The translations under genes were made by a program, and so were the position numbers. Below the pieces are notes generated by a model. That model saw nothing but the letters and a program-made list of their open reading frames with translations. It was not told the origin of the DNA and ran no database searches. A DNA stretch of 64,000 nucleotides from an uncultured bacterium (GTDB taxonomy: Bacteria > Babelota > Babeliae > Babelales > Babelaceae): positions 56,642 to 120,641 of the forward strand of contig CAWGPQ010000008.1 in NCBI GenBank assembly GCA_963824495.1. Direction: 5' to 3'. Below are positions 1-64,000 of this stretch, one piece after another (positions within the stretch are counted from its first letter, which is position 1; the number at the start of each line of letters is the position of its first letter).

Positions 1-1
1 A

Positions 2-1057
2 AAAGGGCTTGACGTCCAACTCATCTCTAAAGATCTTAATATGCGCGTTAAAGCTGATGTTATCGGCATTACTGCAGCTGATTATTTAAAAGATAGCGTT
101 GACCGTTACGAGTTCTATAAAGGTTGGCTTAAAGTCCAAGTACCGTCAGTACAACTCAAACGAGACGTGCCCGATGTCTTGACCAGCATGAGTAAAGAAT
201 ACCAATTTACTGTTAATGAGTTTGTTATTGTCGAAAGTCAGCATAATCCCTATAATTACCGCCTCTTTCGCTATGAAGGGAATAATCAATTTTTACCGGT
301 TAACAAGCCTGACTTAAAGTGGCCAATCGAGCCACGTAACGTCCAGCAGCTCATGACGCTTGATCTGTTACTCGACAGTTCTATCCAATTAGTAACGCTC
401 ATGGGACCAGCAGGTACCGGCAAAACATTTATGACCTTGATCGCTGCTTTACACGAAACCCTTGTCCGCGAGGATTACGAAAAAATCCTTATTACACGTC
501 CGGTTATACCCTTAGGTCCTGATATTGGCTATTTACCTGGCGATATTCAAGAGAAACTGCATAGCTGGATGCAGCCTATTTATGATAATATGGAGCTGAT
601 TATTCATGCTGCTAATATTTCACCAAAATCACTTGGTGTATATCGTGAAGAGCCTGAAGAAAAACCAGAGCGTAAGGGCAAATACCGTAATGGCCGCAAA
701 CTTCAACGAGAGAAAAATCTCCCCACGCTTGATGAGTTAATACGCCGTGGTAAAATTAGCCTTGAAGCTATTACCTATATGCGTGGCCGCTCAATACCTT
801 ATCAGTATATCTTTATAGATGAAGTGCAAAATCTTACTCCCCATGAAGTAAAAACTCTTATTAGCCGTGTTGGCGAGGGCAGTAAGATTATCCTTGCAGG
901 TGACCCCTATCAGATAGATTCACCCTATTTAGATTTCAGCAGTAACGGGCTGGTTGTTGCAAGCCAACGCTTTAAGGGACAAAAGCTTTTTGGCACAGTA
1001 TTCTTAGAAACAAGCGAACGTAGCGAATTGAGCAAACTTGCAGGAAAACTACTCTAG
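2..1057 (+). CDS. PhoH-family ATPase, PIN-PhoH (YlaK-like) type; 5' end runs off the window
   Basis: Frame is open from nt 2. Walker A GPAGTGKT and IFIDEVQNLTPHEVKTLISRVGEGSKIILAGDPYQID are typical of PhoH/YlaK NTPases. Confidence 0.8.
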   Translation, partial: KGLDVQLISKDLNMRVKADVIGITAADYLKDSVDRYEFYKGWLKVQVPSVQLKRDVPDVLTSMSKEYQFTVNEFVIVESQHNPYNYRLFRYEGNNQFLPVNKPDLKWPIEPRNVQQLMTLDLLLDSSIQLVTLMGPAGTGKTFMTLIAALHETLVREDYEKILITRPVIPLGPDIGYLPGDIQEKLHSWMQPIYDNMELIIHAANISPKSLGVYREEPEEKPERKGKYRNGRKLQREKNLPTLDELIRRGKISLEAITYMRGRSIPYQYIFIDEVQNLTPHEVKTLISRVGEGSKIILAGDPYQIDSPYLDFSSNGLVVASQRFKGQKLFGTVFLETSERSELSKLAGKLL

Positions 1058-1086
1058 AAATGCATAAGCAAAATCTACCAACAATA

Positions 1087-2499
1087 CTAACCTGCAGTAC
1101 CCCCAGGTGCCCCAACGTATTGGGCAACTAAAACAGCAATCTGAGAAGGAAGCAGTACAGCTGTTGGAGCCCATTCAAATTGTCCTTGGCCACCTGCTCT
1201 TGATATTCTAGCAAATACAGCTTGACCTAAATATTGCGAAAGGAGATGCGCGACTTCAGGATGATTATTTTGAGTTGCAAGGGTGCATGCTAATGCACGT
1301 TGACGATTGAAAAGATTAGTCCGTGCGTTATAATTGAGTAGAGTCTGAACAGCATCTAGATGTCCAGCACGTGCTGCAAAATGTAATGGTGTGTCACCGT
1401 TGTTATTTATCGTATTAATATTAGCACGGCGAGCAAGTAACGCTGTTAAAATACTATTATTGCCATTGCGCGCTGCGTAGTGTAACGGTGTATTGCCATC
1501 TTGATCACGAACATTAACCTCGCGTTCAAGCAGCTCATTAACTGTTTGTCCATCATTACGAGCGGCTGCCCACTGTAATGCTGTCATGCCAAAACCATCT
1601 TGGAGGTTTAAAATATGACTTGGCTGAGGACCTTCATATTTAGCCTTCTTAGTTGGCCGTTCTTCAAGAATGCTTGTAATAGCATCTCGGTTGCCCGTTA
1701 TAATTGCTATAGCCAACGGTGAAAGATTTTTTTGTAATAACTTCAGAATACAATCACTCTTTTGCCCTGGCACACGAGCATTATTGAGTAAAAGCAGCTT
1801 AATTATATCCAAACTTTCATTTCTAGCTGCCCATGAAAGTGCAGTATTGCCATTTTTATCGGCATGGTTAACATCAGCGCCAGCTCCTATAAGCAATCTA
1901 ACTATATCTATACGGTCCTCCCGAACTGAGTAAAACTCACTACACCCAATTGCGTGCATAAGGGCAGTAGTACCCTTATGATCAGCACTATTAACATTTG
2001 AACCACATCGTACAAGTAGCTCAATCATATCCATTTCCCCGTGAAGTAGCAACGCTTCAGCTGCCAGTGTAAGAGCAGTATCGCCCTTATTATCAGCACG
2101 ATTAACTTCAGCACCAGCCTCTATAAGCATTCTAGCTACCTCTATGTGCCCAAAGGAAGCTGCCCCCATAAGAACAGTGAAGCCACGATTATCGATATGA
2201 TTAACATCAGCACCACGCGCTATAAGCACTCTAACTATTTCTTCATGTCCCCCATCAGATGCATATATAAGAGCAGTCTCGCCACTATCATCCGGGTAAT
2301 TAACATCGGCACCTTGAGCAAGTGCTTCTGCTACAGCTTGCGTATCTCCTGCGTATGCTGCCTCAAGCAACTGCTCATTAGGTTGGAGTTGACCTTGTTC
2401 TTCATCTTGCTCTTGATCGGGAAAATGCATGCTCATAAGCTGATTTGGGCATAACAGAACAATACTAAAACTTGCCAATGCCAGGATATACTTTTTCAT
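1087..2499 (-). CDS. Secreted ankyrin-repeat protein with family-A C-terminal tail module
   Basis: Signal-like leader MKKYILALASFSIVLLCPNQLMS. Many G.T(A/P)L..AA..GH..(I/V)V..L(I/L)..GA(D/N)VN repeats. Tail AVFARISRAGGQGQFEW...LPSQIAVLVAQYVGAPG is shared with other ANK genes here. Confidence 0.85.
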   Translation of the reverse strand: MKKYILALASFSIVLLCPNQLMSMHFPDQEQDEEQGQLQPNEQLLEAAYAGDTQAVAEALAQGADVNYPDDSGETALIYASDGGHEEIVRVLIARGADVNHIDNRGFTVLMGAASFGHIEVARMLIEAGAEVNRADNKGDTALTLAAEALLLHGEMDMIELLVRCGSNVNSADHKGTTALMHAIGCSEFYSVREDRIDIVRLLIGAGADVNHADKNGNTALSWAARNESLDIIKLLLLNNARVPGQKSDCILKLLQKNLSPLAIAIITGNRDAITSILEERPTKKAKYEGPQPSHILNLQDGFGMTALQWAAARNDGQTVNELLEREVNVRDQDGNTPLHYAARNGNNSILTALLARRANINTINNNGDTPLHFAARAGHLDAVQTLLNYNARTNLFNRQRALACTLATQNNHPEVAHLLSQYLGQAVFARISRAGGQGQFEWAPTAVLLPSQIAVLVAQYVGAPGGTAG

Positions 2500-2710
2500 G
2501 CCATGTCTTTCTTAAGCTCTATCTTTATCTTAAATAACAATTTGCTATCATGGATTTTAGCCTAGGCTGTGTTTCTTGTCAAATGAGCTAAAATCAAAGG
2601 ATATAAACAAAAGTGTTGGCAACGTTGACGAGGTTTAGATAGCGAAAATAGAATTAACAATAGCAAATACATTAAACTCAAATAGCAACACTTTTAATGA
2701 GGTACGGGAT

Positions 2711-2977
2711 ATGGTACCTATCTTTCTATGGCCCCATACCCCAATTCCTCATGCAGAAACAAAAGCACAGCTTCTCACACGTGTAGAAAAATTTTTAAAG
2801 GATACTGCCCAGCAACAAAAAGGCAAAATAGTTATTATCGTAACTCATGGTGGTGTGATTAAAACTTTGATTACTCATTATACAGAAACAGCCGAATCCC
2901 CCCAAATTGCTGCGTTGCTGAATTTCACTGTTGCCATAGCAGTGATTCTCTTTCGTTTAAGGGAATCAAGCGAATAA
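2711..2977 (+). pseudogene. Probable remnant of a histidine-phosphatase (phosphoglycerate-mutase-like) gene
   Basis: The 88-aa ORF carries only the C-terminal-type motif GKIVIIVTHGGVIKTLITHY. I found no RHG catalytic motif in any frame of 2500-2710. Confidence 0.3.
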
Positions 2978-3004
2978 CAAGTTAGAAAAAAGAGATTTTT
3001 ATGC

Positions 3005-6000
3005 CTAGAGCTCTAGGCGCATTGTCAGCGCATAGCGCTCAACTGCTTGCACAAGCTCAGGTGTAAACGCTATCTTAGTGCGTGACGATAGTTTCAGCTT
3101 TTTGTTATGCTCAGAAAAGAGCAAGAAGAACGAACTTGGACCACCTTTAAGAGCATTTTTAATATCATGTAATGCCTGGTCTGTAATAGTTTCAGGCAGC
3201 TGAAGCGATATCGATGCTATTCCTCTGCCCTCCCGTATTACATGATCAATGGGTATAAGCTCTTGTGCTTTAATTTTACAAAGAGCAGCCGACTCTGGAT
3301 CTACGAAGCCTTTAATAAGAAAAATCGTGTGCTCATCGAGCAATGTGCCGAGTGAGCTCAATACTTTAGGAAAAATTATAACTTCTGCCTTGCTTGTGCT
3401 ATCTTCAATGGCCATAAAAGCCATTTTATCACCTTTTTTTGTCGTAATTATTTTAGACTGCTTGACAATACCACAACAAATAACTAATCCAGTAACCGAT
3501 GCTGCTTCACGTAAAGATGTTATGTTGAGCCAAGCAAAATACCGGGTATACGTATCAAGTGGTTGTTCGCTAATATACAAGCCAATTACCTCCTTCTCTT
3601 TTTCAAGCCTAAGATTAGGCGGCCATTCTGCTCGTTCTGCAAAATAATATCGTTCTTCAGGTTGTTTTCCATCAGATTCTTGTGATAGTTCAAACAGTCC
3701 CATTTGGCCAGTAAGAGCTGCTCGTTTTTTTTCAAGAGCTCTATCCATAATCTTAGAAAGCTCGTCATGCTTTTGTGCCCGGTTACCTGGAAGCTGATCA
3801 AGTGCTCCAGCGTAAATCAAACTCTCAATAACACGCTTATTACAGGTACGTAAATCTACACGACTACAAAAGCCAAGCAGATCAGTAAAAACCCCATTTT
3901 TTTCACGTTCTTGTAATATATCATCAAGTGCGGCAGTACCCACGTTTTTGATACCGTGTAGACCAAAGCGGAGATTACCATTAACAACGCTAAATATTAC
4001 ATCGGAAAGGTTAATATCGGGTGGAAGCACCGTAAGCCGCATATCTTTGGCTTCTTTAATATAGAAGGCCATCTTCTCAGCATCCGCTGCTTCAAGCGAA
4101 ATTAAACACGCCATAAATTCAGCAGGATAGTTTGCTTTAAGATACGCTGTCTGATAGGCAATTAAGGCATAAGCAGCAGAATGTGACTTATTAAAGCCAT
4201 AGCCGGCAAAATATGCCATAAGATCAAACAGCTCTCCTGCTTTTTTTTCATTAAAATTACGCGTACATGCTCGCTCGACAAAAAGTGCTTTTTGTTCTGC
4301 CATTACATCAGCTTTTTTCTTGCCCATTGCGCGACGCAAAATATCGGATTCTCCTAGGCTATAGCCTGCTATAAGCGATGCGATTTTCATAACCTGCTCT
4401 TGGTATACGATAACACCATAGGTCTCTTGCAAGACACTTTCAAGCTCTGGTAAAAGATACGAAATTTTTTGCCGACCATGTCGCCGTTCAATAAAATCAT
4501 CGACCATCCCTGATCCAAGTGGTCCTGGTCGATACAGTGCGTTAACAGCAATAATATCTTCAAATGTCGATGGTTGTAATCTGCGTAAAACTTCTTTTAA
4601 CCCATCAGATTCTAATTGAAAGACACCCGATGTATCGCCTCTACCCAAGAGTGCAAATGTTATAGCGTCATCGAGAGGCAACATTGTTATATCAATCACT
4701 ACTCCATGATTCTTTGCCATGAGATCAACACTACGCTGAATCAGTGTTAAATTCTTCAGCCCCAAGAAATCCATCTTAAGAAAGCCTAGGCTTTCAAGCT
4801 CTGTCATGGCGTATTGAGTAACCAAATCAGTAGATTTAGGGGGAACATATACAGGAAGCATATCGCTAATAGGCTCGGGAGAAATTACAATACCAGCTGC
4901 ATGTTTAGATGCATGACGGGTAATTCCTTCAAGCCTGAGTGCCAAATCAAATAATTTACCCACTTGAGGGTTATTGGTAATAAGCTCTTTTAATTTTGGT
5001 TCTTGCTCAAGAGCTTCTTTAAGAGTAATTTTAAGCTGATCAGGAATCAAATCAGTTAGGGCATTTGAGTCTTCAAAAGGAAATCCCAAAACCCGCGCAA
5101 CATCTTTAATGACGCCTTTAGCCATCATCGTACCAAAGGTAATAATTTGGCAGACTTTATCGTGACCATAGCGTTGACGTACATACTGTATTACTTTATC
5201 GCGACCTTCAATGCAAAAATCAATATCAATATCAGGCATGCTGATACGTTCAGGATTTAAGAACCGCTCAAAAAGCAAATTGTACTTAAGTGGATCAATA
5301 TCCGTTATCTGTAACGCCCATGCAACTAATGACCCTGCTGCTGAGCCTCTACCCGGACCTACAGGTATCCGGTTATTCCGTGCCCATTGAATAAAGTCAC
5401 CAACTACTAAAAAGTATCCAATAAACCCCATCTTGATAATAAGTTCTATTTCAAGCTTTAACCGATCTCTATAACTGTGCTCAAGCTTGCTATCAATACG
5501 ACCAGCTTGTAGAAGCTTATCTAAACCCTGCTGACAAAGCTCAGCAAAATAGCTCTCGTGAGTACAGCCCTGAGGTATATCAAATTGGGGAAAAAAAAGC
5601 TTGCCAGTCTCAAACTGAAAGTTACATCTATCGGCAATTTCACCACTTGTCCATACAGCATCAGGGTGATCTTTAAATATTTCGAGCATTTCTTCTGCTG
5701 TTCTGATATGCACACGGCAGTTACCAAATGTAAAACGATCTGGATCGGTGAGCTTGTGATGCGTCTGAATTGACAGCATAACCTCATGAGCTTCGCGATC
5801 TTCAGGGTTAACATAGTGAGAGTCACCGGTAGCAACACACTTAATATTCTTGTGCTCGCTTAGAGCAAAAAGTTTTTCGTTTAATATTTTTTGATCAGCT
5901 TGATCGGGCGGCTGTACTTCAAGATAAAATCTTTCGCGACCAAATACCCGTAAATACCACTCGAGCCATCGCTCAGCCTCTTGTGTATTATTGTGCATGA

Positions 6001-6433
6001 GCAGCTGAGGTATATGCCCACCTAAACAAGCGCTTGTTACGATAAGCCCTTCGGCGTGAGCTTCAAGCATACGGTAATCGATACGAGGCTTAAAATAAAA
6101 GCCGTCAGTATAAGCAAATGCAATAAGCTTGCATAAGTTTTTATAGCCTTGTGCGTTTTCTACCAAGATAATCAGGTGATAATATTTATTCTCAGCATCT
6201 TTAACACGCGCATCTTCAGTAAGATATGCTTCCATACCCAGCACAGGCTTAATACCCGCTTTTTTTGCTTGCTGAAAAAACTTAACAGCACCGAATATAT
6301 TACCATGATCAGTGATAGCAAGTGCTTTCATCTGATGCTGCTTGCCAAAAGCAATTAAGCGATCAAGCGTAATCGCTCCGTCGAGTAACGAAAAGTCAGT
6401 ATGTAAATGTAAGTTAGTAAAATGCTGTGACAT
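3005..6433 (-). CDS. dnaE: DNA polymerase III alpha subunit
   Basis: About 1140 aa. N-terminal PHP motif LHLHTDFSLLDGA and a full-length DnaE-like sequence (GPGRGSAAGSLVAWAL, NKSHSAAYA). ATG at 6433 is preferred over the TTG at 6454 given by the ORF track. Confidence 0.95.
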   Translation of the reverse strand: MSQHFTNLHLHTDFSLLDGAITLDRLIAFGKQHQMKALAITDHGNIFGAVKFFQQAKKAGIKPVLGMEAYLTEDARVKDAENKYYHLIILVENAQGYKNLCKLIAFAYTDGFYFKPRIDYRMLEAHAEGLIVTSACLGGHIPQLLMHNNTQEAERWLEWYLRVFGRERFYLEVQPPDQADQKILNEKLFALSEHKNIKCVATGDSHYVNPEDREAHEVMLSIQTHHKLTDPDRFTFGNCRVHIRTAEEMLEIFKDHPDAVWTSGEIADRCNFQFETGKLFFPQFDIPQGCTHESYFAELCQQGLDKLLQAGRIDSKLEHSYRDRLKLEIELIIKMGFIGYFLVVGDFIQWARNNRIPVGPGRGSAAGSLVAWALQITDIDPLKYNLLFERFLNPERISMPDIDIDFCIEGRDKVIQYVRQRYGHDKVCQIITFGTMMAKGVIKDVARVLGFPFEDSNALTDLIPDQLKITLKEALEQEPKLKELITNNPQVGKLFDLALRLEGITRHASKHAAGIVISPEPISDMLPVYVPPKSTDLVTQYAMTELESLGFLKMDFLGLKNLTLIQRSVDLMAKNHGVVIDITMLPLDDAITFALLGRGDTSGVFQLESDGLKEVLRRLQPSTFEDIIAVNALYRPGPLGSGMVDDFIERRHGRQKISYLLPELESVLQETYGVIVYQEQVMKIASLIAGYSLGESDILRRAMGKKKADVMAEQKALFVERACTRNFNEKKAGELFDLMAYFAGYGFNKSHSAAYALIAYQTAYLKANYPAEFMACLISLEAADAEKMAFYIKEAKDMRLTVLPPDINLSDVIFSVVNGNLRFGLHGIKNVGTAALDDILQEREKNGVFTDLLGFCSRVDLRTCNKRVIESLIYAGALDQLPGNRAQKHDELSKIMDRALEKKRAALTGQMGLFELSQESDGKQPEERYYFAERAEWPPNLRLEKEKEVIGLYISEQPLDTYTRYFAWLNITSLREAASVTGLVICCGIVKQSKIITTKKGDKMAFMAIEDSTSKAEVIIFPKVLSSLGTLLDEHTIFLIKGFVDPESAALCKIKAQELIPIDHVIREGRGIASISLQLPETITDQALHDIKNALKGGPSSFFLLFSEHNKKLKLSSRTKIAFTPELVQAVERYALTMRLEL

Positions 6434-6652
6434 GAAAATCCGGTAATTGCTCAAATAGAGTGAAAGTTCTTACGGTAATGTTACGTTTAGTATAGCACAA
6501 AAATGTACTCGAGATTGCTTATACACGCACGTCCGCCAGGACATCAAATAAATTTTATTTTTCTTTTTATCGACAAATAAAATTATACTTGTTAAGCTTA
6601 CATTATTAGTGTTGCCATTGAATAATATAATTTATAATAAGGCGTATGTTTT

Positions 6653-7324
6653 ATGCATTCAAATCGAACAACTACTCTACGCACTATATACACCACTCAA
6701 CAAGCTCTGACTATGACAACAGGAATAGTACTCTTTACATTGAGTTCGTACGGGCAAAGTTCAGTTTCTGAGGCTCAATATGAGCAATGGAAAAAAGATA
6801 AGCAAGAGAGATGGCATACCCATGCTATCACGAATGCTTTAAAACAGCAGGAAGATTTGCTGCTTGATGTATCTTATGGCCTTGAGCGCTCTAAAAGTAT
6901 TCTAGGCTTTACTGAAGCAATTTGTGCCTATAATTACCTACGAGAACTACACACCAAAGACCCTCTGCTTCCTCAAGTGGCTACAACCGTACGTTCTATC
7001 GATACAGATTGGTTGAGCAGAGTTGATTATCTTATATGGCAAGACCTCAAGCAAGAATATTGGAAATATAAAGATATTACTACTTTCTCGAAGAAACAGC
7101 TTAATTTAATATTTGACATACTAACTGCCCAACGCTTTTTGCAAGAAGATCCAAAAAATAGCACGCAACAAAGAAATATTCTTTACGCTTATAATTTCTT
7201 ACGTGAACTCTTTGGTCTATCTACCAGCACTTGCTTTTCTGCTCTTGATGCAACCTGGCTTCAAGCCGTATACAAAAAACTTGCTTATCGTGCTCTTATT
7301 AGAAGAATACTACAACCCGTTTAA
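6653..7324 (+). CDS. Hypothetical secreted/membrane protein, YN.LREL repeat family
   Basis: Hydrophobic N-terminal segment. Two internal copies of AYN(Y/F)LREL...D(T/A)(D/T)WL. Paralogous to 11913-12548. Confidence 0.6.
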   Translation: MHSNRTTTLRTIYTTQQALTMTTGIVLFTLSSYGQSSVSEAQYEQWKKDKQERWHTHAITNALKQQEDLLLDVSYGLERSKSILGFTEAICAYNYLRELHTKDPLLPQVATTVRSIDTDWLSRVDYLIWQDLKQEYWKYKDITTFSKKQLNLIFDILTAQRFLQEDPKNSTQQRNILYAYNFLRELFGLSTSTCFSALDATWLQAVYKKLAYRALIRRILQPV

Positions 7325-7574
7325 GGTAACACAGCCTATAACACCTGCCGTTAAGCCAACATCTTAAGAACAAAAGTAACTAGTAAAAGTTTTTAACACC
7401 GTGTGACCCTGAGTATACCATAATTCAGAATGCTCGAGACAGCTTATACCCTGGTATTGCCTAATTATTAAAATTTTCTTAATTTTAAACATTTATTGAC
7501 AATTGTAAGTAAAAATCAATAATCTATTAAATATAATAGTTTATTAATAATATTAATATTAGAAATCATAGACT

Positions 7575-10232
7575 ATGATCATAATATTCCACCGTGCTTA
7601 TAAGCTCATTGTGCTTATGACATGCGCAATCATACTTATGAGTGAGATATCAAGTTTTGCTGTTATGGTACCTGTTGGCAAGGGAGCCTATACAACTGAG
7701 CTTCCTCAAGGCCGACAAGGACCATCTAATAGTGCTAATCAGCCGGTAAAACCAAAGGTTTCTTCTCAGTTTAACAAACTGCCTATTACGCATAAGTGGT
7801 GGTCATCACTTATCTGGCAATTTGATCCACAAAACCCTTGGAGTGAAAATCTCTTTGCTTATCCCCTTGGTTTTAAGGCATCTGCTCAAGGCGTAGGACT
7901 TGGTTATACTACCGTTCCAGCCATAACTCCTGATATACGTGTTACCGATGGGCATGTCGTCCAAGAATACCACTATGAGTATGCACAAGATCTCACGGTT
8001 TCTGTTGTGGGATTACAGGCGCAAAAAACGGTTGTTGATGATTATTCAGATTGGGCCTTCACTGCACTTTGGCAAGGACAAACAACAAGCTTGCGCATGA
8101 CCACTGGCCAAGGGTTGCCTTTTGCTTATTTTACTGTACAAGGCACGCCGATTACTATTACCCCGAGCACTACCCCTATTGTATGGTATAACAAAAACGG
8201 TACGCTTGGTGTTACCGTTAATGGTCATACTTACGGAATTTTTGGGCCATCGGGCTCACAATGGTCGGGTACAACGGCATTAGAGTCAACACTCAATGGT
8301 AAAGATTATTTTTCTATTGCTGCTTTGCCTGATGCTACCGTTGAAACACTCGAGTTCTATCGTACACATGCTTATGCTTTCGTTACCAATACGAGCATAA
8401 GCTGGAATTATGACGAGCAGACGGGGCAGCTTCAAACTACCTATAGCGTAGAGACAACACCTCAGGAGTCAGGGTCAGGCTTAGTTAACCGTCCCTTACT
8501 TGGCCTCTTTAAGCATCAATGGCTTCATACGACTGTGCCATTTACTTCTTATAGATATATTAGCCCTCGCGGTGTGATGCATGTTATCGATGCAACAGAG
8601 TTTACAACAACTATGAAGTTTGCTGGTATCCTCCCTGCATTGCCAGGCGTTATACATGAAGGCGAAAATGGTTATAGTGAAGAAACACTTTTTGAGTATA
8701 TCGATCAAATCTATCAACAGTCACCTGAACAACGTTGGCCACATACTGATACCTATTGGACAGGTAAAGACCTAGGGCATATAGCTATGCTTGTCCCAAT
8801 AGCAGACCAACTTAAGTATACGCAAGCACGGGATCTGTTTCTTCGGGAAATTAAAGAAAAACTTGAGAGCTGGTTTAAGGGAGATCCTGAGCACCTGTTC
8901 TACTATGACACTACCTGGAAGACTCTTATAGGATATCCAGCAAGCTATGGAAGCGATACACAGCTTAATGACCATCATTTTCATTATGGCTACTTCATTA
9001 TGGCAGCTGCTATAGTTGCCCTCTATGATCCAACATGGGCGGACGCATGGGGTGGCATGGTTAACTTACTGATCTCAGATGCTAACAATCCTGACAGAAC
9101 AAATAAGCAGTTTCCCTTTTTGCGTCAATTTAACGTATATGCTGGTCATAATTGGGCAAATGGTCCAAGCTTATTTGCGGCAGGAAATAATCAAGAATCA
9201 TCATCAGAAGCACTCAACTTTGCTAGTGCCGTTATACTGTGGGGTACTGCTACCGGCAACATGCTTATGCGTGATGCTGGTATTTATTTGTATACTACTG
9301 AACGAACTGCTGTTGAAAATTATTGGTTTGATATCGATACAGCTGTCTTTCCTGCTGGATTTACCAAGCCAACGTTAGGAATACTATGGGGCAATGGTGG
9401 TGCCTACTCAACGTGGTTTGGCGGTACTGTTGAGCAACTTCATGGTATAAATTTTCTTCCTATTACGGGTGGCTCTCTCTATCTCGGTTATTATCCAGAC
9501 TATTTACGTATTAACCAAAATTATATGAAAAATAATAGCGATGCTAATGACGTATGGAAAGATATTAATGCCAGCATCATGGCATATCATGACCCCAAAG
9601 CTGCTATAGAAACTATCACAAGCCCGTATACCCCTGAAGACGGTGAAACAAAAGCTCATACCTATCATTGGGTATATAATATAAGCAAACTAGGTAAACC
9701 TGAGACAGCCACCTATGCTCTAGGTTTAGCAACTGCTACAACGTTCTTGAACGGGACTACCCGAACGTACGTAGCCTTTAACCCAACGCCAAAGCCATTA
9801 ACTGTTGTATTCTCCGATGGAGTTATGTTGCGCAATATCCAGCCACACACAACTCAAACTGAAACTCGAGCGATTACGGGCGCAATTGCTCTGCCTCAGG
9901 TTCCACTTAACCCACAAGATACCAGCCGTGTTTTTGGCAAGCAGTTGGAAGCAGAAGCACAAGCGGCACAATTTAAACACTCAGTACAACAAGTGAGTCC
10001 AAGCACATTGAGAATTACTTTTACACCTGCTATTCCAAGCAAATTTGTTGATATTCACTACACTATTAATAAAGGCGGCCAACTTAACTATCGCATGAAC
10101 CAAAAGGCACATGACTGGACTATCACCGTGCCTAATATACAACCTAGCAATATAATTAATTATTCATTTACGTATGAAAAAAATGGCCCAGCATTTAATA
10201 GTCCACTATTTACGTTCACAGCAGCTGCTTAA
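7575..10232 (+). CDS. Glycoside hydrolase family 81 endo-beta-1,3-glucanase with C-terminal CBM-like domain
   Basis: 885 aa with a signal-like leader. GH81 hallmarks LNDHHFHYGYFIMAAA, YAGHNWANGP and NNQESSSEALNF (two Glu four residues apart). The C-terminal ~90 aa (FVDIHYTINKGGQLNYRMNQKAHDWTITV...NYSFTYEKNG) looks like a beta-sandwich carbohydrate-binding module, possibly CBM56-like. Confidence 0.8.
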   Translation: MIIIFHRAYKLIVLMTCAIILMSEISSFAVMVPVGKGAYTTELPQGRQGPSNSANQPVKPKVSSQFNKLPITHKWWSSLIWQFDPQNPWSENLFAYPLGFKASAQGVGLGYTTVPAITPDIRVTDGHVVQEYHYEYAQDLTVSVVGLQAQKTVVDDYSDWAFTALWQGQTTSLRMTTGQGLPFAYFTVQGTPITITPSTTPIVWYNKNGTLGVTVNGHTYGIFGPSGSQWSGTTALESTLNGKDYFSIAALPDATVETLEFYRTHAYAFVTNTSISWNYDEQTGQLQTTYSVETTPQESGSGLVNRPLLGLFKHQWLHTTVPFTSYRYISPRGVMHVIDATEFTTTMKFAGILPALPGVIHEGENGYSEETLFEYIDQIYQQSPEQRWPHTDTYWTGKDLGHIAMLVPIADQLKYTQARDLFLREIKEKLESWFKGDPEHLFYYDTTWKTLIGYPASYGSDTQLNDHHFHYGYFIMAAAIVALYDPTWADAWGGMVNLLISDANNPDRTNKQFPFLRQFNVYAGHNWANGPSLFAAGNNQESSSEALNFASAVILWGTATGNMLMRDAGIYLYTTERTAVENYWFDIDTAVFPAGFTKPTLGILWGNGGAYSTWFGGTVEQLHGINFLPITGGSLYLGYYPDYLRINQNYMKNNSDANDVWKDINASIMAYHDPKAAIETITSPYTPEDGETKAHTYHWVYNISKLGKPETATYALGLATATTFLNGTTRTYVAFNPTPKPLTVVFSDGVMLRNIQPHTTQTETRAITGAIALPQVPLNPQDTSRVFGKQLEAEAQAAQFKHSVQQVSPSTLRITFTPAIPSKFVDIHYTINKGGQLNYRMNQKAHDWTITVPNIQPSNIINYSFTYEKNGPAFNSPLFTFTAAA

Positions 10233-11235
10233 ACCACCTAATGGCGTGGCGAAAGCTTCAGCGCTACTAGTGCCTGCCACTCTTGCACTTGAAAGCTTGC
10301 TAGAAAACTTATACATGGGATATAAAAGGGGAGATATAAAAAGCGAACTCGTGCTTGGCTCATTGGCGCTGGCTGTTTTAGAAAAGATTATCCTTGACTA
10401 CGGTCTGCCAGCCTTCAAGAGACCACAGGAGAAAGAAGCAGACCTCTTTGCTTGTGATCAATTGATCAAGATTCGCCGAGAAGATCTGGTTGTTCGCCAG
10501 ATAGCATCGGACCTTCTGAGCAACAACCGGTCACATGTTGAATTACAAGGGCCGTGGGCGGAAGCTTTGGCAGCAAAGACACACCCAACCCCTCCTGAAG
10601 AGGCTCGCTATCTTATACAGTGTCTTAAAGAAAAAGGCTTTAAAGGAGCACTTACTCCCAAGTATAAGCACGTACTTACAAGATCGTTAGCCCTTGCTAA
10701 GCACAATACTATTGATGAAATCAGTAACGATATTCTTGCCAAACAACCGAGCATTGCAAAAGTATACAGTATAAGCGAGTCACTGATTATTGCAGCACAT
10801 GATGGTGACGAAGAAGCCGTTAAAGAGGCTCTTACTCAAGATGCTGATGTTAACCATGCCGATAAGAGTGGCTATACCGCACTTTTATGGGCAACCATAA
10901 TGAATCATATACCTATAGTCAAGCTGCTTCTGGAATATAAAGCTCATGTTAACCAGCCTGATAAGTTTGGCATTACCCCCCTCATGAAGGCAGCTCGTTA
11001 TGGGCACACCTCAATAGCTCAACTTCTCATAGAGCATAAAGCTGACGTTAACCAGACTGATTTTGAGAATGGACACAAAGATATAGTCAGGCTGCTTCTA
11101 GGGTATGGTGCTGACGTTAATGAAGCTAATAATGAGGGTGAAACTGCTCTTACATTAGCAACTAAATCTGGTCATTCTGATATAGTCGAGTTGCTTCAAG
11201 CAGCATTGACACTCACCAGCTTAAAAAGCAGGTGA
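10174..11235 (+). CDS. Ankyrin-repeat protein (start uncertain: 10174, 10183 or 10315)
   Basis: The C-terminal half has 4-5 ANK repeats (GYTALLWATIMNHIPIVKLLLEYKAHVN, GITPLMKAARYGHTSIAQLLIEHKADVN, ...). The ORF-track start overlaps the GH81 stop by 59 nt. Confidence 0.75.
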   Translation: MKKMAQHLIVHYLRSQQLLKPPNGVAKASALLVPATLALESLLENLYMGYKRGDIKSELVLGSLALAVLEKIILDYGLPAFKRPQEKEADLFACDQLIKIRREDLVVRQIASDLLSNNRSHVELQGPWAEALAAKTHPTPPEEARYLIQCLKEKGFKGALTPKYKHVLTRSLALAKHNTIDEISNDILAKQPSIAKVYSISESLIIAAHDGDEEAVKEALTQDADVNHADKSGYTALLWATIMNHIPIVKLLLEYKAHVNQPDKFGITPLMKAARYGHTSIAQLLIEHKADVNQTDFENGHKDIVRLLLGYGADVNEANNEGETALTLATKSGHSDIVELLQAALTLTSLKSR

Positions 11236-11446
11236 TTCTTGTTTCAGCAATATAGCCTACGAGAAAGATGCTTGGTTTTTGCATACTGTTACTCTCTTGC
11301 ATAGTACCTCGCAGGCCTCACATTGTCTTGTCTCCATAAGCTTTACTTTGGGAATGCCCTATTTTTAAATTTAAACAAGCAAAATAAAAGAGTAGATATG
11401 CAAAAGCAGGTCACGAATACTATCATACTATCGTAACCGATAACGA

Positions 11447-11858
11447 TTAGGCACCATGGGAAAACTGATTTAAAACAAGAAGCGCATCATTGAGCTTTTC
11501 TTCTTTCACCAAAATATAATTAGTATCATACGTAGATATAACAAATACCGGAATCGCCGATTCGGCCAATGGACCAAGAATTGTAGATAATATACCCGTT
11601 AAAGAAAAAGCAAGCGGGCCATTTACTTTTATAGCACGCCAGCTTTTTTCCACAGGTATAGTGTCAGGTATGGTATGAGGTATAGCATCCTGAGCACAAA
11701 CAATAGAAAGCTCGTCGTGCGTTTTGGTTATAGAGAAAAAGAGAAGGGCACAAAGCCCATGATGGCACTTCAGCAGCACTAGCAAGTCGACAGATGCCAA
11801 AAGTATCGGGTAATAACGAAAAAGTTAATTTACCACGAGATAGCCTAGGATTCATCAA
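11447..11858 (-). pseudogene. ACT-domain (ACT_7-like) small protein, split by a 1-nt frameshift
   Basis: ORFs 11664-11858 (LTFSLLPDTFGICRLASAAEVPSWALCPSLF) and 11447-11800 (FSITKTHDELSIVC...GPLAFSLTGILSTILGPLAESAIPVFVISTYDTNYILV) join into one ACT-like protein if one base is removed from the A5 run at 11736-11740. Confidence 0.65.
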
Positions 11859-11912
11859 AATTTCTCACAACAAGTTTAAAGCGGTTATTAAAGAGAGTAC
11901 TACAAATTAAGG

Positions 11913-12548
11913 CTAAACGCTAGAAAGTACCCGTTTAATTTCTGCTAATTCATGTGCTGTAATCGGACCTGGACCAAGCGCAGGTTGCCCAAGTGGTTCA
12001 GCTCTGATGGAAGAAATTAGCGTACCGCTCAGAAGTACCGATAAAACTATAACTTCAGCGAGAGTGAGCTTGGCTGCCCAAAACCGCCCTTCTTCCGATA
12101 CAAGAATTGCCCGAAGCTTCGCCCTGAGCTGCTCATCTGACTCACTTCTGTATTCGGTTTGTTCAGGTAATATAAGCTCAAGCAATCCGTTCAGTGCTCT
12201 ATTAACCAAAATCTGTGACTCAATCCATGTCTCTGGTTTTAACTGAATAGCTTCACTCGTGGGAACTATAATACCATGAAATACAAGTGGAGAAACAGTA
12301 TAATTAAGTACATAGGCAAGATATTCTGCTGCATACTGTACATAATCACCTAGCTTCTCTGGAATACCCTTTAGGCTAGTACGCACAGTATCAAGCCATT
12401 TTTGATCAAGCGATGATAAAGATGTAACGGTAGGTAGACTCGCAAGCTCTCTTAATGCATTATAAGAATAAAGTGCTTGCTTTTGATAGTATGTATGCGA
12501 AGGAACTTTTTGCAACAGCTTAAGGGCATTATCAAGGTCCTGAAGCAA
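11913..12548 (-). CDS. Hypothetical protein, YN.LREL family, C-terminal TM segment; start unclear (TTG)
   Basis: ALYSYNALRELASLPTVTSLSSLDQKWLDTV matches the repeat in 6653-7324. There is no in-frame ATG upstream. Hydrophobic LTLAEVIVLSVLLSGTLISSI lies near the C terminus. Confidence 0.5.
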   Translation of the reverse strand: MLQDLDNALKLLQKVPSHTYYQKQALYSYNALRELASLPTVTSLSSLDQKWLDTVRTSLKGIPEKLGDYVQYAAEYLAYVLNYTVSPLVFHGIIVPTSEAIQLKPETWIESQILVNRALNGLLELILPEQTEYRSESDEQLRAKLRAILVSEEGRFWAAKLTLAEVIVLSVLLSGTLISSIRAEPLGQPALGPGPITAHELAEIKRVLSSV

Positions 12549-12710
12549 GCTTGCTTGACCCTCTGCAAGAGTAGCCAGAGCATTTTGGTTAGGTTCATAG
12601 TCTTTAGGGTCATCCTATGCTATACATTAGTCAATATGCTTTATAGAAATTAGTGTAAATTTTTTATTATATATTTGTCAATATTCAATATCGGAAATTT
12701 TTCTGCTCTA

Positions 12711-13607
12711 TTAAACGATATTCTGAGCTTGCTCGCGTACCTTCTCGAGCTCAACTTTAATAGCGATAGCTAAACTGCTGATTTCTGCATCACGTGATTT
12801 AGCCATCATAGTATTAACCTCTCTAAATAGCTCCTGTAGGAAAAAATCGAGTTTCTTCCCCTTCTCTTCCCGAGAAGAGACTATTACCTGCTCAAGCTTA
12901 TGTAAGTGGTCTTTAAAACGTATAATTTCTTCGTGAATAACCATCTTATCAAGCTGATTATAAATTACCTGAAGTTGTTGTTCTTTTGCTTCAGTTTGTG
13001 TATCGTGGAGAAATGATGAAAGAGTGCCCATAAGCTGCTCTTTCTGTTCAGCTAAAAGATCCGTTGCCCGGGGCTCAATGCGTTCAATGCACATCCGCAT
13101 AACAGCTATACGCTCTTCAAGGTCACGCTGAAGTGCTTCACCTTCTTTAAGGCGAGCAGCACTAAGTTCATCAATCAATCTATCAACATGATAGAGAATA
13201 AGAGATGCCAGGTGCTCATCGGCAAGCTCTTCAGCTGTCTCGAAAACATGAGGCAGATTAAATAATGTAGCAAGAGAAAGTTTACCTGGCAGATTAAATT
13301 TTTGCCGGATAAGCTCGGAAGCTTTGATATAACTTTCGATAACGGGCAATGACGGCCGAACCTGCGCTTTTAGTACTTGAGGGTTACCGATATGAAGCGT
13401 ACAGTGAATAGAACCCCGATAAAGCTTTGCTTTACATCTCTTAATAATCTCTATTTCAAGCGAACTCAAGGCATACGGCAGTTTACAGACAGCTTCAAAA
13501 AAGCGAGAGTTGAGCGATCTTAAGCTCAGAGTGATATGGAGCTGCTCAGCTGTTTGGGTTGGAAGCGCTACCGTTATTGTACTAAAGCCAGTCATGCTCG
13601 AAAGCAT
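12711..13607 (-). CDS. yicC: YicC-family stress-induced protein
   Basis: N-terminal SMTGF motif. C-terminal GKKLDFFLQELFREVNTMMAKS...KVELEKVREQAQNIV is typical of YicC/DUF1732. Confidence 0.85.
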   Translation of the reverse strand: MLSSMTGFSTITVALPTQTAEQLHITLSLRSLNSRFFEAVCKLPYALSSLEIEIIKRCKAKLYRGSIHCTLHIGNPQVLKAQVRPSLPVIESYIKASELIRQKFNLPGKLSLATLFNLPHVFETAEELADEHLASLILYHVDRLIDELSAARLKEGEALQRDLEERIAVMRMCIERIEPRATDLLAEQKEQLMGTLSSFLHDTQTEAKEQQLQVIYNQLDKMVIHEEIIRFKDHLHKLEQVIVSSREEKGKKLDFFLQELFREVNTMMAKSRDAEISSLAIAIKVELEKVREQAQNIV

Positions 13608-13616
13608 ACAACATTC

Positions 13617-14333
13617 TCAGTCAAGGTTAGTGTAAACATTTTGTACATCCTCAAGTTCTTCGATAGATTGTAAAAAATCGAGTGCTTTTTCTTCAGGCTC
13701 ACCTGAAAGGGTAAGTGTCGTCTTTGGCACCCACTCAAGCTCAGCTTCTTTTACTTTAAAACCAAGATCAGTGACAGCTTGCTTTACGTCATCAAAAGAA
13801 CGAGGATTGCAGGTAATGGCAAACGTTTCGTCTTCTGCTGTAATGTCGTTAATTTCATAATCAAGAAGATACTCAAGAAGTTTATCTTCTGTTACATTAT
13901 CTTTTGCAATAGAGATAACACCAGCTCTTTCAAACATCCAGCTAACAGCTCCTGCTTCTGCGACATGCCCACCTTTACGCGAAAACGTGTGACGTAATTC
14001 AGCAATAGCTTTATTTTTATTATCCGTTAGCACGTCGATAATAACAGCAATACCAGCTGGTCCATAGCCTTCGTACTGATACGGCTCGTACTGTACACCT
14101 GGAAGCTCACCCGTTCCCTTTTTAATAGCACGAATTGCATTATCTTGAGGCATATTAATTTCTTTTGCCTTTTCAAGCAAAAATCGTAGACGGGGATTGC
14201 CAGCAGGGTCACCTCCGCCGATACGTGCTGCTATAGAGATTTCTTTAATAATCTTAGTGAATTGCTGTGCTCGCTTAGCATCAGTTATTGCTTTTTTATA
14301 TTTAATCTGCTTCCATTTAGAATGTCCGGCCAT
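13617..14333 (-). CDS. yebC: YebC/PmpR-family transcriptional regulator
   Basis: Starts MAGHSKWKQIKYKKAITDAKRAQ. 238 aa, typical length and N terminus. Confidence 0.9.
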   Translation of the reverse strand: MAGHSKWKQIKYKKAITDAKRAQQFTKIIKEISIAARIGGGDPAGNPRLRFLLEKAKEINMPQDNAIRAIKKGTGELPGVQYEPYQYEGYGPAGIAVIIDVLTDNKNKAIAELRHTFSRKGGHVAEAGAVSWMFERAGVISIAKDNVTEDKLLEYLLDYEINDITAEDETFAITCNPRSFDDVKQAVTDLGFKVKEAELEWVPKTTLTLSGEPEEKALDFLQSIEELEDVQNVYTNLD

Positions 14334-14336
14334 TCG

Positions 14337-15368
14337 TTATCCTTCAACTACCTGTTGTTGGCATGCATACTTATTTTTTAAATAGGGTAGCGCTTTGTGA
14401 GCAATCTGTCGACCCCTAGCTGTTTTTTCAAGATATCCTTTGCGCAACAGAAAAGGCTCATAGACTTCTTCAAGCGTGGAGCTGTCTTCACCAATCAGTG
14501 AAGCAAGTGTTTCAAGCCCTACAGGCCCACCCTTAAAATTTTCGACTATAGTTTTTAAAATGAGATTATCAACACTACCCAAGCCATCGGCATCAATACC
14601 TAAAAAAGCGATAGCACGCCTGACAAGCTCCGTGTCCGCTTTATTGTTATTGTGAACTTGTGCAAAATCACGCACACGTCGTAAGATTTTTTTGGCAATG
14701 CGTGGAGTACCTCGTGAACAAGATGCTATATAAAGTGCTGATTCATGAGGTAACTCTATACCTAAAAAGCGAGCATTTTGTTGAACTATTGCTTGCAAGT
14801 CCTCGTCAGTATAAAAATCGAGCCGTTCCGTGATACCAAATCTACTGCGCAACGGAGCTGATAGCAAACCTGATCTGGTTGTTGCTCCGATAAGCGTAAA
14901 CGCTGCTATCGGCATATTAATCGATTGAGCTCCAACGCCTTGGCCAATAACAATATCAACACGAAAATGCTCCATAGCGCTATACAAAATTTCTTCAACA
15001 ACAATAGGCAGCCGGTGAATTTCATCAATAAACAACATGTCATGTGGAGTAAGACTCGAGAGAATAGCTACAAGATCACCTGTTCTTTCAAGCGTTGGGC
15101 CACTACAAATCTTAATACCAACCTGCATAACATGTGCCATAATTTGAGCAAGCGTTGTTTTACCCAACCCCGGTGGCCCTGATAATAAAAGATGATCAAG
15201 CGGTTCTCGTCGCACACGCGCAGCATCGGTATACAGCTTAAGTTTTTCTTTTAATTCCTTTTGACCTAAGTAATCATCGAAGCTTTTAGGGTGAAAGTCA
15301 CCTATATAATCTTCGTTAGTCTCTGGTAACGTTAATAATTGAATGGGCTCTTTTCTGTCATGGCTCAT
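14337..15368 (-). CDS. ruvB: Holliday junction branch-migration ATPase RuvB
   Basis: 343 aa with GPPGLGKTTLA and LFIDEIHRL, full-length RuvB pattern. Only 3 nt upstream of yebC, so probably one operon. Confidence 0.95.
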   Translation of the reverse strand: MSHDRKEPIQLLTLPETNEDYIGDFHPKSFDDYLGQKELKEKLKLYTDAARVRREPLDHLLLSGPPGLGKTTLAQIMAHVMQVGIKICSGPTLERTGDLVAILSSLTPHDMLFIDEIHRLPIVVEEILYSAMEHFRVDIVIGQGVGAQSINMPIAAFTLIGATTRSGLLSAPLRSRFGITERLDFYTDEDLQAIVQQNARFLGIELPHESALYIASCSRGTPRIAKKILRRVRDFAQVHNNNKADTELVRRAIAFLGIDADGLGSVDNLILKTIVENFKGGPVGLETLASLIGEDSSTLEEVYEPFLLRKGYLEKTARGRQIAHKALPYLKNKYACQQQVVEG

Positions 15369-15573
15369 AAGTACCCTTTTAAGACAACGGCTTGAGCACA
15401 GTGCTATAGACTCATTATAGTAGTATACACCAACTGCTTTTATTAAGCTAAGCGGAGATTTCTAACACCTATTCAAAAATATTTTAATTAATATTGCAAT
15501 TTGACAATGCGCTTTGTTATGATGTATGTAGAGATTGTACTTTAATTATGAAAAATTATGTTCGGAGAAAGAG

Positions 15574-17730
15574 ATGGCAAAACAAACATGATTTTCTCTT
15601 CTGGCTTTCATAAGCCTCATCGGCATTAGTTTGGGCCAGCAAACGGGCCTAGCACCTATAACTGAAGTATCGGTACCAATAACATCGCATGAGAATGGTG
15701 TACAGTCTACAACACTTTTAGATGATCCTCCTAAAACTCAGTTAAATACAGAAAAATTTGAAGAAGAGCCTTTTGAGGCTGTCCGTCGCGATAATCAAGC
15801 AACGGTTAGTTAACTGCTCAATCAAGGAGCTGACCCTAATGCACGCGATAATCTAGGGCGCACACCTTTAGATGTAGCTATGCTTTACTATAAAGATATT
15901 GATCCTATGGTTAAGTTACTTTTGGATAAAGGTGCAAACGTTACCGTTCAGGACAATGAAGGCGATACACCGCTGCACTATGCTCTTATGAATCGGAGAA
16001 CGCAAAGCACGTTACGCTTGTTAGAAGCAGGAGCACCCATTAATATAGCAAATAAGTCCGAGATTACTCCGTTAGACATAGGATTAGAGTATGGGGGGCA
16101 AATCGCTGATTTATTGAGATCGTACGCAAAAAAGCAGGGAATAACCATACCAGAAAAAACCGTTATTGATCAAATAGCATCAAGAGCAAAAAAACACAGA
16201 CTGTTGCTTATTTAAGCATCCCATCGCTCAAGGAGCGAGTGCAAAAAAAATTTGGGCACTATATCGTGCAGTATAAGAACCTTATTCTCAAGGTAATTGA
16301 TCAAGAGCAAGCATTAAGTGATTACGATGTAGTCTATCATGGCCAAAAGATCCAGGTCAAATTCGTCTATGATGTCCTTAAAGAAATATTCAGCTGGCTG
16401 GACAACCAAGCAAGAGCGAAAGACTTTGAGTACCTAAGAATACCGGGAGCAATTTTTGAGTTTAAGCAAGCCCTGACAGATCTGCTCATACATGATTTTG
16501 GAGATATAACGGAAATTTCACCGGAGGATAAGGAATTTTTAGATCTTGACCCGCTCATAAGCAAAATACTACTCACTACCAACATATCGCTCTTTGGCAA
16601 TAGTGGTGATTTTATTAAAGAAAGTACTTTTTATTTTTATTTTCTTCAAAATCATAGCATACACTGGCTCAAAGTTGTAGAAATCCTAGAAATTCTCAAG
16701 CACATTGGAATTAATCAAGACTTCCTCAATCGGCTAGATGACTTTTACAGAACGGAATTTAAAGAATTAGTAGCCAAGCAACCAGATGACAGTGGTAACC
16801 TTGTACAAATTTTTATACCCAAGAATATACTAAATGAGTATCTCTATCTCTGTGGAGTTCACGGTGTGCCTCTAAAGACCGCCACTATTAATGGCCACCC
16901 AACCAATGTACGTGAATTAGGCGCAGAAAAATTTATAGAAATTTACAGAAATAACCCAACTGCTCTTGATCCTGAAGAGATGGATCAAGTTCAAGCACGA
17001 TTATTCTTGACGAACACTTTTTTTCTTAATCCGGCCAGTGGTGTAAAGATCTATACGTATAATACACTTGACCCTCGGGCTGTTGCTGAATACACAACAA
17101 AGCTACGCCAGCTTATTAATCAGATAATGACCGATTGGGCAACAAAACCAACAATACTCAGTAGAGCTCTTATTGTAACAAGCCAAAAAGATTTTGAACA
17201 TAAAGTAAATATTTTAATTAAGATTGCACAAAATCTTCTTAAGCCATCATTACCGTCAGAACCATCAGATCAAGAAACAGTTAAAAAAGCACAGGAAACG
17301 TATGCAAAATTATCTGCTCTTATAGAAGTATATGGAAAGAATTATAACCAGAATACAGAACTTCTGAAGCAAGCAGAGACTACTCTTGCAAGTTTGTCAT
17401 CTAAGTTCTTGTTGCGAAGTCAGGTTTTCCCTCCATTAGAGGGTAAGAAGCTACCAGCGACCTCATCGTTTCAAACATACCTCAATCAACTCAAGCAGCT
17501 TGCCCATCAAATGCGTGATTATATAGGTCTCAATCAACATTAACTTTCCAAGCCCACGATCACCACTTAGCAAGTAAGCTTGCTACACATACGCCAAAAG
17601 CTCAGGTCAGCACGAGATATAAAGCTCTCTGTAACCAGCTCCCCGCAGCCACGGCTATACAAAGAAAGGCAAAAGAGATAGCACGGGAGAAATTTAAAAG
17701 TAAATTTAATGATGACCCTGAAGAAGCGTA
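15574..17730 (+). pseudogene. Decayed tandem paralogue of the ANK + unknown-domain gene at 17959-20268
   Basis: ATG at 15574 with GGAGAAAGAG upstream. In-frame TGA at 15589-15591 and in-frame TAA at 15811-15813. Frameshift at the A7 run 16188-16194 (KKTQTVAYLSIPSL continues in another frame and matches KKTQTVAYLSVPSL of the intact copy). The conserved tail ...NQLPAATAIQRKAKEIAREKFKSKFNDDPEEA (ends 17730) is out of frame with ORF 16239-17543. Confidence 0.8.
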
Positions 17731-17755
17731 ACCATATATATACCATGAGACAAGC

Positions 17756-17804
17756 TCAGAGTATATCAAATCTTCGTGAAGCTATGCTGTTAAACCATCC
17801 TAAG
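17756..17804 (-). other. Duplicated 49-nt fragment of the 3' end of the SEDS (rodA/ftsW) gene
   Basis: tcagagtatatcaaatcttcgtgaagctatgctgttaaaccatcctaag is near-identical to 20301-20349, the stop and last codons of the intact gene. It marks the right edge of the duplicated unit. Confidence 0.8.
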
Positions 17805-17859
17805 TCCTGTTGCCATCCCCACAACTTATTGTACAGTTACCACTAATTTTAAAAAATTA

Positions 17860-17889
17860 TTGACCAATTTAATTAAAATTAAATATACT
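17860..17889 (+). promoter_or_regulatory. Candidate sigma70-type promoter for 17959-20268
   Basis: TTGACC (17860-17865), an 18-nt spacer, then TATACT (17884-17889), about 70 nt upstream of the start codon. AT-rich context, so chance matches are likely. Confidence 0.3.
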
Positions 17890-17958
17890 TAATTTATATA
17901 ATTTTATAATTAGCGTATATTTTTTTACTAATAAAAATAATACTACTAAAGGAAAGCC

Positions 17959-20268
17959 ATGCTAAGACAAACGATTGTTTTACTTTTAGCCATAACGAGT
18001 TTGAGTGATATTCGTCATGCAATAGCTGCCGATGATCAATCAACCCCAATCCCCGATAATAGAGATAAAGCAGTACTTGCCCTTAGTCAACAGCTTGTGG
18101 GAGCAATGCGTGGACAAAATGAATGTATGGCTATTCCCTTGATTGCCAAGGGAGCTGATCCTTTAGTAAAAACTGTATTTGGTGATGCTTATAGCATAGC
18201 TTTAGAGAAACATAACACTAACTTAATAGACTTAATTGATGCAGCAATTCGACTCAAGAAAGCGCAAGGTAAAGAATTGTCTGAACTACTTGAGAAATGG
18301 GGTAATAGTGGTTACTGGTTAGCTCGATTAGCCAGAACATATGCTACAGAGCACGGGATAGCCTTACCTCTACCTAGTAAAGATACTCTTGATAAACAAT
18401 TATTCCGGGCAGTTGAGGATGGAAATGAATCTTCAGCAGCTTCTTTACTTGCTCAAGGAGCCAACCCTAACGCACGCGATAACGAGGGACAGACGCCCCT
18501 TCATATAGCCACGTTGTGTAATAAGGATGATAGTACACTCGTGAAGCTTCTTTTGGATAAAGGGGCAGTGGTCGATGCTCAGGACGCTAAAGGCAGGACT
18601 CCTTTATATTATGCTATTCATTATTGGAATAAAAAAATAGCTCAGCTTTTATTGGAAGCAGGGGCTCGCGTCGATGTGACAGATAAAGCAGGAGTAACAC
18701 CACTAGAGCTAGTACTCAAGCAAAGTCATGAATTAGGTCCCTTAAAACAAAGTTATGGATTGGCTTCCTTAGTTACACCGTATGCTCAAAAGCAAGCAGT
18801 AGCTTTACCTATCCCTATTATTGATCAAATAGCATCAAAAGAAAAGAAGACCCAGACCGTTGCATACTTAAGTGTCCCTTCGCTTAAACAGCTTGTGCAA
18901 ACCAAACTTGGAGTAAAAGTAATAGGATATAAAAATATTCTTCTAAAAGTAATTGATCAAGAGCAAAAGTTAAGTGATTACGATGTAGCCTACCATGCCC
19001 AAAAGATTGATTTTCAATTTGTTTATGATGTTCTAAAAGAACTATTTAGCTGGTTGGATAATCAAGCAAATATACGAGAATTTGAATACTTAAGAATACC
19101 CGGGGCTGCTTTTGCATTTAAACAAGCCATAGCAGATATTATTAAAAAGGATTTTGGGGATATAGCTGAACTTTCGCAAGAAGACAGGAGAGCTCTAGAC
19201 TTTAATCCGGCTATAAGCAAAATATTACTTGCTGCCAATTTGTCACTTTTTGGCAATACTGGTAAAAATTTCAAGGAATCTACCTTTTACTTCTATTTTC
19301 TTGATAATCGTAGCGTCAGAGACATCAATGTTATAGAGTTATTACAGGATATTTTTGAACGAATTGGCATGAGCTATAATGACTTAAAACAGCTCGATGA
19401 TTTCTACAAGACAGAGTTTACGAAACTATTGGCTCAGAAAATTGATAGAAGTGGCAATCTTATACAAATCTTTATTCCCAAGAATAAAGTAAATGATTAT
19501 CTGTACCTATCTGGAGTTCATGGTGTACCTCTTCAGACTATTACTATTAACGGCCAATCAACTAATGTACATGAACTTGGCGCAGAAAAATTTATAGAAA
19601 TTTATAGAAATAACCCAGCAGCTCTCGATCCTGAAGAGATGGATCAAATTCAGGCACGGTTATTCTTGACTAATACTTTTCTTCTTAATCCAGCTAGTGG
19701 TATAAAGATCTATACGTATAATACACTCGACCCCAACCTAATAGCTGAGTATAAAAGAAAGCTTCACAACCTTGTGGGCCAGCTCATGATTGATTGGGCT
19801 ACCACTAAGGGTATCATGAGCAAACAACTTGCCATCACCAATCAGCAAGAATTCCAGCAAAAAGCCAATCTGCTAGTTAATAGTGCACAAAAGCTACTTC
19901 AGCAATGGGTAACACCAGAAGATAAGCAAAAGGCACAGGAGGTATTTGATCGCCTTTCAGCACTTATCGAAGTATATGGTCAAAAATATGGTACCGCTGA
20001 ACTTATCACAAGAGCAACTGATAGCCTGCATGACGTAGCAAGTAAGTTTGCTCTGCATATGCCAACTTTTACGCCACAGGCTCGGATCAGCACGAGACTT
20101 TACGCACTAGCGCTTAAGAATGCATCACCAACTGATGTTCAAAAGCATAATCACCTTAAAGCTCTCTATAACCAGCTCCCCACAGCCACGGCTATACAAA
20201 GAAAGGCAAAAGAGATAGCGCGGGAGAAATTTAAAAGTAAATTTAATGATGACCCTGAAGAAGCATAA
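17959..20268 (+). CDS. Secreted protein: N-terminal region + 3-4 ANK repeats + ~450-aa domain of unknown function
   Basis: Signal-like MLRQTIVLLLAITSLSDIRHAIA. ANK repeats (GQTPLHIATL..., GRTPLYYAIH..., GVTPLELVL). The C-terminal half (YHAQKIDFQFVYDVL...LSLFGN...ESTFYFYFL...IQIFIPKN...GVHGVP...QARLFLTNTF) matches nothing I recognise. Confidence 0.85.
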   Translation: MLRQTIVLLLAITSLSDIRHAIAADDQSTPIPDNRDKAVLALSQQLVGAMRGQNECMAIPLIAKGADPLVKTVFGDAYSIALEKHNTNLIDLIDAAIRLKKAQGKELSELLEKWGNSGYWLARLARTYATEHGIALPLPSKDTLDKQLFRAVEDGNESSAASLLAQGANPNARDNEGQTPLHIATLCNKDDSTLVKLLLDKGAVVDAQDAKGRTPLYYAIHYWNKKIAQLLLEAGARVDVTDKAGVTPLELVLKQSHELGPLKQSYGLASLVTPYAQKQAVALPIPIIDQIASKEKKTQTVAYLSVPSLKQLVQTKLGVKVIGYKNILLKVIDQEQKLSDYDVAYHAQKIDFQFVYDVLKELFSWLDNQANIREFEYLRIPGAAFAFKQAIADIIKKDFGDIAELSQEDRRALDFNPAISKILLAANLSLFGNTGKNFKESTFYFYFLDNRSVRDINVIELLQDIFERIGMSYNDLKQLDDFYKTEFTKLLAQKIDRSGNLIQIFIPKNKVNDYLYLSGVHGVPLQTITINGQSTNVHELGAEKFIEIYRNNPAALDPEEMDQIQARLFLTNTFLLNPASGIKIYTYNTLDPNLIAEYKRKLHNLVGQLMIDWATTKGIMSKQLAITNQQEFQQKANLLVNSAQKLLQQWVTPEDKQKAQEVFDRLSALIEVYGQKYGTAELITRATDSLHDVASKFALHMPTFTPQARISTRLYALALKNASPTDVQKHNHLKALYNQLPTATAIQRKAKEIAREKFKSKFNDDPEEA

Positions 20269-20270
20269 CC

Positions 20271-20287
20271 ATATATATATATATATA
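20271..20287. repeat. (AT)n microsatellite between convergent genes
   Basis: 17-nt atatatatatatatata. The equivalent site in the duplicated copy (17734-17742) has only 9 nt. Confidence 0.9.
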
Positions 20288-20300
20288 CCATGAGACAAGC

Positions 20301-21410
20301 TCAGAGCATGTCAAATCGTCGTGAAGCTATACTGTTAAACCATCCTAAGCTGGCAAACGTTATCCAAAGATTACTTACGCCATAGCTTAACAAAGGCAAC
20401 GGTATACCAACAACGGGCAAGAGTCCTGTTACCATGCCTATATTAACAATCATAGAAACTACACAATGTATAACAAGACCTGTTGCAAGCAATTGTGCGT
20501 AAAAGTTTTTAATAGTTGTTGTTACGTAAAAAAGCCGCAAAAATAACAGACTATACAAAAAGATAACCGTGAGCGCTCCTAAAAAGCCCCATTCTTCTGC
20601 CATAACTGAAAAAATAAAGTCCGTTCTACTTTCAGGCAAAAATTGAAACTTGTTCTGCGTACCCTTGAGAAATCCTTTACCAGTAAATCCACCTGAACCT
20701 ATGGCAATTTGAGATTGCTCAATTTGGTAGCGTTCTTTGCGGGAATCTCCCTCGCCAAGAAATACAGCGATTCGTTTCTTTTGATATGGCTTAAGACATG
20801 CCCACGTTAATGGTGCTGTAACTAAAAAAAGAACAAAAGACCACATAAAAAATTTCTTACCAATACCCGCTAACCACATCATAACAGCACTGGCAAAGAG
20901 AAGAATAAGAGCCGTGCCTAAATCAGGCTGCTTACGAATTAATAGCACACTACAACCAACAACAGCTAAAATAGGCACAAATGTCTTAAAAGAATAATCA
21001 ATATCCTTTTCTGTATATAAATAATACGAAAAAAACGCAGGAAAAAAGAGCTTTGTCAATTCTGATGGTTGAAATCTTATACCACTATAACTAATCCACC
21101 GTTGACCCCCCATGCCAATACTTCCCTTAACAAGTGTAAAGAGCAAAAGCACGATAATCCCAAAATAAAAAAAATATCCCCACCGCTGTAGCGTGCGGTA
21201 ATCAATAATACAGCAGGTGATATAGATACAGAGCCCGGATATAACACCAAAAAGCTGCTTTTTAAAAAACAACGAGAACATGTGCTCGGGTCTATACGTA
21301 GCGCTAAATACCAATAGAACACCAAGGCTCGAAAGCACAATTACCAGTAAAAAGCTGAGCCAGTCAAAATAACGAAGATACCGTCGATCAATAAGAAACA
21401 TATAACCCAC
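20301..21410 (-). CDS. SEDS-family peptidoglycan glycosyltransferase (RodA/FtsW)
   Basis: 369 aa, polytopic. Motifs GGQRWISYSGIRFQPSELTKL, RKQPDLGTAL and LPESRTDFIFSVMAEEWGF. Confidence 0.9.
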   Translation of the reverse strand: MGYMFLIDRRYLRYFDWLSFLLVIVLSSLGVLLVFSATYRPEHMFSLFFKKQLFGVISGLCIYITCCIIDYRTLQRWGYFFYFGIIVLLLFTLVKGSIGMGGQRWISYSGIRFQPSELTKLFFPAFFSYYLYTEKDIDYSFKTFVPILAVVGCSVLLIRKQPDLGTALILLFASAVMMWLAGIGKKFFMWSFVLFLVTAPLTWACLKPYQKKRIAVFLGEGDSRKERYQIEQSQIAIGSGGFTGKGFLKGTQNKFQFLPESRTDFIFSVMAEEWGFLGALTVIFLYSLLFLRLFYVTTTIKNFYAQLLATGLVIHCVVSMIVNIGMVTGLLPVVGIPLPLLSYGVSNLWITFASLGWFNSIASRRFDML

Positions 21411-21428
21411 ACAACACGAGCATTATTA

Positions 21429-22379
21429 TTAAGCAGGCAGCGGTAATGACATGCATTGCTGATCTTCAGGAATAAGCCCTTGCTCGTCTAAAAGCATACA
21501 AAGTTTATCACATACTATACTTTTACGCTTGCTTATCGTGCTATACAGTGCTGCATAGCACGCTTGATAGAACTTAAGGCGAGGTTGCTCAAGAGTGCTC
21601 CAAACCTGATTGCTTATTAATTGTCCAGAAAGCAGTGCTTGCCATGCTTTATCGCTTACACAACAAAAGCGTTTGTCACTTGCTATAAATGACTTCATGA
21701 GATAGAGCGGAATCGACTCCAGCACACTTGTGATAAAATTACGCTTGCAGTTTTCTTGCTGTGTATCATGGTTATTCTTGAGCATGGTATAAGCTTGAAG
21801 TATAGATTGAGTTGCCTGTGAAAGGGTTCCAACAACATGATACTTAACGATAGCACGCGCCATATGGCGCAGCTCGTGAACTTGCTTTTTTACCAGCATT
21901 GAGCGTATAAGCGGACCATCAACGATCTGCTCCACACATCGTGCATATGTTTGGCTAGCCCGACGCTGATAAGCATATGCTTCTTTAAATTTTATAGCTA
22001 CTTTATCAAACAGATCAAGATCAAGCTGATGTGATAGTGCTCGCGAGGGATCGAGACGGGTGGAGTTACTGGTATGCATACCCTGAGCAAGCATGGTTGC
22101 TAATTCAAGCTCCGCTTCTTGTGCCAGTAGCGTACTTGCTGAGCGCTCTCTTGACCAATACAGAAGATTAGCAATTGCTACAAGCTCATAATCAGAAGCT
22201 GTCAGAAGCGATTCAGCCCATCTATGAGCAACTGCATCATACTTATCATGATACCTATTTTGAACTCTATCTTTAACTATATCGGCAATTTCTGGCAAAA
22301 AACCCTCGATCAAACATGTAAAGCTTGCAAGTACTGTAAAAATACCAGCTATCCCACATACTATACCCGTGCTTCTCAT
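21429..22379 (-). CDS. Hypothetical membrane-anchored protein
   Basis: 316-aa ORF with N-terminal TM GIVCGIAGIFTVLASFTCLI. No recognisable domain. Confidence 0.5.
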   Translation of the reverse strand: MRSTGIVCGIAGIFTVLASFTCLIEGFLPEIADIVKDRVQNRYHDKYDAVAHRWAESLLTASDYELVAIANLLYWSRERSASTLLAQEAELELATMLAQGMHTSNSTRLDPSRALSHQLDLDLFDKVAIKFKEAYAYQRRASQTYARCVEQIVDGPLIRSMLVKKQVHELRHMARAIVKYHVVGTLSQATQSILQAYTMLKNNHDTQQENCKRNFITSVLESIPLYLMKSFIASDKRFCCVSDKAWQALLSGQLISNQVWSTLEQPRLKFYQACYAALYSTISKRKSIVCDKLCMLLDEQGLIPEDQQCMSLPLPA

Positions 22380-22618
22380 TATCTTCTCCCGTCACGCTTG
22401 ATGGTACACCAACAATTAAGCAGTGTACAAAATAATATACGCAACCCACAATGCATAGTTCAATTTTATGATAATAGCCATTAAGCACATTTTTAATAAA
22501 CACAAGCTTTAGCTAAAACAAAGCTTAGCATCTTTGACGAACTATAGAGCACACATTAAACTCATCATTACAAAATTGTTATTTTAAGTGAAAACTATAC
22601 TTTAAACAAAGGCACCTC

Positions 22619-23287
22619 ATGAATACGTATATTCTGGTATTAGCAATTTTTAGTAGCTTTCTGTTTAATTCGCATCAACTTGTGAGCATGCATGCTTCTA
22701 ACCCAGAGCAACTTGAGCTCAATGAGCAATTACTGAAGGCAGCAAAAGCAGGGAATAAAGATACCGTAATCTCTTTACTAGAGCAGGGTGCTGATGTTAA
22801 TCATGCTACTAACGATTATGGCCATATCGATATCGTAAGGTTACTTATAGAGCACGGTGCTCATGTTAATCATGATTTTCACCAAACTGCTCTTAAAATT
22901 GCAGCTCGAAAGGGATACATAGATATAGTTAAAATGCTTATAGAGCATGGCAAGGATGAAGCGAAGTATGATGCTCACCTAAACATTCGTAACCATCAAG
23001 CGTTAACCCCCCGGTCTCTTGCGCAAAAATATCGCAACCGCCAGGATATTATACGCATTCTTAAGCCTATGGCAGGCCAAGCACTGCTTGCTTTACTTTC
23101 AACTGAAGGTCAAGAACAACGCTTCGGTGTATTCTATACCAATAACGATACCAGTGGAACAGCACAGACTTTAGGTGTTTTACCTGACGGTATACTTCCC
23201 GCTGAAATTGCTGCCAATATTGCCCATTTCGTTGTTACTCAAAGACAACCTGAACAAGCACGATCAAACCCTAATTCCAACTCTTAG
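22619..23287 (+). CDS. Short, eroded secreted ankyrin-repeat protein with degenerate family-A tail
   Basis: Leader MNTYILVLAIFSSFLFNSHQLVS. Truncated ANK units (GHIDIVRLLIEHGAHVN, GYIDIVKMLIEHG). Tail LPAEIAANIAHFVV. Confidence 0.7.
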   Translation: MNTYILVLAIFSSFLFNSHQLVSMHASNPEQLELNEQLLKAAKAGNKDTVISLLEQGADVNHATNDYGHIDIVRLLIEHGAHVNHDFHQTALKIAARKGYIDIVKMLIEHGKDEAKYDAHLNIRNHQALTPRSLAQKYRNRQDIIRILKPMAGQALLALLSTEGQEQRFGVFYTNNDTSGTAQTLGVLPDGILPAEIAANIAHFVVTQRQPEQARSNPNSNS

Positions 23288-23302
23288 CGTAGTTTATTGA
23301 TA

Positions 23303-23632
23303 TTAATAGAGCTTGCCACCAGGGGGTATATCTTTATCCGGTGAAACAAGAATTACGTTGCCTTGAGCATCAGGGAAGCCAAGAACCAGCACTTCAGAAA
23401 TAGCTGGGCCAATCTGGCGTGGCGGAAAATTAACGACAGCAGCAACAAGCTTGTTAAGTAATTCGTCTTTTCTGTAATTTGTAGGTAGCTGTGCACATGA
23501 CCTTTTGATATCCCCCGTAGAACCAAAATCAACTTTGAGCTTATAGGCGGGCTTACGTGCTTCGGGAAAGTTTTCAATATCAATAATTCTACCTACACGG
23601 ATATCAACTTTTTGAAAATCATCAAATGCTAT
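23303..23632 (-). CDS. csaA: CsaA-like tRNA-binding-domain protein; no canonical start, ATA at the expected position
   Basis: My own translation gives (I)AFDDFQKVDIRVGRIIDIENFPEARKPAYKLKVDFGSTGDIKRSCAQLPTNYRKDELLNKLVAAVVNFPPRQIGPAISEVLVLGFPDAQGNVILVSPDKDIPPGGKLY*. This aligns collinearly with B. subtilis CsaA as I recall it. The frame is open only from the TGA at 23645-23647, and the first ATG/GTG/TTG lies far inside the domain. The gene is missed by the ORF track. Confidence 0.7.
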   Translation of the reverse strand: MAFDDFQKVDIRVGRIIDIENFPEARKPAYKLKVDFGSTGDIKRSCAQLPTNYRKDELLNKLVAAVVNFPPRQIGPAISEVLVLGFPDAQGNVILVSPDKDIPPGGKLY

Positions 23633-23683
23633 CCTGTATTTGTCTCAGAATGTTGATTACTAAACAAGAGAGTGGAGATAATA

Positions 23684-23759
23684 TGGTCGGGGTGGCCAGA
23701 CTCGAACCGACAACCCCTCGCTCCCAAAGCGAGTGCGCTACCAATTGCGCCACACCCCG
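23684..23759 (-). tRNA. tRNA-Pro (anticodon UGG)
   Basis: Reverse complement CGGGGTG-TG-GCGC-AATTGGTA-GCGC-A-CTCGC-TTTGGGA-GCGAG-...-TTCGAGT-...-CACCCCG-A-CCA. 7-bp acceptor stem with C1-G72, anticodon loop TT-TGG-GA, encoded CCA. Confidence 0.9.
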
Positions 23760-23813
23760 ACAATATATGTTAATTGTACGATCTTTTTCTTCTTGTTGCA
23801 AGCTTTTTTTAAG

Positions 23814-23890
23814 TGGGGTGAATGGTGGGATTCGAACCCACGGCCCCCAGAGCCACAATCTGATGCTCTACCAACTGAGCTACATCCACC
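23814..23890 (-). tRNA. tRNA-His (anticodon GUG) with encoded G-1 and CCA
   Basis: Reverse complement G-GTGGATG-TA-GCTC-AGTTGGTA-GAGC-A-TCAGA-TTGTGGC-TCTGG-...-GTGGG-TTCGAAT-CCCAC-CATTCAC-C-CCA. The extra 5' G pairs with C73, as expected for bacterial tRNA-His. Confidence 0.9.
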
Positions 23891-24123
23891 ATAGAAGCTT
23901 TATATTAGTATAAAAGATTACAAGCAAAAAATCAAAAATTTTAAGCTTTACCGACCTATTTTGTGGTATACTTTATTATAAGTATTCCTGAAAGAGTCTT
24001 TATGCAAGGCTCGATGATCTTAAAGGTACGACAGCTCTGGGCGGGTATAAATTTTACAAAAAGATAATTTTTTGCTAATATTATTCAAATAGATATTAAT
24101 CAAGAAAGTATGGTATAACTAGC

Positions 24124-26661
24124 ATGACGAACCGCAAGAGAACGATCAAAGTTATCGGTGCGCGTGAGCACAACTTAAAAAATATTACCGTTGAGATTCC
24201 TAAAGATACCCTGACCGTAATAACCGGCCCATCGGGGTCAGGCAAGAGTACACTCGCGCTTGATGTTCTCTATGCTGAAGGTCAACGACGCTATATGGAA
24301 TCATTGTCATCATATGCTCGTCAGTTCTTAGGTATGCCCAAGAGACCTGATGTTGATAGAATCGAGGGGCTATGTCCTGCCATTGCTATCGATCAAAAGA
24401 CCGTTGGAGCAAATCCACGCTCTACCGTTGGCACTATTACTGAAATTTACGATTATTTGAGGGTTCTTTTTGCCCGCATTGGCATTCCCCATTGCCCTCG
24501 TTGCACACGACCTATACAGGCAGAAGCTGCCGATACCATAGCTCATAAGCTTCTTGAGGATTTTGCTGATCAGTTTATGAGCATAACGGCACCTTTAGCT
24601 CATGAGAAAAAAGGTGAGTTTAGTGGTGAACTTGAAAAGATTTTTATGACCGGCTACCATCGCTTTATCATAGATGGCCAACGCTGTACGTTTAACTCAC
24701 TTCAAGAACTTCGCGATCTTCACCTTAAAAAAACATTTCGCCATTCAATAGATATACTTATTGATTCACTTAAAGCTACTTCTGAAGAATTACCTCGTTT
24801 ACAAGAAGCACTTGAAAAAGCCTATTCTCTGGCATCTGGTTCATGCAAAGTTCTGGTTGGAGCAGCTGAATATACATACTCTGCTCAACGTATGTGCCTG
24901 AGCTGTAATTGCTCATTTCCTGAGCTTGAGCCGCGCTTTTTCTCGTTTAATTCACCGTTAGGCGCCTGCAAAGATTGCCATGGATTAGGTATAAGTATGT
25001 CGTTTACCTGGCCCAAACAAGACTATTTCGAAAGTATTGATCTTGAAGAACGGCCGTGCCAACGATGCAAGGGTAAACGTTTGCATGATTTAGCACTTGC
25101 TGTAACCATCGGTTCAAAAAATATTTATGAACTAGGACAGCTGTCGCTTAAAGATGCTCTCGATTTCTTTACCCAGATCAAGCTATCCGAATCAGAGCAG
25201 GTTATTGCTGAGCGGTTACTGTATGAAATTAAAAATCGTTTAACATTTCTCAGTGATGTTGGTCTTGATTACCTATCTCTTAATAGAACAGCACGAACTC
25301 TATCGGGTGGCGAAGGTCAGCGTATTCGTTTAGCTACACAGATAGGGTCAGCCTTGAGTGGTGTACTCTATGTTCTTGATGAACCGAGCATTGGCTTACA
25401 TCAACGTGATAACGATCGTCTTATTGCTACCCTTAAGCGCTTACGTGATCAAGGCAATACCGTCGTTGTTGTTGAGCATGACCATGACACTATGCTTCAT
25501 GCTGATCATCTTATTGATATGGGTCCTGCTGCAGGTATAGAAGGAGGCGCTATTGTTGCCTCCGGTACACCTACTGAAATTACAGCCAATCCAAACTCGC
25601 TTACAGGAGCATATTTAGCTGGCAGGCAGGTCATAAAGCGTCCTACTGCACTACGACAACCACGAGGGTTCCTGACGCTCAAGGGCGCAGTAACGCACAA
25701 CCTAAAAGATCTTATCGTACAGTTTCCTCTTGGGGTCTTGTGTGGTATATCAGGTGTTTCCGGCTCAGGTAAGAGCACGTTAATTATGCACGAATTGGTA
25801 CCGCTTATAAAAACTGCTCTCAATGTACGCTATAAGATTGCCCTTGAAAATACTCGCATTGAGGGAATTGATCAGATAGAAGATCTTGTTGTCATTGATC
25901 AAAGTCCTATTGGTAGAACGCCACGCTCAAACCCAGCTACCTATTTGGGCATTTTCGATGATATTCGCAGTTTATTTGCACGCACACCTGAAGCAATCGC
26001 ACGAGGATACACATCAAGCCGCTTTAGTTTTAACACCGGCCAGGGACGCTGCTCAAAGTGTAATGGTGAAGGCACTATTACGGTTTCTATGCACTTTTTG
26101 CCTAATGTGACGATGCTCTGTACTCAGTGCAAGGGAACGCGCTATAATGCCCAAACGCTTGAGATTACGTATAAAAATAAAACCATCTCTGATGTGTTGG
26201 CTATGACAGCCTATGAAGCTGCTGAATTTTTTTCTGCGCATAGTGCTCTTGCCAAACGTCTCAAGCTTTTATGTGACGTTGGTCTTGATTATATAAAGCT
26301 TGGTCAGCCATCAACAACGCTATCTGGTGGCGAAGCCCAACGCATTAAATTAGTATTTGAGCTTGCCAAGCGTGGTCACAATACGCTCTATATCTTAGAT
26401 GAGCCGACAACCGGCTTACATACCAGCGATATCGCTAAGCTCTTACACGTATTTGATCGCTTAATTGATAAAGGCAATACTGTTCTTGTCATTGAACATA
26501 ATCTTGATGTTCTCAAGACCGTTGATTATCTTATAGATCTTGGACCTGAAGGTGGCCAGAACGGAGGATCTCTTGTAACATATGGCACACCCGATGACGT
26601 TGCTGCTTGTTCAACAAGCTACACGGGTCACTATCTTAAAAAGCTCCTCCGCCGTGCTTGA
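24124..26661 (+). CDS. uvrA: Excinuclease ABC subunit A, short form lacking the insertion domain
   Basis: 845 aa with two ABC modules (GPSGSGKST / GVSGSGKST, LSGGEGQR / LSGGEAQR) and zinc-module cysteines. Only about 22 aa lie between CKDCHGLG and CQRCKGKRL. Confidence 0.9.
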   Translation: MTNRKRTIKVIGAREHNLKNITVEIPKDTLTVITGPSGSGKSTLALDVLYAEGQRRYMESLSSYARQFLGMPKRPDVDRIEGLCPAIAIDQKTVGANPRSTVGTITEIYDYLRVLFARIGIPHCPRCTRPIQAEAADTIAHKLLEDFADQFMSITAPLAHEKKGEFSGELEKIFMTGYHRFIIDGQRCTFNSLQELRDLHLKKTFRHSIDILIDSLKATSEELPRLQEALEKAYSLASGSCKVLVGAAEYTYSAQRMCLSCNCSFPELEPRFFSFNSPLGACKDCHGLGISMSFTWPKQDYFESIDLEERPCQRCKGKRLHDLALAVTIGSKNIYELGQLSLKDALDFFTQIKLSESEQVIAERLLYEIKNRLTFLSDVGLDYLSLNRTARTLSGGEGQRIRLATQIGSALSGVLYVLDEPSIGLHQRDNDRLIATLKRLRDQGNTVVVVEHDHDTMLHADHLIDMGPAAGIEGGAIVASGTPTEITANPNSLTGAYLAGRQVIKRPTALRQPRGFLTLKGAVTHNLKDLIVQFPLGVLCGISGVSGSGKSTLIMHELVPLIKTALNVRYKIALENTRIEGIDQIEDLVVIDQSPIGRTPRSNPATYLGIFDDIRSLFARTPEAIARGYTSSRFSFNTGQGRCSKCNGEGTITVSMHFLPNVTMLCTQCKGTRYNAQTLEITYKNKTISDVLAMTAYEAAEFFSAHSALAKRLKLLCDVGLDYIKLGQPSTTLSGGEAQRIKLVFELAKRGHNTLYILDEPTTGLHTSDIAKLLHVFDRLIDKGNTVLVIEHNLDVLKTVDYLIDLGPEGGQNGGSLVTYGTPDDVAACSTSYTGHYLKKLLRRA

Positions 26662-26777
26662 AGAAATGACCCGTTAACAATTAGCATTTGCCATAGCATA
26701 ACTCTTGACTTGGTAAATCATGTGTGTTATGCGTAAAAATATAAATTTGTAATAATATAATAAACGATAAGGTAGAA

Positions 26778-27921
26778 TTGGACGTGGTTAAAAAATTTAC
26801 AAAGTTAAATTTTTTGACAGCGCTTGCTGTAGGCCTCTTGTTGTGCAATAGCACGTTATTAAAAGCTATGGAGGCACAAGAACCAGCAAATCCTGCCAAC
26901 GAATTAATGCCGGTGCTGATATTAATCATGCTAATAGGTTCGGCGATACTGCTCTTATGAGGGCAGCTGATAAAGGAAACACCGATATGGTTAAATTACT
27001 TTTAAAGCATGATGCCGACGTTAACCTTGCTAGCTACGGGTATAAAACTACTGCTATACGGTGCTTACGTATGCAGCGGATATGGGGAATGTAGACCTAG
27101 TGAGATTGCTTGTTGACCATAATGCTAACGTTAATTATATTCAGGAGGAATTTGGCAATACGCCCCTTATTCTTGCTGCTTTTTGGAATCATTTGCATAT
27201 AGTTAGGGTGCTTATAGAGGCAGGCGCTCATGTTAATCATGTTGATAATCGAGGCGAAACTTCACTCCTAATAGCAGCTAAAAAGGGGCACACAAATATA
27301 ACTAAACTGCTCATAGAGCACGGTGCAAAATTACCTACTAACCCAGGACTTATTCAAATAATCAGAAATCAACTCGAAGAAACCATTGGCAATGACTTTA
27401 TCGTAGAGGTTATCCTTGGCAACACTGAGCAAATTACGCAGCTTTTAGAACAAGCTTCACCGGAGCTTACGTATGCACCAGATAGCACAGGCAAAACCGC
27501 ATTACATTGGGCTGCCGCTCAGGGTAACGATAATATAGTAAGACTATTACTTGATCATGGCTTTACCATTAATACCCAAGATGAAGAGGGTAATACACCA
27601 TTACATTTGGCAGCTCGTAATGGTAACTTAAGTACCGTTAAACTCTTACTTGCACGTGATGCTAACGCTACTCTTGTTAACCGAGACGGCCAGACCGCTC
27701 TAGCTCTTGCTCGCCAATACCATCACCCCGATGTTGTTGCTTTCTTAGAAGGAGAAGCTGGTCGTGCTGTGTTTGGCAGAGTGTCACGATTAGGTCGTGC
27801 AGGAGGCTTTGCATGGCAGCCTGAACCTGTAGGTGAGCTTCCAGCCAAAATTGCTCATATAATTGCCCAGTTTACGCAGGCCCCCGGCCACCCTATACTT
27901 CCATCGGGGTCAGTTTCTTAA
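26778..27921 (+). pseudogene. Disrupted family-A ankyrin-repeat gene spread over three reading frames
   Basis: The leader ORF 26778-26960 (MDVVKKFTKLNFLTALAVGLLLCNSTLLKAMEAQEP) is in frame 3. AGADINHANRFGDTALMRAADKGNTDMVKLLLKHDADVN starts at 26909 in frame 2 and ends in TAG. The long ORF 27061-27921 is in frame 1 and starts mid-repeat (LTYAADMGNVDLVRLL). The last piece carries the full C-terminal tail. Confidence 0.7.
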
Positions 27922-27964
27922 GCTTATCACCATGTTTCTATCTTTCTTATATCGATTCACGTTA

Positions 27965-28750
27965 TTAAACGAAATCAAGTCTTTTTTTTAGGTTTCGCAT
28001 TCCTAACACAAGAAAAAAACCAGAAAAAAACACTATTGCCAACAGGCATAACCAAAAGTTGATATAACCTGTTTGGCCTAACATTGCTGCTCGAACTGCT
28101 TCAGTTATATATATCATGGGATTTAAAAGACTTATCAACGCAACGGTTGGTAGTACATGATAGAGTGCCATCCAGGAGAATTGAAAGCCACCCATAAACC
28201 ACATGGGAAAAATAAATCTCGCCCATACGCTGCCCAATTTATTCATGCTAGAAATTATACTGGAGGCCCATAAGACAAAACAGGCATAGAAAACACTTGA
28301 AAAAATCAAACTTAACAAAAGTTGAGCATAGAAGATTTGAGCAAGATCCATCTGCTTCCATAAAACAAGCTTGCCAATAGGGAACATAAGAAGCGAAAGT
28401 AAAAAATACACGATAAAATAATAAGCTGCTTTACTTATGATTGCTAGCCATGATGGTATGGGCAACGTCAGGCTATAGTTAATTACACGATCACCTTCAA
28501 AGTCTGAAACAAGATCTACAGCGTTTGCATAGAGCTCAAAGAGACCCGCTGATGCTAATACACCTGCTAATTGAAATGTACCGAAATCTGCTGATAAGCC
28601 AAAATATGGCATTATATAGCCCATAACTACTATAGTTAAGACTACCCAAATTGTTAGATCTATAAATTTGTCAAAAAATACCTGTTTAAAGACCATAAGA
28701 TCAGAATATATAAGCTCTTTAACCACGGTACCATAAAGTTTTTTATCCAT
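27965..28750 (-). CDS. ABC-2 type transporter permease
   Basis: 261 aa with about 6 hydrophobic segments, immediately downstream of the ABC ATPase. Confidence 0.75.
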   Translation of the reverse strand: MDKKLYGTVVKELIYSDLMVFKQVFFDKFIDLTIWVVLTIVVMGYIMPYFGLSADFGTFQLAGVLASAGLFELYANAVDLVSDFEGDRVINYSLTLPIPSWLAIISKAAYYFIVYFLLSLLMFPIGKLVLWKQMDLAQIFYAQLLLSLIFSSVFYACFVLWASSIISSMNKLGSVWARFIFPMWFMGGFQFSWMALYHVLPTVALISLLNPMIYITEAVRAAMLGQTGYINFWLCLLAIVFFSGFFLVLGMRNLKKRLDFV

Positions 28751-28774
28751 AAGTAAGTTCCAGGTAATATTACA

Positions 28775-29512
28775 TTAATTTTGGCCGGCTTTTAATAACT
28801 CGATAAACACATCTTCAAGATTTTTTTGTTTAAAATCTGACATAAGTTTATCAGGCGTATCGATAAGTTTGATTTGACCCCTATCTAAAATACATACCCG
28901 ATCAGAGAGCTTTTCTGCTTCATCAAGATAATGCGTTGTAAGCAAAACGGTTATGCCATCTTTCTTCAGATCTTTGATCACATCCCACAAGTTTCTTCTG
29001 ATATGTGGATCAAGACCAACGGTAGGTTCGTCCAAGATTATAAATTCGGGCTCATGTATCAAGCTCCGAGCTATCATAAAGCGCTGTTTATAACCACCTG
29101 AAAGAACCGATGGTTTTTCGTGCAAGTATTTTTGCAACTCAAATTGCTTACTTAATCGATCAATGCGAGTTTTACAATCCTGCTTTGAAAGTCCGTAAAA
29201 CTTGCCAGCAAACATAAGATTTTGCTTGAGGGTTAACATAGTATTTAAATTAGGTTTTTGTGGACAATAACCTAATTTAAGCCTAAAAGCAGGAATATCT
29301 TTATAAATTGACTCTCCGTTATATTCAATATCACCTTCTGTTGCGGGATGTAGGGTCGCAATGATCGAAGACAATGTTGTTTTTCCTGCGCCATTAACAC
29401 CCAGAAGACTTAAGATCTCGCCCTTATAGATAGCCAAATCTATGCCCTTTAAGACTTGAGATGTACCGTAACTTTTTTTAATATTTTTAACTTTTAATAA
29501 AATTTTTTGCAT
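28775..29512 (-). CDS. ABC transporter ATP-binding protein (ABC-2/DrrA-like exporter)
   Basis: Walker A GVNGAGKTT, signature LSGGYKQR, Walker B FIILDEPTVGLD. Confidence 0.9.
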   Translation of the reverse strand: MQKILLKVKNIKKSYGTSQVLKGIDLAIYKGEILSLLGVNGAGKTTLSSIIATLHPATEGDIEYNGESIYKDIPAFRLKLGYCPQKPNLNTMLTLKQNLMFAGKFYGLSKQDCKTRIDRLSKQFELQKYLHEKPSVLSGGYKQRFMIARSLIHEPEFIILDEPTVGLDPHIRRNLWDVIKDLKKDGITVLLTTHYLDEAEKLSDRVCILDRGQIKLIDTPDKLMSDFKQKNLEDVFIELLKAGQN

Positions 29513-30042
29513 AAGATCTCATAATAATCGCTATAATAATCGTTTGAGCGAAATTTTAAAAATCTCTTCGGACAAACACTGAACCTGTCTGTAACAAACA
29601 AAATTGTGTGCGATACTGGGCGATCAGAAACAGCTTAGTAACCACCTTTGGCACCAAACTTGTTTTTGATTAAAGCCCCGATGTGACGTTAGACATTAGA
29701 CGTTAGCTAAGAGAAGAAGTAGTGATGTTCATGGCTTTCTCCTTGAAATGTAAGCCAACTTGAAGCAAACCTGAGATATATACTTATAGGGTATTTTTGA
29801 TTAAAAGTCAATGGCAAACAGAGCAAACGAGACGAGCTTTCTTGGCCCCCCTTTTGTTATTCTTGAATAACCTGGTATGCTTAACTTGTGTACAAATGGC
29901 ATTACTATACAAAATTTATTTATCTGCCGGGGATTTTAATAACGGAAAATTTAATGCATAAAACATAGGTAGTAAAGACTATACAAACCAAGGCATACTA
30001 AACCATGGTATACTCAATATCACTCTTACTTAAGGGGTTACT

Positions 30043-30993
30043 ATGAAGACGTACATCAATTATTTCTTATATCTTCTCACCATTTCAACTATCTTTCAAT
30101 CGAGAGCTACTGAAGCTTTAGAACCAGCTGATGTAAACGATCTCATTACTTTCTCTGTAGCATCTAAAGCCATCCCCAATAGCACTTATTATGATCCCAT
30201 TATGCATAAGATGCGAACATCGCAAACAAGTTGTTCCGAAGAACCAAACTATAGCAGCATTTCGCTTGGTCGCATCGCTGAAAATAAAAAGCAATTTGCA
30301 ATCGAACGCTCAATCGTTGACTATGTAAAAAAAGGTGGTGCTGGTCTGGGAGTAATTTCAGCAGTTGTTTATGGAGCGCTACGTGCGGCCACTGGTGCAC
30401 CGAGCCCTACGGGCCAACCGGTAGCTCCAGATAATAACCCTATTAAAATTCACAAACTCGCTCAACTTAGGGCTGGCCTGACTGCACTTGCAGGCTCTGC
30501 AGCAAGTACTATGGCAAGCACTATGGCAAGCTTTGTAGGCTACCGATGGCTTGATGAATCGAGTCTTGCTCGTACCATGGTTGATACAGTAGTAGCAACG
30601 CCATCTCTTAAGTGGTATATTACTACTCATACTTCTTTTGATCAGTATGCTCAGGATATTATTCGCTATGCTGCTGAATATCCTGAGCAGGTCGGCACTG
30701 GTCTCTATGGCTCACATGAGCCATTTCTAACAACATTCTATTTATTTATTAAGCACTTTGAAAGGGTTCTTGGCTATATTTCATACACCTTAGAAAATTT
30801 TCCTGATCAAGCAAAGCTTGAACGACAACGTGCAAAGTACGGCTTCGATAAGCTTATACGGTTAGGACATGACTTAAGCTTGGCTGCTAATAGACTCTTA
30901 AGCGATATTCCTGAGCAATCGGCTGGTATAGAATCACTTGTTACCGCTATTCGAGCAGAGGTAACATCATTTTCAGCACTTGAGAAACAATAA
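30043..30993 (+). CDS. Hypothetical secreted/membrane protein (tandem paralogue 1)
   Basis: Leader then ATEALEP, two internal hydrophobic segments. C-terminal helical region (TTHTSFDQY...VLGYISY...LERQRAKY) matches 31011-32093. Confidence 0.6.
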   Translation: MKTYINYFLYLLTISTIFQSRATEALEPADVNDLITFSVASKAIPNSTYYDPIMHKMRTSQTSCSEEPNYSSISLGRIAENKKQFAIERSIVDYVKKGGAGLGVISAVVYGALRAATGAPSPTGQPVAPDNNPIKIHKLAQLRAGLTALAGSAASTMASTMASFVGYRWLDESSLARTMVDTVVATPSLKWYITTHTSFDQYAQDIIRYAAEYPEQVGTGLYGSHEPFLTTFYLFIKHFERVLGYISYTLENFPDQAKLERQRAKYGFDKLIRLGHDLSLAANRLLSDIPEQSAGIESLVTAIRAEVTSFSALEKQ

Positions 30994-31010
30994 TAATACG
31001 GAGAATTTTT

Positions 31011-32093
31011 ATGATCGTTCCGCGCGACAGATTTCTACATGTTTTATTAACCATAGGAATGAGTAGTACGCTTCTGCTTCGATCTCAAGCTCCTGAAGCT
31101 CTTGAAGCATGGGAAGAAATTCAAACTGCGCCACAAGCAGAGCTTATGGAAATAACACATGACCCTCGTACTGAGCTTCTTGAGATTTCTGACGAGCGTA
31201 TCACACAAGCAAAAAACGATTATAGCACCGAGCTTTATTGGAATGCAGCTCAAGATTATGGGCTTAAAGTTGCTACAGTAGGTGTCCTTCTAGGTGCTCT
31301 CTATTACTATAAATATGGTGTTCCCCAGTGGCTCAGTAAGAGCTTGCCTACAGGCCCGCAGTTATCCATACAAGAAAGGATAGCTACCCTAGAGAGGAGC
31401 GTAGCAGATCTAAGCCCTGCCGTGATAAAATTATCTAGCACACAAGCAAATCCAGCAGAGCCTGGAAGTGCTATAGCTAAGCCTCATGTGCTTTGGCGTG
31501 CCGGCAAAGCTATGATCAACGTTCCGGTAGTAGTAGGCAAGCAGGTACTATTGAGTATGGGGTGCCTTGCTGGGAGTTTTGTAGGCGCCGATATCGTGAG
31601 TAAAATATACCCTCGGACACAAACAAAAAATCCCTTTATTCAATTTATGACTACGCATACATTTTTTTTACAAACTATAGAGCAGCTGCAACATTACGCA
31701 AAGGCGTACGAGCATTATCACACCAATCCAAAGCTTGGACCACTGAGCAAAAATAATCTTATAACCGTTTATAATATGCTTATTCAAGATATCGAAAAAG
31801 CACTTGGCTACATGGCACATAAGCATGATACCACAAGCATTCAAGCAGATCTTGAACGTCAACGTATCGAAATGAGCAGTATCACCATTCGAGAGATAAC
31901 GTCTTATTTTCATGACACGCTCATCAAAGCCCTTGAATCGCATGAGTCAAAGGACGCATCGAGCGTTACAACGATCTCGTTTGTTGCTGCAGGATTTGTG
32001 TCACAGCTTCAAAAAGAAATTATACATATGGCTCAACTTGAAGCTCATAGTGGCTTAATTTTAGGTGATGTCAATGAGCAGCAAGGGGTTTAG
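31011..32093 (+). CDS. Hypothetical secreted/membrane protein (tandem paralogue 2)
   Basis: Leader then APEALEA. TTHTFFLQT...ALGYMAH...LERQRIEM is collinear with 30043-30993. Confidence 0.6.
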   Translation: MIVPRDRFLHVLLTIGMSSTLLLRSQAPEALEAWEEIQTAPQAELMEITHDPRTELLEISDERITQAKNDYSTELYWNAAQDYGLKVATVGVLLGALYYYKYGVPQWLSKSLPTGPQLSIQERIATLERSVADLSPAVIKLSSTQANPAEPGSAIAKPHVLWRAGKAMINVPVVVGKQVLLSMGCLAGSFVGADIVSKIYPRTQTKNPFIQFMTTHTFFLQTIEQLQHYAKAYEHYHTNPKLGPLSKNNLITVYNMLIQDIEKALGYMAHKHDTTSIQADLERQRIEMSSITIREITSYFHDTLIKALESHESKDASSVTTISFVAAGFVSQLQKEIIHMAQLEAHSGLILGDVNEQQGV

Positions 32094-32155
32094 TTAGTCT
32101 TTTCTTGCGGCTACCGGGACATAGCTGGTCCTGAATTGACTGCACAAGGTACACC

Positions 32156-32644
32156 CTAATCTCCAACAATATAAGCGCCATCGGTCGCAACTATTATCTC
32201 ACGACTTGAGCACCTATCAACCACTTCGCTTATAGGTGCCGCCAAGCCAGCGCCGGCTGCAAGTAGAAGGGCCAAGCCGCCACCAAACACTGGCTGGCCT
32301 ATCATGCTAAAGGCAATGCCATTTGCAAGTAGCATTAGAAGCATGCCATCAATTGTATCCCGTTGGCGTTGCGTTATAGCCTTGAAAGACACATCTTTTC
32401 CGTTTACTTGAATCCCACTGATGCAGCAATCTTCTTGCCACCCTTTTACGGTTATAGGAGATTTATTTGCACCCCCATCAATATGTTTTGTAGGATTTTT
32501 TCCAGCACATGCTGCAAGCTTAATGGTAATATCTGCGTCTTTACCAAGTCCATTTGTTATGTACCAAGTTCGGGCACCACAATAATGACTAGAACTCGTA
32601 AGAAATAAGATACCAAGTACCCTAATCATATATTTTATTAACAT
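32156..32644 (-). CDS. Small secreted protein; N-terminal domain related to the Cys-rich pair at 40377-41552, plus a Gly/Ala-rich hydrophobic C-terminal part
   Basis: WYITNGLGKDADITIKLAACAGKNPTKHIDGGANKSPITVKGWQEDCCISGI aligns without gaps to YTISNTMNKQVKVNFHFGACPNADHTETVDAGVQNHIFSTTGYQKLYCLESI. Confidence 0.55.
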   Translation of the reverse strand: MLIKYMIRVLGILFLTSSSHYCGARTWYITNGLGKDADITIKLAACAGKNPTKHIDGGANKSPITVKGWQEDCCISGIQVNGKDVSFKAITQRQRDTIDGMLLMLLANGIAFSMIGQPVFGGGLALLLAAGAGLAAPISEVVDRCSSREIIVATDGAYIVGD

Positions 32645-33039
32645 TTCGCCTCCTATTTTTGATTATCAATAATAACTTCTGTAATAATTTTATAATAGGA
32701 ATTATTGAAATGTCAAGAGTGAGGCAAAAGCATTCGCCAAAAACAGTACTAGCCTTACGTAGCAGATAGTCGGTCGCGTTGAAAGTCTAAGGTATAAGTT
32801 GATAATAAGCCCTAACACAAGCTTAAGGTATTAGCATCATGCTTTAGTTGCGCAATTTTTCGTTAACAAGATCGTTTTTAAGCTGATGCCCCGCCTTGCA
32901 GCTTCTACTGCTAGATTAGCATGTATATTAGGCGAGCAGAGGAATCACTATAGTTTTTAACGCTTTCGACAAAGGCTTTATAGCAAGCTATACTAAGATA
33001 TATATTGATTATTAATTTTTTTACGGATAATTCTAATCT

Positions 33040-35472
33040 ATGTCTACGTCTACTGAAACCCAATCATTAACGCCGTTAATGCGGCAATATTACGATATTA
33101 AGAAGCGCTATCCTGACACACTGTTATTATTTCAAGTAGGTGATTTTTACGAACTTTTCTTTGATGACGCTCATAAAGCTTCGGCATTTTTAGGTATAGC
33201 TCTTACCAAGCGAGGATTCCAGGGCAATGAACCTATTCCACTTTGTGGTGTTCCGGTTCATGCTATTGATCATTATGTGCTGAAACTTGTTCGTGGTGGT
33301 TTCCGTGTAGCTCTGTGTGATCAACTCACTCCGGCACAGACAGGTAAAATGATTGAGCGGGGAGTTACCTATGTACTAACGCCAGGAACATTAACTGATC
33401 TTAAGCTCCTGAACGAAAAAACTGCTTCGTATTTAGCAGCAGTATTTCCAACAGAAGATAGCTACGGGCTAGTGTTTGCTGAAATCCTAACCGGTCAGCT
33501 CTATGCAACTATCGTTTCACGGGCAGAAGAGAAACTCTTCGAAGCTGAATTAAGCCGTTTTTTGCCGGATGAAATAATTATTCCCGATACCAAGTTAGGC
33601 AAGCAGCTTGACGTATTTCTTAAGCGCTTGGGCTATGTTATCACGGTACAGCCCTTTGCTGTAACATCACGTGATCATAATGAGCACTTAGGCGAATGGC
33701 TCAAGAGACAGTTTCCCGAATCATCGCTTTCGTTTGTCAATCAATCGTCAACTGCTCAAGCAGCATTGTCACTCGTGTATTCGTTTCTAAGAATTAATCA
33801 AGAACGTGCATTACATAACTTTAAGCAACTTTTTACCTATAGCCCTGACGACTTTCTTTTACTTGATGCAGCAACTCAAAAAAATTTAGAGCTCGTAAAA
33901 AATGCTCACGACGGCAGTAGTGCGCATACCCTTTTTTCTATACTTGACGCTGCAACAACAGCTATGGGCTCACGGCTTATTAAAAAATGGCTCTTGCGTC
34001 CCTTGCTCAAAAAAGAAGCCATAGAGCAACGCCTGAGTGCCGTTGAATCTCTTGTTACTCAGCCATTACTTGTCGACAGTATTAACGTATCATTGCGTGA
34101 CATAGGAGATCTGGAACGCATAGTTGGTCGCATTGCATTACGACGAGCACACTTATATGATTATACTGCTTTATTGCGTGCTTTAAGCACCTTGCCTCAG
34201 CTGAAACAAGATCTTATAGTGGTGCAGCACGTAGAGTTGCTCGGTTTAGTTGCATCACGCTTGGGTGATTTTAGTTTTTTGCATGACCTGCTTTCGCGTT
34301 CGCTTAACCTGGATACTGCTAAAGATTGGAAAATACAAGCCGGCTTCAGCCCAGAACTGGATCGCTTACGCATGCTTATTGAGCAAGCAGCCCAAGCAAT
34401 TCTCGAGCTTGAACGCAAAGAGCAGCAGGCGACCGGAATAGCATCACTTAAAATTCGTTATAGTAAAGCACACGGCTACGGCATCGAAGTTACTAAAGCA
34501 AATCTCAGCGCTGTGCCTGAACGCTATACACGGCTTCAAACGCTCACAAACCGTGAGCGCTTCACAACGCAAGAACTTAAAGATTTAGAATACGATCTTA
34601 ATCGGGCTCATACTGATATTAACGAGGTAGAAAAACAGATATTTGAAGCAGTATGCCAACATGTTGAAGCTGCAATCAGTCCCTTAAAAAAACTTGCTCA
34701 AGCTCTTGCGCATCTTGATGCTTTGATGAGCTTGGCGAAAGTAGCATATACCCATAACTATACGCGTCCCCACTTTAATGATGAGCATAATATTATTATT
34801 AAAGAAGGCTATCACCCGGTTGTTCACGCTGAGATCAAGCACCACTTTATCCCTAACGATACGAGACTTACTGATAATGAAACGCTCTGGATTATTACCG
34901 GCCCTAATATGGGAGGCAAATCGACCTATCTTCGCCAAGTTGCCCTCATAGCTCTCATGGCACAAGCAGGATCATTTGTTCCAGCACGTAGCGCAGACCT
35001 TTTTATACTTGATCGTATTTTTACGCGTATTGGCGCTGGTGACAATGTCGCCCAAGGCAAAAGTACATTTCTTGTTGAAATGGAAGAAACAGCGCTTATT
35101 TGTACCCAGGCAACCCGTAATAGTCTTGTGATTTTAGACGAAGTTGGTCGAGGCACGAGTACCTATGACGGATTAGCTATCGCTCAAGCGGTAGTTGAAT
35201 ACATCTATAGTCACATCAAAGCACGCTGTCTATTTGCTACACACTATCACGAACTTACGCAGCTCACGCTTTCACATCGTGGAATTGTCGCATACCATAC
35301 AGCAAGCAAGCAGACTCCTGAGGGTATCGTTCTTTTGCACAAAATTATGAAAGGCAATGCCCAGGGCAGTTTTGGTATTGAAGTTGCGCGGCAAGCAAAC
35401 TTGCCTGCACCTATTATTCAGCGATCACAAGAGATTCTTAAAAGCCTTACGGCAAGTCGCGCTGCTTCGTAA
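33040..35472 (+). CDS. mutS: DNA mismatch repair protein MutS
   Basis: 810 aa. N-terminal TPLMRQYYDIKKRYPDTLLLFQVGDFYELFFDDA, Walker A GPNMGGKST, STFLVEMEE and DEVGRGTSTYDG. Confidence 0.95.
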   Translation: MSTSTETQSLTPLMRQYYDIKKRYPDTLLLFQVGDFYELFFDDAHKASAFLGIALTKRGFQGNEPIPLCGVPVHAIDHYVLKLVRGGFRVALCDQLTPAQTGKMIERGVTYVLTPGTLTDLKLLNEKTASYLAAVFPTEDSYGLVFAEILTGQLYATIVSRAEEKLFEAELSRFLPDEIIIPDTKLGKQLDVFLKRLGYVITVQPFAVTSRDHNEHLGEWLKRQFPESSLSFVNQSSTAQAALSLVYSFLRINQERALHNFKQLFTYSPDDFLLLDAATQKNLELVKNAHDGSSAHTLFSILDAATTAMGSRLIKKWLLRPLLKKEAIEQRLSAVESLVTQPLLVDSINVSLRDIGDLERIVGRIALRRAHLYDYTALLRALSTLPQLKQDLIVVQHVELLGLVASRLGDFSFLHDLLSRSLNLDTAKDWKIQAGFSPELDRLRMLIEQAAQAILELERKEQQATGIASLKIRYSKAHGYGIEVTKANLSAVPERYTRLQTLTNRERFTTQELKDLEYDLNRAHTDINEVEKQIFEAVCQHVEAAISPLKKLAQALAHLDALMSLAKVAYTHNYTRPHFNDEHNIIIKEGYHPVVHAEIKHHFIPNDTRLTDNETLWIITGPNMGGKSTYLRQVALIALMAQAGSFVPARSADLFILDRIFTRIGAGDNVAQGKSTFLVEMEETALICTQATRNSLVILDEVGRGTSTYDGLAIAQAVVEYIYSHIKARCLFATHYHELTQLTLSHRGIVAYHTASKQTPEGIVLLHKIMKGNAQGSFGIEVARQANLPAPIIQRSQEILKSLTASRAAS

Positions 35473-35502
35473 TCACAATAATTCATGTATAGAGTATCAA
35501 GC

Positions 35503-36567
35503 TTAAGAAGGTGACCCTGTTTGAGGTATATATCCAGGAGCCAGAGCATACTGGGCAATTTGTCGAGCAACATCGGGTGGAAGAAGCTCACATGTAGGTG
35601 TTGACTGCCAGGCAAACCCTCCTGCGCGACCGGCTCTTGATAACCTACCAAATACAGCAATACCAGCTTCTCTTTGTAATAAGTCAACAATAGCAGAACG
35701 ATGATATTGGCGAGCAAGAGTTAGGGGTGACCCACCATACCGATTAACAAGAGTACCTTGAGCACCACATGCAACCAAAAGTTTAACAGTGCTCAAATTG
35801 TCATTGCAAGCAGCTACGTGTAACGGTGTGTTGCCATCCTCATCTTGTGCATCAATATCAAAGTCATGATTAAGCAACAGCCTTACTATAGCATCGTTGC
35901 CCTGAGCGACAGCCCAATGTAATGCTGTTTTACTAGCTTGATCTGTATTATATGCTTGTGGAGCTTGATCTACAAGCTCACCAATGCTCTTAGTATTGCC
36001 AAGAATAACCTCTACGATAGAGTCATTGTCAATTAATTTCCTGAGTATACCCCTGATTTTTTGAATGGGTTGTGAAATAGAAGGTAGTTTTGCTCCATGT
36101 TCTATAAGCAATCTAACTGTTTCTGTCTTTCCGTAATCAGCTGCCAACCAAAGAGCAGTATCGCCATTATTATTAGTGTGATTAATATCAGCGCCTGCTT
36201 CTATAAGCATTCTCGCTATTTCTGTATGTCCCCAAAGAGCTGCCAAAATAAGAGCAGTATCGCCATGCCTATCGGCCTGATTAACATTTGCGCTATGTTC
36301 TATAAGTATTCTAACCACTTCTGCATGTCTGGCTGCAAACATGCAAGCAGTCCAACCACCCATATCGGTACAGTTAACATCAGCACCTGCGCTAAGAGCA
36401 TCTTTTACCGCTGTAAGGTTGCCCTCATCGGCGGCTTGAACTAGCACGTCGTTAGGATGACGACCTGCTTGCTCAAGCATCATGCATTCTAATGGCACAG
36501 TATGAGCCAGCCATAGTCCCACAGCAAGCACTGATACAATATGTAATTTTGTAATAATTTTAATCAC
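35503..36567 (-). CDS. Secreted ankyrin-repeat protein, family-A tail (GTG start preferred)
   Basis: GTG at 36567 with GAGG 9 nt upstream gives VIKIITKLHIVSVLAVGLWLAHT, collinear with MIKITIKLLTISLWL of 43603-45012. ANK repeats. Tail AVFGRLSRAGRAGGFAWQ...LPPDVARQIAQYALAPG. Confidence 0.85.
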   Translation of the reverse strand: MIKIITKLHIVSVLAVGLWLAHTVPLECMMLEQAGRHPNDVLVQAADEGNLTAVKDALSAGADVNCTDMGGWTACMFAARHAEVVRILIEHSANVNQADRHGDTALILAALWGHTEIARMLIEAGADINHTNNNGDTALWLAADYGKTETVRLLIEHGAKLPSISQPIQKIRGILRKLIDNDSIVEVILGNTKSIGELVDQAPQAYNTDQASKTALHWAVAQGNDAIVRLLLNHDFDIDAQDEDGNTPLHVAACNDNLSTVKLLVACGAQGTLVNRYGGSPLTLARQYHRSAIVDLLQREAGIAVFGRLSRAGRAGGFAWQSTPTCELLPPDVARQIAQYALAPGYIPQTGSPS

Positions 36568-36715
36568 AGAATAAGCCTCGATTAATTTTAAATAATATCT
36601 ATTTTTAATTAATAATATAGGTGCAATTAAGAAAGTCAAGAAATTACATCTTAATGCGCTCGTCTACATACATCAATCGCACTGAAGTCGTCCGGAAGCT
36701 GTGCTCGTCTGCTTG

Positions 36716-37411
36716 TTAACTGAGCTGGATTCGCTCAATGATTGCTTGCATAATTTTATAATACTGTTCGGCATCCTGGCTAATTTCTTGTGCAAGCGCA
36801 ATATCATATGCATGAGCAGACAAATTTCTCATGTCTATCATATCAATAAGATTTTTGTATTCATCGGGCGCAAGCAGTTCAAGATCAAAGCAGCTTTTTA
36901 ATACGCTTTTTGGGCTTGCAATAGGCTCTATACCATGCTTTTTGTTCAAATATTCTTTCAAAAACCTCCAGAATGTATCCGCTGCATATTCAAAGCGCTT
37001 AATCACGCCATCACGAAGCTCTTCGTAGTAATAATCTGATGACTTATATTGATTAAGCTTAGACAAAGCACCACCAAGAGCAGCTAAAATTTTTATTAAT
37101 GTCGTATGGCGAAGCGTTAATCCGCCAATAACATCTTCTTGAGCAAGTATTTCACGCATTTCTTCGGGTATAGCGTTAAGATCAAGCACATTGATTTTAA
37201 AAGGTATGTGTGAAGCGTTAAGCATGTCACGTATCTCACCAACATCACGTCGTGGCAACTTTCTGCCTGCATCAAGAGCAACATCTATATCTGGTCTTTC
37301 TACGTGAGCACCATGAGTTCGTGCTATAAATAGATACACACGTATATCTGGTATAAGTGCCTTAATAACCCGTACAATTTTTTGTTGAGTACCTTCATCA
37401 ATATGCACCAT
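36716..37411 (-). CDS. Fused minimal nucleotidyltransferase (MNT) + HI0074-type HEPN-like substrate-binding domain
   Basis: ATG at 37411 with AGGAAA upstream. The N-terminal half has an NTase-like ...HVERPDIDVALDAG. The C-terminal half RDGVIKRFEYAADTFWRFLKEYL...MIDMRNLSAHAYD matches the NTase_sub_bind/HEPN R-x4-H motif. The 54 upstream codons in the ORF track are AT-rich and implausible. Confidence 0.7.
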   Translation of the reverse strand: MVHIDEGTQQKIVRVIKALIPDIRVYLFIARTHGAHVERPDIDVALDAGRKLPRRDVGEIRDMLNASHIPFKINVLDLNAIPEEMREILAQEDVIGGLTLRHTTLIKILAALGGALSKLNQYKSSDYYYEELRDGVIKRFEYAADTFWRFLKEYLNKKHGIEPIASPKSVLKSCFDLELLAPDEYKNLIDMIDMRNLSAHAYDIALAQEISQDAEQYYKIMQAIIERIQLS

Positions 37412-37605
37412 GACGTTTCCTAGCTTATCATATCTTAGGTAATCTATTAATAATATTAATAGTAGCATATACCTGGGCTTGTTATCTAGAAGAATTATTA
37501 AAAGATATACTACTGTTGCCGAAAGCAATAAGAACCTGTTAGTATACTCGTGGTGATAGTTAAAGAAAATCAACCGATAAACAATATGTAAATAAGGAGC
37601 CTACT

Positions 37606-38208
37606 ATGACACGTACTTCTACTAATTATGATAATCATGAAGTATCGCCAAGCTTGACAGCCCGCTTACACCAGTTAGCAGACAACTGGGGTTGGTATCT
37701 TGCCCTAGGGATTGCGCTTATTCTTACGGGCATTGTAGCTATTACGTTCCCCTGGATAACCACGGTTGTTTCTGTTGTCTACTTTGGTAGCCTCCTCATA
37801 GTTGGAGGCGGCATTGAGATTATACGAGCCTTTCGCATGAGCAAATGGGGTTCGTTTCTGCTGCACTTGCTTTTGGGTATTCTATATTTTGTCGCTGGGT
37901 TTGTCATACTGGTACATCCTCAGATAAACGCTCTCAGTTTAACACTCTTGCTTGCAGCATTTTTTATAGCAGCTGGCTTGTTTAGGATTGTATCGGCCCT
38001 AACCGTACCTGTACCACAATGGGGTTGGGTATTATTTAACGGAATCGTTACCGTTATTCTAGGGTTTCTTATCTGGAGACAGTGGCCAATTTCTGGATTA
38101 TGGGCAATTGGTCTTTTTGTGGGTGTAGAAATGATTGTTAGCGGTTGGGTCTCGGTTCTTCTTGCAGTTCAAGCACGGCGCTTAAAAAATCGCTTAGCAA
38201 TAGATTAA
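37606..38208 (+). CDS. HdeD-family (DUF308) membrane protein
   Basis: 200 aa with 6 TM segments. NWGWYLALGIALILTGIVAI and a repeated hydrophobic pattern typical of DUF308. Confidence 0.65.
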   Translation: MTRTSTNYDNHEVSPSLTARLHQLADNWGWYLALGIALILTGIVAITFPWITTVVSVVYFGSLLIVGGGIEIIRAFRMSKWGSFLLHLLLGILYFVAGFVILVHPQINALSLTLLLAAFFIAAGLFRIVSALTVPVPQWGWVLFNGIVTVILGFLIWRQWPISGLWAIGLFVGVEMIVSGWVSVLLAVQARRLKNRLAID

Positions 38209-38363
38209 AAACTTTGTTACGCCTTGATCACTTATAAATCTAAATATTTATAACTTTATATTTTTATTGCTATCTGAATTATAGTTATGCTATCTTTATC
38301 TTTAGAGAGCACGTTAAGCGTGCTTTCGGGGACTCTGATATAACTATACTAGGAAGATATGCA

Positions 38364-39212
38364 ATGAAAAGTATACATATATTCACATTGGCGACAAGCA
38401 CGCTTGCCCTCAGCTTATTGGCCTTGCCACAAGCAAGCATTGAAGCTCAGCTAGTACAAAGGGTAAAATATACTGCCCTTGGGCTAGCAGCAAATTGGCT
38501 TGCAACACAAGCAAGCTCTATCTTGGCAGATCAGCCATTTATCGCTCAGGCTATCGATGCTGCGCAGCCTTATCTGCCTCAATCTATATCTCTTCAAAAA
38601 CTCATACCAAGTCAAAACAAAACACTTTTAGAGTATCTCTTAAAACAACTACTGGTCAATCCCGAATACGATCAGATCTATACTAATTTGTATGCTCTCG
38701 GTTCAAAATCACTCGCGCTTTTTGATACACTCAACTTTGCGCTAGAAGAAGTGCCAAAAATGCCAGAAGAAAAAGTTGAACCGGTTACCATAGGTGATGC
38801 TGAATCAAGCCAAGCCCAACGTGCTCTATTTGCTAGTTTTTGTGGTATGACCGGTCCCTCAGCACCAGGCAGAGGAACTTACGTTCCGGAGACAAAAGTT
38901 GAGCCTTGCCCCTGGCTGCAGAGTGATTTTTGGTTGGGCGAACGGAAAAAATTAATAGGACAAGGGATTGTTGCTGCCCTTTCAGGCTATTTCCTCAAGC
39001 TTGCTTCTTTGGGTCTTGCTCAAAAAATAACAACCGGGTTGTCAGTATCTTCACCTATTGGCAATACTATTGCCTTTATCGTTGTTAATGCCGTATGGAA
39101 TGGCATACTCTCCCAAATTATCGGCCAAACTCAAACCGAGTTTTTAAAAAAAATGCGTAATCTGGGAACTCAAATCGGTGAAGCAAGCGAAAATCTTCAG
39201 CTGATATCTTAA
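38364..39212 (+). CDS. Hypothetical secreted protein
   Basis: Signal-like MKSIHIFTLATSTLALSLLALPQASIEA. No recognisable domain. Confidence 0.5.
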   Translation: MKSIHIFTLATSTLALSLLALPQASIEAQLVQRVKYTALGLAANWLATQASSILADQPFIAQAIDAAQPYLPQSISLQKLIPSQNKTLLEYLLKQLLVNPEYDQIYTNLYALGSKSLALFDTLNFALEEVPKMPEEKVEPVTIGDAESSQAQRALFASFCGMTGPSAPGRGTYVPETKVEPCPWLQSDFWLGERKKLIGQGIVAALSGYFLKLASLGLAQKITTGLSVSSPIGNTIAFIVVNAVWNGILSQIIGQTQTEFLKKMRNLGTQIGEASENLQLIS

Positions 39213-40162
39213 GCTGGCAATCGTGATAGCCTATCGGCCACAAGCGCTCGCAAACAGGCAAAATAATACTGCGCATCAAGCGTCAGTTTTGTAGACTCTA
39301 TAGCACGATGAGCAGCATCTTCCATGAGCGGTTGCGCGGTTCGCCGTAGGTGATAGACAAGCTGCTGTAGCTCCGGTCTTTTTGCAACCTCCTCGACCAT
39401 ATCAGAAAATTCGCCTGAAGGCCCAAGTGCAGGCTCACGCAAAAGAAAATCTTCTTCAGAAGCTAAAAATCTTGCAAGAAGATGTATATCAGCGCTCGGC
39501 GCACTGTCAAGATATGCTGTTAATTGCGGCATAACGCGAGAGCAGGCTTGGATGCCTGCATTTGAGTTAGCAAGTTCCTCTCGTACACTTTGATAAAACT
39601 TTTCACCCTCTATCGTTAATCTGCTCGATCCAGGTAGTGCAGGCTGAGGTTGGCGCGTAAACTGCTGAGCATATTCTTGAAGGTCATGAATAACATGACG
39701 TGCCGACTGCGAAAGTGACTCATAAAGCCCAACGGGAGCCGGTCTTACGGCTTGGTACCACGAACGATAGTATCCAAGATACTTCATCAAAAGCGCAAGA
39801 TCTTCAGGTGTTGCTTGACCAAGATAGCGTGCAAGCGTCTGCTGCCACTCAGGCGTTTTATCAACAAGATTTTTCCAGGGCTTAATACCCCGAGGATATT
39901 TTTTAATACAGGCGATGTAATAGTAACGATCATATGCTGTACCCGTTTTTGGATCGATCAAAGATTCTCCAGGAGTGGTATAATAAACACCTTGTGGGTC
40001 ACCATACTGTGTAAGATTATGTTGATATATCCATTGATCAATTAAGTGTTTTTCCTGATCGGTAATGCTACACTCTTGAGCAAAAACCCGAACAACCAAA
40101 GCAAGTGAAAGAATGAGGATACTCGTGTAAACACCCATAATCCAATAGTAAAGTTTCATCAT
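39209..40162 (-). CDS. Hypothetical membrane-anchored/secreted protein
   Basis: N-terminal TM YYWIMGVYTSILILSLALVVRVFA. No recognisable domain. Its stop codon overlaps the stop of 38364-39212 in the palindrome TTAA. Confidence 0.5.
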   Translation of the reverse strand: MMKLYYWIMGVYTSILILSLALVVRVFAQECSITDQEKHLIDQWIYQHNLTQYGDPQGVYYTTPGESLIDPKTGTAYDRYYYIACIKKYPRGIKPWKNLVDKTPEWQQTLARYLGQATPEDLALLMKYLGYYRSWYQAVRPAPVGLYESLSQSARHVIHDLQEYAQQFTRQPQPALPGSSRLTIEGEKFYQSVREELANSNAGIQACSRVMPQLTAYLDSAPSADIHLLARFLASEEDFLLREPALGPSGEFSDMVEEVAKRPELQQLVYHLRRTAQPLMEDAAHRAIESTKLTLDAQYYFACLRALVADRLSRLPA

Positions 40163-40376
40163 TACGCTTCTCTCTTATGTTCTCTTATGTTACAGATACA
40201 GTATTACTACATGATCACTACATGCTCTTACCGGCGCAATAAGAATTATTGCATATAAAAATGACAATTTTTTGCCCACTATTTCTTCCTATTGTTAAAA
40301 ATAAAGCAAAGTATATAAATAATTTTAGTAGTAGGGAAAAATAGATGTCAACAGTTTCAGACATATACAGCAAAAA

Positions 40377-40892
40377 TTAGTGTGGACACAGTATCTTATC
40401 AAAGAGCTGATTCCCCGATTCGTCATAGCCATCAAGACAACCATCTCCACAGCTACATACATATCTGGTAGTAGTTATATTTTTAGAAATATTTGGAAGA
40501 TATTCTTTACAGCTTGCACCATAGATCAGCCGTTTCCCATCTACATCAACACTACCATCTGGTTGAATAGTAATAGCACGATCAAGACAGAGCAGAGGGA
40601 GTGACGCCAACCCCAATCTCGAAACAGAAGTTGGCTTATTCGAGTCTAGCCCTATCGATTCTAAGCAATAGAGTTTTTGATATCCTGTTGTCGAAAATAT
40701 ATGATTTTGAACACCAGCATCAACAGTTTCAGTGTGATCTGCATTAGGGCATGCACCAAAATGAAAGTTAACCTTTACCTGTTTGTTCATAGTATTAGAT
40801 ATGGTATACGTATAAGCTTGAACTTGAGAGATAAAGCTACCAAGATAGGCTATACTCAGCATCCACCATAATAACCACAAGTTTTTATGCAC
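40377..40892 (-). CDS. Small Cys-rich secreted protein (tandem copy 1; GTG start at 40892 or ATG at 40931)
   Basis: Collinear with 41037-41552, including the upstream non-coding sequence. The paralogue's ATG aligns with GTG at 40890-40892. 8 Cys, including CSCGDGC. Confidence 0.65.
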   Translation of the reverse strand: MHKNLWLLWWMLSIAYLGSFISQVQAYTYTISNTMNKQVKVNFHFGACPNADHTETVDAGVQNHIFSTTGYQKLYCLESIGLDSNKPTSVSRLGLASLPLLCLDRAITIQPDGSVDVDGKRLIYGASCKEYLPNISKNITTTRYVCSCGDGCLDGYDESGNQLFDKILCPH

Positions 40893-41036
40893 ACTCTTAC
40901 TCTCTTTAATAATAATTAAAATTTTATTCACTAATATCAGTATAGATATTTACTTATAGGAATTTCAAGAGTACTATAAGCACTACGGCGAACAGCCTAC
41001 ACTGAGCAGCAACATCACGGTGAGTCCACGGTGGAG

Positions 41037-41552
41037 TCACCGTGGGCACTGTATCTTATCAAACAGCAGATTTCCTGATTCATCATAGACATCAAGACAG
41101 CCATCCCCACAACTACATGCGTATCTGGCAGGCACAGGCTTAGAACTATTTGAACGATATTCTTTACAACTTGAGCCATAGATGAGCCGTGCCCCATCTA
41201 CATCAACACTACCATCTGGTTGAATGGTAATAGTCCGGTCAGAGCAAAGTACAGTACCAAATAATGTCGATGCCCATAATTTCGCAACAGAAGTTGGCTT
41301 ATTCGAGTCTAACCCTATTGATGCTAAGCAACAGGGCTTTTGATACCACTTAGGCGAAAATATATGATTTTGAACACCGGCATCAATTGTTTCAGTTTGA
41401 TCTGGATTAATGCAGGCAGCAAAATGAAAGTTAACTTTTACTTGTTTGTTCATAGTATTAGATATGGTATACGTATAAGCTTGAGCTTGAGAGATAAAGC
41501 TACCAAGATAGGCTATACTTAGTATCCGCCATAACCATAAGTTTTTATTCAT
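41037..41552 (-). CDS. Small Cys-rich secreted protein (tandem copy 2)
   Basis: Leader MNKNLWLWRILSIAYLGSFISQAQA, then YTYTISNTMNKQVKVNFHF..., CSCGDGCLD and ...FDKIQCPR. Confidence 0.7.
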   Translation of the reverse strand: MNKNLWLWRILSIAYLGSFISQAQAYTYTISNTMNKQVKVNFHFAACINPDQTETIDAGVQNHIFSPKWYQKPCCLASIGLDSNKPTSVAKLWASTLFGTVLCSDRTITIQPDGSVDVDGARLIYGSSCKEYRSNSSKPVPARYACSCGDGCLDVYDESGNLLFDKIQCPR

Positions 41553-41660
41553 ACGCTTACTCTCTTTAAATAATTAAAAATTTCTTTATTTATTAATAAT
41601 AGTATAAAATATTGCTTACAGAAATTTCAAGGATATTTTGAGCACTACCAAAAATGTGCT

Positions 41661-43310
41661 CTACATGCGGCTGGGGGCATGGACACCAATAAGCCTCAAG
41701 CACAGGGCAAATGTTTTTTGAAGCTCTTGTATTAAAAGAAGGCGGCCTCTGCTTTGGGTAACACGTGCTTGATCAATAACCCGATGTACTCCATAGTAAC
41801 GGTGAAATGCTTGAGCAAGCTCAAGGACATAATAGGTAAGTAAATGCGTCTGATAATTATGACTAATATTTTTCAGCAACGCTTTGAGTGAAATAATTTT
41901 TTTCAGCAAAAGCGCTTCGTCTAAACCAATGCCAGAACTATCATTAATGGTCAGGTTTCTTAGTTCAATACTATCAGCCGCTTTCTCTAAAATACTTTTG
42001 GTTCTCACATAGGCATACTGGATATAATATACTGGATTTTCTTCAGTATGCTTAAGGGCAAGATCAATATCAAAGTCTAAATGGGCATCTGCTTTTTTGT
42101 TGAGATAAAAAAATCGAGCAATATCACTTCCAACCGTCTCAACAACATCTTTAAGCGTTACAATACGACCGGCACGTTTTGACATACGTACGGTTGTCCC
42201 CATTTCTTTAATGGTAACAAGTTGATAAAGAATAATATCGAGATGATCTGGATTATACCCCAAAGCCTGCATAACGGCTTTTAGACGCACAACGTAACTA
42301 TGATGATCTTGGCCCAAGACCATAACTAATCGATTGGCCCCACGTTCCAGCTTATTTTGTAGATAGGCTATATCTGCAGCAATATACGTCAGCTCTCCCG
42401 AACTTTTACGCAACACACGATCTTTATCATCCCCAAAGTCCGTTGAACGAAACCATAAAGCACCTTCACGCTCATAGGCATAACCCTTGTCTATCAGTAT
42501 CTCTAGAGCTTGGGTAATGGCACCACGTTCGTGCAATGATTTTTCTGAGAACCATACGTCGAATATAATACCGTACTCAACAAGCGTTTCTTTGATCTCA
42601 TTAAGCAGGTATTCTTTGGCATAGTGCTCAAAAAAGCTCTCTGGTTTTTCGAGCACTTGAGCTCCGTACTGATGAACAAGCCGCTGCGCAAGCTCTTGTA
42701 AATATTCTCCCTGGTATCCATCTTCAGGCATCACAACATCATAACCAACTTGCTGTTGACAACGAACTTTAAGTGAATTACCCAGCCGTTGAATCTGTAG
42801 GCCTGCGTCATTAGTATAAAATTCTTTTGTAACAGTATGCCCCAGAAAACGTAAAATATTGCCCAATACATCACCTATAATGCCTCCGCGACCATGCCCT
42901 ATATGTAATGGTCCAGTAGGATTAGCACTGACAAATTCAAGTGAATAGTTTAAAACCTGCTCAGTACTTTCTAAAGCAAAAAACTGTTCACCTTCATGCA
43001 TAAGCTCACGCAAAAGCTCTTGAAAGGCTGCTGGGGTCAAAAATAGGTTAATAAACCCTGGGCCTGCTTGTTCACTACGCATAACATATTCTTGCTTGAA
43101 GTCAGCAATAACCTGTTCAGCAATATCCCGTGGATTGCGCTGCAGCATTTTACTGATCAACAAAGCATAGTTTGTTGTGAGGTCACCAAATTGCTGCTTA
43201 TGAGGGTCGGTAGTAAGAACCAGATCGGGTACTATATCAAAAGCGTATGCCGGAAATAACTTTTTTGTATGAGCAACAAGAGCAGCTTGAATATGTTCAA
43301 TTACGTTCAT
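41661..43310 (-). CDS. argS: Arginine--tRNA ligase
   Basis: 549 aa with the class I HIGH motif region SANPTGPLHIGHGRGG. Length and layout are ArgS-like and the protein ends in M. Confidence 0.9.
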   Translation of the reverse strand: MNVIEHIQAALVAHTKKLFPAYAFDIVPDLVLTTDPHKQQFGDLTTNYALLISKMLQRNPRDIAEQVIADFKQEYVMRSEQAGPGFINLFLTPAAFQELLRELMHEGEQFFALESTEQVLNYSLEFVSANPTGPLHIGHGRGGIIGDVLGNILRFLGHTVTKEFYTNDAGLQIQRLGNSLKVRCQQQVGYDVVMPEDGYQGEYLQELAQRLVHQYGAQVLEKPESFFEHYAKEYLLNEIKETLVEYGIIFDVWFSEKSLHERGAITQALEILIDKGYAYEREGALWFRSTDFGDDKDRVLRKSSGELTYIAADIAYLQNKLERGANRLVMVLGQDHHSYVVRLKAVMQALGYNPDHLDIILYQLVTIKEMGTTVRMSKRAGRIVTLKDVVETVGSDIARFFYLNKKADAHLDFDIDLALKHTEENPVYYIQYAYVRTKSILEKAADSIELRNLTINDSSGIGLDEALLLKKIISLKALLKNISHNYQTHLLTYYVLELAQAFHRYYGVHRVIDQARVTQSRGRLLLIQELQKTFALCLRLIGVHAPSRM

Positions 43311-43602
43311 GTAAAATTCCTCAACCTACGCGCAATGGGCAAAAGCTATGCTATTAGAATAGCAAGAGTAAGCACGTTTGGAAAGACAGGGAAATCGCAT
43401 GACTATACCGTAGCCATAAGAGTTTTTACCAAAAAAATTAAAATCACATGCCCGGTGAGGCCTTTGCAAAGAGTGCTTCCAGAGACTTGTTACCCTAACG
43501 CGAATTCAACACAAGAGAAGATAGGCTTTCTTGCTTAATTGCTTATAGCTTTAGACAAAAGGCCTACAATAGTTTCACATGACGCTTTGCTCATCCTTAA
43601 AC

Positions 43603-45012
43603 TTAAGAACGTGATACTGCTGGAGATACATGACCAGGGGCCTGCGCAAACTGGGCAATTATATCAGCTATCTCAGACGGAAGAGGTTGCTCCTGACCTA
43701 CTGGTTGCCATGCAAGCTGTCCCGTACGACCTAATCGTGACACTCTACCAAATACAGCACGACCAGCTTCTCTTCCTAATAAGTCAACAATAGCAGAACG
43801 ATGATATTGGCGAGCGAGACCCAGAGGAGTCTGACCGTCTCGGTTAACAAGAGTAGCGTTAGCACCACGCGCAAGTAAGAGTCTAACGGTACTCAAGTTA
43901 CCATTACGAGCTGCTAAGTGTAACGGCGTATTACCCTCTACATTTCGTAGGTTAATATTTGCACCAAAATCAAGTAATAGTTTTATTATGTCGTCATGTC
44001 CTTGAGCAGCAGCCCAATGTAACGCTGTCATACCATGACTATCTGGATGGTTAATGTTAATTTGAGGGGGTATCATTGGGGCCAGTATGGCATAAGAAGC
44101 AAGCAGTTTACGCAATTGAGCAATCAACGATTTGGTCTGAGGTGATTGTGGTTGAGCCTGGGGTAAAGTAGAAAGTAATACTACCACGCGCTTGGTATCG
44201 CCCCGGGCGGCCGCATAAGCAAGCTCATTACCTTCAAATACAGCACTTAAAGCTTGCCCTGCGTATTCTGGATTGTGGAATCTTAAGATTCCCCTTTGAG
44301 CATATCTTTGAAGATCCCCTTCAGTTGGTATTGTTGCCCCATGCTCTATAAGCAATCGAGCAGTTGCCAGCAATTGAGCGTAAAATGAATCCGGTAGTCG
44401 CGTCATGTTTATAAGACTGAGTATAAGAGCATCATTGCCCCCATCATTGGTGTGATTAATATCAGCTCCACGCTCTATGAGCATTTTAACTATGTCTATA
44501 TATCCCCTTGTCGCTGCCCATATAAGAGCAGTGTTGCCTTCATGATCAGCATGATTAATATCAGCACCAGCTTTTAAAAGCAATCTAACTGTCTGTGTAT
44601 AGCCCAACATTGCTGCCTCCATAAGGGCACTGTGACCAAAGTTATCAGCCTCATTAGGGTCAGCACCAGCTTCTATAAGTATTTTAACTATATTTATGCG
44701 TCCCTTATCCATTGCAAATAGAAGGGGATAACCACGATTAGCATCAGCTTTATGCTCTAAAAGCACTCTAACTATACCTTCATGTCCATCTCTAGCTGCC
44801 AATGAAAGAGCTGTCATGTCCTCATTAGTGGCATGATTAACGTCAGCACCCTTGCTAAGTGCAGCTTCGACTCCTTCAAGATTTCCACTTTTAACTGCAT
44901 TTATCAATTCTTGGTTGGCATCAAGATTTTGCTGAACTTCCATACATTCCAAGAGCAGGGCATTACATAGCCACAGGCTAATCGTGAGTAATTTTATAGT
45001 AATTTTAATCAT
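43603..45012 (-). CDS. Secreted ankyrin-repeat protein, family-A tail
   Basis: Leader MIKITIKLLTISLWLCNALLLEC, about 9 ANK repeats. Tail AVFGRVSRLGRTGQLAWQ...LPSEIADIIAQFAQAPG. Confidence 0.85.
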   Translation of the reverse strand: MIKITIKLLTISLWLCNALLLECMEVQQNLDANQELINAVKSGNLEGVEAALSKGADVNHATNEDMTALSLAARDGHEGIVRVLLEHKADANRGYPLLFAMDKGRINIVKILIEAGADPNEADNFGHSALMEAAMLGYTQTVRLLLKAGADINHADHEGNTALIWAATRGYIDIVKMLIERGADINHTNDGGNDALILSLINMTRLPDSFYAQLLATARLLIEHGATIPTEGDLQRYAQRGILRFHNPEYAGQALSAVFEGNELAYAAARGDTKRVVVLLSTLPQAQPQSPQTKSLIAQLRKLLASYAILAPMIPPQININHPDSHGMTALHWAAAQGHDDIIKLLLDFGANINLRNVEGNTPLHLAARNGNLSTVRLLLARGANATLVNRDGQTPLGLARQYHRSAIVDLLGREAGRAVFGRVSRLGRTGQLAWQPVGQEQPLPSEIADIIAQFAQAPGHVSPAVSRS

Positions 45013-45267
45013 AGCATAATCCTTTGTATAACCATTTATAATATATTTCTATTTTTTATTATGCGAAACAACAAGCGATAAAGTCAACAAAATTGAAAGC
45101 ACCTTAAAGCTGCTCTTTTGTAAGCTATTTTAGATTAAGGTAAATGCATTGCCTATAATACCCACCCAAATAGAGATGAAGGGAACCTTTGATTTATTTT
45201 AAAGTGCTCGATATACTTAATGGCCGTTAAGCACTCTATTTCTCACCTTTTATCTTTAAGGGAAAAC

Positions 45268-46380
45268 ATGAACGTATGCCGAAAGATAACTACTCTTGTC
45301 GCAACGTGCTCTCTTGTCAACAGTGGCCTGATGATCGCACAGACTGAACAACCCGAGCACGAACTACCAATCGCCGCTGTTATACAAGAAGCCCCTACAA
45401 TTAACGAACCAGCCCTCTCATCAACAATAACTCCCGAGGCACAACAGGTAACGCCTTTGGTGGGAGCTATTCACGAACGTGACCCATTAAACCCAGATGC
45501 CCTGCTTGACCACGGTATCGCCCATTTTGTACCCGAAGTAGCAATAGAGCAACATAACGCAGTGGTTATTGACGAGCCAGCTCTTGAACCAACAACAATA
45601 CCTACGGTAACAAGTGAAGCACAGCCTGAGAGCGCTCCAGTAGAAAGCGAAAGCCCTGAAGCCATCACCATCGAACACGAAGTAGTATTTTCGCAAGAGA
45701 CAGTAAACCAAGAAGTCGCTCCAAGCATTATCACGCATGAAACAGTCGTGATTGATGAACCAGTTCTTGAACCAATAGTACCTGCCGTAACCACGGTGAC
45801 TACTGAAGCACAGCCCGAAGCTCCTGCTCAAGAACAACCGCTTACTAATGAGCTTATTGAAGCGGTAAAAAGCTTTGACCACGAGCGCTTAATTGACCTA
45901 CTAGAACAAGACATAGATACCAATACACCTGGTGTACGTGGCATAAGTGCCCTTACCTGTGCAGCAGCTCTGGGAAATAATCAAGGAGCAGAAATTCTTA
46001 TAGGGCATGGTGCGAATGTTGACCTTGTTGATGAATATGGTAATACACCGTTGCATTGGGCAGCTGCCAATGGTCAATTACCACTTGTTGGCCTCTTGGT
46101 TAGTAACGGTGCTGATGTTACTCATACCAATAGGTATGGCAATACTGCTTTTGATTGTGCTCGTAATAATAATCATGCCGATATCGCTGATTTCTTCGCT
46201 GCCAATTATCCAGCAGCATTTTCGACTACCCTCAAAGCTACAGATCAAGTAAAAGCTATGACCAGCGAACTTGACGAAGTCGATTTTGACAATGAATATG
46301 AAGAATATCGGGATATTTCTGATATAGATTTTGATGCAGACGAAGATTTTGTAAGCGATATGAACGATACTGATTATTAA
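45268..46380 (+). CDS. Secreted protein with Pro/Glu/Thr-rich tandem repeats, 2-3 ANK repeats and an acidic tail
   Basis: ATG at 45268 with AAGGGA upstream gives the leader MNVCRKITTLVATCSLVNSGLMIA. Repeat VVIDEP(A/V)LEP...(T/S)EAQPE occurs twice. ANK units GISALTCAAALGNNQGAEILIGHGANV and GNTPLHWAAANGQLPLVGLLVSNGADV. The tail is rich in D/E. Confidence 0.75.
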   Translation: MNVCRKITTLVATCSLVNSGLMIAQTEQPEHELPIAAVIQEAPTINEPALSSTITPEAQQVTPLVGAIHERDPLNPDALLDHGIAHFVPEVAIEQHNAVVIDEPALEPTTIPTVTSEAQPESAPVESESPEAITIEHEVVFSQETVNQEVAPSIITHETVVIDEPVLEPIVPAVTTVTTEAQPEAPAQEQPLTNELIEAVKSFDHERLIDLLEQDIDTNTPGVRGISALTCAAALGNNQGAEILIGHGANVDLVDEYGNTPLHWAAANGQLPLVGLLVSNGADVTHTNRYGNTAFDCARNNNHADIADFFAANYPAAFSTTLKATDQVKAMTSELDEVDFDNEYEEYRDISDIDFDADEDFVSDMNDTDY

Positions 46381-46409
46381 GTTTACATAAAAGCTTTGAA
46401 AAGCTTACA

Positions 46410-46436
46410 AGGGCAGGTAACACTGCCCTATTTTTT
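46410..46436 (+). terminator. Rho-independent terminator after 45268-46380
   Basis: AGGGCAG-gtaaca-CTGCCCT followed by aTTTTTT, 30 nt after the stop codon. Confidence 0.65.
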
Positions 46437-46797
46437 GATACTATAAGCTGACAAAAAGCCCCGTCGTGGAGCATATCGGTTGTTATGATAGAAAAGGAGT
46501 ACTTAAGCTATCAAAGGGTTGTCCACGACAGGGTCAGCTCAGTTCATATGGTAGCGTAGCACACATGTAACGCAAATTGCAATTTCTATAATTTAACAAA
46601 ACTTAAGTATACCTACTATCTAGTAATTTTCAAGGGTTTGCCAACGTGCTATTAGTCAAAAAAAGCCTATAGTTGTAGCTAGTAAGGCTTTTGGGTTCGC
46701 TATAGTATTCTCTGGCATATATTTTTGAATATACTATTGTATAAAAATATGCTATACTTTTGTGTTGTTTAATTAAAATAGGTTGGTTAAAAGAATT

Positions 46798-47856
46798 ATG
46801 AATATAGCAGTACTAGTTTCAGGTGGTGTCGATAGCTCTGTTGCTTTAAGACTATTACAAGAGCAAGGACACACTGTTACTGCTTTTTACTTGAAGATTT
46901 GGTTAGAAGATGAGCTCTCCTTCCTGGGTACATGCCCATGGGAGGAAGATCTTGCTTACGTTCGTGCTGTTTGTTCACAAGCAGGGGTTCCTCTTGAAAT
47001 CATCTCGTTACAAAAAGAATACTGGGATGAAGTAGTTTCGTATACACTCCATGAGATACGGCTAGGGCGTACACCCAACCCTGATATACTGTGCAATCAA
47101 AGCATTAAATTCGGAGCTTTTTATACAAAGATTGATTCAAGTTTTGATAAAGTAGCTACCGGTCATTATGCACAAGTGCATGAACAGGATGGCATCTTTT
47201 TGCTCAAAAAATCACCTGATCTTATTAAAGACCAGACTTACTTTCTTGCGCATCTTAAGCAGGATCAGCTCGCCCGCGCTCTTTTTCCCATTGGGCATTT
47301 ACGTAAAGAAGAAGTTCGTGAGTACGCGCACCGTTATGATTTGCCAACCAAATTACGTAAAGATAGTCAAGGTATCTGCTTTTTAGGAAAGCTCAAGTTC
47401 AATGATTTTATACGCTATCATGTCGGGGACCGCCCCGGCAAGCTTATCGAGTATGAAACAGGGAAACTTCTTGGTGAGCATCAGGGGTTTTGGTACTACA
47501 CTATAGGTCAACGTCAAGGATTACGTCTTGCCGGTGGTCCATGGTATGTTGTTGCCAAAAATCCTCAAGACAATATCATATATATTTCTCGATCATACTA
47601 CGCTGATGATAAAGTACGTGATACATTTACGGGCGAGGACTGCAGTTGGATCTCGGGCCAACTTCCAAAGAATCGACAGGTGGAGGTTAAACTACGGCAT
47701 GGGCCCTCAAGTGCTCAATGCACCCTTGAGCTTTTAAATGCCAATCGCTGTATCGTTAAGCTTGGTGATCGTGACCAAGGCATAGCACCAGGACAATGTG
47801 CTGTATTTTATGATGGCGATACCTGCTTAGGCTGTAGCACAATTGCTGCTGGTTAA
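46798..47856 (+). CDS. mnmA: tRNA 2-thiouridine(34) synthase MnmA
   Basis: PP-loop VLVSGGVDSSVA and KDQTYFL, about 350 aa. ATG at 46798 is preferred over TTG at 46783. Confidence 0.9.
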   Translation: MNIAVLVSGGVDSSVALRLLQEQGHTVTAFYLKIWLEDELSFLGTCPWEEDLAYVRAVCSQAGVPLEIISLQKEYWDEVVSYTLHEIRLGRTPNPDILCNQSIKFGAFYTKIDSSFDKVATGHYAQVHEQDGIFLLKKSPDLIKDQTYFLAHLKQDQLARALFPIGHLRKEEVREYAHRYDLPTKLRKDSQGICFLGKLKFNDFIRYHVGDRPGKLIEYETGKLLGEHQGFWYYTIGQRQGLRLAGGPWYVVAKNPQDNIIYISRSYYADDKVRDTFTGEDCSWISGQLPKNRQVEVKLRHGPSSAQCTLELLNANRCIVKLGDRDQGIAPGQCAVFYDGDTCLGCSTIAAG

Positions 47857-47917
47857 AAGAACATAAGTCAAGTATACTAATAATAAGGGGCATGAACGCC
47901 TAAGGTGGTTTTTTCCA

Positions 47918-48493
47918 ATGCATAAAAGCTCAAAGAAACTTACAATATCAACAGGATTTACGATTCTTCGCATTATGCTCATACCAAGCATTATCGGTAC
48001 CATGATACATCATCAATGGGGTTTTGCTTGTATATTATTTAGTATAGCATCACTTACTGACTTACTCGACGGAGCGTTTGCCCGCCTTCTTGATGAGCAT
48101 ACACTTTTAGGAGCATACTTAGATCCTATCGCTGACAAACTTCTCTTGCTGTCCTGTTATAGCGCTCTGGCATTCGTTAATTCATCCTTATTTACGATAC
48201 CCGTATGGTTTGTTTATGTAATATTAATTAAAGAGCTGTTTCTTGTTTTTGGTACTGCCTACGTTTGCCTGGTCCAGCGCTGCATAACGGTAAAACCTAC
48301 ACTATTAGGCAAACTTACCGCCGTAGTACAGATGTGCTTTATTATGAGCATTATCTTTTGTTCCTGGCTTTACTGGCTGCCAAACCTGCTCTTACATACC
48401 TTTTTGTGGCTTGTTTTAGCACTATCACTAGCGTCATGTATACAATATAGCATTATTGGATTTAGAGGATTACGACTATGCTTTTCAAAATAA
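47918..48493 (+). CDS. pgsA: CDP-alcohol phosphatidyltransferase (PgsA-like)
   Basis: DLLDGAFARLLDEHTLLGAYLDPIADKLL matches D-x2-DG-x2-AR-x8-G-x3-D-x3-D. 191 aa, polytopic. Confidence 0.85.
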   Translation: MHKSSKKLTISTGFTILRIMLIPSIIGTMIHHQWGFACILFSIASLTDLLDGAFARLLDEHTLLGAYLDPIADKLLLLSCYSALAFVNSSLFTIPVWFVYVILIKELFLVFGTAYVCLVQRCITVKPTLLGKLTAVVQMCFIMSIIFCSWLYWLPNLLLHTFLWLVLALSLASCIQYSIIGFRGLRLCFSK

Positions 48494-48897
48494 TAGCTTG
48501 TGTTTTGATGGTTACTATGAGCATTACTGCTCGTGAAACTCCACAAAGTGAGCAGCCAGGCGAAGAAGTATTTATCCACCTACCCACAAAACGTAAGTAT
48601 GCCCCAACAAGCAAAATGCGACAAGAGATACTTGAAAAACTCGAAGCACTTGCTTATGACTTATCTCACGAAATCGAAAGCCTTGGACAAACCATACCTC
48701 AAATACTTTCAAGCGTGCGTTCTATCGTAGATAACAACAAAAAGAGCCTGCTTGTCTCAGGTTCTTGGCAAGAGCTTGAACGAGTGCATGCACATCTACA
48801 AAAGCAGGTAACCTACACTCAGCAACGCCGTAGAGAACTACAAGAACTTCAACAAGTTCTTACACTCAATACTTTATCAAAAAATACAAAACCTTAA
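48478..48897 (+). CDS. Hypothetical secreted coiled-coil protein
   Basis: Leader MLFKIIACVLMVTMSITA, no recognisable domain. Overlaps the pgsA stop by 16 nt. Confidence 0.45.
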   Translation: MLFKIIACVLMVTMSITARETPQSEQPGEEVFIHLPTKRKYAPTSKMRQEILEKLEALAYDLSHEIESLGQTIPQILSSVRSIVDNNKKSLLVSGSWQELERVHAHLQKQVTYTQQRRRELQELQQVLTLNTLSKNTKP

Positions 48898-48924
48898 CAC
48901 TATTATTTACGAAAGGAAACCATA

Positions 48925-49485
48925 GTGGCAGGCTATAATCGTATTATTATGATCGGTAATCTTACTAAAGATCCTGAATTTAAGCAGATATCTTCAGGCA
49001 TGGGTATATCGAGACCCTACTGCCGATTAAGTCTTGCGTCAAACAGGCAGTTCAAAAATAAACAGTCAGGTACGGTTACACAGGAAGTGTGCTATATCGA
49101 TATTGATGTTTGGGGGGCTCAAGCAGAAAATTGCCATCAATATTTACAAAAAGGCAGACCTGTTTTAGTTGAAGGACGCCTCAAACTTGATTCATGGAAA
49201 GAAGCTGACGGGCAGTCACGCAGTAAGCATTCTATCGTCGCCGATCATGTAGTCTTTTTGACGACAGGTCAACGTACCGATGCTCCTGCATTTGATAGCC
49301 TTACAGCTAGCCTTACACCTGATGAGGCAGCCGTAGCTTCGCCTAAACGTCCTGTTGCTCATGATAAAACATCCCCTCAGCGCAGCAAAGGAGCAACTCT
49401 TCTTACCCCCGATGAGTATGGCAGTGAAGGAGATACGGTCAGTTTTAAGGACGAGCCACCCTTTGAAGACGATCTTCCTTTTTAA
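48925..49485 (+). CDS. ssb: Single-stranded DNA-binding protein
   Basis: GTG start with AAAGGAAA upstream. OB-fold N terminus YNRIIMIGNLTKDPEF, a disordered linker and the acidic tip FEDDLPF. Confidence 0.9.
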   Translation: MAGYNRIIMIGNLTKDPEFKQISSGMGISRPYCRLSLASNRQFKNKQSGTVTQEVCYIDIDVWGAQAENCHQYLQKGRPVLVEGRLKLDSWKEADGQSRSKHSIVADHVVFLTTGQRTDAPAFDSLTASLTPDEAAVASPKRPVAHDKTSPQRSKGATLLTPDEYGSEGDTVSFKDEPPFEDDLPF

Positions 49486-49525
49486 TCATCTTTAATCACC
49501 ACAGCTCACTATAATCATGCTACAA

Positions 49526-49550
49526 GGGGGCTTTATAAGCTCCCTTTTTT
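49526..49550 (+). terminator. Rho-independent terminator after ssb
   Basis: GGGGGCTT-tat-AAGCTCCC (one G-U pair) followed by TTTTTT. Confidence 0.65.
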
Positions 49551-49652
49551 ACTGTCGTTACAAAATAATTGACAATTATCAAATTATTTTGAAATACTAG
49601 TATCAGAGACATCCATTATTTACGCAAAGGGAAACTATCGGAGAAGCTACCT

Positions 49653-50105
49653 ATGAAGTGTTCAATACGTATGCTTGTTATACTAGTGAGTGTAGCAGTC
49701 ACACCCACTGTTCTTAATTTTTCTGCTTATGCTTTCGCTTATGCTACAGATAAAGCAGCTGTTCTTGGATCGCTTATTGCTGAAACACTAGAATTTTGGA
49801 ATCAACTAGACATCTTTCGGACATCCCTTACGCTAACGCCAGAAGAGCAGCATGATATCCTTGATCAGCTTGCAGATACAAGCATTAAACTCTATACAGA
49901 GGTACAAATGCTTGCAAAAGAATCCGATCACGCATCTGCTGACTATCAGGATATTGTTCATCTGATCACAATTTTTGAACGATTGGTGCCTGTATTACAT
50001 GAAACATTTGACATGCATACACATGACTCGTTTGTTTGTACACGCTATCTCCTTACACGAGCTCCACAACTTTTAGCCAATATCAAAATAGATATAGCCT
50101 CCTAG
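49653..50105 (+). CDS. Hypothetical secreted protein
   Basis: Leader MKCSIRMLVILVSVAVTPTVLNFSAYA, no recognisable domain. Its 3' end overlaps the convergent gene by 33 nt. Confidence 0.45.
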   Translation: MKCSIRMLVILVSVAVTPTVLNFSAYAFAYATDKAAVLGSLIAETLEFWNQLDIFRTSLTLTPEEQHDILDQLADTSIKLYTEVQMLAKESDHASADYQDIVHLITIFERLVPVLHETFDMHTHDSFVCTRYLLTRAPQLLANIKIDIAS

Positions 50106-51176
50106 AATTGACGTTGTGAAAATATTTCTACCGCCCACTGCGGCGTTATAGATAAGACCAATACGGGGAGCACAAGGGCGATCGAGATGGGCAAAGTCAT
50201 ACTCAGCTATAACATTGAGCGTATGCATACGCCAACCAGGGCAGCATACAGGTAATCTTTTTTTGCAAGAACGCCACAGATCATGACCTTTATGATCATA
50301 GCGATAGCCCAGTAACCATGACAATCCTTGAACTACGTGGTCAGCTTTTATATAACACTCTATGGCACCTAAAGGCCTACGCTGTACATGGGCACGCTCA
50401 CAAGCATCTAGTGCGCACCTCCCTACTTTCTTAATGTGCTTAAATCTATCGATAAAGATTAAAACATCACCGTGAAGCCCAAGCGTTAACCAGTCATAAA
50501 AACCAATAGCACTGTCAAACAGGATGGGTATGCCAAAATGGCCATCATAGCCAAGAGGAATATCAAGTAATTTACGCTCACTACGCTCAACCCCCGTGGG
50601 CAATAGTAACCCAACCTGTACCGCAAAATCAATAAAATCAAGACATTCAGTCTGTTCGTAATTTATTGTCCAGCCTCCCAAGAGCGATACATCGCCAAGT
50701 CCAGATTTGCGTACATTGAGAACGTGTTGATCATAGGGATTACGAGCAAGCACACGACGCCTGCCACAGCTGATATCGGTTATTTCTAAGCTTCTAATAG
50801 GCAGATAAAAGTGAGTAAAAAAGCCACACGTATAATTGCTATACCAATCGATAATTGCTTCAAAAATACCAAATCGTCCATCGATCTCTATCTGAAGATC
50901 CCGAGGTATACCGATAGGACAGGCCAAAAGTTTCTGAAGAATTTCTGGATTATCTAAGCAAACCTTTTTACCACATGCATTACGGGCGGTGCGCGTAGAG
51001 CCACCGCTACAAGTTACACCAAGCGTTTGCAACCACCTTTTTTCAAATCGTGGTTCACCGGTAAAAAATGATGCTCTATAAAAATGGCTATTATCAAGAG
51101 CCTGCAGGGTAAAACAACTAAAAAACACTACTGCGCAACATCCTAACCAGCGATGCGCATAAACGTACGCCATCAT
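50073..51176 (-). CDS. Cys-rich putative outer-membrane beta-barrel protein
   Basis: Signal-like leader, alternating beta-strand-like pattern, and an SGLGDVSLLGGW motif reminiscent of MetA-pathway/MOMP-like OMP families. 17 Cys by my count. The assignment is weak. Confidence 0.4.
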   Translation of the reverse strand: MMAYVYAHRWLGCCAVVFFSCFTLQALDNSHFYRASFFTGEPRFEKRWLQTLGVTCSGGSTRTARNACGKKVCLDNPEILQKLLACPIGIPRDLQIEIDGRFGIFEAIIDWYSNYTCGFFTHFYLPIRSLEITDISCGRRRVLARNPYDQHVLNVRKSGLGDVSLLGGWTINYEQTECLDFIDFAVQVGLLLPTGVERSERKLLDIPLGYDGHFGIPILFDSAIGFYDWLTLGLHGDVLIFIDRFKHIKKVGRCALDACERAHVQRRPLGAIECYIKADHVVQGLSWLLGYRYDHKGHDLWRSCKKRLPVCCPGWRMHTLNVIAEYDFAHLDRPCAPRIGLIYNAAVGGRNIFTTSILGGYIYFDIG

Positions 51177-51365
51177 ATACTCCTTAATAATAGTATGCTT
51201 TTAAAGTTAGTCTAAACTAAAAAAAAAGAGAATACTTAAGCAGAAACTAAGAGTATTTATTTTTTTGCTCTTGGGGTAAACTAAGTATAAAGACACAACA
51301 CTATAACCTCAAAAAACACTATAGATATTTTAAATATTCTCAAAATATTCTCATGGAGCATCAGC

Positions 51366-51881
51366 ATGGCTGAAGAACACAATCATACAACAATAAACGA
51401 TCTTGAGCACACTCTTCATACCTGCCAAATAGATTTGGCAGCATGCGAAGAAAAATTACGTATTCTTCAGGATCGCTATAATTACCTTAATGCTGACTTT
51501 GACAATATACGTCGTCGCATGCATAAAGAGCTCATGCAGGGCATTCAGGCAGCTCAAGCAGACATCTTTCTTGATCTACTGCCTATTATTGACGATTTCG
51601 ATAGAGCTTTAGCTGACCTACGCGCTCAACATCCGAATTACGAAACGGCAACGTGGTATTCTGGCTTAGAGCTTACCTATAGGGTGCTCATGAAATTGCT
51701 TGCCAAATATAATGTAGAAGAAATTACCGAGACGCAAACATTCAACCCAGAACTTCACGAAGCCATTCTTCATGTTGCTGATCCTAATAGACAGCCTGGC
51801 GATATTATTGAAGTCTTACGTAAGGGTTATCGATTCAAAGACCAGGTGCTGCGTCCAGCTCAAGTGAGCGTTGCCCAGTAA
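51366..51881 (+). CDS. grpE: Nucleotide exchange factor GrpE
   Basis: 171 aa. Coiled-coil N terminus, LNADFDNIRRR, LLPIIDDFDRAL and a C-terminal GYRFKDQVLRPAQV. Confidence 0.9.
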   Translation: MAEEHNHTTINDLEHTLHTCQIDLAACEEKLRILQDRYNYLNADFDNIRRRMHKELMQGIQAAQADIFLDLLPIIDDFDRALADLRAQHPNYETATWYSGLELTYRVLMKLLAKYNVEEITETQTFNPELHEAILHVADPNRQPGDIIEVLRKGYRFKDQVLRPAQVSVAQ

Positions 51882-51894
51882 AGCTCAGTATCTT

Positions 51895-52989
51895 TTATTT
51901 AAGAAGAGCTACTATGACCTCGAAAAAAATAAGAACTATTACGAGTATTGACAGAAGATCGTCACGGCGAGCATCTATTTTACTTTGATATACCGTGCTA
52001 ATATCATGAATAATAGCGAGCTTATTATGAATAGATTCTTTCCAGTTGTTTAGATCAAGCTTTTCTACTAAAAGTGAATACAGTTCAGAATAATAGGCTT
52101 CTCCAACAAGTTTTATACTGTTTTCAAGACGCTCAGTGATAACAGATATATCAACCCGAAGTTTGCCCAATTCACTTACAGGATCATTAACCGTAGAGCC
52201 AATAAAGGGCAAGTAAGCTTTCCAAGGTGCAGCACTTACACCCCGTTCATACACCGCATTAAGCTGCTGATCTAAAACTCGATCAAAATACTGAAGCTCA
52301 AGCTGCTGCATATTAGCAAATTCAAAAAGATCTAAAATATCTTCGTATTCGTCATCATAAACAAATGCAGCTTCTGTATCAATAATTATTAGATCACCCC
52401 TGTAATAGCCAATGGCACTATCAAGAATTTCGTTTCTCTGATACTCAGAAAGTGTTTCTGTTTCAAAGCGCAACATTGAGGCAATAACACTGCCATAGCA
52501 CTCTTTCAAGTACACAATATCAATGGTCTCAGGTTCTGGGTCAACTTGAATAATTAAATACGTTTTCCGGAGATGGAAAAACCTCGGCTGCTTAATAGTG
52601 GGTTTAATACGTTTAAAGATTGCCCCAGCATCTTCAATACTTTGTTCGTTATACTCATTATCGATAGCAGTCAATTTGGTACGTAGATCCTCAAGGGTTG
52701 ACGAAAAAGGTATCCGATAGCGAAGTGTGATAACACCAAAACTATGTAGTTTAGCATCGACAAACTGAGAACTCGTGTGAGGATGAGGTAATTCTACAGC
52801 CAAAGGAATATGATAATTTTTAAAATATTTTGAGGGAGTAAATGAGCGTCGTATGAGCATGTGTGATGATTTAACCCATTCTAAATTTATATCATCACCG
52901 ATATCGAAACTATGAAATATAAAGATATTTCCTGTAAATATATGCTGTTTCGCATCGTCCTGCTGATTCATAGTTATCAAGTTCCTCAT
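51895..52989 (-). CDS. Hypothetical protein, possibly RMD1/YagE (DUF155) family, with a C-terminal TM
   Basis: 364 aa. The C-terminal RRDDLLSILVIVLIFFEVIVALLK and the overall layout resemble DUF155. Recognition from memory only. Confidence 0.4.
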   Translation of the reverse strand: MRNLITMNQQDDAKQHIFTGNIFIFHSFDIGDDINLEWVKSSHMLIRRSFTPSKYFKNYHIPLAVELPHPHTSSQFVDAKLHSFGVITLRYRIPFSSTLEDLRTKLTAIDNEYNEQSIEDAGAIFKRIKPTIKQPRFFHLRKTYLIIQVDPEPETIDIVYLKECYGSVIASMLRFETETLSEYQRNEILDSAIGYYRGDLIIIDTEAAFVYDDEYEDILDLFEFANMQQLELQYFDRVLDQQLNAVYERGVSAAPWKAYLPFIGSTVNDPVSELGKLRVDISVITERLENSIKLVGEAYYSELYSLLVEKLDLNNWKESIHNKLAIIHDISTVYQSKIDARRDDLLSILVIVLIFFEVIVALLK

Positions 52990-52992
52990 GTT

Positions 52993-54816
52993 TCATTCTT
53001 TTGTAAGAATTGTCATAAATGCTTCTTGAGGAAGCTCAACATTCCCTACCTGCTTCATTTTCTTTTTGCCTTCTTTTTGTTTTTCGAGTAATTTACGTTT
53101 ACGAGTAATATCACCACCATAACATTTTGCCGTTACGTCTTTACGTAATGGTGCAACTGATTCCCGAGCAATCACTTTAGCACCTAAAGCAGCTTGAATA
53201 CTTACCTCAAACAATTGACGAGGGATAACTTTTCTGAGCTTAAGCGCAAGCTCCCTTCCCACGTTGTAGGCACTATCACGATGAACAATCGTCGATAACG
53301 CATCAACAGCTCTGCCATTTAATAAGATATCCATCTTGACCAAGTCTGCCTCTTGATAACCAACTTCTTCATAATCAAGACTTGCATAACCCGATGTCAA
53401 CGACTTAAGCTGATCATAAAAATCCGTAGCAACTTCATTAAGGGGCAAACGGTAAACAAGTATAACCCGGTCTTCCGTGAGATAAGTAAACTGTTTTTGC
53501 TCCCCCCGTTTTTCTTGACATAACTTCATAATAGCACCAAGATACTCTTTGGGCAGAATAATAGTTGCATCGATAATAGGCTCCATAATAACCTCGATTT
53601 TTTGAGGATCAGGGAAATCAGAGGGGCTTTCAATATCGATAATCTCACCGGTATGGGCCATTTTAACTTTATACAACACACTTGGTGCTGTTGAAATAAC
53701 AGATAGACCGTATTCTTGCTCAAGCCGCTGCTTAAAAACATCCATATGTAAAAGTCCCAAGAAGCCACATCTAAACCCTAAGCCAAGGGCTGCAGAAGTC
53801 TTTTTCTCAACTTTTACGCTTGCGTCATTAAGAGTAAGTTTTTCAATAGCATCACGTAAGAGATCAAAATCGGTATTTTCAATAGGATAAATACCCGCAA
53901 AAACCATCGGCTTTGCCGGTTTAAATCCAGGAAAAGGCTCTACACACTTTCTCGTATGGTAAATGGTCTCACCAACACGAGCTTCTTGGACAGTTTTCAT
54001 ACCAGCAATAAGATAGCCAACTTGACCAGCATAGAGGGCGTCTGTAGGTGTTTCATTGGGATACATAAGACCCAGCTCAAGTACTTCATATGCAGTGCCT
54101 GATTGGGCAAGCGTAATACTATCGCCCTTTTTAATAACACCATCTTTAATAGCAAGTAAACAAACAACTCCCCGATAGTCATCATACCAAGAGTCAAAAA
54201 GCAGTGCTTTTAAGCTTTTTGATATGGTGCTCTCAGGAGCTGGTATACGCTCAACGATGGTATCAAGAATGGTCGATATACCAAAACCAGTTTTTGCAGA
54301 TGCTCTAATTATATCTTTTTCATTATAGTCAAACAGATTTTTAAGCTCTTTTTCAACGCGCTCAGGCTGGGCTGCAACCATATCAACCTTATTAATAACC
54401 GGAATGATGGTTAAGTTTTGATCAAAGGCCAAGTAAAAGTTAGCCATAGTCTGGGCTTGTACACCTTGTGAAGCGTCAACAAGCAAGAGCGCTCCCTGGC
54501 ATGCATAAAGTGAACGGGATACCTCATAGTTAAAGTCAACGTGACCCGGGGTATCAATAAGATTAAGTAAATAGGATACTCCCTTATACTCATGAATCAT
54601 AGAGGCACTTTGAGCTTTAACAGTTATCCCTCTTTCTTTCTCCACCTGCAATTTATCTAAAAATTGTTCATTTTTAGTGCGCGTGGAAAGGGTACCCGTT
54701 ACTTCTAAAAGCCTATCACACAACGTTGATTTTCCATGATCAATATGCGCGATTACTGAGAAATTACGAATTTTGTCAGGCGTAAATTGCTGTAAATCGA
54801 GTTTTTTATCGTCCAT
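52993..54816 (-). CDS. lepA: Translation elongation factor 4 (LepA)
   Basis: 607 aa. IRNFSVIAHIDHGKSTL, DTPGHVDF and NKVD, with a LepA-specific C-terminal domain. Confidence 0.95.
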   Translation of the reverse strand: MDDKKLDLQQFTPDKIRNFSVIAHIDHGKSTLCDRLLEVTGTLSTRTKNEQFLDKLQVEKERGITVKAQSASMIHEYKGVSYLLNLIDTPGHVDFNYEVSRSLYACQGALLLVDASQGVQAQTMANFYLAFDQNLTIIPVINKVDMVAAQPERVEKELKNLFDYNEKDIIRASAKTGFGISTILDTIVERIPAPESTISKSLKALLFDSWYDDYRGVVCLLAIKDGVIKKGDSITLAQSGTAYEVLELGLMYPNETPTDALYAGQVGYLIAGMKTVQEARVGETIYHTRKCVEPFPGFKPAKPMVFAGIYPIENTDFDLLRDAIEKLTLNDASVKVEKKTSAALGLGFRCGFLGLLHMDVFKQRLEQEYGLSVISTAPSVLYKVKMAHTGEIIDIESPSDFPDPQKIEVIMEPIIDATIILPKEYLGAIMKLCQEKRGEQKQFTYLTEDRVILVYRLPLNEVATDFYDQLKSLTSGYASLDYEEVGYQEADLVKMDILLNGRAVDALSTIVHRDSAYNVGRELALKLRKVIPRQLFEVSIQAALGAKVIARESVAPLRKDVTAKCYGGDITRKRKLLEKQKEGKKKMKQVGNVELPQEAFMTILTKE

Positions 54817-55074
54817 AGTATTGAATTCTAGCGTGCTTTCGTAGTTCCCTTAAGTAACCATACCAGGAACTCATGTAGTTATACTAGTATACCATAAAAA
54901 GGGCAGTATATGAAATTAACAAGCTGACGGGATAAGCCATGCCACTGCGCTGCTCAGTGCGCCATTCAAAAATAAATCTTTGTCAATTTTTATTTGAAAA
55001 TTATTCAAAAGCTGCTATCATTAACTCATATATTTGTTTTTAACTTGATTATACCTGATTATGAAGGATATTTC

Positions 55075-57036
55075 ATGAAATTAGCGATATTTTTGAGCTT
55101 AACAGTGCTTGCTTTGGGTACTTCACCCTTAGGTTATGCTATGGATACCAATGAAAATACTCATGAAAATACCGGTGAGCAACCAACTAAAAAACAAAAA
55201 CTTGAAGAGTCCGATAGCCCACCCAGGGGTCCTATCGATTCGCCTATCGATCCATTATCCGATGAGCAAATAGCACAGATTGAGCTTGAAGAAAAAGCAG
55301 ATCAGTATTTCCAAGCAGTGGTAAATGATGATATTGAATTAGTCAAAGATCTCTTAAACGAAGGATTCCCCGTTGATTATATAGATGCAACTACTGGTAC
55401 AACAGCATTTTTTACCGCAGCGGAGGAAGATCAACCAGACTTGATAGCCTTGCTAGCTGAGCATGGGGCAAACGTCAATTTTAGACATACCCATGGTGAC
55501 ACTGCTTTACATCGCGCAGCACGCAAAAATAATCATGACCTAATAGTTGATTTAGCTATGCATGGTGCAGATGTTACTCTTACGAATAATTATGGCGAAC
55601 TTCCCCTGCACATTGCCGCTAGACGAACATCTAGTGATACGCTTGGAACACTTCTTGCCCTGACTCCACAGCACTTACTTAATGCAGAGAATCTTGATGG
55701 TCGAACACCTCTTGCACAGGCAATTCGTGCTGGGAGTCGTCGAAACGTTGAAGTACTTCCTCAATACAATGTTCGTATAGAACAAACTCTGGAAGAACAG
55801 ATACAGCAAATTTTGCATGCTGAACCTCTTACGTACCATACAATACTAGGACATAGAGCGCAGGTGGAAACAATTTTGCGCTCAAGGGCGATCATACCCG
55901 CACAAGCTGAAGAAATGACACCATTACACTGGGCTGCTGCTCGAGGCCACAGTGATATTATAGAATTACTCCTCAACGCACAAGCACAAATCAACGCCCA
56001 AGATGAAAATGAAATGCGGCCATTACATCTTGCTGCACAAAACGGCCATACCAACCTTATCCCTCTCTTGATCCAGCATGGGGCAGATCCTCATGCACAA
56101 GATTCCGATCATTATACACCTTTACATCATGCAACGCTTAGAGGACATACCCCTACTGCTCAAGCTCTCATCGAAGCTGGTGCGCACGTTAATATTGCTC
56201 TAGTGCCTGAACAACCACTGCACGTTGCCGTACGATTTAATCAACTTCAGCTCATAGCACTGCTTGTGCTCCATCACGCAGATATTGATGCAAGAAATGA
56301 GCCTGGCATGACACCGCTTCATCTTGCTATTGGCAGTAATAATCTTAACGTTATTCGGGCATTGCTCCATAATCAAGCAAACGTTAACGTTCAAACTAAC
56401 GATGGTCAAACTGCGGCAGACTATGCTCAAGCTCATCATAGAACTGAAGCTCTGGAGCTCATTAATCATCCTGAAGTACCAGCTGCAGTATATTTGACAT
56501 TGCTAAGGGACCGAGAGCCTCTTCTTGCCCAAACAGCCGAAGCTCTGACTGAAACCGATGGGTTAGGCACAAATCCACTGAGCCTTGCTATCCAAATGGG
56601 TTATGATGATGTAACGTGCCCTATAGTGAACCGTGCACCTAATCTTGTTCATCAAGCTGACCGTCAAGGATGGACGCCACTGCATTACGCAGCAGCTCGA
56701 GGTAATGATACTGTGTTACAATTCTTGCTTGCACGTAACGCGGCTGCAACACAGGTAACACATAATCGGCAAACCCCAGCAGATGTAGCACAAGCACATA
56801 ATCATCTGACAACATTAGAACTTCTCAGAACCCATGTATTACAGCCCTTTGTTGAACGTTTATTTAGAGCTGGACAACCAATCGGACACCTTAGAGAAAT
56901 ACCGTCAGACCTAGCCTCAGATGATACTCCATCACCAATAGCAATTGCAGGCGGAGATAGGAATGTTATGGCAACCATTACCGCATTTCTTGTGCATCAG
57001 ACTATGTACCATAACCCAAATAATAACAACAATTGA
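55075..57036 (+). CDS. Large secreted ankyrin-repeat protein, family-B tail (tandem array member 1)
   Basis: ATG at 55075 with AAGGA upstream. Leader MKLAIFLSLTVLALGTSPLGYA, then MDTNE...PTKKQKLEE, more than 12 ANK repeats. Tail PFVERLFRAGQPIGHLRE...SPIAIAGGDRNVMATITAFLVHQTMYHNPNNNNN. Confidence 0.85.
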   Translation: MKLAIFLSLTVLALGTSPLGYAMDTNENTHENTGEQPTKKQKLEESDSPPRGPIDSPIDPLSDEQIAQIELEEKADQYFQAVVNDDIELVKDLLNEGFPVDYIDATTGTTAFFTAAEEDQPDLIALLAEHGANVNFRHTHGDTALHRAARKNNHDLIVDLAMHGADVTLTNNYGELPLHIAARRTSSDTLGTLLALTPQHLLNAENLDGRTPLAQAIRAGSRRNVEVLPQYNVRIEQTLEEQIQQILHAEPLTYHTILGHRAQVETILRSRAIIPAQAEEMTPLHWAAARGHSDIIELLLNAQAQINAQDENEMRPLHLAAQNGHTNLIPLLIQHGADPHAQDSDHYTPLHHATLRGHTPTAQALIEAGAHVNIALVPEQPLHVAVRFNQLQLIALLVLHHADIDARNEPGMTPLHLAIGSNNLNVIRALLHNQANVNVQTNDGQTAADYAQAHHRTEALELINHPEVPAAVYLTLLRDREPLLAQTAEALTETDGLGTNPLSLAIQMGYDDVTCPIVNRAPNLVHQADRQGWTPLHYAAARGNDTVLQFLLARNAAATQVTHNRQTPADVAQAHNHLTTLELLRTHVLQPFVERLFRAGQPIGHLREIPSDLASDDTPSPIAIAGGDRNVMATITAFLVHQTMYHNPNNNNN

Positions 57037-57093
57037 TAAAACTAATAATTAATAAAACCCTTGAGCGTAGCATCATAGCATAAGGAACATCGC

Positions 57094-59076
57094 ATGAAAG
57101 TATCACACAAACGCATTCTCTTACTATTGACTCTGATGAGCTCACCCTTAGGCTATGCAATGGATACCAATGAGCCACCGGCCAAAAAACAAAAAATCGA
57201 AGATGCTATCAAAGATCCTCAAGAAGGCACTTCTGATAGCGGGTCGGCATATCTTTTTAGTGAAGAAGAAATACAAAGCCATAGTGAAGAACTGTTTGCC
57301 GCAGCTGCCGACGGTGATGTCGAAAAACTTTATTGTCTCTTAACGAGAGGAATGCCTATTGATCTTGTTGATGAAAACCGGGAAATAGGCAGAACGGCGC
57401 TTGCCATAGCTGCTCGAGCAGGCCACCAGAAAGTAGTTGAGCTTCTTATTCACAATGGAGCTGATATTGATACTCAAGATACCAATGGCGCAACGCCGCT
57501 TCATCTCGCTTTACTCAACGATCACGTTCATGTCATAGGAACATTAGAATTTTATGGAGCTAATATCACACTTACTGACAATAATGGCAACCTTCCTCTT
57601 CACCTTGCCGCTGCAGGAGCAGATATAAATATTTTTTACAGCCTTCTTCAGGCTACTCCAGCACATGCGCTTAATACACAAAATAACGCTGGACAAACAC
57701 CACTTGCTCTTGCACTTGAAAGAAATACTATTCAACATGTTAGATTACTTCTTCAATACAATGCTACAGCAAGCCACTTAGAAGGCCCATTAGCCACCAT
57801 TATTTTAGCAGGGCTAGAGCAGCCTTCAGCGCATCAACGTATCTTGTACGACATTCTTATAGGCAATACAGAACATGCCAATCAACTTCTTCAAACAGAA
57901 GATCCAGCAGAGTATATCAACGCACAAGATGAGCTTGGTATGACGATTCTTCATTGGGCCGCAGCTCGAGGCCATAGTAATATCATAGAATCACTTCTCA
58001 ATAAGCAAGCAACCATCGATGGCCAGGATACACAGGGCATGCAGCCGCTACACTTTGCTACACAAAATGGTCATCGTATTATCACAGAGCTATTACTTGC
58101 TCATAGAGCACCCGTTAACGCACGCGATAGCCATGGGCAGACACCTCTCCATTATGCAATACTGAGAGGAGATAGAGAGAGTGCCCAAACTTTGATCGCA
58201 GCCCGGGCAGATATTAATGCACAAAATGCTCGTGGCCAAAGTCCTTTACACCTGGCAGCATTAACAGGAAACCTAGATCTCACGCTACTTCTTATTGATC
58301 ATGGTGCACGTATTAATACTCATGCTGGTAATGGCTTTACACCGCTAACTGTTGCTATTCCTCAAAATAACCTGAATATTATGCGAGCATTGCTTTATCA
58401 TAATGCTGATATAACTATACCCAATAATAATGGTCACACTGCAGCTGAATTTGCCGGGCAGCTCGGCAGACATGATGCCCGTGCTCTCTTAATGAACCCT
58501 ATGATACCACCATTATTGTATGCTGTTATGACACAAGATGAAGAACTAGCGCGTCGTCTTCTAGAGCAAGAAAACATAGATATTGCCGCTACTGACGGTA
58601 TAGGCACTACCGCGTTAAGTATGGCTGTTCAGATGGGTAACGATAATTTGGTAAACCTTCTACTCAAGCACGGAGCACGGGCTCACTTGGTAAATAGAGC
58701 AGATCACGAGGGATGGACACCCCTTCATTATGCTGCCCGTGGAGGCCAGCTTGAAACTATGCACCTATTACTTAATCATCATGCTCATGTAAGAGCTCTC
58801 ACAGAGACTGGTGAAACGGCTGAAGAGCTGGCACGAGCAAACAACCAATGGGAATGCCTAGAGCTTCTAAGGGCTCATGGACTACAGCCTTTTCTTGCAC
58901 GTTCATTCAGAGCTGGAGAACCAATCGAATATCTTAGAGAAACACCGTCAAACCTATCCTCAAACGATACCAGATCGCCAATAGCCATTGTAGGGGGAGA
59001 TGAGAATATCATGGCAATCATTGCTACATTCCTTGTTCATCAGACTATGTACCATAACCCAAATAATAATAATTAA
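57094..59076 (+). CDS. Large secreted ankyrin-repeat protein, family-B tail (tandem array member 2)
   Basis: AAGGAA RBS. Leader ...LMSSPLGYA, then MDTNEPPAKKQKIED and ANK repeats. Tail PFLARSFRAGEPIEYLRE...IATFLVHQTMYHNPNNNN. Confidence 0.9.
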   Translation: MKVSHKRILLLLTLMSSPLGYAMDTNEPPAKKQKIEDAIKDPQEGTSDSGSAYLFSEEEIQSHSEELFAAAADGDVEKLYCLLTRGMPIDLVDENREIGRTALAIAARAGHQKVVELLIHNGADIDTQDTNGATPLHLALLNDHVHVIGTLEFYGANITLTDNNGNLPLHLAAAGADINIFYSLLQATPAHALNTQNNAGQTPLALALERNTIQHVRLLLQYNATASHLEGPLATIILAGLEQPSAHQRILYDILIGNTEHANQLLQTEDPAEYINAQDELGMTILHWAAARGHSNIIESLLNKQATIDGQDTQGMQPLHFATQNGHRIITELLLAHRAPVNARDSHGQTPLHYAILRGDRESAQTLIAARADINAQNARGQSPLHLAALTGNLDLTLLLIDHGARINTHAGNGFTPLTVAIPQNNLNIMRALLYHNADITIPNNNGHTAAEFAGQLGRHDARALLMNPMIPPLLYAVMTQDEELARRLLEQENIDIAATDGIGTTALSMAVQMGNDNLVNLLLKHGARAHLVNRADHEGWTPLHYAARGGQLETMHLLLNHHAHVRALTETGETAEELARANNQWECLELLRAHGLQPFLARSFRAGEPIEYLRETPSNLSSNDTRSPIAIVGGDENIMAIIATFLVHQTMYHNPNNNN

Positions 59077-59155
59077 TAGAACTATAGTGCCTGCTCTAAA
59101 AAAATATGCGGGCACCTTAAGCATGTCACTCGAGCATGCTGTTAAGGAATACGAC

Positions 59156-61177
59156 ATGAAAGTACTACACACAATTACTCTCTTACTTGTAACTCTCATT
59201 GGGTCAACCTTAGGCTATGCTATGGATACCAATGAAAATATTCATGAAAATACCAGTGAACCACCAACCAAAAAACAAAAAACAGAAGATACTATACAAG
59301 ATGCTCAAGAAGGCACTTCTAATAGCAGATCGACATATCTTTTTAGCCAAGAAGAAATACAAGGCCATAGCGAAGAACTGTTTACCGCAGCTGCCGATGG
59401 TGATGTCGAAAAGCTTTATATTCTCTTAACGAAAGGAATGCCTGTTGACCTTGTTGATAATAACCAAGAAATAGGCAGGACGGCGCTTGCCATAGCTGCT
59501 CGAGCAGGCCAGCAGGAAGCAGTTGAACTTCTTATTCGCAATGGAGCCAATATTGACACTCAAGATACCAATGGCGCGACACCGCTTCATCTTGCTTTGC
59601 TCAACGGCCACATTAACTTACTACAAACACTGTGCTTTTATAGGGCTGATACTACACTTGCTGATAATAATGGCAATCTTGCCCTTCACCTTGCCGCTAC
59701 ACAAGCAAATGTAGTTACTTTTTACGGTCTTCTTCAAGCTACCCCGGCAAACTTGATCAATGCACAAAATAACGCTGGACAAACACCACTTGCTCTTGCG
59801 CTTGAAAGAAATAATATTGGAACTGCTCAGGTGCTTTTTCGACATAACGCTGCAATAGGTAACTCAGCAAATCAATTAGCCGCAATTATTGCAGACGGGC
59901 ATGTAGAGCACCTTCAAACGGATCAACAGCTCTTGTATTATATCCTTATAGGCGACATAGAACGCGCCAATCATCTTCTTCAGACGGAAGATCCACTAAA
60001 CTATATCGATACAGTAGATGATCTTGATATGACGATTCTTCATTGGGCTGCTGCTCGAGGTTATCATGACGTGGTAGAGTTCCTTCTCCGCGCAGAAGCA
60101 GATATTGACAACGCGGATATAGAAGGTATGCAGCCGCTACACTTTGCTGCACAAAATGGTCATCGTACTATCATGAAGCTATTACTTGCTCATGGAGCAC
60201 TCGTTAACGCACGCGATAGACATGGACAGACACCTCTTCATTATGCGATACTAAGAGGAGACAGGGATAGTGCTGAAATTTTGATTGCAGCCCATGCAGA
60301 TATTAATGCACAAAATGCTCGTGGCCAGAGCTCTTTACACTTAGCAGCATTAACTAGAAACTTAGACCTTGCGCTATTTCTTATCAATCGTAATACAAGT
60401 ATCAATGTCCGTGATAATGAGGGTTTTACACCATTAACCGTTGCAATCATCAATGACAACTTGACCGTCATACGAGCACTCCTCTATTATAATGCTGATA
60501 TAACTGAGCCCAGCAATGATAGTTACACTGCAGCTGAATTTGCTGAGCAGCTCGGCAGACATGATGCTCGTGCTCTTTTAATGAACCCTATCATACCACC
60601 ATTATTGTATGCTGTTATGACACAGAATGAAGAACTAGTGCATCGTCTTCTAGAGCAAAAAAATATAGATATCGCTGCTACTGACGGTATGGGCACTACA
60701 GCGTTAAGTATGGCTGTTCAGATGGGTAACGCTAATTTGGTAAACCTTCTACTCAAGTATGGGGTACAGATGCATCAGACCAATTTAGCAAATAGGGCCG
60801 ATTCTCAAGGGTTTACGCCACTTCATCATGCTGCTGGCAGGGGTCAGCCTGAAATTGTACGCGCATTGCTTAATCATGGTGCTCACGCAAGGGCTTTAAC
60901 ACGCAATAACGAAACTCCTGCGGAGCTTGCACAAGCAAACAACCAATCGGAATGCTTAGAGATTCTGAGGGCTCATATACTACGGCCCTTTCTTGCCCGT
61001 TCATTTAGAGCTGGAGAACGAATCGAACATCTTAGAGAAACACCGTCAAACCTACCCTCAAACGATACCAGATCGCCAATAGCAATTGCAGGAGGAGATG
61101 AGAATATCATGAAAATCATTGCCACATTTCTTGTTCATCAGACTATGCACCATAACCCAAATAATAACAATAATTGA
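59156..61177 (+). CDS. Large secreted ankyrin-repeat protein, family-B tail (tandem array member 3)
   Basis: ATG at 59156 with AAGGAA upstream matches the starts of members 1 and 2. The ORF-track start at 59000 would overlap member 2. Very similar to member 2 along its whole length. Confidence 0.9.
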   Translation: MKVLHTITLLLVTLIGSTLGYAMDTNENIHENTSEPPTKKQKTEDTIQDAQEGTSNSRSTYLFSQEEIQGHSEELFTAAADGDVEKLYILLTKGMPVDLVDNNQEIGRTALAIAARAGQQEAVELLIRNGANIDTQDTNGATPLHLALLNGHINLLQTLCFYRADTTLADNNGNLALHLAATQANVVTFYGLLQATPANLINAQNNAGQTPLALALERNNIGTAQVLFRHNAAIGNSANQLAAIIADGHVEHLQTDQQLLYYILIGDIERANHLLQTEDPLNYIDTVDDLDMTILHWAAARGYHDVVEFLLRAEADIDNADIEGMQPLHFAAQNGHRTIMKLLLAHGALVNARDRHGQTPLHYAILRGDRDSAEILIAAHADINAQNARGQSSLHLAALTRNLDLALFLINRNTSINVRDNEGFTPLTVAIINDNLTVIRALLYYNADITEPSNDSYTAAEFAEQLGRHDARALLMNPIIPPLLYAVMTQNEELVHRLLEQKNIDIAATDGMGTTALSMAVQMGNANLVNLLLKYGVQMHQTNLANRADSQGFTPLHHAAGRGQPEIVRALLNHGAHARALTRNNETPAELAQANNQSECLEILRAHILRPFLARSFRAGERIEHLRETPSNLPSNDTRSPIAIAGGDENIMKIIATFLVHQTMHHNPNNNNN

Positions 61178-61191
61178 TAGAACTCGAGGGT

Positions 61192-61228
61192 CCAGGCTTA
61201 TATAAACTTTTAAACTTTATAAGCCCGG
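61192..61228. terminator. Possible bidirectional terminator hairpin between convergent genes
   Basis: CC-a-GGCTTATA ... TATAAGCC-c-GG with an AT-rich loop. No clean T-run on the + strand. Confidence 0.35.
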
Positions 61229-61266
61229 ACACCTTTCCTTGTACGTGATATGCCCTTCGTAGCTTT

Positions 61267-62271
61267 TCAGCGCAGTGAGGTGAGATTAAAATAACTTTTC
61301 AACTCGGAATAACATGAAAATTTTTGAAGTTCAGTGTCATGTTGTATGAGCTTGTGGAGCAGGGTAAATTGCTGTGGTGCATGGGCAAAAACGTCAGCAA
61401 GTTCTTTAAGCCCCATTGCTACGCTGCTTTCATAGGCTGCAGCATTTTTATTGAAAAAATCAAGTGGATTACTCCAGTTAGGCTGCTCAAGATCAATGAG
61501 TGCTAATTTGTCATCGACAACCATAATATTACGTTTGATATTCCAAATACCAGCATGCTTAATACCTATAAAAAGATCGTGTATATCGTGCTCAGTGAGC
61601 GATGCTATAGCACGAGGGCAATCTTCCAGTACTATGCCCTTAAGTAGTTCCTGAATAATGATATAATTTTCATCTGCAACTTGGGTGGGCCTGTCTGGTA
61701 CATGAACAAGATAGGTGCGGGGTAACCGCAAACGTGTTAAAGCATAATGCTCAATAACCTCACTTAGCTTCAAATAATAAGCACTATGGCTTATAGTTTG
61801 GAAGGTAGAGTAATCAAAAAGGTGGTCAATTTCAGATACTGAGCACTGTTGGTTAAGTTTATTGTAATAGGCAAGAAGCGTATTCAATCTATTAACAGGC
61901 CCAGCTATTTTTACTATATAACGCTCATCTACAGGTAGCGTAAAAACATAATTCCATTTACTTACATTACTGATACCATATTCAGCAAGAAGAGCGTTAT
62001 TATATGCATGTTCTTTGTGAACCTCAGAAATAGGGAAATGACGTATTAGAAGGCGCATCATAAGGCTTTTATGGCAGGTAATCCATGTAAGCACATTTTT
62101 TTTAAGGGCAGCTGGTTGCTGTGGGGCAAGCTTAATGATATTCAGCTGGGTAATAGGTATGTTACGATACGTGGTATAAGTTGCCGTGTGCGTACGCCCA
62201 CTGTCGCCATCTATATCACCCATGAGCATAACACACATACTTAACCAAACAAAATAGTTCTTTTGACCCAT
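61267..62271 (-). CDS. Protein-kinase-like fold protein, catalytic Asp replaced (possible pseudokinase)
   Basis: RYIVKIAGPVNR (beta3 Lys-like), hinge-like YIIIQELL, loop IKHAGIWNIKRN and LALIDLEQ (DFG-like Asp). Collinear with 62455-63171, but His sits where the catalytic Asp is expected. Confidence 0.5.
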   Translation of the reverse strand: MGQKNYFVWLSMCVMLMGDIDGDSGRTHTATYTTYRNIPITQLNIIKLAPQQPAALKKNVLTWITCHKSLMMRLLIRHFPISEVHKEHAYNNALLAEYGISNVSKWNYVFTLPVDERYIVKIAGPVNRLNTLLAYYNKLNQQCSVSEIDHLFDYSTFQTISHSAYYLKLSEVIEHYALTRLRLPRTYLVHVPDRPTQVADENYIIIQELLKGIVLEDCPRAIASLTEHDIHDLFIGIKHAGIWNIKRNIMVVDDKLALIDLEQPNWSNPLDFFNKNAAAYESSVAMGLKELADVFAHAPQQFTLLHKLIQHDTELQKFSCYSELKSYFNLTSLR

Positions 62272-62454
62272 AGCTATTCTTTCTTTATTATCACAGACAC
62301 ATCACACGTCCTGCCATAGCGGTACTATACCACACCCTACCATGAACGTTAAGGCCAGGCAAAGAATTCCATTGAATTCAGTGAGAAAATTGATTTATTT
62401 TTAAAAATCTATATATTTCTAAGTAGATAAACAGCACTTGTGAGGATATCATTC

Positions 62455-63171
62455 ATGAAACTACAACAAACTTTTTTTATCACAACGGCATGTGTACTAC
62501 AGATCCTTCTCATTGCAGCAGATTGCTTACCAGTACCTATAAGTGATGCTCAATTAATCAACCAGCATATGCTCAAAAATAAGCAGGTATACGCAACATT
62601 GAGTAACTTGTTTATACGGTATCGTGATGCGCTTATAAAGAAAAGGGGTCTACCCAATAAAAACAGTATTCAGGAAACATATCTTGTTAATCCTGACTTT
62701 GAAGTATTGCATACACTAGGGTTTAAAAAAATGGGAGAAGGATCGTCCCCCGTTTTTGAGCACAACAAATTGCCCGGCTCAATTATTAAATTTGATGCAG
62801 CAGTTGAAAGACTCAAGGGGCTTAAACTCCTCAAAGAAGTTATACGCAAGAGAAAGCCCTCTATACCTATTGAGTTGCCTTCTAAAAATATAGTCCCGAT
62901 TCAGTTGAATAAGCAACTACATTACATTATTCTCGAGAAAAAATTAGCTTTGGTCCCCAATAATATACAAGCACTTAAGCATTCGCCGTTAAGGCCTCTT
63001 GCTGAAGTAAAGCAGGTTTTACAGGATGCAGGCTACTGTGATGCACATCCCGGCAATATTAAGAAAACCAAAAAGGGGTTTGCCATAATCGATACTGATA
63101 TTCGCAATTATAGTAGACCTGGCGATGCCTGTGGTGTGCGTGAGCTTGAATTAAAATTAGCACAGGCATAG
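62455..63171 (+). CDS. Minimal secreted protein-kinase-like protein
   Basis: ATG at 62455 with GAGGA upstream and leader MKLQQTFFITTACVLQILLIAA. Gly-rich LGFKKMGEGSSPVF, GSIIKFD (Lys), AAVERL (Glu), catalytic loop CDAHPGNIKK (D-x4-N) and AIIDTD (metal-binding Asp). The protein ends about 25 aa later. Confidence 0.6.
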   Translation: MKLQQTFFITTACVLQILLIAADCLPVPISDAQLINQHMLKNKQVYATLSNLFIRYRDALIKKRGLPNKNSIQETYLVNPDFEVLHTLGFKKMGEGSSPVFEHNKLPGSIIKFDAAVERLKGLKLLKEVIRKRKPSIPIELPSKNIVPIQLNKQLHYIILEKKLALVPNNIQALKHSPLRPLAEVKQVLQDAGYCDAHPGNIKKTKKGFAIIDTDIRNYSRPGDACGVRELELKLAQA

Positions 63172-63172
63172 T

Positions 63173-64000
63173 TTAGAAATGCATGCTCATATAATTAGAA
63201 AGAGCAAATGTTAGGCTTTTGCCCAAAACACGTTCTACGCCTTTACCGATAGGAAATTTTCTATAGGGTGAAAAATACGGATCAAGATCTGTTCGTATAC
63301 CCAAGAGAGTTTCAGCACTATACACGCCAAGTGCCGCAGCCCAGGGTAATCCCGTAGCACCACTTATATAATACACTGAAGGATTTTCCCGATCTCGGCC
63401 TGCTAGAGGAGCCAGATCTTTACTAATTCCGATCAAGCCAGGCCACATATACTCAAAGTTTATCGCAATGGTGGGAAACATACGAGTCCAGTAACGTACC
63501 AGCTTTCGGAATATAGTACGATCGTTATGCGATTCATGAGCAGCAAACATAGTAAGCAAACTGCCGCCTCCAAGCAATAACCTGTTACTCCCTGTCAGGC
63601 GATAATACTGGTAAACTATATCAGTATCCCAGACCATTAAGGGCTTATCAGGAAAAATCATAGGTACTTGCTTATCAGAAAGCGGCGATGATAGAAGAAG
63701 AAATGTTTGTGCGTGATACACATCTAAGCTTAATTTGCCAAGCTCAGGAAGGAAGCGATCGGTACAAACAACAACATAATCAGCGGTAACGTTTCCGAAA
63801 GGTGTTTGGGCACTATGAGCGTCAATTTTTACAACAGGTGTTTCTTCGTAAACCTGAATACCAAGATCTTTCAATGCATGCTTAAGACCCTGACAATAAC
63901 GATATGTGTTGATACCAAACGTATCGGTATAGCGCATGGCACCATAATACTTAGATGATCCGAGCACAGCGTGAAGATCCTGCGCGTTATCATACAGCAC
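63173..64000 (-). CDS. FAD-dependent oxidoreductase (DAO family), C-terminal part; N terminus lies beyond the window
   Basis: Frame is open to nt 64000. ISGATGLPWAAALG and the general DAO-like C-terminal pattern. Confidence 0.55.
   Translation of the reverse strand: MLYDNAQDLHAVLGSSKYYGAMRYTDTFGINTYRYCQGLKHALKDLGIQVYEETPVVKIDAHSAQTPFGNVTADYVVVCTDRFLPELGKLSLDVYHAQTFLLLSSPLSDKQVPMIFPDKPLMVWDTDIVYQYYRLTGSNRLLLGGGSLLTMFAAHESHNDRTIFRKLVRYWTRMFPTIAINFEYMWPGLIGISKDLAPLAGRDRENPSVYYISGATGLPWAAALGVYSAETLLGIRTDLDPYFSPYRKFPIGKGVERVLGKSLTFALSNYMSMHF

What the first reader, a model, noticed from the sequence alone, without database searches (positions are those of the whole stretch)
18901..20268. Uncharacterised ~450-aa domain fused to ankyrin repeats: candidate new effector domain
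The C-terminal half of 17959-20268, and its decayed paralogue ORF 16239-17543, is a well-conserved globular region. Its strongly conserved blocks are: DYDV.YH.QKI.F.FVYDVLKE.FSWLDNQA; EYLRIPGA.F.FKQA; LSLFGN.G...KESTFYFYFL; GNL(I/V)QIFIPKN; YL.GVHGVPL.T.TINGQ.TNV.ELGAEKFIEIYRNNP; and QARLFLTNTF.LNPASG.KIYTYNTLDP. I cannot match it to any enzyme or binding family. No Cys is conserved between the copies, which argues against a Cys protease. Invariant His, Tyr, Glu and Arg residues leave transferase- or hydrolase-type chemistry open. ANK repeats fused to a catalytic domain is a common layout for intracellular-bacterial effectors.
Basis: inference. Interest (0 to 1): 0.6.

Follow-up and report, generated by a model that had tools for sequence, protein, structure and literature searches.

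The report
Undescribed secreted effector domain, Dependentiae
The rear part of this exported ankyrin-repeat protein is a real, well-folded domain from a large protein family that has no database annotation and that I did not find described; among bacteria it was found only in Dependentiae (parasites of protists), two giant-virus proteins share its predicted fold, and its function is still unknown, though it looks enzyme-like.

Summary
Gene 17959-20268 (769 aa) has a signal peptide, ankyrin repeats and a C-terminal region that is 61% identical to ORF 16239-17543, which lies in a disrupted tandem copy.

- a ~310-aa core (window 18883-19815)
- a ~90-aa helical accessory module
- a lineage-specific tail

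The core matches nothing in Pfam, NCBIfam, PHROGs or PDB sequences. It is not confined to this pair. It hits 2009 protein clusters and 117 of 261 Dependentiae genomes (76 of 145 genera). Copies are often in tandem and often broken. About 86% of members have export-signal-like N-termini, and half of the long members scanned carry ankyrin repeats on either side.

With 69 sequences AlphaFold2 gives a confident model (pLDDT 88.7). Foldseek finds no solved structure like it. It does find two uncharacterised giant-virus proteins (Mimivirus LCMiAC02, Hokovirus).

About ten polar residues are 90-99% conserved, which looks enzyme-like. The Cys/Ser position is evolutionarily labile, so a Cys/Ser-His triad is not supported. 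ADP-ribosyltransferase, CE-protease and 2OG-oxygenase readings failed their tests.

The most likely reading is a Sec-exported, ankyrin-targeted host-acting enzyme of unknown chemistry. This scan noted the same family before on another genome (e1-2944983).

The parts
17959..20268 (+). Intact gene for a 769-aa protein (P0001): signal peptide, ankyrin repeats, family core domain, helical module, tail
   Evidence: ORF list and translation; Pfam
17959..18027 (+). Predicted Sec signal peptide (about residues 1-23, ...HAIA|AD)
   Evidence: Read from the sequence. Hydrophobicity maximum is 2.55 over 11 aa. No dedicated signal-peptide predictor was available.
18382..18732 (+). Ankyrin repeats (residues 142-258)
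   Evidence: Pfam Ank/Ank_2/Ank_4, E 1e-18; PDB ankyrin and DARPin matches
18883..19815 (+). Core domain of the undescribed family (P0012; P0001 residues 309-619). Near-invariant residues: E335, Y345, H346, D357, R379, N427, F431-G432-N433, Q503, P507, Y516, R567, K583, Y598
   Evidence: Profile searches; conservation over 195 representatives; AF2 model with pLDDT 88.7
19786..20058 (+). ~90-aa helical accessory module (P0001 ~610-700). It recurs before and/or after the core in other family members.
   Evidence: BLASTP of the tail against family members: P0005, P0095 and P0101 (each twice), P0098, P0107, P0113 and others
20059..20265 (+). Lineage-specific C-terminal tail
   Evidence: The only match is the remnant at 17561-17728
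15574..17731 (+). Disrupted tandem paralogue: in-frame TGA (15589-15591), in-frame TAA (15811-15813), frameshift in an A-run (16186-16194), and a tail remnant in another frame (17561-17731)
   Evidence: tblastn and three-frame translation
16239..17543 (+). Intact 434-aa ORF (P0002) inside the disrupted copy. It covers the whole core domain and helical module but has no signal peptide.
   Evidence: all family-invariant columns are kept

Best explanation
Gene 17959-20268 encodes a Sec-exported modular effector of a Dependentiae (Babeliales) bacterium, an obligate parasite of protists. The signal peptide takes it out of the cytoplasm. The ankyrin repeats dock it onto a host protein. The ~310-aa C-terminal core is the working end. 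That core belongs to a very large family that has no database annotation and that I did not find described, and its predicted alpha/beta fold has no solved relative. I think it is most likely an enzyme. Its active site would be built from the near-invariant E335, Y345, (H346), D357, R379, N427, Q503, R567 and K583. The two invariant arginines plus a lysine point to an anionic substrate or co-substrate, such as a phosphate, nucleotide or carboxylate. Shown: the domain, the family and its spread, the confident model, the lack of known relatives, the export signals, the ankyrin fusions, and the tandem turnover. Inferred: secretion into the host, the targeting role of the ankyrin repeats, catalysis, and the kind of substrate.
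For: The pair is real. The family is large: 2009 clusters at E<=1e-3 and 452 at E<=1e-30. It occurs in 117 of 261 genomes and 76 of 145 genera of the phylum, with up to 8 matches per genome, and roughly 28 of the ~150 matches listed carry in-frame stops. All 11 loci found among 185,579 species genomes are Dependentiae. 21 of 41 loci hold two or more tandem copies, and no neighbouring gene is conserved. 151 of 176 full-length members have a hydrophobic N-terminus, against 13 of 199 internal control segments. 10 of 20 long members scanned carry ankyrin repeats, either N- or C-terminal to the core; one has TPR, one an EEP phosphatase/nuclease domain and one a DUF294 nucleotidyltransferase. Ten polar residues are 91-99% conserved at ~25% mean pairwise identity. 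The AF2 model has pLDDT 88.7 and pTM 0.88. It matches two giant-virus proteins with TM 0.57-0.67, E 4e-13 and 8e-9. In Chromulinavorax, 78% of ankyrin proteins carry signal peptides and Sec export is the proposed route (PMC6561590).
Against: There is no homology to any enzyme, and no coordinates were available to show that the conserved residues form one pocket. H346 is lost in 9% of members. The Cys/Ser position is lost in 15% and changes 43 times on the tree. Two members fuse the core to other enzyme domains, where it could be the targeting part instead. A divergent member sits in a tail-fibre-like position of a contractile-tail cluster, which would suit a binding role.
Confidence: 0.5

Rival explanations
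1. The core is a non-catalytic host-binding or adaptor module. Its invariant polar residues hold the fold together or form a binding surface, and the family diversifies to bind different host targets.
For: No enzyme homology. Many conserved positions are aromatic, Pro or Gly. Large tandem, fast-turnover expansions are typical of binding-repeat effectors. The core is fused to real enzyme domains in P0120 and P0131. A divergent copy lies after baseplate genes, where tail fibres lie.
Against: Ten polar residues are kept at 91-99% across a family at ~25% identity, which is unusual for a pure binding module. The core is most often fused to binding modules (ankyrin, TPR), which suggests it is the effector end. 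Most members are the core alone behind a signal peptide.
Confidence: 0.28
2. The core is a highly divergent ADP-ribosyltransferase of the H-Y-[EDQ] clade. The 'FYH[AG]Q + helix' would be the NAD-binding His strand, F431/Y446 the aromatic position and Q503 the catalytic position.
For: The sequence pattern and its secondary-structure context (a strand ending in YH followed by a helix; an invariant Q at the start of a hydrophobic strand) resemble the motifs of this clade as I recall them from the literature. This is a lead, not a test.
Against: Foldseek of the confident model against the whole PDB, which holds many such transferases, gave no hit at E<=0.001 and none of these enzymes among the 50 matches printed of the 55 at E<=10. 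Only helices are predicted between the 'Y' and 'Q' strands, where the fold needs two strands. About 110 conserved residues follow the 'Q' strand. His is replaced in 9% of members.
Confidence: 0.07
3. The protein is a housekeeping periplasmic or envelope protein of the bacterium itself (for example cell-wall remodelling, given the neighbouring rodA), not a host-directed factor.
For: Only a Sec signal is seen. The gene lies next to rodA. The family is widespread in the phylum.
Against: Distribution is patchy: 144 of 261 genomes lack it, including 10 of 10 in one genus with several near-complete genomes. Copy number is variable, pseudogenes are frequent, there is no conserved neighbourhood, members are fused to ankyrin/TPR, and the fold is shared with giant viruses.
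Confidence: 0.08

Closest known systems
Uncharacterised giant-virus proteins A0A481Z173 (Mimivirus LCMiAC02) and A0A1V0SG32 (Hokovirus HKV1), as BFVD predicted structures
   Same: Same predicted fold over the whole core: Foldseek E 4e-13 and 8e-9, TM 0.67 and 0.57, 302-325 aligned columns. They also come from parasites of protists.
   Different: Only 17-19% identity. Their function is equally unknown. I could not fetch their sequences to check the invariant residues. They are viral, not bacterial.
Signal-peptide ankyrin-repeat effectors of Dependentiae (for example the 98 ankyrin proteins of Chromulinavorax destructans, PMC6561590)
   Same: Same phylum and same layout: a Sec signal plus ankyrin repeats, presumed to manipulate the host.
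   Different: Those are described only by their repeats. Here the repeats are joined to a distinct ~310-aa globular domain that forms its own large family.
Legionella Dot/Icm ankyrin effectors with catalytic domains (for example AnkX, ankyrin + FIC)
   Same: The layout of ankyrin repeats plus an enzyme domain. NCBIfam AnkX/AnkY/AnkG models hit only the repeat part.
   Different: All scores are far below the model cut-offs (47-57 bits against 500-1400). There is no FIC or other known catalytic domain. Export is by a Sec signal rather than type IV secretion.

Membership tests
Ankyrin repeat (Pfam PF00023/PF12796), N-terminal half only | 33-residue repeat profile above the Pfam gathering score | tested here: met
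   Ank 66.7 bits (cut-off 21.1) and Ank_2 66.2 bits, at residues 142-258
Undescribed Dependentiae / giant-virus domain family (this report) | Profile match over the ~310-aa core with the E...YH...D...R...N-x2-LFGN...Q-x3-P...Y...R...K...Y pattern | tested here: met
   Both window copies score ~464 bits against the family profile and keep all invariant columns
Undescribed Dependentiae / giant-virus domain family (this report) | Shared fold with the viral members | tested here: met
   Foldseek against BFVD: TM 0.57-0.67, probability 1.00
ADP-ribosyltransferase, H-Y-[EDQ] clade | Split beta-sheet transferase fold | tested here: not met
   None of these enzymes appears among the 50 matches printed (of 55 at E<=10), and there are no hits at E<=0.001. 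The predicted strand order does not fit.
ADP-ribosyltransferase, H-Y-[EDQ] clade | His, aromatic and Glu/Asp/Gln triad on the right strands | tested here: inconclusive
   H346 is 91%, F431 96% and Q503 99% conserved. Their placement on such a scaffold could not be checked without coordinates.
Cys/Ser-His-Asp hydrolases (papain-like, CE clan Ulp1/YopJ) | Invariant nucleophile at a helix N-terminus paired with His | tested here: not met
   At position 441: Cys 57%, Ser 28%, other 15%, with 43 state changes on the tree. Loss of His and loss of Cys/Ser never coincide. No protease fold hit.
2-oxoglutarate/Fe(II) oxygenases (weak Foldseek neighbours) | H-x-D/E...H metal triad on a jelly-roll | tested here: not met
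   Only one conserved His exists. The Foldseek hits have E 0.6-7 and TM ~0.1.
Dual-finger Rab GAPs (TBC, EspG/VirA-like) | Arg and Gln fingers on a TBC or EspG fold | tested here: not met
   Invariant R and Q residues exist, but there is no fold match to any PDB entry. GAP activity is not testable here.

The most novel reading that the evidence does not exclude
The core is a new enzyme fold with a new or unrecognised host-modifying chemistry. It would have been exchanged between Dependentiae bacteria and Mimiviridae giant viruses inside shared protist hosts, and diversified into thousands of variants as a main weapon of this phylum.
Probability: 0.3. Interest if true: 0.8.

Novelty: new variant of a known kind. 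Interest (0 to 1): 0.55.

Why it matters
Dependentiae are widespread, almost uncultured parasites of protists, and their host-manipulation toolkit is known mainly as 'ankyrin proteins of unknown function'. This domain is one of their largest unannotated families: about 2000 clusters at 50% identity, present in nearly half of the genomes. It folds confidently into something with no solved relative, and two giant-virus proteins have the same predicted fold. Finding what it does would annotate thousands of proteins at once. It could also reveal a new host-directed activity and document gene sharing between bacterial and viral parasites of the same hosts.

Tried and rejected
**Sequence libraries**
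- Pfam, NCBIfam and PHROGs scans of the window proteins found nothing in the core.
- A Pfam scan of 69 members, plus 10 of those 69 rescanned one by one, found only noise: ChrB_C in 6 members at E>=0.03, and nothing consistent.
- PDB sequence and profile searches found nothing. The only hit was a 33-residue chance match to mitoribosomal uS9m at E 0.4.

**Structure**
- The first AF2 model, built from 9 sequences, was poor (pLDDT 62) and its fold search was meaningless. It was redone with 69 sequences.
- Foldseek of the good model against the PDB gave no hit.

**Hypotheses tested and dropped**
- The ADP-ribosyltransferase, CE/papain protease, 2OG-oxygenase and dual-finger GAP ideas were dropped or downgraded.
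- The idea that Ser441 (Cys in most members) and H346 form a dyad was tested. All 17 members without His have Cys, but these represent only 6 independent events, and the independent-pairs test has no power. The link is not supported.
- A search for a conserved neighbouring gene (chaperone or immunity-type partner) in 41 loci found none.
- One locus labelled 'Pseudomonadota' seemed to show spread outside the phylum. It proved to be genome G257 of the Dependentiae set.

- Model coordinates are not exposed, so conserved residues could not be mapped in 3D.

Full report
**1. Observation**

BLASTP aligns P0001 residues 313-706 with P0002 residues 1-399 at 61% identity, E 4e-175. The quoted motif blocks are all present. 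Pfam places ankyrin repeats at P0001 residues 142-258 and finds nothing in the C-terminal half. NCBIfam hits only the repeats, far below cut-offs. phmmer against PDB sequences finds only ankyrin proteins for P0001 and nothing at all for P0002. The N-terminus (MLRQTIVLLLAITSLSDIRHAIA|AD) looks like a Sec signal peptide; this is read from the sequence and backed by a hydrophobicity score.

**2. The upstream copy**

tblastn and three-frame translation show that 15574-17731 is a broken tandem paralogue. Its disruptions are:
- an in-frame TGA at codon 6 (15589-15591)
- an in-frame TAA inside the first ankyrin repeat (15811-15813)
- a frameshift in an A-run (16186-16194)
- a rearranged 3' end, where the ORF stops at 17543 and a tail remnant continues in another frame at 17561-17731

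The stretch 17620-17804 is 91.7% identical in DNA to 20157-20349. That match runs past the stop codon of the intact gene into the 3' end of the oppositely oriented rodA.

The 434-aa ORF covers the whole core and keeps every family-invariant column. All four disruptions lie outside 16239-17435. If four events fell at random over the 2158 nt, the chance of that is about 0.04 (my own arithmetic). This is suggestive only. The ORF has no signal peptide.

**3. Organism**

The own genome is 1.33 Mb in 21 contigs and ~97% complete. Two loci that carry public titles are sequence-identical to loci of genomes in the same GTDB family as the window: 'Candidatus Dependentiae bacterium bog_1370' and 'Candidatus Babeliales bacterium TH-11nov19-95'. 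The window therefore comes from a Dependentiae (TM6) bacterium of the order Babeliales.

**4. The family**

- A word-indexed search with P0002 found 7 relatives, all unnamed and without Pfam domains.
- A profile of 9 sequences, scored against 1.84 billion cluster representatives, found 2009 proteins at E<=1e-3, 1275 at E<=1e-10 and 452 at E<=1e-30.
- A second word-indexed profile search gave 69 hits. Where a name was given it was always 'hypothetical protein', mostly from Candidatus Babeliales, and none had Pfam domains other than ankyrin.
- A six-frame search of all 261 genomes of the phylum found the domain in 117 genomes and 76 of 145 genera, with up to 8 matches per genome. By my count, roughly 28 of the ~150 matches listed have in-frame stops. 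One 10-genome genus lacks it entirely.
- The own genome has only the two copies.
- A degenerate-pattern scan of one genome for each of 185,579 prokaryote species found 11 loci. Where the record names a taxon it is Dependentiae or Babeliales, with one labelled 'Pseudomonadota'. The four ambiguous ones that I re-searched (that one and three 'uncultured bacterium' records) give the same match coordinates or scores as genomes of the phylum set. One further 'uncultured bacterium' locus (L002) was not mapped.
- On a FastTree of 195 members the two window copies are sisters (support 95), with P0005 next. This points to a lineage-specific tandem duplication.

**5.

The family core is ~310 aa (P0012, window 18883-19815, P0001 residues 309-619). 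The next ~90 residues (P0001 610-700) form a helical module. That module recurs in other members, either behind the signal peptide and before the core, after the core, or both, as in P0095 and P0101. The last ~70 residues match only the remnant of the sister copy.

**6. Features of the family that bear on function**

- **Export.** 151 of 176 full-length members have a hydrophobic N-terminal segment, against 13 of 199 internal control segments.
- **Fusions.** Of 20 long members scanned, 10 carry ankyrin repeats, either N-terminal (as here) or C-terminal to the core. One carries TPR, one an Exo_endo_phos domain and one a DUF294 nucleotidyltransferase. Three proteins carry two cores.
- **Context.** 21 of 41 loci hold two or more tandem copies, and no neighbouring gene family is shared by more than four loci, all from one genus.
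- **Conservation.** Over 195 representatives at <=50% identity, in P0001 numbering: E335 97%, Y345 98%, H346 91%, D357 93%, F375 92%, R379 99%, D414 89%, N427 99%, L430-F431-G432-N433 88-96%, E440 80-82%, F447 95%, Q503 99%, P507 99%, Y516 96%, G522 94%, P524 93%, Q565 89%, R567 98%, P578 92%, K583 87%, Y598 94%.
- **The Cys/Ser position.** Position 441 is Cys in 57%, Ser in 28% (Ser in both window copies) and something else in 15%. It changes state 43 times on the tree. His346 is lost 6 times, and never together with position 441. That residue is too labile to be a catalytic nucleophile.

**7. Structure**

With 9 sequences AF2 gave pLDDT 62. With 69 sequences it gave pLDDT 88.7 and pTM 0.88. 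The model starts with a long N-terminal helix that ends at E335. A strand ending in Y345-H346 follows, then a helix carrying D357 and a less confident loop-and-helix insert holding R379. Next come a strand ending at N427, the LFGN loop and a helix starting at E440-S441. Two long helices lead to the strand with Q503...P507, four short strands, the strands with R567 and K583, and a long C-terminal helix with Y598.

Foldseek against 350,542 PDB chains gave no hit at E<=0.001; the best was E 0.58 with TM ~0.1. Against BFVD it gave two strong hits, both uncharacterised: A0A481Z173 of Mimivirus LCMiAC02 (E 4e-13, TM 0.67) and A0A1V0SG32 of Hokovirus HKV1 (E 8e-9, TM 0.57). No AlphaFold DB library was available. 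'No known fold' therefore means no solved relative at Foldseek sensitivity.

**8. A divergent outlier**

One IMG/VR record has 55 kb and GC 30.5%, and IMG/VR classes it as a provirus. Its 679+-aa ORF holds a divergent copy of the core (E 1.5e-21 against the core profile). That copy keeps R, N-LSLFGN, E-S-T, Q...P, Y, QAR and K but lacks Y-H and D. The ORF lies directly after a gpV-like spike gene, a gp25-like baseplate wedge gene and two large ORFs, one of which has a faint baseplate-wedge match. A sheath gene lies 3-5 kb away on the same record. No Terminase_6N match was found. This position suits a tail fibre or a carried effector. It is a single case and I did not resolve it.

**9. Interpretation**

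The data fit an accessory, fast-evolving, exported family used against the host. Distribution is patchy, copies are arrayed in tandem, pseudogenes are frequent, no operon partner exists, export signals are the rule, and the core is repeatedly joined to eukaryote-type binding repeats on either side. The same fold occurs in giant viruses of protists. For Dependentiae, export of ankyrin proteins by Sec signals is the published expectation: in Chromulinavorax destructans, 78% of 98 ankyrin proteins have signal peptides (PMC6561590).

The conserved polar constellation at ~25% pairwise identity, and the fact that the core is usually the only globular part behind the signal peptide, make an enzyme the most likely reading (about 0.5). 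Two invariant arginines and a lysine hint at an anionic substrate. A binding or adaptor role remains a serious rival (about 0.28).

Specific enzyme classes that I considered failed their tests:
- ADP-ribosyltransferase of the H-Y-[EDQ] type, suggested by 'FYH[AG]Q + helix' and an invariant Q on a strand
- CE or papain-type proteases
- 2OG oxygenases
- dual-finger GAPs

**10. Comparison and novelty**

No paper in the library searches describes this family. This scan met what appears to be the same family on another genome; its note names the same two viral fold neighbours and reports no solved structure (e1-2944983). I reached those results independently before reading it.

As a kind of thing, a secreted ankyrin-plus-domain effector of an intracellular bacterium, it is familiar. 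The domain itself is new to the databases.

Noticed in passing
window 16225-16241: The intact domain-only ORF of the broken copy starts at a GTG preceded by AAGGAG with a 3-nt spacer, a Shine-Dalgarno-like sequence. This ORF escaped all four disruptions of its gene, so it might still be made as a non-exported, core-only protein.
   Followed up: partly
window 17620-17804 vs 20157-20349: The two 3' ends of the tandem copies are 91.7% identical in DNA, far above the ~61% protein identity of the rest. The match runs past the stop codon into the end of the opposite-strand rodA. This suggests recent gene conversion or marks the duplication junction.
   Followed up: partly
L043:7320-9359 (IMGVR_UViG_3300029722_000177): A divergent copy of the core lies in a 679+-aa ORF directly after spike and baseplate-wedge genes of a contractile-tail cluster. 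A sheath gene is present on the record and no Terminase_6N was found. The cluster could be a prophage or a tail-like injection system.
   Followed up: partly
L010 (CAZWTF010000002.1) 4028-8220: Three tandem family members lie in a genome assembled from a metagenome and labelled 'uncultured Pseudomonadota bacterium'. The same coordinates appear in a genome of the Dependentiae set (G257), so the public label is probably wrong.
   Followed up: yes
P0018 (7623 aa), P0016, P0032: Some family members carry two cores in one protein. One of them is a 7623-aa giant protein.
   Followed up: no
window 22619-23287: Another signal-peptide ankyrin protein (222 aa) lies two genes downstream, beyond rodA and a 316-aa ORF that I did not characterise.
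   Followed up: no

Follow-up and report, generated by a model that had tools for sequence, protein, structure and literature searches.

The C-terminal tail of a family of exported ankyrin proteins from a Babeliales bacterium: a possible host-docking peptide with a short F-box-helix-1-like helix rather than a sorting tag

Around a tenth of the genes of Dependentiae encode exported ankyrin proteins. Eight ankyrin-repeat (ANK) proteins encoded on one 64-kb stretch of DNA from an uncultured Babeliales bacterium (the whole stretch analysed, hereafter the window) were originally predicted to share, in addition to a signal-like N-terminal leader, a conserved C-terminal tail. The combination of signal peptide and ankyrin repeats is the already known norm in Dependentiae and not new; the question that this locus raises is what the tail is, i.e., a new C-terminal sorting tag paired with the Sec leader, an adaptor that docks a host protein, or simply a family heirloom.

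The gene set itself is sound: the translations on which the prediction was based were reproduced for 8/8 genes, and ANK repeats were recognised by Pfam in all eight proteins (Ank_2, 54-307 bits vs. a cut-off of 27.3). A leader had been claimed for every protein and is found in frame in 7/8, but the 27061 gene is frameshifted, with the leader encoded by an ORF of its own (26778-26960). By simple tests the leaders look as expected, each having a K/R n-region, a 12-residue core with a Kyte-Doolittle value of 1.8-2.8 and, at -1, a small residue. The tails fall into types designated A and B, and the four A proteins are collinear paralogues over their full length. The genes and the parts of the 43603 tail are as follows:

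1087-2499, minus strand: A-type member of 470 aa with the same sequence as public protein P0006; tail at 1090-1227
22619-23287, plus strand: short degenerate member of 222 aa; eroded tail at 23075-23284, which retains LPAEIAANIAHF and ends in ARSNPNSNS
26778-27921, plus strand: A-type member (the 27061 gene) with at least two frameshifts; intact tail at 27760-27918
26778-26960, 26957-27094 and 27061-27921, plus strand: leader ORF, ANK fragment and body of the 27061 gene, respectively
35503-36567, minus strand: A-type member of 354 aa, read from a GTG at 36567; tail at 35506-35664
43603-45012, minus strand: A-type member of 469 aa, composed of a Sec-type leader, an N-terminal ANK block, a linker, a C-terminal ANK block and the tail
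43606-43764, minus strand: A-type tail (residues 417-469) of the 43603 protein, GRAVFGRVSRLGRTGQLAWQPVGQEQPLPSEIADIIAQFAQAPGHVSPAVSRS; stop codon at 43603-43605
43645-43683, minus strand: conserved amphipathic helix LPSEIADIIAQFA, residues 444-456 of the 43603 protein, the F-box-helix-1-like part
54994-57036, plus strand: B-type tandem paralogue 1, public protein P0024, its start probably an internal ATG giving MKLAIF...; B-type tail at 56839-57033
57094-59076, plus strand: B-type tandem paralogue 2 of 660 aa, public protein P0022; B-type tail at 58882-59073
59000-61177, plus strand: B-type tandem paralogue 3, its start probably an internal ATG giving MKVLHTIT...; B-type tail at 60980-61174

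The neighbouring genes of the window are housekeeping genes (DnaE, RuvB, UvrA, MutS, FtsW, ArgS, GrpE), and its RuvB is 70% identical to that of Babeliales/Dependentiae MAGs. Scans for promoters and terminators, Rfam families and tRNAs revealed no feature relevant to the tail.

Although the predicted tails are all present, they are not one tail on eight proteins, but split into four of A type, one degenerate and three of B type. An HMM built from the four A tails (1087, 27061, 35503, 43603) and run against the six-frame translation of the window matched only those four genes (E about 4e-24 to 6e-29), which is far beyond chance, with 22619 as the next match (E 0.18). The latter had been described as an eroded form, and is a true but degenerate member, collinear with the public relative P0014 through the tail (BLASTP 7e-18) and with the same ARSNPNSNS end. 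The proposed relationship of the B tails (54994-61177 genes) to the A tails holds for the proximal element only, which is collinear between the two (...QAVFARISRAG in A vs. ...QPFLARSFRAG in B, aligned without gaps over 69 residues that lead out of the last repeat). A and B are not detectably one domain: a profile-profile comparison (hhalign) gave a probability of 0.5% (E 0.13, 11 columns), and HMMs made without the B sequences match the B tails at E 1-3 only, yet at the correct position. The B proteins comprise the three tandem genes only, on one 269-kb contig.

Broadly, the tail spans 45-55 residues and consists of three parts: at its proximal side a stretch rich in basic residues and Gly (AVFGRxSRxGRxGxFxW), which extends the last ankyrin helix, then a short amphipathic helix (LPxEIAxxIAQ[FY]), and a Pro/Gly/Ser-rich end. 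The helix had been placed at the extreme C terminus, but another 10-16 residues rich in Pro/Gly/Ser (consensus APGHIPPAGSPS), or NPNSNS / NPNNNN, come after it. Ala accounts for 16% of the tail, Gly for 13% and Pro for 11%; its sole hydrophobic stretch is the 12-residue amphipathic helix, and its end is S/P/G- or N-rich. The hydrophobic moment is 0.50 for the LPSEIADIIAQFA helix and ranges from 0.32 to 0.61 across the helices. AF2 pLDDT exceeded 90 over the ANK repeats and was 31-63 over the tail (about 45-51 in the helix, <50 around it), a low tail confidence that could stem from the shallow alignment alone (14-16 sequences). The tail of the model contains one short helix, at LPSEIADIIAQF (residues 446-455 of the 43603 protein), and no helix beyond 455. 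As modelled, the tail is flexible and not a folded domain.

The common core originally claimed, F-x-R-x-x-R-x-G, proved looser across the wider family, in which only F5, G12, G16, W20, P23, L30-P31, A35, A39, Q40, [FY]41 and A44-P45-G46 are near-invariant. Over 21 copies that are 41-68% identical overall, F5, G12, G16, P23, L30, P31, A35, A39, A44, P45 and G46 are 90-100% conserved. Evolutionarily, tail identity is 51-71% vs. 39-73% for the adjacent ANK block, and the ratio of non-synonymous to synonymous changes (dN/dS) is 0.20-0.88 (about 0.6) in the tail vs. 0.16-0.58 (about 0.3) in that block, with tail values below 1 in every pair (dS 0.4-2.7). Judged from these alignments, the tail is conserved no more strongly than the neighbouring repeats.

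An exhaustive scan of 1.84 billion representative proteins identified 18 true tail-bearing clusters, and 18/18 are ANK proteins of one family; two further candidates (P0010, P0015) were rejected as low-complexity repeat artefacts. Every cluster traced (P0006, P0009, P0018 and P0019) comes from one sequencing run, ERR11596056; exact look-ups of P0001, P0005 and P0016 gave no record, and these three may stem from the same genome or a sister genome. A T8 run lies upstream of P0009, and a pseudogene or an assembly error may be behind it, as behind the frameshifts of the 27061 gene. In P0001 and P0020, a copy of the tail is internal (residues 355-399 and 196-245, respectively), and the P0001 copy retains the motif. 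No relative was found in GTDB representative genomes scanned with tail patterns or in JGI metagenomes scanned with alignments of either tail type. The four-tail alignment gave no match in a word-indexed homologue search, whose index evidently misses proteins that the exhaustive scan finds, and the A and B tail HMMs found nothing below E 1.9 in 56 loci (17 from Dependentiae) that contain one ANK gene only. Tails alone matched no Pfam family at E<=10 (the eight window tails, and a set of 12 including the P0014, P0020 and L059 variants), and a PDB sequence search with the tail returned noise only (E >1). The tail is apparently restricted, as far as these searches reach, to one paralogue family in one lineage.

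How does a sorting function fare against this evidence? The original prediction had itself named confinement to one paralogue family and conservation no better than that of the flanks as the outcome that would count against a sorting tag; both are what we find, and by its own standard the idea is thus not supported, the internal copies in a single collinear family adding to the case. The tail is missing from other signal-peptide ANK genes of the same window (17959-20268, 45220-46380), and the suggested co-occurrence with a secretion or sortase-like gene finds no instance in the 64 kb. As the prediction had correctly stated, the tail has neither a TM helix nor a basic end; accordingly, it does not present the signature motif, hydrophobic TM helix and basic end of LPXTG, PEP-CTERM or GlyGly-CTERM tags. 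A strictly C-terminal tag is contradicted by P0001 and P0020, and a tag or T9SS CTD carried by many unrelated cargoes by the 18/18 clusters. A type I secretion signal was also rejected, with N-terminal leaders present and the adjoining ABC genes (27965-29512) of ABC-2 rather than HlyB-like type. A subtler version would have the tail read after Sec export, by the type II system or by an unidentified outer- or host-membrane translocation step. The leaders (present on 7/8 genes and eroded on the other), the mostly C-terminal position of the tail, and the presence in Dependentiae of a type II system alone, with a substrate signal that is not known (PMC4378268), are compatible with such a second step. 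However, the restriction to ANK proteins of one family with no other cargo, the tail-less signal-peptide ANK proteins nearby, the internal copies, the missing TM segment and basic end, the absence of a sortase-like or secretion gene from the window, and the lack of the tail in every other Dependentiae genome searched, though those too export ANK proteins, make it very unlikely. That it would be a novel signal sending a subset of Sec-exported ANK effectors across the outer or a host-derived membrane in Dependentiae is, in our view, slightly more remote still.

The confinement to one family and one lineage also suits a tail of no dedicated function, namely a C-terminal cap extension and disordered remnant inherited by the paralogues of a recently expanded family, through shared descent under mild constraint. 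The dN/dS, roughly two-fold higher in the tail than in the ANK block next to it, points the same way, as do the low AF2 confidence, the continuation of the last ANK helix into 'GRAVF', the erosion in 22619 and the other form in the B genes. Against this, dN/dS remains below 1 in every pair even at dS of 0.4-2.7, a dozen positions are 90-100% conserved among 21 copies only 41-68% identical, and the motif is kept in the internal copy of P0001; a neutral disordered tail would not hold an LP-capped amphipathic helix in register. We regard a tail devoid of a dedicated function as rather unlikely. The helix could instead act within its own protein, where it would be an autoinhibitory pseudo-ligand folded back into the ankyrin groove, or insert in-plane in a host membrane. 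Ankyrin grooves often bind extended or helical peptides, and an amphipathic helix (muH 0.32-0.61) behind a flexible tether of 20-25 residues would be suited to either role. But the helix stays undocked in the full-length AF2 model (pLDDT about 45-51, <50 around it), and about 12 Ala-rich residues would make a weak membrane binder, which leaves both roles improbable.

There remains the resemblance to an F-box, which the original prediction rated as weak. Measured against the helix-1 motif LPxE[IL]xxxI[LF]xxL, the tails have L-P in 20/21 copies, E/D in 17/21, and I/V in 20/21 and 21/21 at the two following hydrophobic positions, while the hydrophobic residue (L/F) of F-box position 10 is replaced by an invariant Ala. 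We swapped the tail helices into the Skp2 F-box and scored the chimeras with PF12937/PF00646 alongside 13 control helices, a test that gauges compatibility rather than homology and that rests on a self-supplied Skp2 sequence: A helices scored 48-51/31 bits (48.1/30.8 for 43603), 22619 53/34, L059 52/38 and P0020 56/40, vs. at most 42.1/25.0 for the controls and 65/45 for native Skp2. Tail helices thus lie 6-15 bits above the best control and 9-17 bits below the native helix, with the P0020 and L059 variants nearer the F-box consensus; the B-type helices (42.3/26.3 bits) did no better than controls. The likeness amounts to 10-19 bits across 13 residues picked post hoc, and would fail a family-wide multiple-testing correction. 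With a cut-off as loose as E<=10, models for F-box, F-box-like and PRANC domains (PF00646, PF12937, PF09372) still matched none of the 20 tails examined. Helices 2 and 3 of an F-box are missing, and the Pro/Gly/Ser sequence of the APGHIPPAGSPS type that follows the helix contains no helix in the AF2 model. Most Skp1 contacts are, however, made by helix 1 and the loop preceding it, and the cowpox ANK protein CP77, with an F-box effectively cut to helix 1, still binds Skp1 (PMC4353913). The architecture here is likewise of PRANC type: an intracellular parasite has a multi-copy family in which a putative adaptor lies on the C-terminal side of the ankyrin array. Given the gain in helix-1 score, the closer variants and the CP77 precedent, the F-box reading merits more weight than it first received, although no F-box or PRANC model matches the tails.

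Other short-motif readings (BC-box/SOCS-box, PP1 RVxF, 14-3-3, CaaX, tail anchor) were discarded, the conserved residues mismatching each consensus as judged by eye, and a circularly permuted F-box (RVSR...W ahead of LPxEI) was set aside as numerology.

Taken together, the tail would best be explained as a module at the C terminus of a single family of Sec-exported ANK effectors, lineage-specific and heavily expanded, from an intracellular Babeliales/Dependentiae bacterium; it would have been passed on by descent with the whole protein and not as a portable sorting signal. We consider it likely that the tail is an effector module particular to this family rather than a sorting tag of general use. 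The proteins would be exported by Sec and then probably by the type II system of the phylum; their delivery to the host cytosol is an assumption based on published work with other Dependentiae. Once exported, the ankyrin blocks may bind host targets, while the tail helix may be the peptide by which a host factor is docked. It is tempting to speculate that the helix is a minimal F-box helix-1 mimic recruiting host Skp1/SCF, the best candidate by comparison with poxvirus ANK/PRANC proteins, cowpox CP77 and the Orientia Anks. Such putative Skp1 docking, suggested by sequence likeness and analogy, is possible but doubtful, and the combined statement of a family-specific, partner-docking tail is a tentative one that we place just short of an even call.

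If Skp1 docking is true, this would be the first sign in Dependentiae of the ANK plus minimal-F-box strategy of poxviruses and Orientia, and another independent arrival at a one-helix F-box, with a peptide of roughly 13 residues as a handle for finding host partners. If it is false, the tail just marks a gene family that has expanded at the species level, and has little general importance. Either way, it is no evidence for a new sorting system.

Among known systems, the T9SS CTD, LPXTG, PEP-CTERM and exosortase/rhombosortase tags likewise combine an N-terminal Sec signal with a conserved C-terminal element. Unlike these sorting domains, the tail has no TM helix, basic end or beta-sandwich-sized domain, and it occurs on a single cargo family, with internal copies and no cognate machinery in the 64-kb window. 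Within Dependentiae, ANK proteins typically bear signal peptides and type II is typically the only secretion system; there are 126 ANK proteins in Babela massiliensis (79/126 with a signal peptide) and 98 in Chromulinavorax destructans (78%) (PMC4378268, PMC6561590, PMC4776705). The present proteins resemble these in phylum, in their Sec leader and ANK repeats and in forming large families, but the papers on the two species describe no conserved C-terminal tail, and none was found in the Dependentiae loci or GTDB genomes searched.

The ANK effectors of Orientia and Legionella are delivered by T1SS or T4SS and not through Sec leaders, and the Legionella F-box is N-terminal. Orientia tsutsugamushi Anks and Legionella AnkB recruit host SCF1 by a truncated F-box, which is C-terminal in the Orientia effectors, themselves present in multiple paralogous copies (PMC4353913; see also PMC4148323); unlike our tail, these motifs are recognisable with F-box/PRANC models, according to their published annotation. 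From the poxvirus ANK/PRANC proteins, the present family differs in the lack of a Pfam PRANC or F-box match, in a basic/Gly-rich element of roughly 27 residues before the helix and a Pro/Gly/Ser-rich stretch that replaces helix 2, and in bearing Sec leaders, the link to Skp1 being drawn here from likeness of sequence. What the two have in common is a multi-copy paralogue family in an intracellular parasite, in which a short C-terminal adaptor (putative here), opening with an LPxEI-type helix, comes after the ankyrin repeats of the N-terminal part.

Translating the window confirmed the quoted sequences of the eight ankyrin ORFs for which a shared ~50-residue C-terminus ("tail") had been proposed:

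1087-2499(-), ankyrin gene, A-type tail
27061-27921(+), ankyrin gene, A-type tail
35503-36567(-), ankyrin gene, A-type tail
43603-45012(-), ankyrin gene, A-type tail
22619-23287(+), ankyrin gene, eroded A-type relative
54994-57036(+), tandem ankyrin gene, B-type tail
57094-59076(+), tandem ankyrin gene, B-type tail
59000-61177(+), tandem ankyrin gene, B-type tail

Ankyrin families were the sole Pfam matches on all eight proteins, and the tails alone (60-80 residues) had no Pfam match even at E<=10. Searched against the six-frame translation of the window, an HMM from the four A-type tails recovered exactly those four (E 4e-24 to 6e-29), with 22619 as the next match (E 0.18). It missed the tandem trio at 54994-61177 (E about 54), whose own B-type HMM in turn matched only those three in the window. 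The "eight proteins, one tail" of the original prediction is therefore 4 + 1 + 3: the shared tail is real for five genes and in part for the tandem three. The 22619 product is collinear through the tail with a public relative, P0014 (BLASTP 7e-18), and both end in ARSNPNSNS, which indicates that it is a true, eroded family member.

The link between A and B tails is more distant. Profile-profile comparison gave a probability of 0.5% (E 0.13, 11 columns), and HMMs built without B sequences placed B ahead of every other non-member and at the correct site, but at only E 1-3. In BLASTP, the C-termini of 1087 and 57094 aligned over 69 residues without gaps, from the last repeats through "...LLSQYLGQAVFARISRAG" / "...LLRAHGLQPFLARSFRAG", and the proximal tail element of the two types is probably homologous. 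Intermediate forms occur in an ankyrin gene adjoining that of relative P0018 (L059:4231-5139, ending ...VSMVSKAGRDNKLDKILPLLPEKNIMRHIISYLMGKAQAETTS) and in relative P0020 (C-terminal end MPEEIIARIVGFLPNPNSNS). In our reading, A, B and these variants all diverged from a single ancestral C-terminus; for the B-type distal helix we infer common descent without statistical backing.

Near-invariant positions over 21 copies are F5, G12, G16, [FL]18, W20, P23, L30-P31, [IV]34 and A35, and distally [IV]38, A39, Q40, [FY]41, A44-P45-G46 and G53-S54, with Ala, Gly and Pro making up 40% of tail residues. AlphaFold2 models of the last 145 residues (16-sequence alignment) gave pLDDT >90 in the repeats and 33-63 in the tail; the last ankyrin helix extended through "GRAVF", and a separate helix formed at SEIADIIAQFA. 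In the full-length model of the 43603 protein, tail pLDDT was mostly <50 and the helix (446-455), which is short and amphipathic (hydrophobic moment 0.3-0.6), docked nowhere. Low pLDDT and an undocked helix make the tail look, within the limits of a shallow alignment, like a flexible extension bearing one short amphipathic helix, the usual form of peptides that fold on a partner.

No relative of the tail was found in a word-indexed protein search, among 185,579 GTDB species genomes or in two scans of JGI metagenomes. Scanned exhaustively with HMMER, 1.84 billion cluster representatives yielded 20 matches, two of them dropped as low-complexity artefacts; all 18 others are ankyrin proteins, 16 with the tail solely C-terminal, and two are the window's own (P0002, the 27061 product, and P0006, the 1087 product). 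Every traceable match (P0006, P0009, P0018, P0019/P0021) came from sequencing run ERR11596056, and one 269,110-bp contig carries P0009 and the three B-type proteins. Each cluster has a single member apart from P0019/P0021, which is one gene with two alternative start calls. Among 5.8 billion proteins, the B type was represented solely by the three tandem genes. The single-run origin, singleton clusters and empty GTDB and JGI scans indicate that the tail is restricted to a single genome or, at the widest, to a very narrow lineage. At L059 3241-3955, IS605 OrfB / Cas12f-like TnpB fragments adjoin two ankyrin family genes of the same organism, and the family may owe part of its expansion to mobile elements.

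The four A-type proteins are collinear over their full length (leader, N-terminal ankyrin block, "ILGNT" linker, C-terminal ankyrin block, tail). Pairwise identity is at the same level in the tail (51-71%) and the adjacent ankyrin block (39-73%), and Nei-Gojobori dN/dS, rough at dS of 0.4-2.7, is 0.20-0.88 in the tail (median about 0.6) vs. 0.16-0.58 in the block (median about 0.28). Purifying selection thus acts on the tail, yet conservation there does not exceed that of the flanking block. Combined with its restriction to one paralogue family, this is the pattern that the original prediction had named as counting against a new tag. The main rival to a functional tail, a weakly constrained, functionless C-terminal remnant, is in our view rather unlikely.

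As a sorting signal, the tail is not supported, being present on a single cargo family. It is missing from the signal-peptide ankyrin proteins 17959-20268 and 45220-46380 of the same window, and other Dependentiae export ankyrin proteins without it. In the P0001 protein (538 aa) a [three repeats + tail] unit is duplicated in tandem, so that three further ankyrin repeats and a terminal copy come after the internal copy at 355-399, and in P0020 more repeats likewise follow an internal copy. The tail indeed lacks a TM segment and a basic end, and the 64-kb window contains no secretion, sortase or protease candidate.

F-box, F-box-like and PRANC models did not match the tails, and F-box helices 2 and 3 are missing, in line with the single helix first noted; F-box family membership is thus not established. 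To gauge the resemblance, we built chimeras in which 13-14-residue tail helices replaced helix 1 of the human Skp2 F-box, and scored them with Pfam, which recognised the starting sequence, taken by us to be that of Skp2, at 65 bits. The 13 controls were two full shuffles, an ankyrin helix, eight natural LP-initiated 13-mers from the window and two LP-preserving shuffles.

Pfam scores of helices in the Skp2 slot (PF12937; PF00646)
Native Skp2 helix: 65.0 bits; 44.7 bits
A-type helix: 48.1-51.2 bits; 30.8-31.4 bits
22619 helix: 52.8 bits; 33.7 bits
L059 variant helix: 52.3 bits; 38.4 bits
P0020 variant helix: 56.4 bits; 40.2 bits
B-type helix: 42.3 bits; 26.3 bits
13 control helices: 37.1-42.1 bits; 20.3-25.0 bits

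The proposed resemblance to F-box helix 1 held for the A-type and variant helices, 6-15 bits above any control, and not for the B-type. This shows compatibility with F-box helix 1 beyond a bare "LP", and does not imply homology. There is a published precedent: poxvirus F-boxes retain just two helices, cowpox CP77, whose F-box comes down in effect to helix 1, nevertheless binds Skp1, and helix 1 with the loop before it makes most Skp1 contacts (PMC4353913). We therefore favour a lineage-specific effector tail with a helix that would dock to a host protein; among candidates for this putative docking, a minimal F-box/Skp1 mimic leads, although it is itself less likely than not.

Several features bear on the leaders. 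The 27061 member is split over three frames (leader ORF 26778-26960, ankyrin fragment 26957-27094, body 27061-27921); it may be a recent pseudogene that has kept its tail, or the assembly may be wrong here. Upstream of P0009 (L058, about 3500-3600), an ORF resembling a leader (MKRNYYKNSIFMAHVLMPVFF...) is in a different frame from the annotated start MEHTH..., with the break at a stretch of eight T; a sequencing error in this homopolymer or a frameshift that abolishes the signal peptide would account for it. A conserved Met immediately follows the predicted signal-peptidase site (LEC|ME, MS|MH, VS|MH, GYA|MD; window 44935-45012, 2425-2499, 22619-22700, 57094-57165, and relatives), and since public calls for P0009, P0017, P0019 and P0020 start exactly there, a leaderless isoform via internal initiation is conceivable. 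By eye, each of the three B-type proteins has an NLS-like PP[AT]KKQK just past its leader (about 57172-57200, and the corresponding positions of the 54994 and 59000 genes), with similar basic motifs in P0018 (PPRKKQK) and the 1087 protein (RPTKKAKYEG, residues about 281-290), a hint of targeting to the host nucleus.

The ankyrin genes are interspersed with housekeeping genes (DnaE, YebC, RuvB, FtsW, UvrA, MutS, ArgS, GrpE, LepA), and RuvB (14337-15368) is closest, at 70% identity, to Babeliales/Dependentiae (TM6) MAGs, which identifies the window as chromosomal DNA of an uncultured member of the Dependentiae, a phylum whose members live as obligate parasites inside protist cells. Other genes of the window include a signal-peptide protein at 7575-10232(+) with a GH81 endo-beta-1,3-glucanase domain and a CBM56 beta-glucan-binding module, unexpected for a reduced intracellular bacterium and perhaps a clue to a cell wall or storage glucan of the host; the overlapping ORF 10174-11235 encodes ankyrin repeats. 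Small secreted Cys-rich paralogues lie in tandem at 40377-40931(-) and 41037-41552(-), lack Pfam matches and share ...SFISQ[VA]QAYTYTISNTMNK... and the C-terminus ...CSCGDGCLD.YDESGN.LFDKI.CP. The ORF at 36716-37573(-), beside the 35503 ankyrin gene, has a nucleotidyltransferase substrate-binding / HepT-like domain of toxin-antitoxin type, and tRNA-Pro(TGG) and tRNA-His(GTG) (23684-23889(-)) lie just downstream of 22619.

Signal-peptide ankyrin proteins are the rule in Dependentiae, with Sec signal peptides on 79 of the 126 in Babela massiliensis (PMC4378268) and 78% of the 98 in Chromulinavorax destructans (PMC6561590), and type II is the sole secretion system recognised there (PMC4378268, PMC4776705); the Sec leader and ankyrin half of the finding is therefore known biology. 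Orientia Ank effectors, too, join ankyrin repeats to a C-terminal truncated F-box (PMC4353913). The tail belongs to no described family but, seen in a single genome so far, is in kind a variation on the known theme of an ankyrin effector with a short C-terminal adaptor.

Follow-up and report, generated by a model that had tools for sequence, protein, structure and literature searches.

Two divergently oriented genes in the window (the whole stretch of 64,000 nucleotides that was analysed), P0001 and P0002, encode small kinase-like proteins with predicted export leaders (Table 1). Both open reading frames are intact and, as had been claimed from the sequence, a 183-nt gap separates them; P0002 also has an alternative GTG start at 62440. 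The neighbouring genes encode ankyrin proteins and a DAO oxidoreductase, and P0002 adjoins the convergent DAO gene, with the two stop codons 1 base apart. The motifs quoted earlier for P0002 (GEGSSP, IIKF, AAVERL, DAHPGN and IIDTD) and for P0001 (IVKIAGP, YIIIQELL, HAGIWN and ALIDLE) were all found at their reported places. The hydrophobic N-terminal leader anticipated for P0002 was confirmed, forming a helix over residues 2-23 in the AF2 model, and P0001 has such a leader too. A lipoprotein signal in P0002 was considered and rejected because Asp precedes Cys24 and no lipobox fits. Promoter-like sites occur in the intergenic region at chance level, with 7 observed compared to a shuffle expectation of 7.3.

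Table 1. Coordinates of the genes, leaders, intergenic elements and active-site features of P0001 and P0002
Feature	Position	Strand	Description
P0001 gene	61267..62271	-	334 aa; kinase-like, predicted exported; derived subfamily A, lacking the catalytic Asp
P0001 N-terminal leader MGQKNYFVWLSMCVMLMG	62218..62271	-	hydrophobic 10-mer, Kyte-Doolittle mean 2.34
P0001 K121 in VKIAG	61909..61911	-	beta3 Lys equivalent; invariant in alignment A1; strand 118-122
P0001 35-residue insert AGPVNR...DYSTF	61801..61905	-	separates beta3 from helix C; subfamily A only; G124, N127 and R128 invariant
P0001 H162	61786..61788	-	at the family-invariant helix-C Arg position, aligned to P0002 R119; R in the other 15/15 A1 sequences
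P0001 degenerate catalytic loop W243-N244-I-K-R-N248	61528..61545	-	N244 in place of the catalytic Asp, N248 kept; hhalign pairs W243-N244 with C195-D196
P0001 D260-L-E262-Q-P-N265	61477..61494	-	subfamily A metal-binding Asp motif; D, E, Q, P and N invariant in A1; aligned to IDTD
Divergent intergenic region	62272..62454		183 nt
Promoter-like hexamers	62390-62417 and 62352-62324	+ and -	in the intergenic region
P0002 Shine-Dalgarno GAGGA	62442-62446	+	8 nt 5' of the ATG at 62455
P0002 gene	62455..63171	+	238 aa; minimal kinase-like, predicted exported; canonical catalytic residues, truncated C-lobe
P0002 N-terminal leader MKLQQTFFITTACVLQILLIAAD	62455..62523	+	Sec-type signal or signal anchor; hydrophobic 10-mer, Kyte-Doolittle mean 2.72
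P0002 Gly-rich loop GEGSSP	62734..62751	+	between strands 90-93 and 100-103; G94 is G in 110/170 family members
P0002 K112	62788..62790	+	beta3 (ATP-anchoring) Lys; K in 177/181 members; ends strand 109-112
P0002 R119	62809..62811	+	helix-C Arg; R in 186/186 members; first turn of helix 116-133
P0002 catalytic loop D196-A-H-P-G-N201	63040..63057	+	Brenner-type D-x4-N; aligns with D...N of LicA (4r77) and LanKC kinases
P0002 I-I-D213-T-D215	63088..63099	+	metal-binding Asp motif, DFG / IDxE equivalent; aligns with LicA IDWE

Fold and relationship of the two proteins

Both AF2 models were confident (P0001: pLDDT 86.4, pTM 0.84; P0002: pLDDT 88.3, pTM 0.80). In Foldseek comparisons with the PDB, the best 50 matches of each model consisted of kinase-fold proteins only, including RIOK3, PknB, NleH1/2, OspG, VRK2, JNK, YopO, WbdD and APH(2''), at modest TM-scores of 0.2-0.5. 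Annotated kinases also dominated the matches of the P0002 model to a viral library, down to E 4e-6. The order of elements in both models matched the protein-kinase-like (PKL) layout of an N-lobe beta-sheet with helix C, helix E, the catalytic loop, two short strands and the metal-binding Asp. As judged from these predicted structures, P0001 and P0002 are members of the PKL fold superfamily, in agreement with the kinase-like fold originally proposed.

Direct comparison of the two proteins by BLASTP was not significant (E 0.055). Profile-profile alignment of their families with hhalign gave a probability of 98.2% (E 5.5e-14), which upholds the suspected collinearity, and a single ORF in another genome (G032) matched both queries. 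At the level of sequence profiles, the two proteins are thus distant, collinear homologues. Recent tandem duplication was rejected as the origin of the pair, since P0001 and P0002 fall in different clades.

Predicted active-site residues of P0002 and P0001

Searches of Pfam, NCBIfam, PDB and PHROGs with single sequences or small profiles gave nothing useful, and a word-indexed search for P0002 by itself gave the self-match and nothing else. A wide profile of 111 sequences (A5) matched solved kinases with E-values from 5.6e-4 to 2e-3, aligning the family D-x4-N...IDT[DE] with HIDLVPEN...LIDWE of LicA (E 5.6e-4) and the family catalytic motifs with those of LanKC kinases (E 2e-3). Sub-threshold Pfam matches to ABC1 and APH landed on the same catalytic loop. 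Because of the alignment to LicA, we take D196, N201 and D213 to be the catalytic triad of P0002. Across the family, the catalytic-loop Asn is present in 188/188 members, while the Asp column holds D in 121/187 and S in 56/187; the metal-motif columns hold D in 186/187 members, T in 184/187, and D or E in 176/187. The Lys, D-x4-N and metal-binding Asp originally picked out in P0002 therefore stand on both family conservation and the LicA/LanKC alignment. The proposed alphaC Glu, E118, does not: it is E in only 40/186 members, and we rejected it on conservation in favour of the adjacent, invariant R119.

P0002 retains every family-invariant residue. Since it keeps K112, D196, N201 and D213-T-D215, the protein is most likely, from its sequence, an ATP- and Mg-dependent phosphotransferase. 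At helix-C position 124 it has K, compared to E as the commonest residue in the family, and only 25 residues follow the metal-binding Asp, compared to a family median of 85 (rank 6 of 183). The lack of a C-lobe noted at the outset is therefore real but peculiar to P0002, which is unusually short and misses most C-lobe helices of its relatives. With its short tail and K124, P0002 may be inactive or decaying.

In P0001, HAGIWN (239-244) had been set against DAHPGN. In the alignment it lies opposite DAGYCD (191-196) of P0002, and therefore N244 faces the catalytic Asp and N248 is the catalytic-loop Asn. The Asp is indeed absent from P0001, as predicted, but the residue replacing it is Asn244 and not His; nor is the loss a trait of this one gene, being common to the whole of subfamily A. 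All 16 invariant columns of the subfamily are kept in P0001. A frameshift interrupts its sole paralogue in the genome, C20, from which the Ser-Arg is missing as well.

By sequence, P0001 holds only part of the PKL catalytic set, with K121, N248 and D260 present and N244 in place of the Asp. Since the catalytic Asp is not conserved in its subfamily and the invariant Arg is lost (H162), P0001 is most likely a non-phosphorylating, pseudokinase-like protein, which would still bind a nucleotide or a partner through K121, N248 and D260-x-E262. Loss of the catalytic Asp is derived in the family, with at least two independent origins. It does not equal loss of function there, because the clade with Ser in place of Asp is strongly conserved, and P0001 could still be an enzyme.

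Spread of the family and proposed function of its members

P0001 and P0002 belong, as predicted exported members, to one large, unnamed minimal PKL family that has expanded in Dependentiae, which live as parasites inside protist cells. Its signature consists of the Lys, the invariant helix-C Arg, D/S-x4-N and I-D-T-[D/E], and profile searches of Pfam and NCBIfam found no model that covers it. The family comprises 1,305 clusters at 50% identity and occurs in 124/261 Dependentiae genomes and 79/145 genera, often as tandem arrays. Leaders were detected in 12/15 sequences of subfamily A and 134/186 of the family, compared to 0/16 and 5/187 in the internal control. In one cultured member of the Dependentiae, 44% of proteins have signal peptides (PMC6561590). 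Genome papers on Dependentiae report ankyrin proteins and signal-peptide ORFans and do not mention kinases. The genome studied here encodes two secretins and two T2SS-E-type ATPases. Turnover of the family is fast, with internal stop codons in several copies of other genomes. P0183, a member of the same clade as P0002 (support 0.98), carries a fused GT2 glycosyltransferase and has PIG-L and ATP-grasp genes beside it, and another family member (P0118) adjoins a GlmU-like nucleotidyltransferase gene.

A leaderless homologue was found on a 302-kb contig that also bears an NCLDV P9 minor-capsid domain, and on the basis of this one contig the family probably has at least one giant-virus member. Viral scans with subfamily A and with the P0002 subclade gave no matches, and no additional viral contig appeared when the viral homologue itself served as query. 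Its lack of a leader and its probable giant-virus setting count for a host-directed function.

The divergent arrangement had suggested that the two genes may be co-regulated, and a search for the same pair in related genomes had been proposed. No other genome listed has a P0001-type gene divergent from a P0002-type gene. Among these genomes, G019 alone has P0002-type genes, two copies in tandem, and no subfamily A gene was detected there; about 20 of 61 relatives have subfamily A genes, which form tandems of their own type. In this comparison P0001 and P0002 are adjacent in the source genome only, and they do not make up a conserved functional pair. Co-regulation is without support, because the pairing is not seen in the other genomes listed and the promoter-like sites are at chance level. 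These same observations, and the placement of the proteins as very distant paralogues in different clades, make it very improbable that P0001 and P0002 form a dedicated kinase/pseudokinase heterodimer co-regulated from the common intergenic region, even though the genes are adjacent and divergent and their defects look complementary: P0002 has the catalytic residues but hardly any C-lobe, and P0001 has a full C-lobe without the Asp.

We also consider it rather unlikely that one or both genes are functionless, decaying remnants, P0002 having been truncated at its C-terminus and P0001 having lost essential residues. The short P0002 tail abutting the convergent DAO gene, the His at the invariant Arg position of P0001, the broken C20 paralogue and the rapid turnover of the family would all fit decay. 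Intact reading frames with leaders, a good Shine-Dalgarno sequence for P0002, confident models for both proteins and the full retention of invariant residues (those of the family in P0002, the 16 subfamily columns in P0001) argue against it.

Possible, though we doubt it, is that the family, P0002 included, consists of APH/choline-kinase-type kinases of small molecules, lipids or glycans acting on the bacterial envelope or the host. LicA is the best sequence match, and APH, spectinomycin phosphotransferase and YtaA/CotS are also matched; the motif H-Y-D-L-H-P-G-N ... I-D-x-E is of the Brenner/choline-kinase type and lacks the Lys of Ser/Thr kinases; and the fold matches of P0002 include the glycan kinase WbdD and APH(2''). 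The P0183 fusion and its neighbours and the gene beside P0118 would also suit such a role, but these amount to a single fusion and a single neighbourhood. P0001 and P0002, with their ankyrin and DAO neighbours, have no conserved sugar-pathway context, and the periplasm would be without ATP. Moreover, protein kinases, together with minimal protein kinases of effector or phage type, make up most of the fold matches, and LanKC, RIO and HopBF1-type enzymes, which have similar motifs, act on peptides or proteins. A host protein is somewhat more likely as the substrate of P0002 than a small molecule or glycan. P0002 would be exported by Sec and then released by a secretin-dependent route or in vesicles into the host cell, which contains ATP.

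Collectively, these findings lead us to favour, with moderate confidence, an exported minimal PKL family in which P0002 is a phosphotransferase and P0001 is pseudokinase-like, the two not forming a conserved pair.

Comparison with known kinase families

The original prediction had likened P0002 in size to HopBF1, RIO, Bud32 and Kdo kinases; Pfam, NCBIfam, profile and fold searches gave no sequence or family support for membership in any of these. Neither protein matched the eukaryotic protein kinase models PF00069 and PF07714 in Pfam even at E <= 10. Unlike those kinases, P0002 ends 25 residues past its metal-binding Asp, and its loop, C-D-A-H-P-G-N, lacks the Lys of HRD-x-K-x2-N. RIO1 (PF01163) was not matched by P0001 or P0002 in Pfam or NCBIfam. 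RIOK3 (8zdc) gave P0001 its best Foldseek E-value (6.6e-4), with a TM-score of only 0.31. Like the two proteins, RIO kinases are small and atypical, have additional helices separating beta3 from helix C, and carry an acidic or polar residue following the metal-binding Asp. They differ in that they keep the catalytic Asp, serve in intracellular ribosome maturation and are not exported, whereas P0001 and P0002 have leaders. Kdo/WaaP kinases (PF06293) and Bud32 were not found at E <= 10 with P0001 and P0002, nor at E <= 1 with 16 and 51 family members. HopBF1 was absent from the best 50 fold matches and from the 60 profile matches listed, and kinases of its type are delivered by type III secretion, in contrast to the Sec-type leaders found here.

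The best target-normalised TM-scores (0.43-0.52) were obtained with NleH1/NleH2 of E. coli and OspG of Shigella (PDB 4lrj, 4lrk, 4q5e, 4bvu). These proteins share with P0001 and P0002 a tiny kinase core of ~160-200 residues, in which the C-lobe is reduced and the activation segment is missing, and are delivered to a eukaryotic host. The resemblance is in fold only, with no detectable sequence similarity. NleH and OspG travel by type III secretion and have no Sec leader, and the family described here differs from them in its invariant helix-C Arg, its I-D-T-[D/E] motif and its large clades without the catalytic Asp.

Among solved proteins, sequence comparison gave E < 1e-3 for LicA of S. pneumoniae (4r77) alone, over a match of ~70 residues. 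The LicA/APH-choline-kinase group (PF01633, PF01636) and the family have in common a Brenner-type H-x-D-x4-N followed by I-D-x-E; these motifs are found in canonical family members and, except for the His, in P0002. Pfam APH scores for the family reach 12-13 bits compared to a cut-off of 23.2. LicA and APH enzymes are cytoplasmic and larger, with a helical substrate-binding C-lobe that P0002 does not have. The kinase domains of LanKC class III lanthipeptide synthetases (8sao, 9wj0) were the second-best sequence matches (E 2e-3), their M-G-D-L-Q-P-A-N ... I-I-D-F-E-T aligning with the family catalytic loop and metal motif. They sit within 860-residue multidomain cytoplasmic enzymes, and the likeness is confined to the catalytic segment.

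We tentatively propose, while thinking it rather doubtful, that Dependentiae and at least one protist giant virus have in common an undescribed, much-expanded family of host-directed mini-kinases with a non-canonical active site, in which a helix-C Arg takes the place of the Lys-Glu pair and I-D-T-[D/E] forms the metal motif. The Ser and Asn clades, including that of P0001, would then not be dead; on host targets, they would either catalyse different reactions that depend on nucleotides or serve as regulated partners. Almost nothing is known of the means by which Dependentiae subvert the protists they infect, and a recognisable, predicted enzyme fold can now be assigned to >1,000 'hypothetical' secreted proteins, with concrete residues for mutation. 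Members with Asp, Ser or Asn in the catalytic column, some having a C-lobe and some lacking it, form a natural series that could inform both the minimal size of a kinase and pseudokinase-like roles. The presence of a leaderless homologue in what is probably a giant virus suggests that genes may have passed between two kinds of protist parasites and that the target may lie within the host cell.

If the proposal is true, bacteria would have in this family their own equivalent of the secreted ROPK and FIKK kinomes. ROPK of Toxoplasma and FIKK of Plasmodium are lineage-specific expansions of kinase-fold proteins with signal peptides in intracellular parasites, with many members lacking catalytic residues. 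Both are derivatives of canonical eukaryotic protein kinases and of eukaryotic origin, whereas the present family belongs to bacteria and viruses, is much smaller and is not of the eukaryotic protein kinase type by sequence.

Fold and relatedness of the two proteins

The divergent genes for P0001 and P0002, two kinase-like proteins, are intact ORFs separated by a 183-nt gap (Table). As single sequences, neither had a match in Pfam, NCBIfam, or PDB sequences. Their homologues, 16 for P0001 and 49 for the P0002-family profile, were all annotated "hypothetical", and none carried a Pfam domain. AlphaFold2 models built with these homologue alignments were confident for both P0001 (pLDDT 86.4, pTM 0.84) and P0002 (pLDDT 88.3, pTM 0.80), and the best 50 Foldseek matches in the PDB were exclusively kinase-fold proteins for each. 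These included RIOK3 (E 6.6e-4), PknB, p38, CK2, NleH1/2 (target-normalised TM 0.43-0.52), and OspG for P0001, and Rv3197, VRK2, JNK, PknI/PknB, YopO, OspG (TM 0.47), WbdD, and APH(2'') for P0002. Against predicted viral structures, P0002 gave matches down to E 4e-6, with annotated kinases, among them phage T7-like and giant-virus kinases, predominating over some unnamed proteins. Foldseek TM-scores were modest (0.2-0.5); such values are expected when a domain is so small and divergent. The modelled secondary-structure elements follow the canonical kinase order. The original prediction had proposed a kinase fold for both proteins, which the models support, and all of the motifs that it quoted were found in the sequence where it had placed them. 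We conclude that P0001 and P0002 belong to the protein-kinase-like (PKL) fold superfamily and are predicted to work like minimal PKL enzymes.

Direct comparison of P0001 with P0002 by BLASTP was not significant (E 0.055). Profile-profile comparison of their families gave 98.2% probability (E 5.5e-14) over an alignment from beta4 to the metal-binding Asp, and a single ORF in a related genome matched both queries. Subfamily A (P0001-like) corresponds to subfamily B (P0002-like) with 35 additional residues separating beta3 (V-K121-I-A-G) from helix C (Y-Q-T-x-S-R). The alignment pairs A-G-I-W-N244 of P0001 with A-G-Y-C-D196 of P0002, and D260-L-E with D213-T-D; therefore, H-A-G-I-W-N matches D-A-G-Y-C-D and not, as first proposed, D-A-H-P-G-N. 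The proposed replacement of the catalytic Asp itself held, with Asn244 at that position in P0001. The catalytic-loop Asn is retained as N248, one residue nearer than in P0002.

Table. Coordinates of genes and related features, P0002 secondary structure (AlphaFold2 model), and residue conservation (about 190 cluster representatives, P0002 numbering)
Feature	Position	Strand	Observation
P0001	61267-62271	-	intact ORF, 334 aa
P0002	62455-63171	+	intact ORF, 238 aa
Candidate promoter	62390-62417	+	plausible, back-to-back, separate
Candidate promoter	62352-62324	-	plausible, back-to-back, separate
P0002 C195 codon	63037-63039
P0002 C226 codon	63130-63132
P0002 stop	63169-63171
DAO-family gene stop	63173-63175		one base between stops (63169-63175)
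P0001 paralogue	L004:1444-2530 (contig C20 of this genome, ~11200-12290)	-	frameshift-split
Tandem array	G036:C1:143145-147160		five to six members, mostly Ser-for-Asp (G-H-C/I-S-T) type
Tandem array	G062:C3:56735-60759		five to six members, mostly Ser-for-Asp (G-H-C/I-S-T) type
Tandem array	G034:C4:642453-645030		five to six members, mostly Ser-for-Asp (G-H-C/I-S-T) type
Repeat protein, G019	L029:58-3354		1,098 aa, exported
P0183 (ENA metagenome scaffold)	L030:5001-6512		mini-kinase-like domain 5-222, GT2 glycosyltransferase 251-381
Viral family member	L033:3971-4735		255 aa
beta1	residues 90-93		then Gly-rich loop
beta2	residues 100-103
beta3	residues 109-112		K112 at its end
Helix C	residues 116-133		then beta4, beta5
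Helix E	residues 179-192
Catalytic loop	residues 193-201		then two short strands, then D213
K112	residue 112		conserved 177/181
R119	residue 119		conserved 186/186
K144	residue 144		conserved 175/189
D196 position	residue 196		D 121/187, S 56/187
N201	residue 201		conserved 188/188
D213	residue 213		conserved 186/187
T214	residue 214		conserved 184/187
D215 position	residue 215		D or E 176/187

Family signature and state of the catalytic site

An exhaustive profile search recovered 1,305 cluster representatives (50% identity clusters) at E <= 1e-3 and 458 at E <= 1e-10. A typical member reads H-Y-D-L-H-P-G-N ... I-I-D-T-D/E. E118, initially taken for the helix-C Glu, is Glu in just 40/186 members; the likeliest site is position 124 (E in 95/186), which is Lys in P0002. 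When solved kinases were searched with a profile from 111 Asp-bearing members, the choline kinase LicA (4r77) matched at E 5.6e-4, its H-I-D-L-V-P-E-N ... L-I-D-W-E aligning to the family catalytic loop and metal motif. LanKC kinase domains followed at E 2e-3, with weaker matches to NEK1, DYRK1A, APH, ABC1, and spectinomycin phosphotransferase. Canonical members also gave sub-threshold Pfam ABC1 and APH matches precisely at the catalytic loop. Because these matches and the LicA/LanKC alignment coincide, D196 is assigned from sequence as the predicted catalytic base, with N201 as the Mg-binding Asn and D213 as the Mg-binding Asp.

On the core tree, Asp is the ancestral state at the catalytic position. 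A Ser clade of 49 members, with the very strongly conserved motif G-H-C/I-S-T-x3-N, is monophyletic, while the Asn/Ser clade of subfamily A represents a separate Asp loss nested among Asp-bearing members. Since the residue after the conserved Trp varies between S, N, D, and Q across subfamily A, the missing Asp is, judging from these sequences, a subfamily trait and not a lesion of the P0001 gene. P0001 alone among 16 aligned members has His (H162) at the otherwise invariant Arg position. Its only paralogue in the genome (43% identity) also lacks the Ser-Arg and is divided between two ORFs, one of 109 aa with a leader and one of 261 aa that is kinase-like. They share 29 nt in different reading frames, suggesting either a frameshifted pseudogene or an error of assembly. 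The paralogue is flanked by GT4-like glycosyltransferase and LOG-like ORFs.

The P0002 tail after D213 is 25 residues long where the family median is 85 (rank 6 of 183), and its nearest relatives, two tandem genes in genome G019, encode 298 and 340 aa. The original description of a protein without C-lobe substrate helices thus applies to P0002 but not to the family. Its convergent neighbour, a DAO-family FAD-dependent oxidoreductase gene, leaves no space for the missing 3' part, and together with the short tail this keeps alive a decay scenario for P0002. There is no terminator-like structure between the two stops. Two cysteines, C195 and C226, do not vary across the three aligned sequences of the P0002 subclade; one immediately precedes the catalytic Asp, and they could form a disulfide, the protein being exported.

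Genomic setting of the pair

ATG 62455 was preferred over GTG 62440 as the P0002 start because a GAGGA Shine-Dalgarno sequence lies 8 nt ahead of it. The upstream neighbours of the pair are two large ankyrin-repeat paralogues. GC content (~0.40-0.41) is similar to that of the remainder of the window, and the genome (1.33 Mb, 21 contigs) is 97% complete. Its reduced size and abundance of ankyrin genes agree with an assignment to Dependentiae/Babeliales.

The family is present in 124/261 Dependentiae genomes and 79/145 genera, commonly as tandem arrays whose genes, as many as six, are of the same type; arrays of five to six members were noted in three other Dependentiae genomes (Table). Among the relatives searched, G019 alone had P0002-type genes, and subfamily A was not detected there. 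About 20 of 61 relatives carried subfamily-A genes, but in the coordinates listed none of these adjoined a P0002-type gene, so the same pair was not recovered in related genomes. Promoter-like sites in the region were no more numerous than chance predicts (7 against an expected 7.3). Recent duplication as the origin of the pair was ruled out because P0001 and P0002 belong to different clades. With the pairing unseen elsewhere, separate clades, and promoter sites at chance, the suggested kinase-pseudokinase pair, whether co-regulated through the shared intergenic region or heterodimeric, is unsupported and seems unlikely. The protein encoded beside the two P0002-like genes of G019 has ~25 repeats of a ~40-residue 'SVAFSPDGSYLATAN...VTIF' unit, beta-propeller-like, and a terminal transmembrane anchor.

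Export, substrate, and comparison with known kinases

N-terminal hydrophobic leaders were present in 12/15 subfamily-A and 134/186 subfamily-B members, compared to 0/16 and 5/187 when the same test was applied to an internal window. With two secretins and two T2SS-E-type ATPases encoded in the genome, a two-step exit from the bacterial cell is plausible. In Chromulinavorax, a cultured member of the Dependentiae, signal peptides occur on 44% of proteins, and the apparatus for host manipulation is considered to comprise secreted ORFans and ankyrin proteins (PMC6561590).

A family member (K...R...H-Y-D-M-H-A-L-N...I-I-D-T-D) without an N-terminal leader is encoded on the 302-kb IMG/VR contig IMGVR_UViG_3300048574_000478, a probable giant-virus contig with an NCLDV P9 minor-capsid domain and RNase III. 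A cobalamin adenosyltransferase gene lies near it. Bacterial members with a leader and a viral member lacking one would be expected if the proteins act in the cytoplasm of the host, a compartment with available ATP; the viral side of this pattern comes from a single contig.

We rank first, and as a whole consider somewhat probable, the explanation that these are protein-directed, host-delivered enzymes; fold neighbours are mostly protein kinases, minimal effector and phage kinases among them, the viral homologue is leaderless, and secreted ankyrin proteins are the genomic company. A small-molecule or glycan substrate ranks second and appears rather unlikely, with LicA as the best sequence match, a motif of the APH/choline-kinase type, and a GlmU-like gene near another member, P0118. 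Also in its favour is P0183, a GT2 glycosyltransferase fusion in the well-supported clade of P0002, beside PIG-L and ATP-grasp genes. The P0183 gene overlaps that of the PIG-L deacetylase; before it come the ATP-grasp gene and one for a giant WD40 protein.

No description of this family was found in the searchable literature, and the main Dependentiae genome papers nowhere mention protein kinases. We regard P0001 and P0002 as real members, ordinary in appearance, of a family that is undescribed. By the criteria tested, the proteins fall outside HopBF1, RIO, Kdo/WaaP, and Bud32, to which P0002 had been likened in size, as well as ePK and NleH/OspG. For APH/choline kinases, the motifs are present and the Pfam score is about half of the threshold. 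Compared to known families, this one is distinguished by an invariant helix-C Arg where Glu is not conserved, an I-D-T-[D/E] motif, and Sec leaders together with large clades lacking the catalytic Asp.
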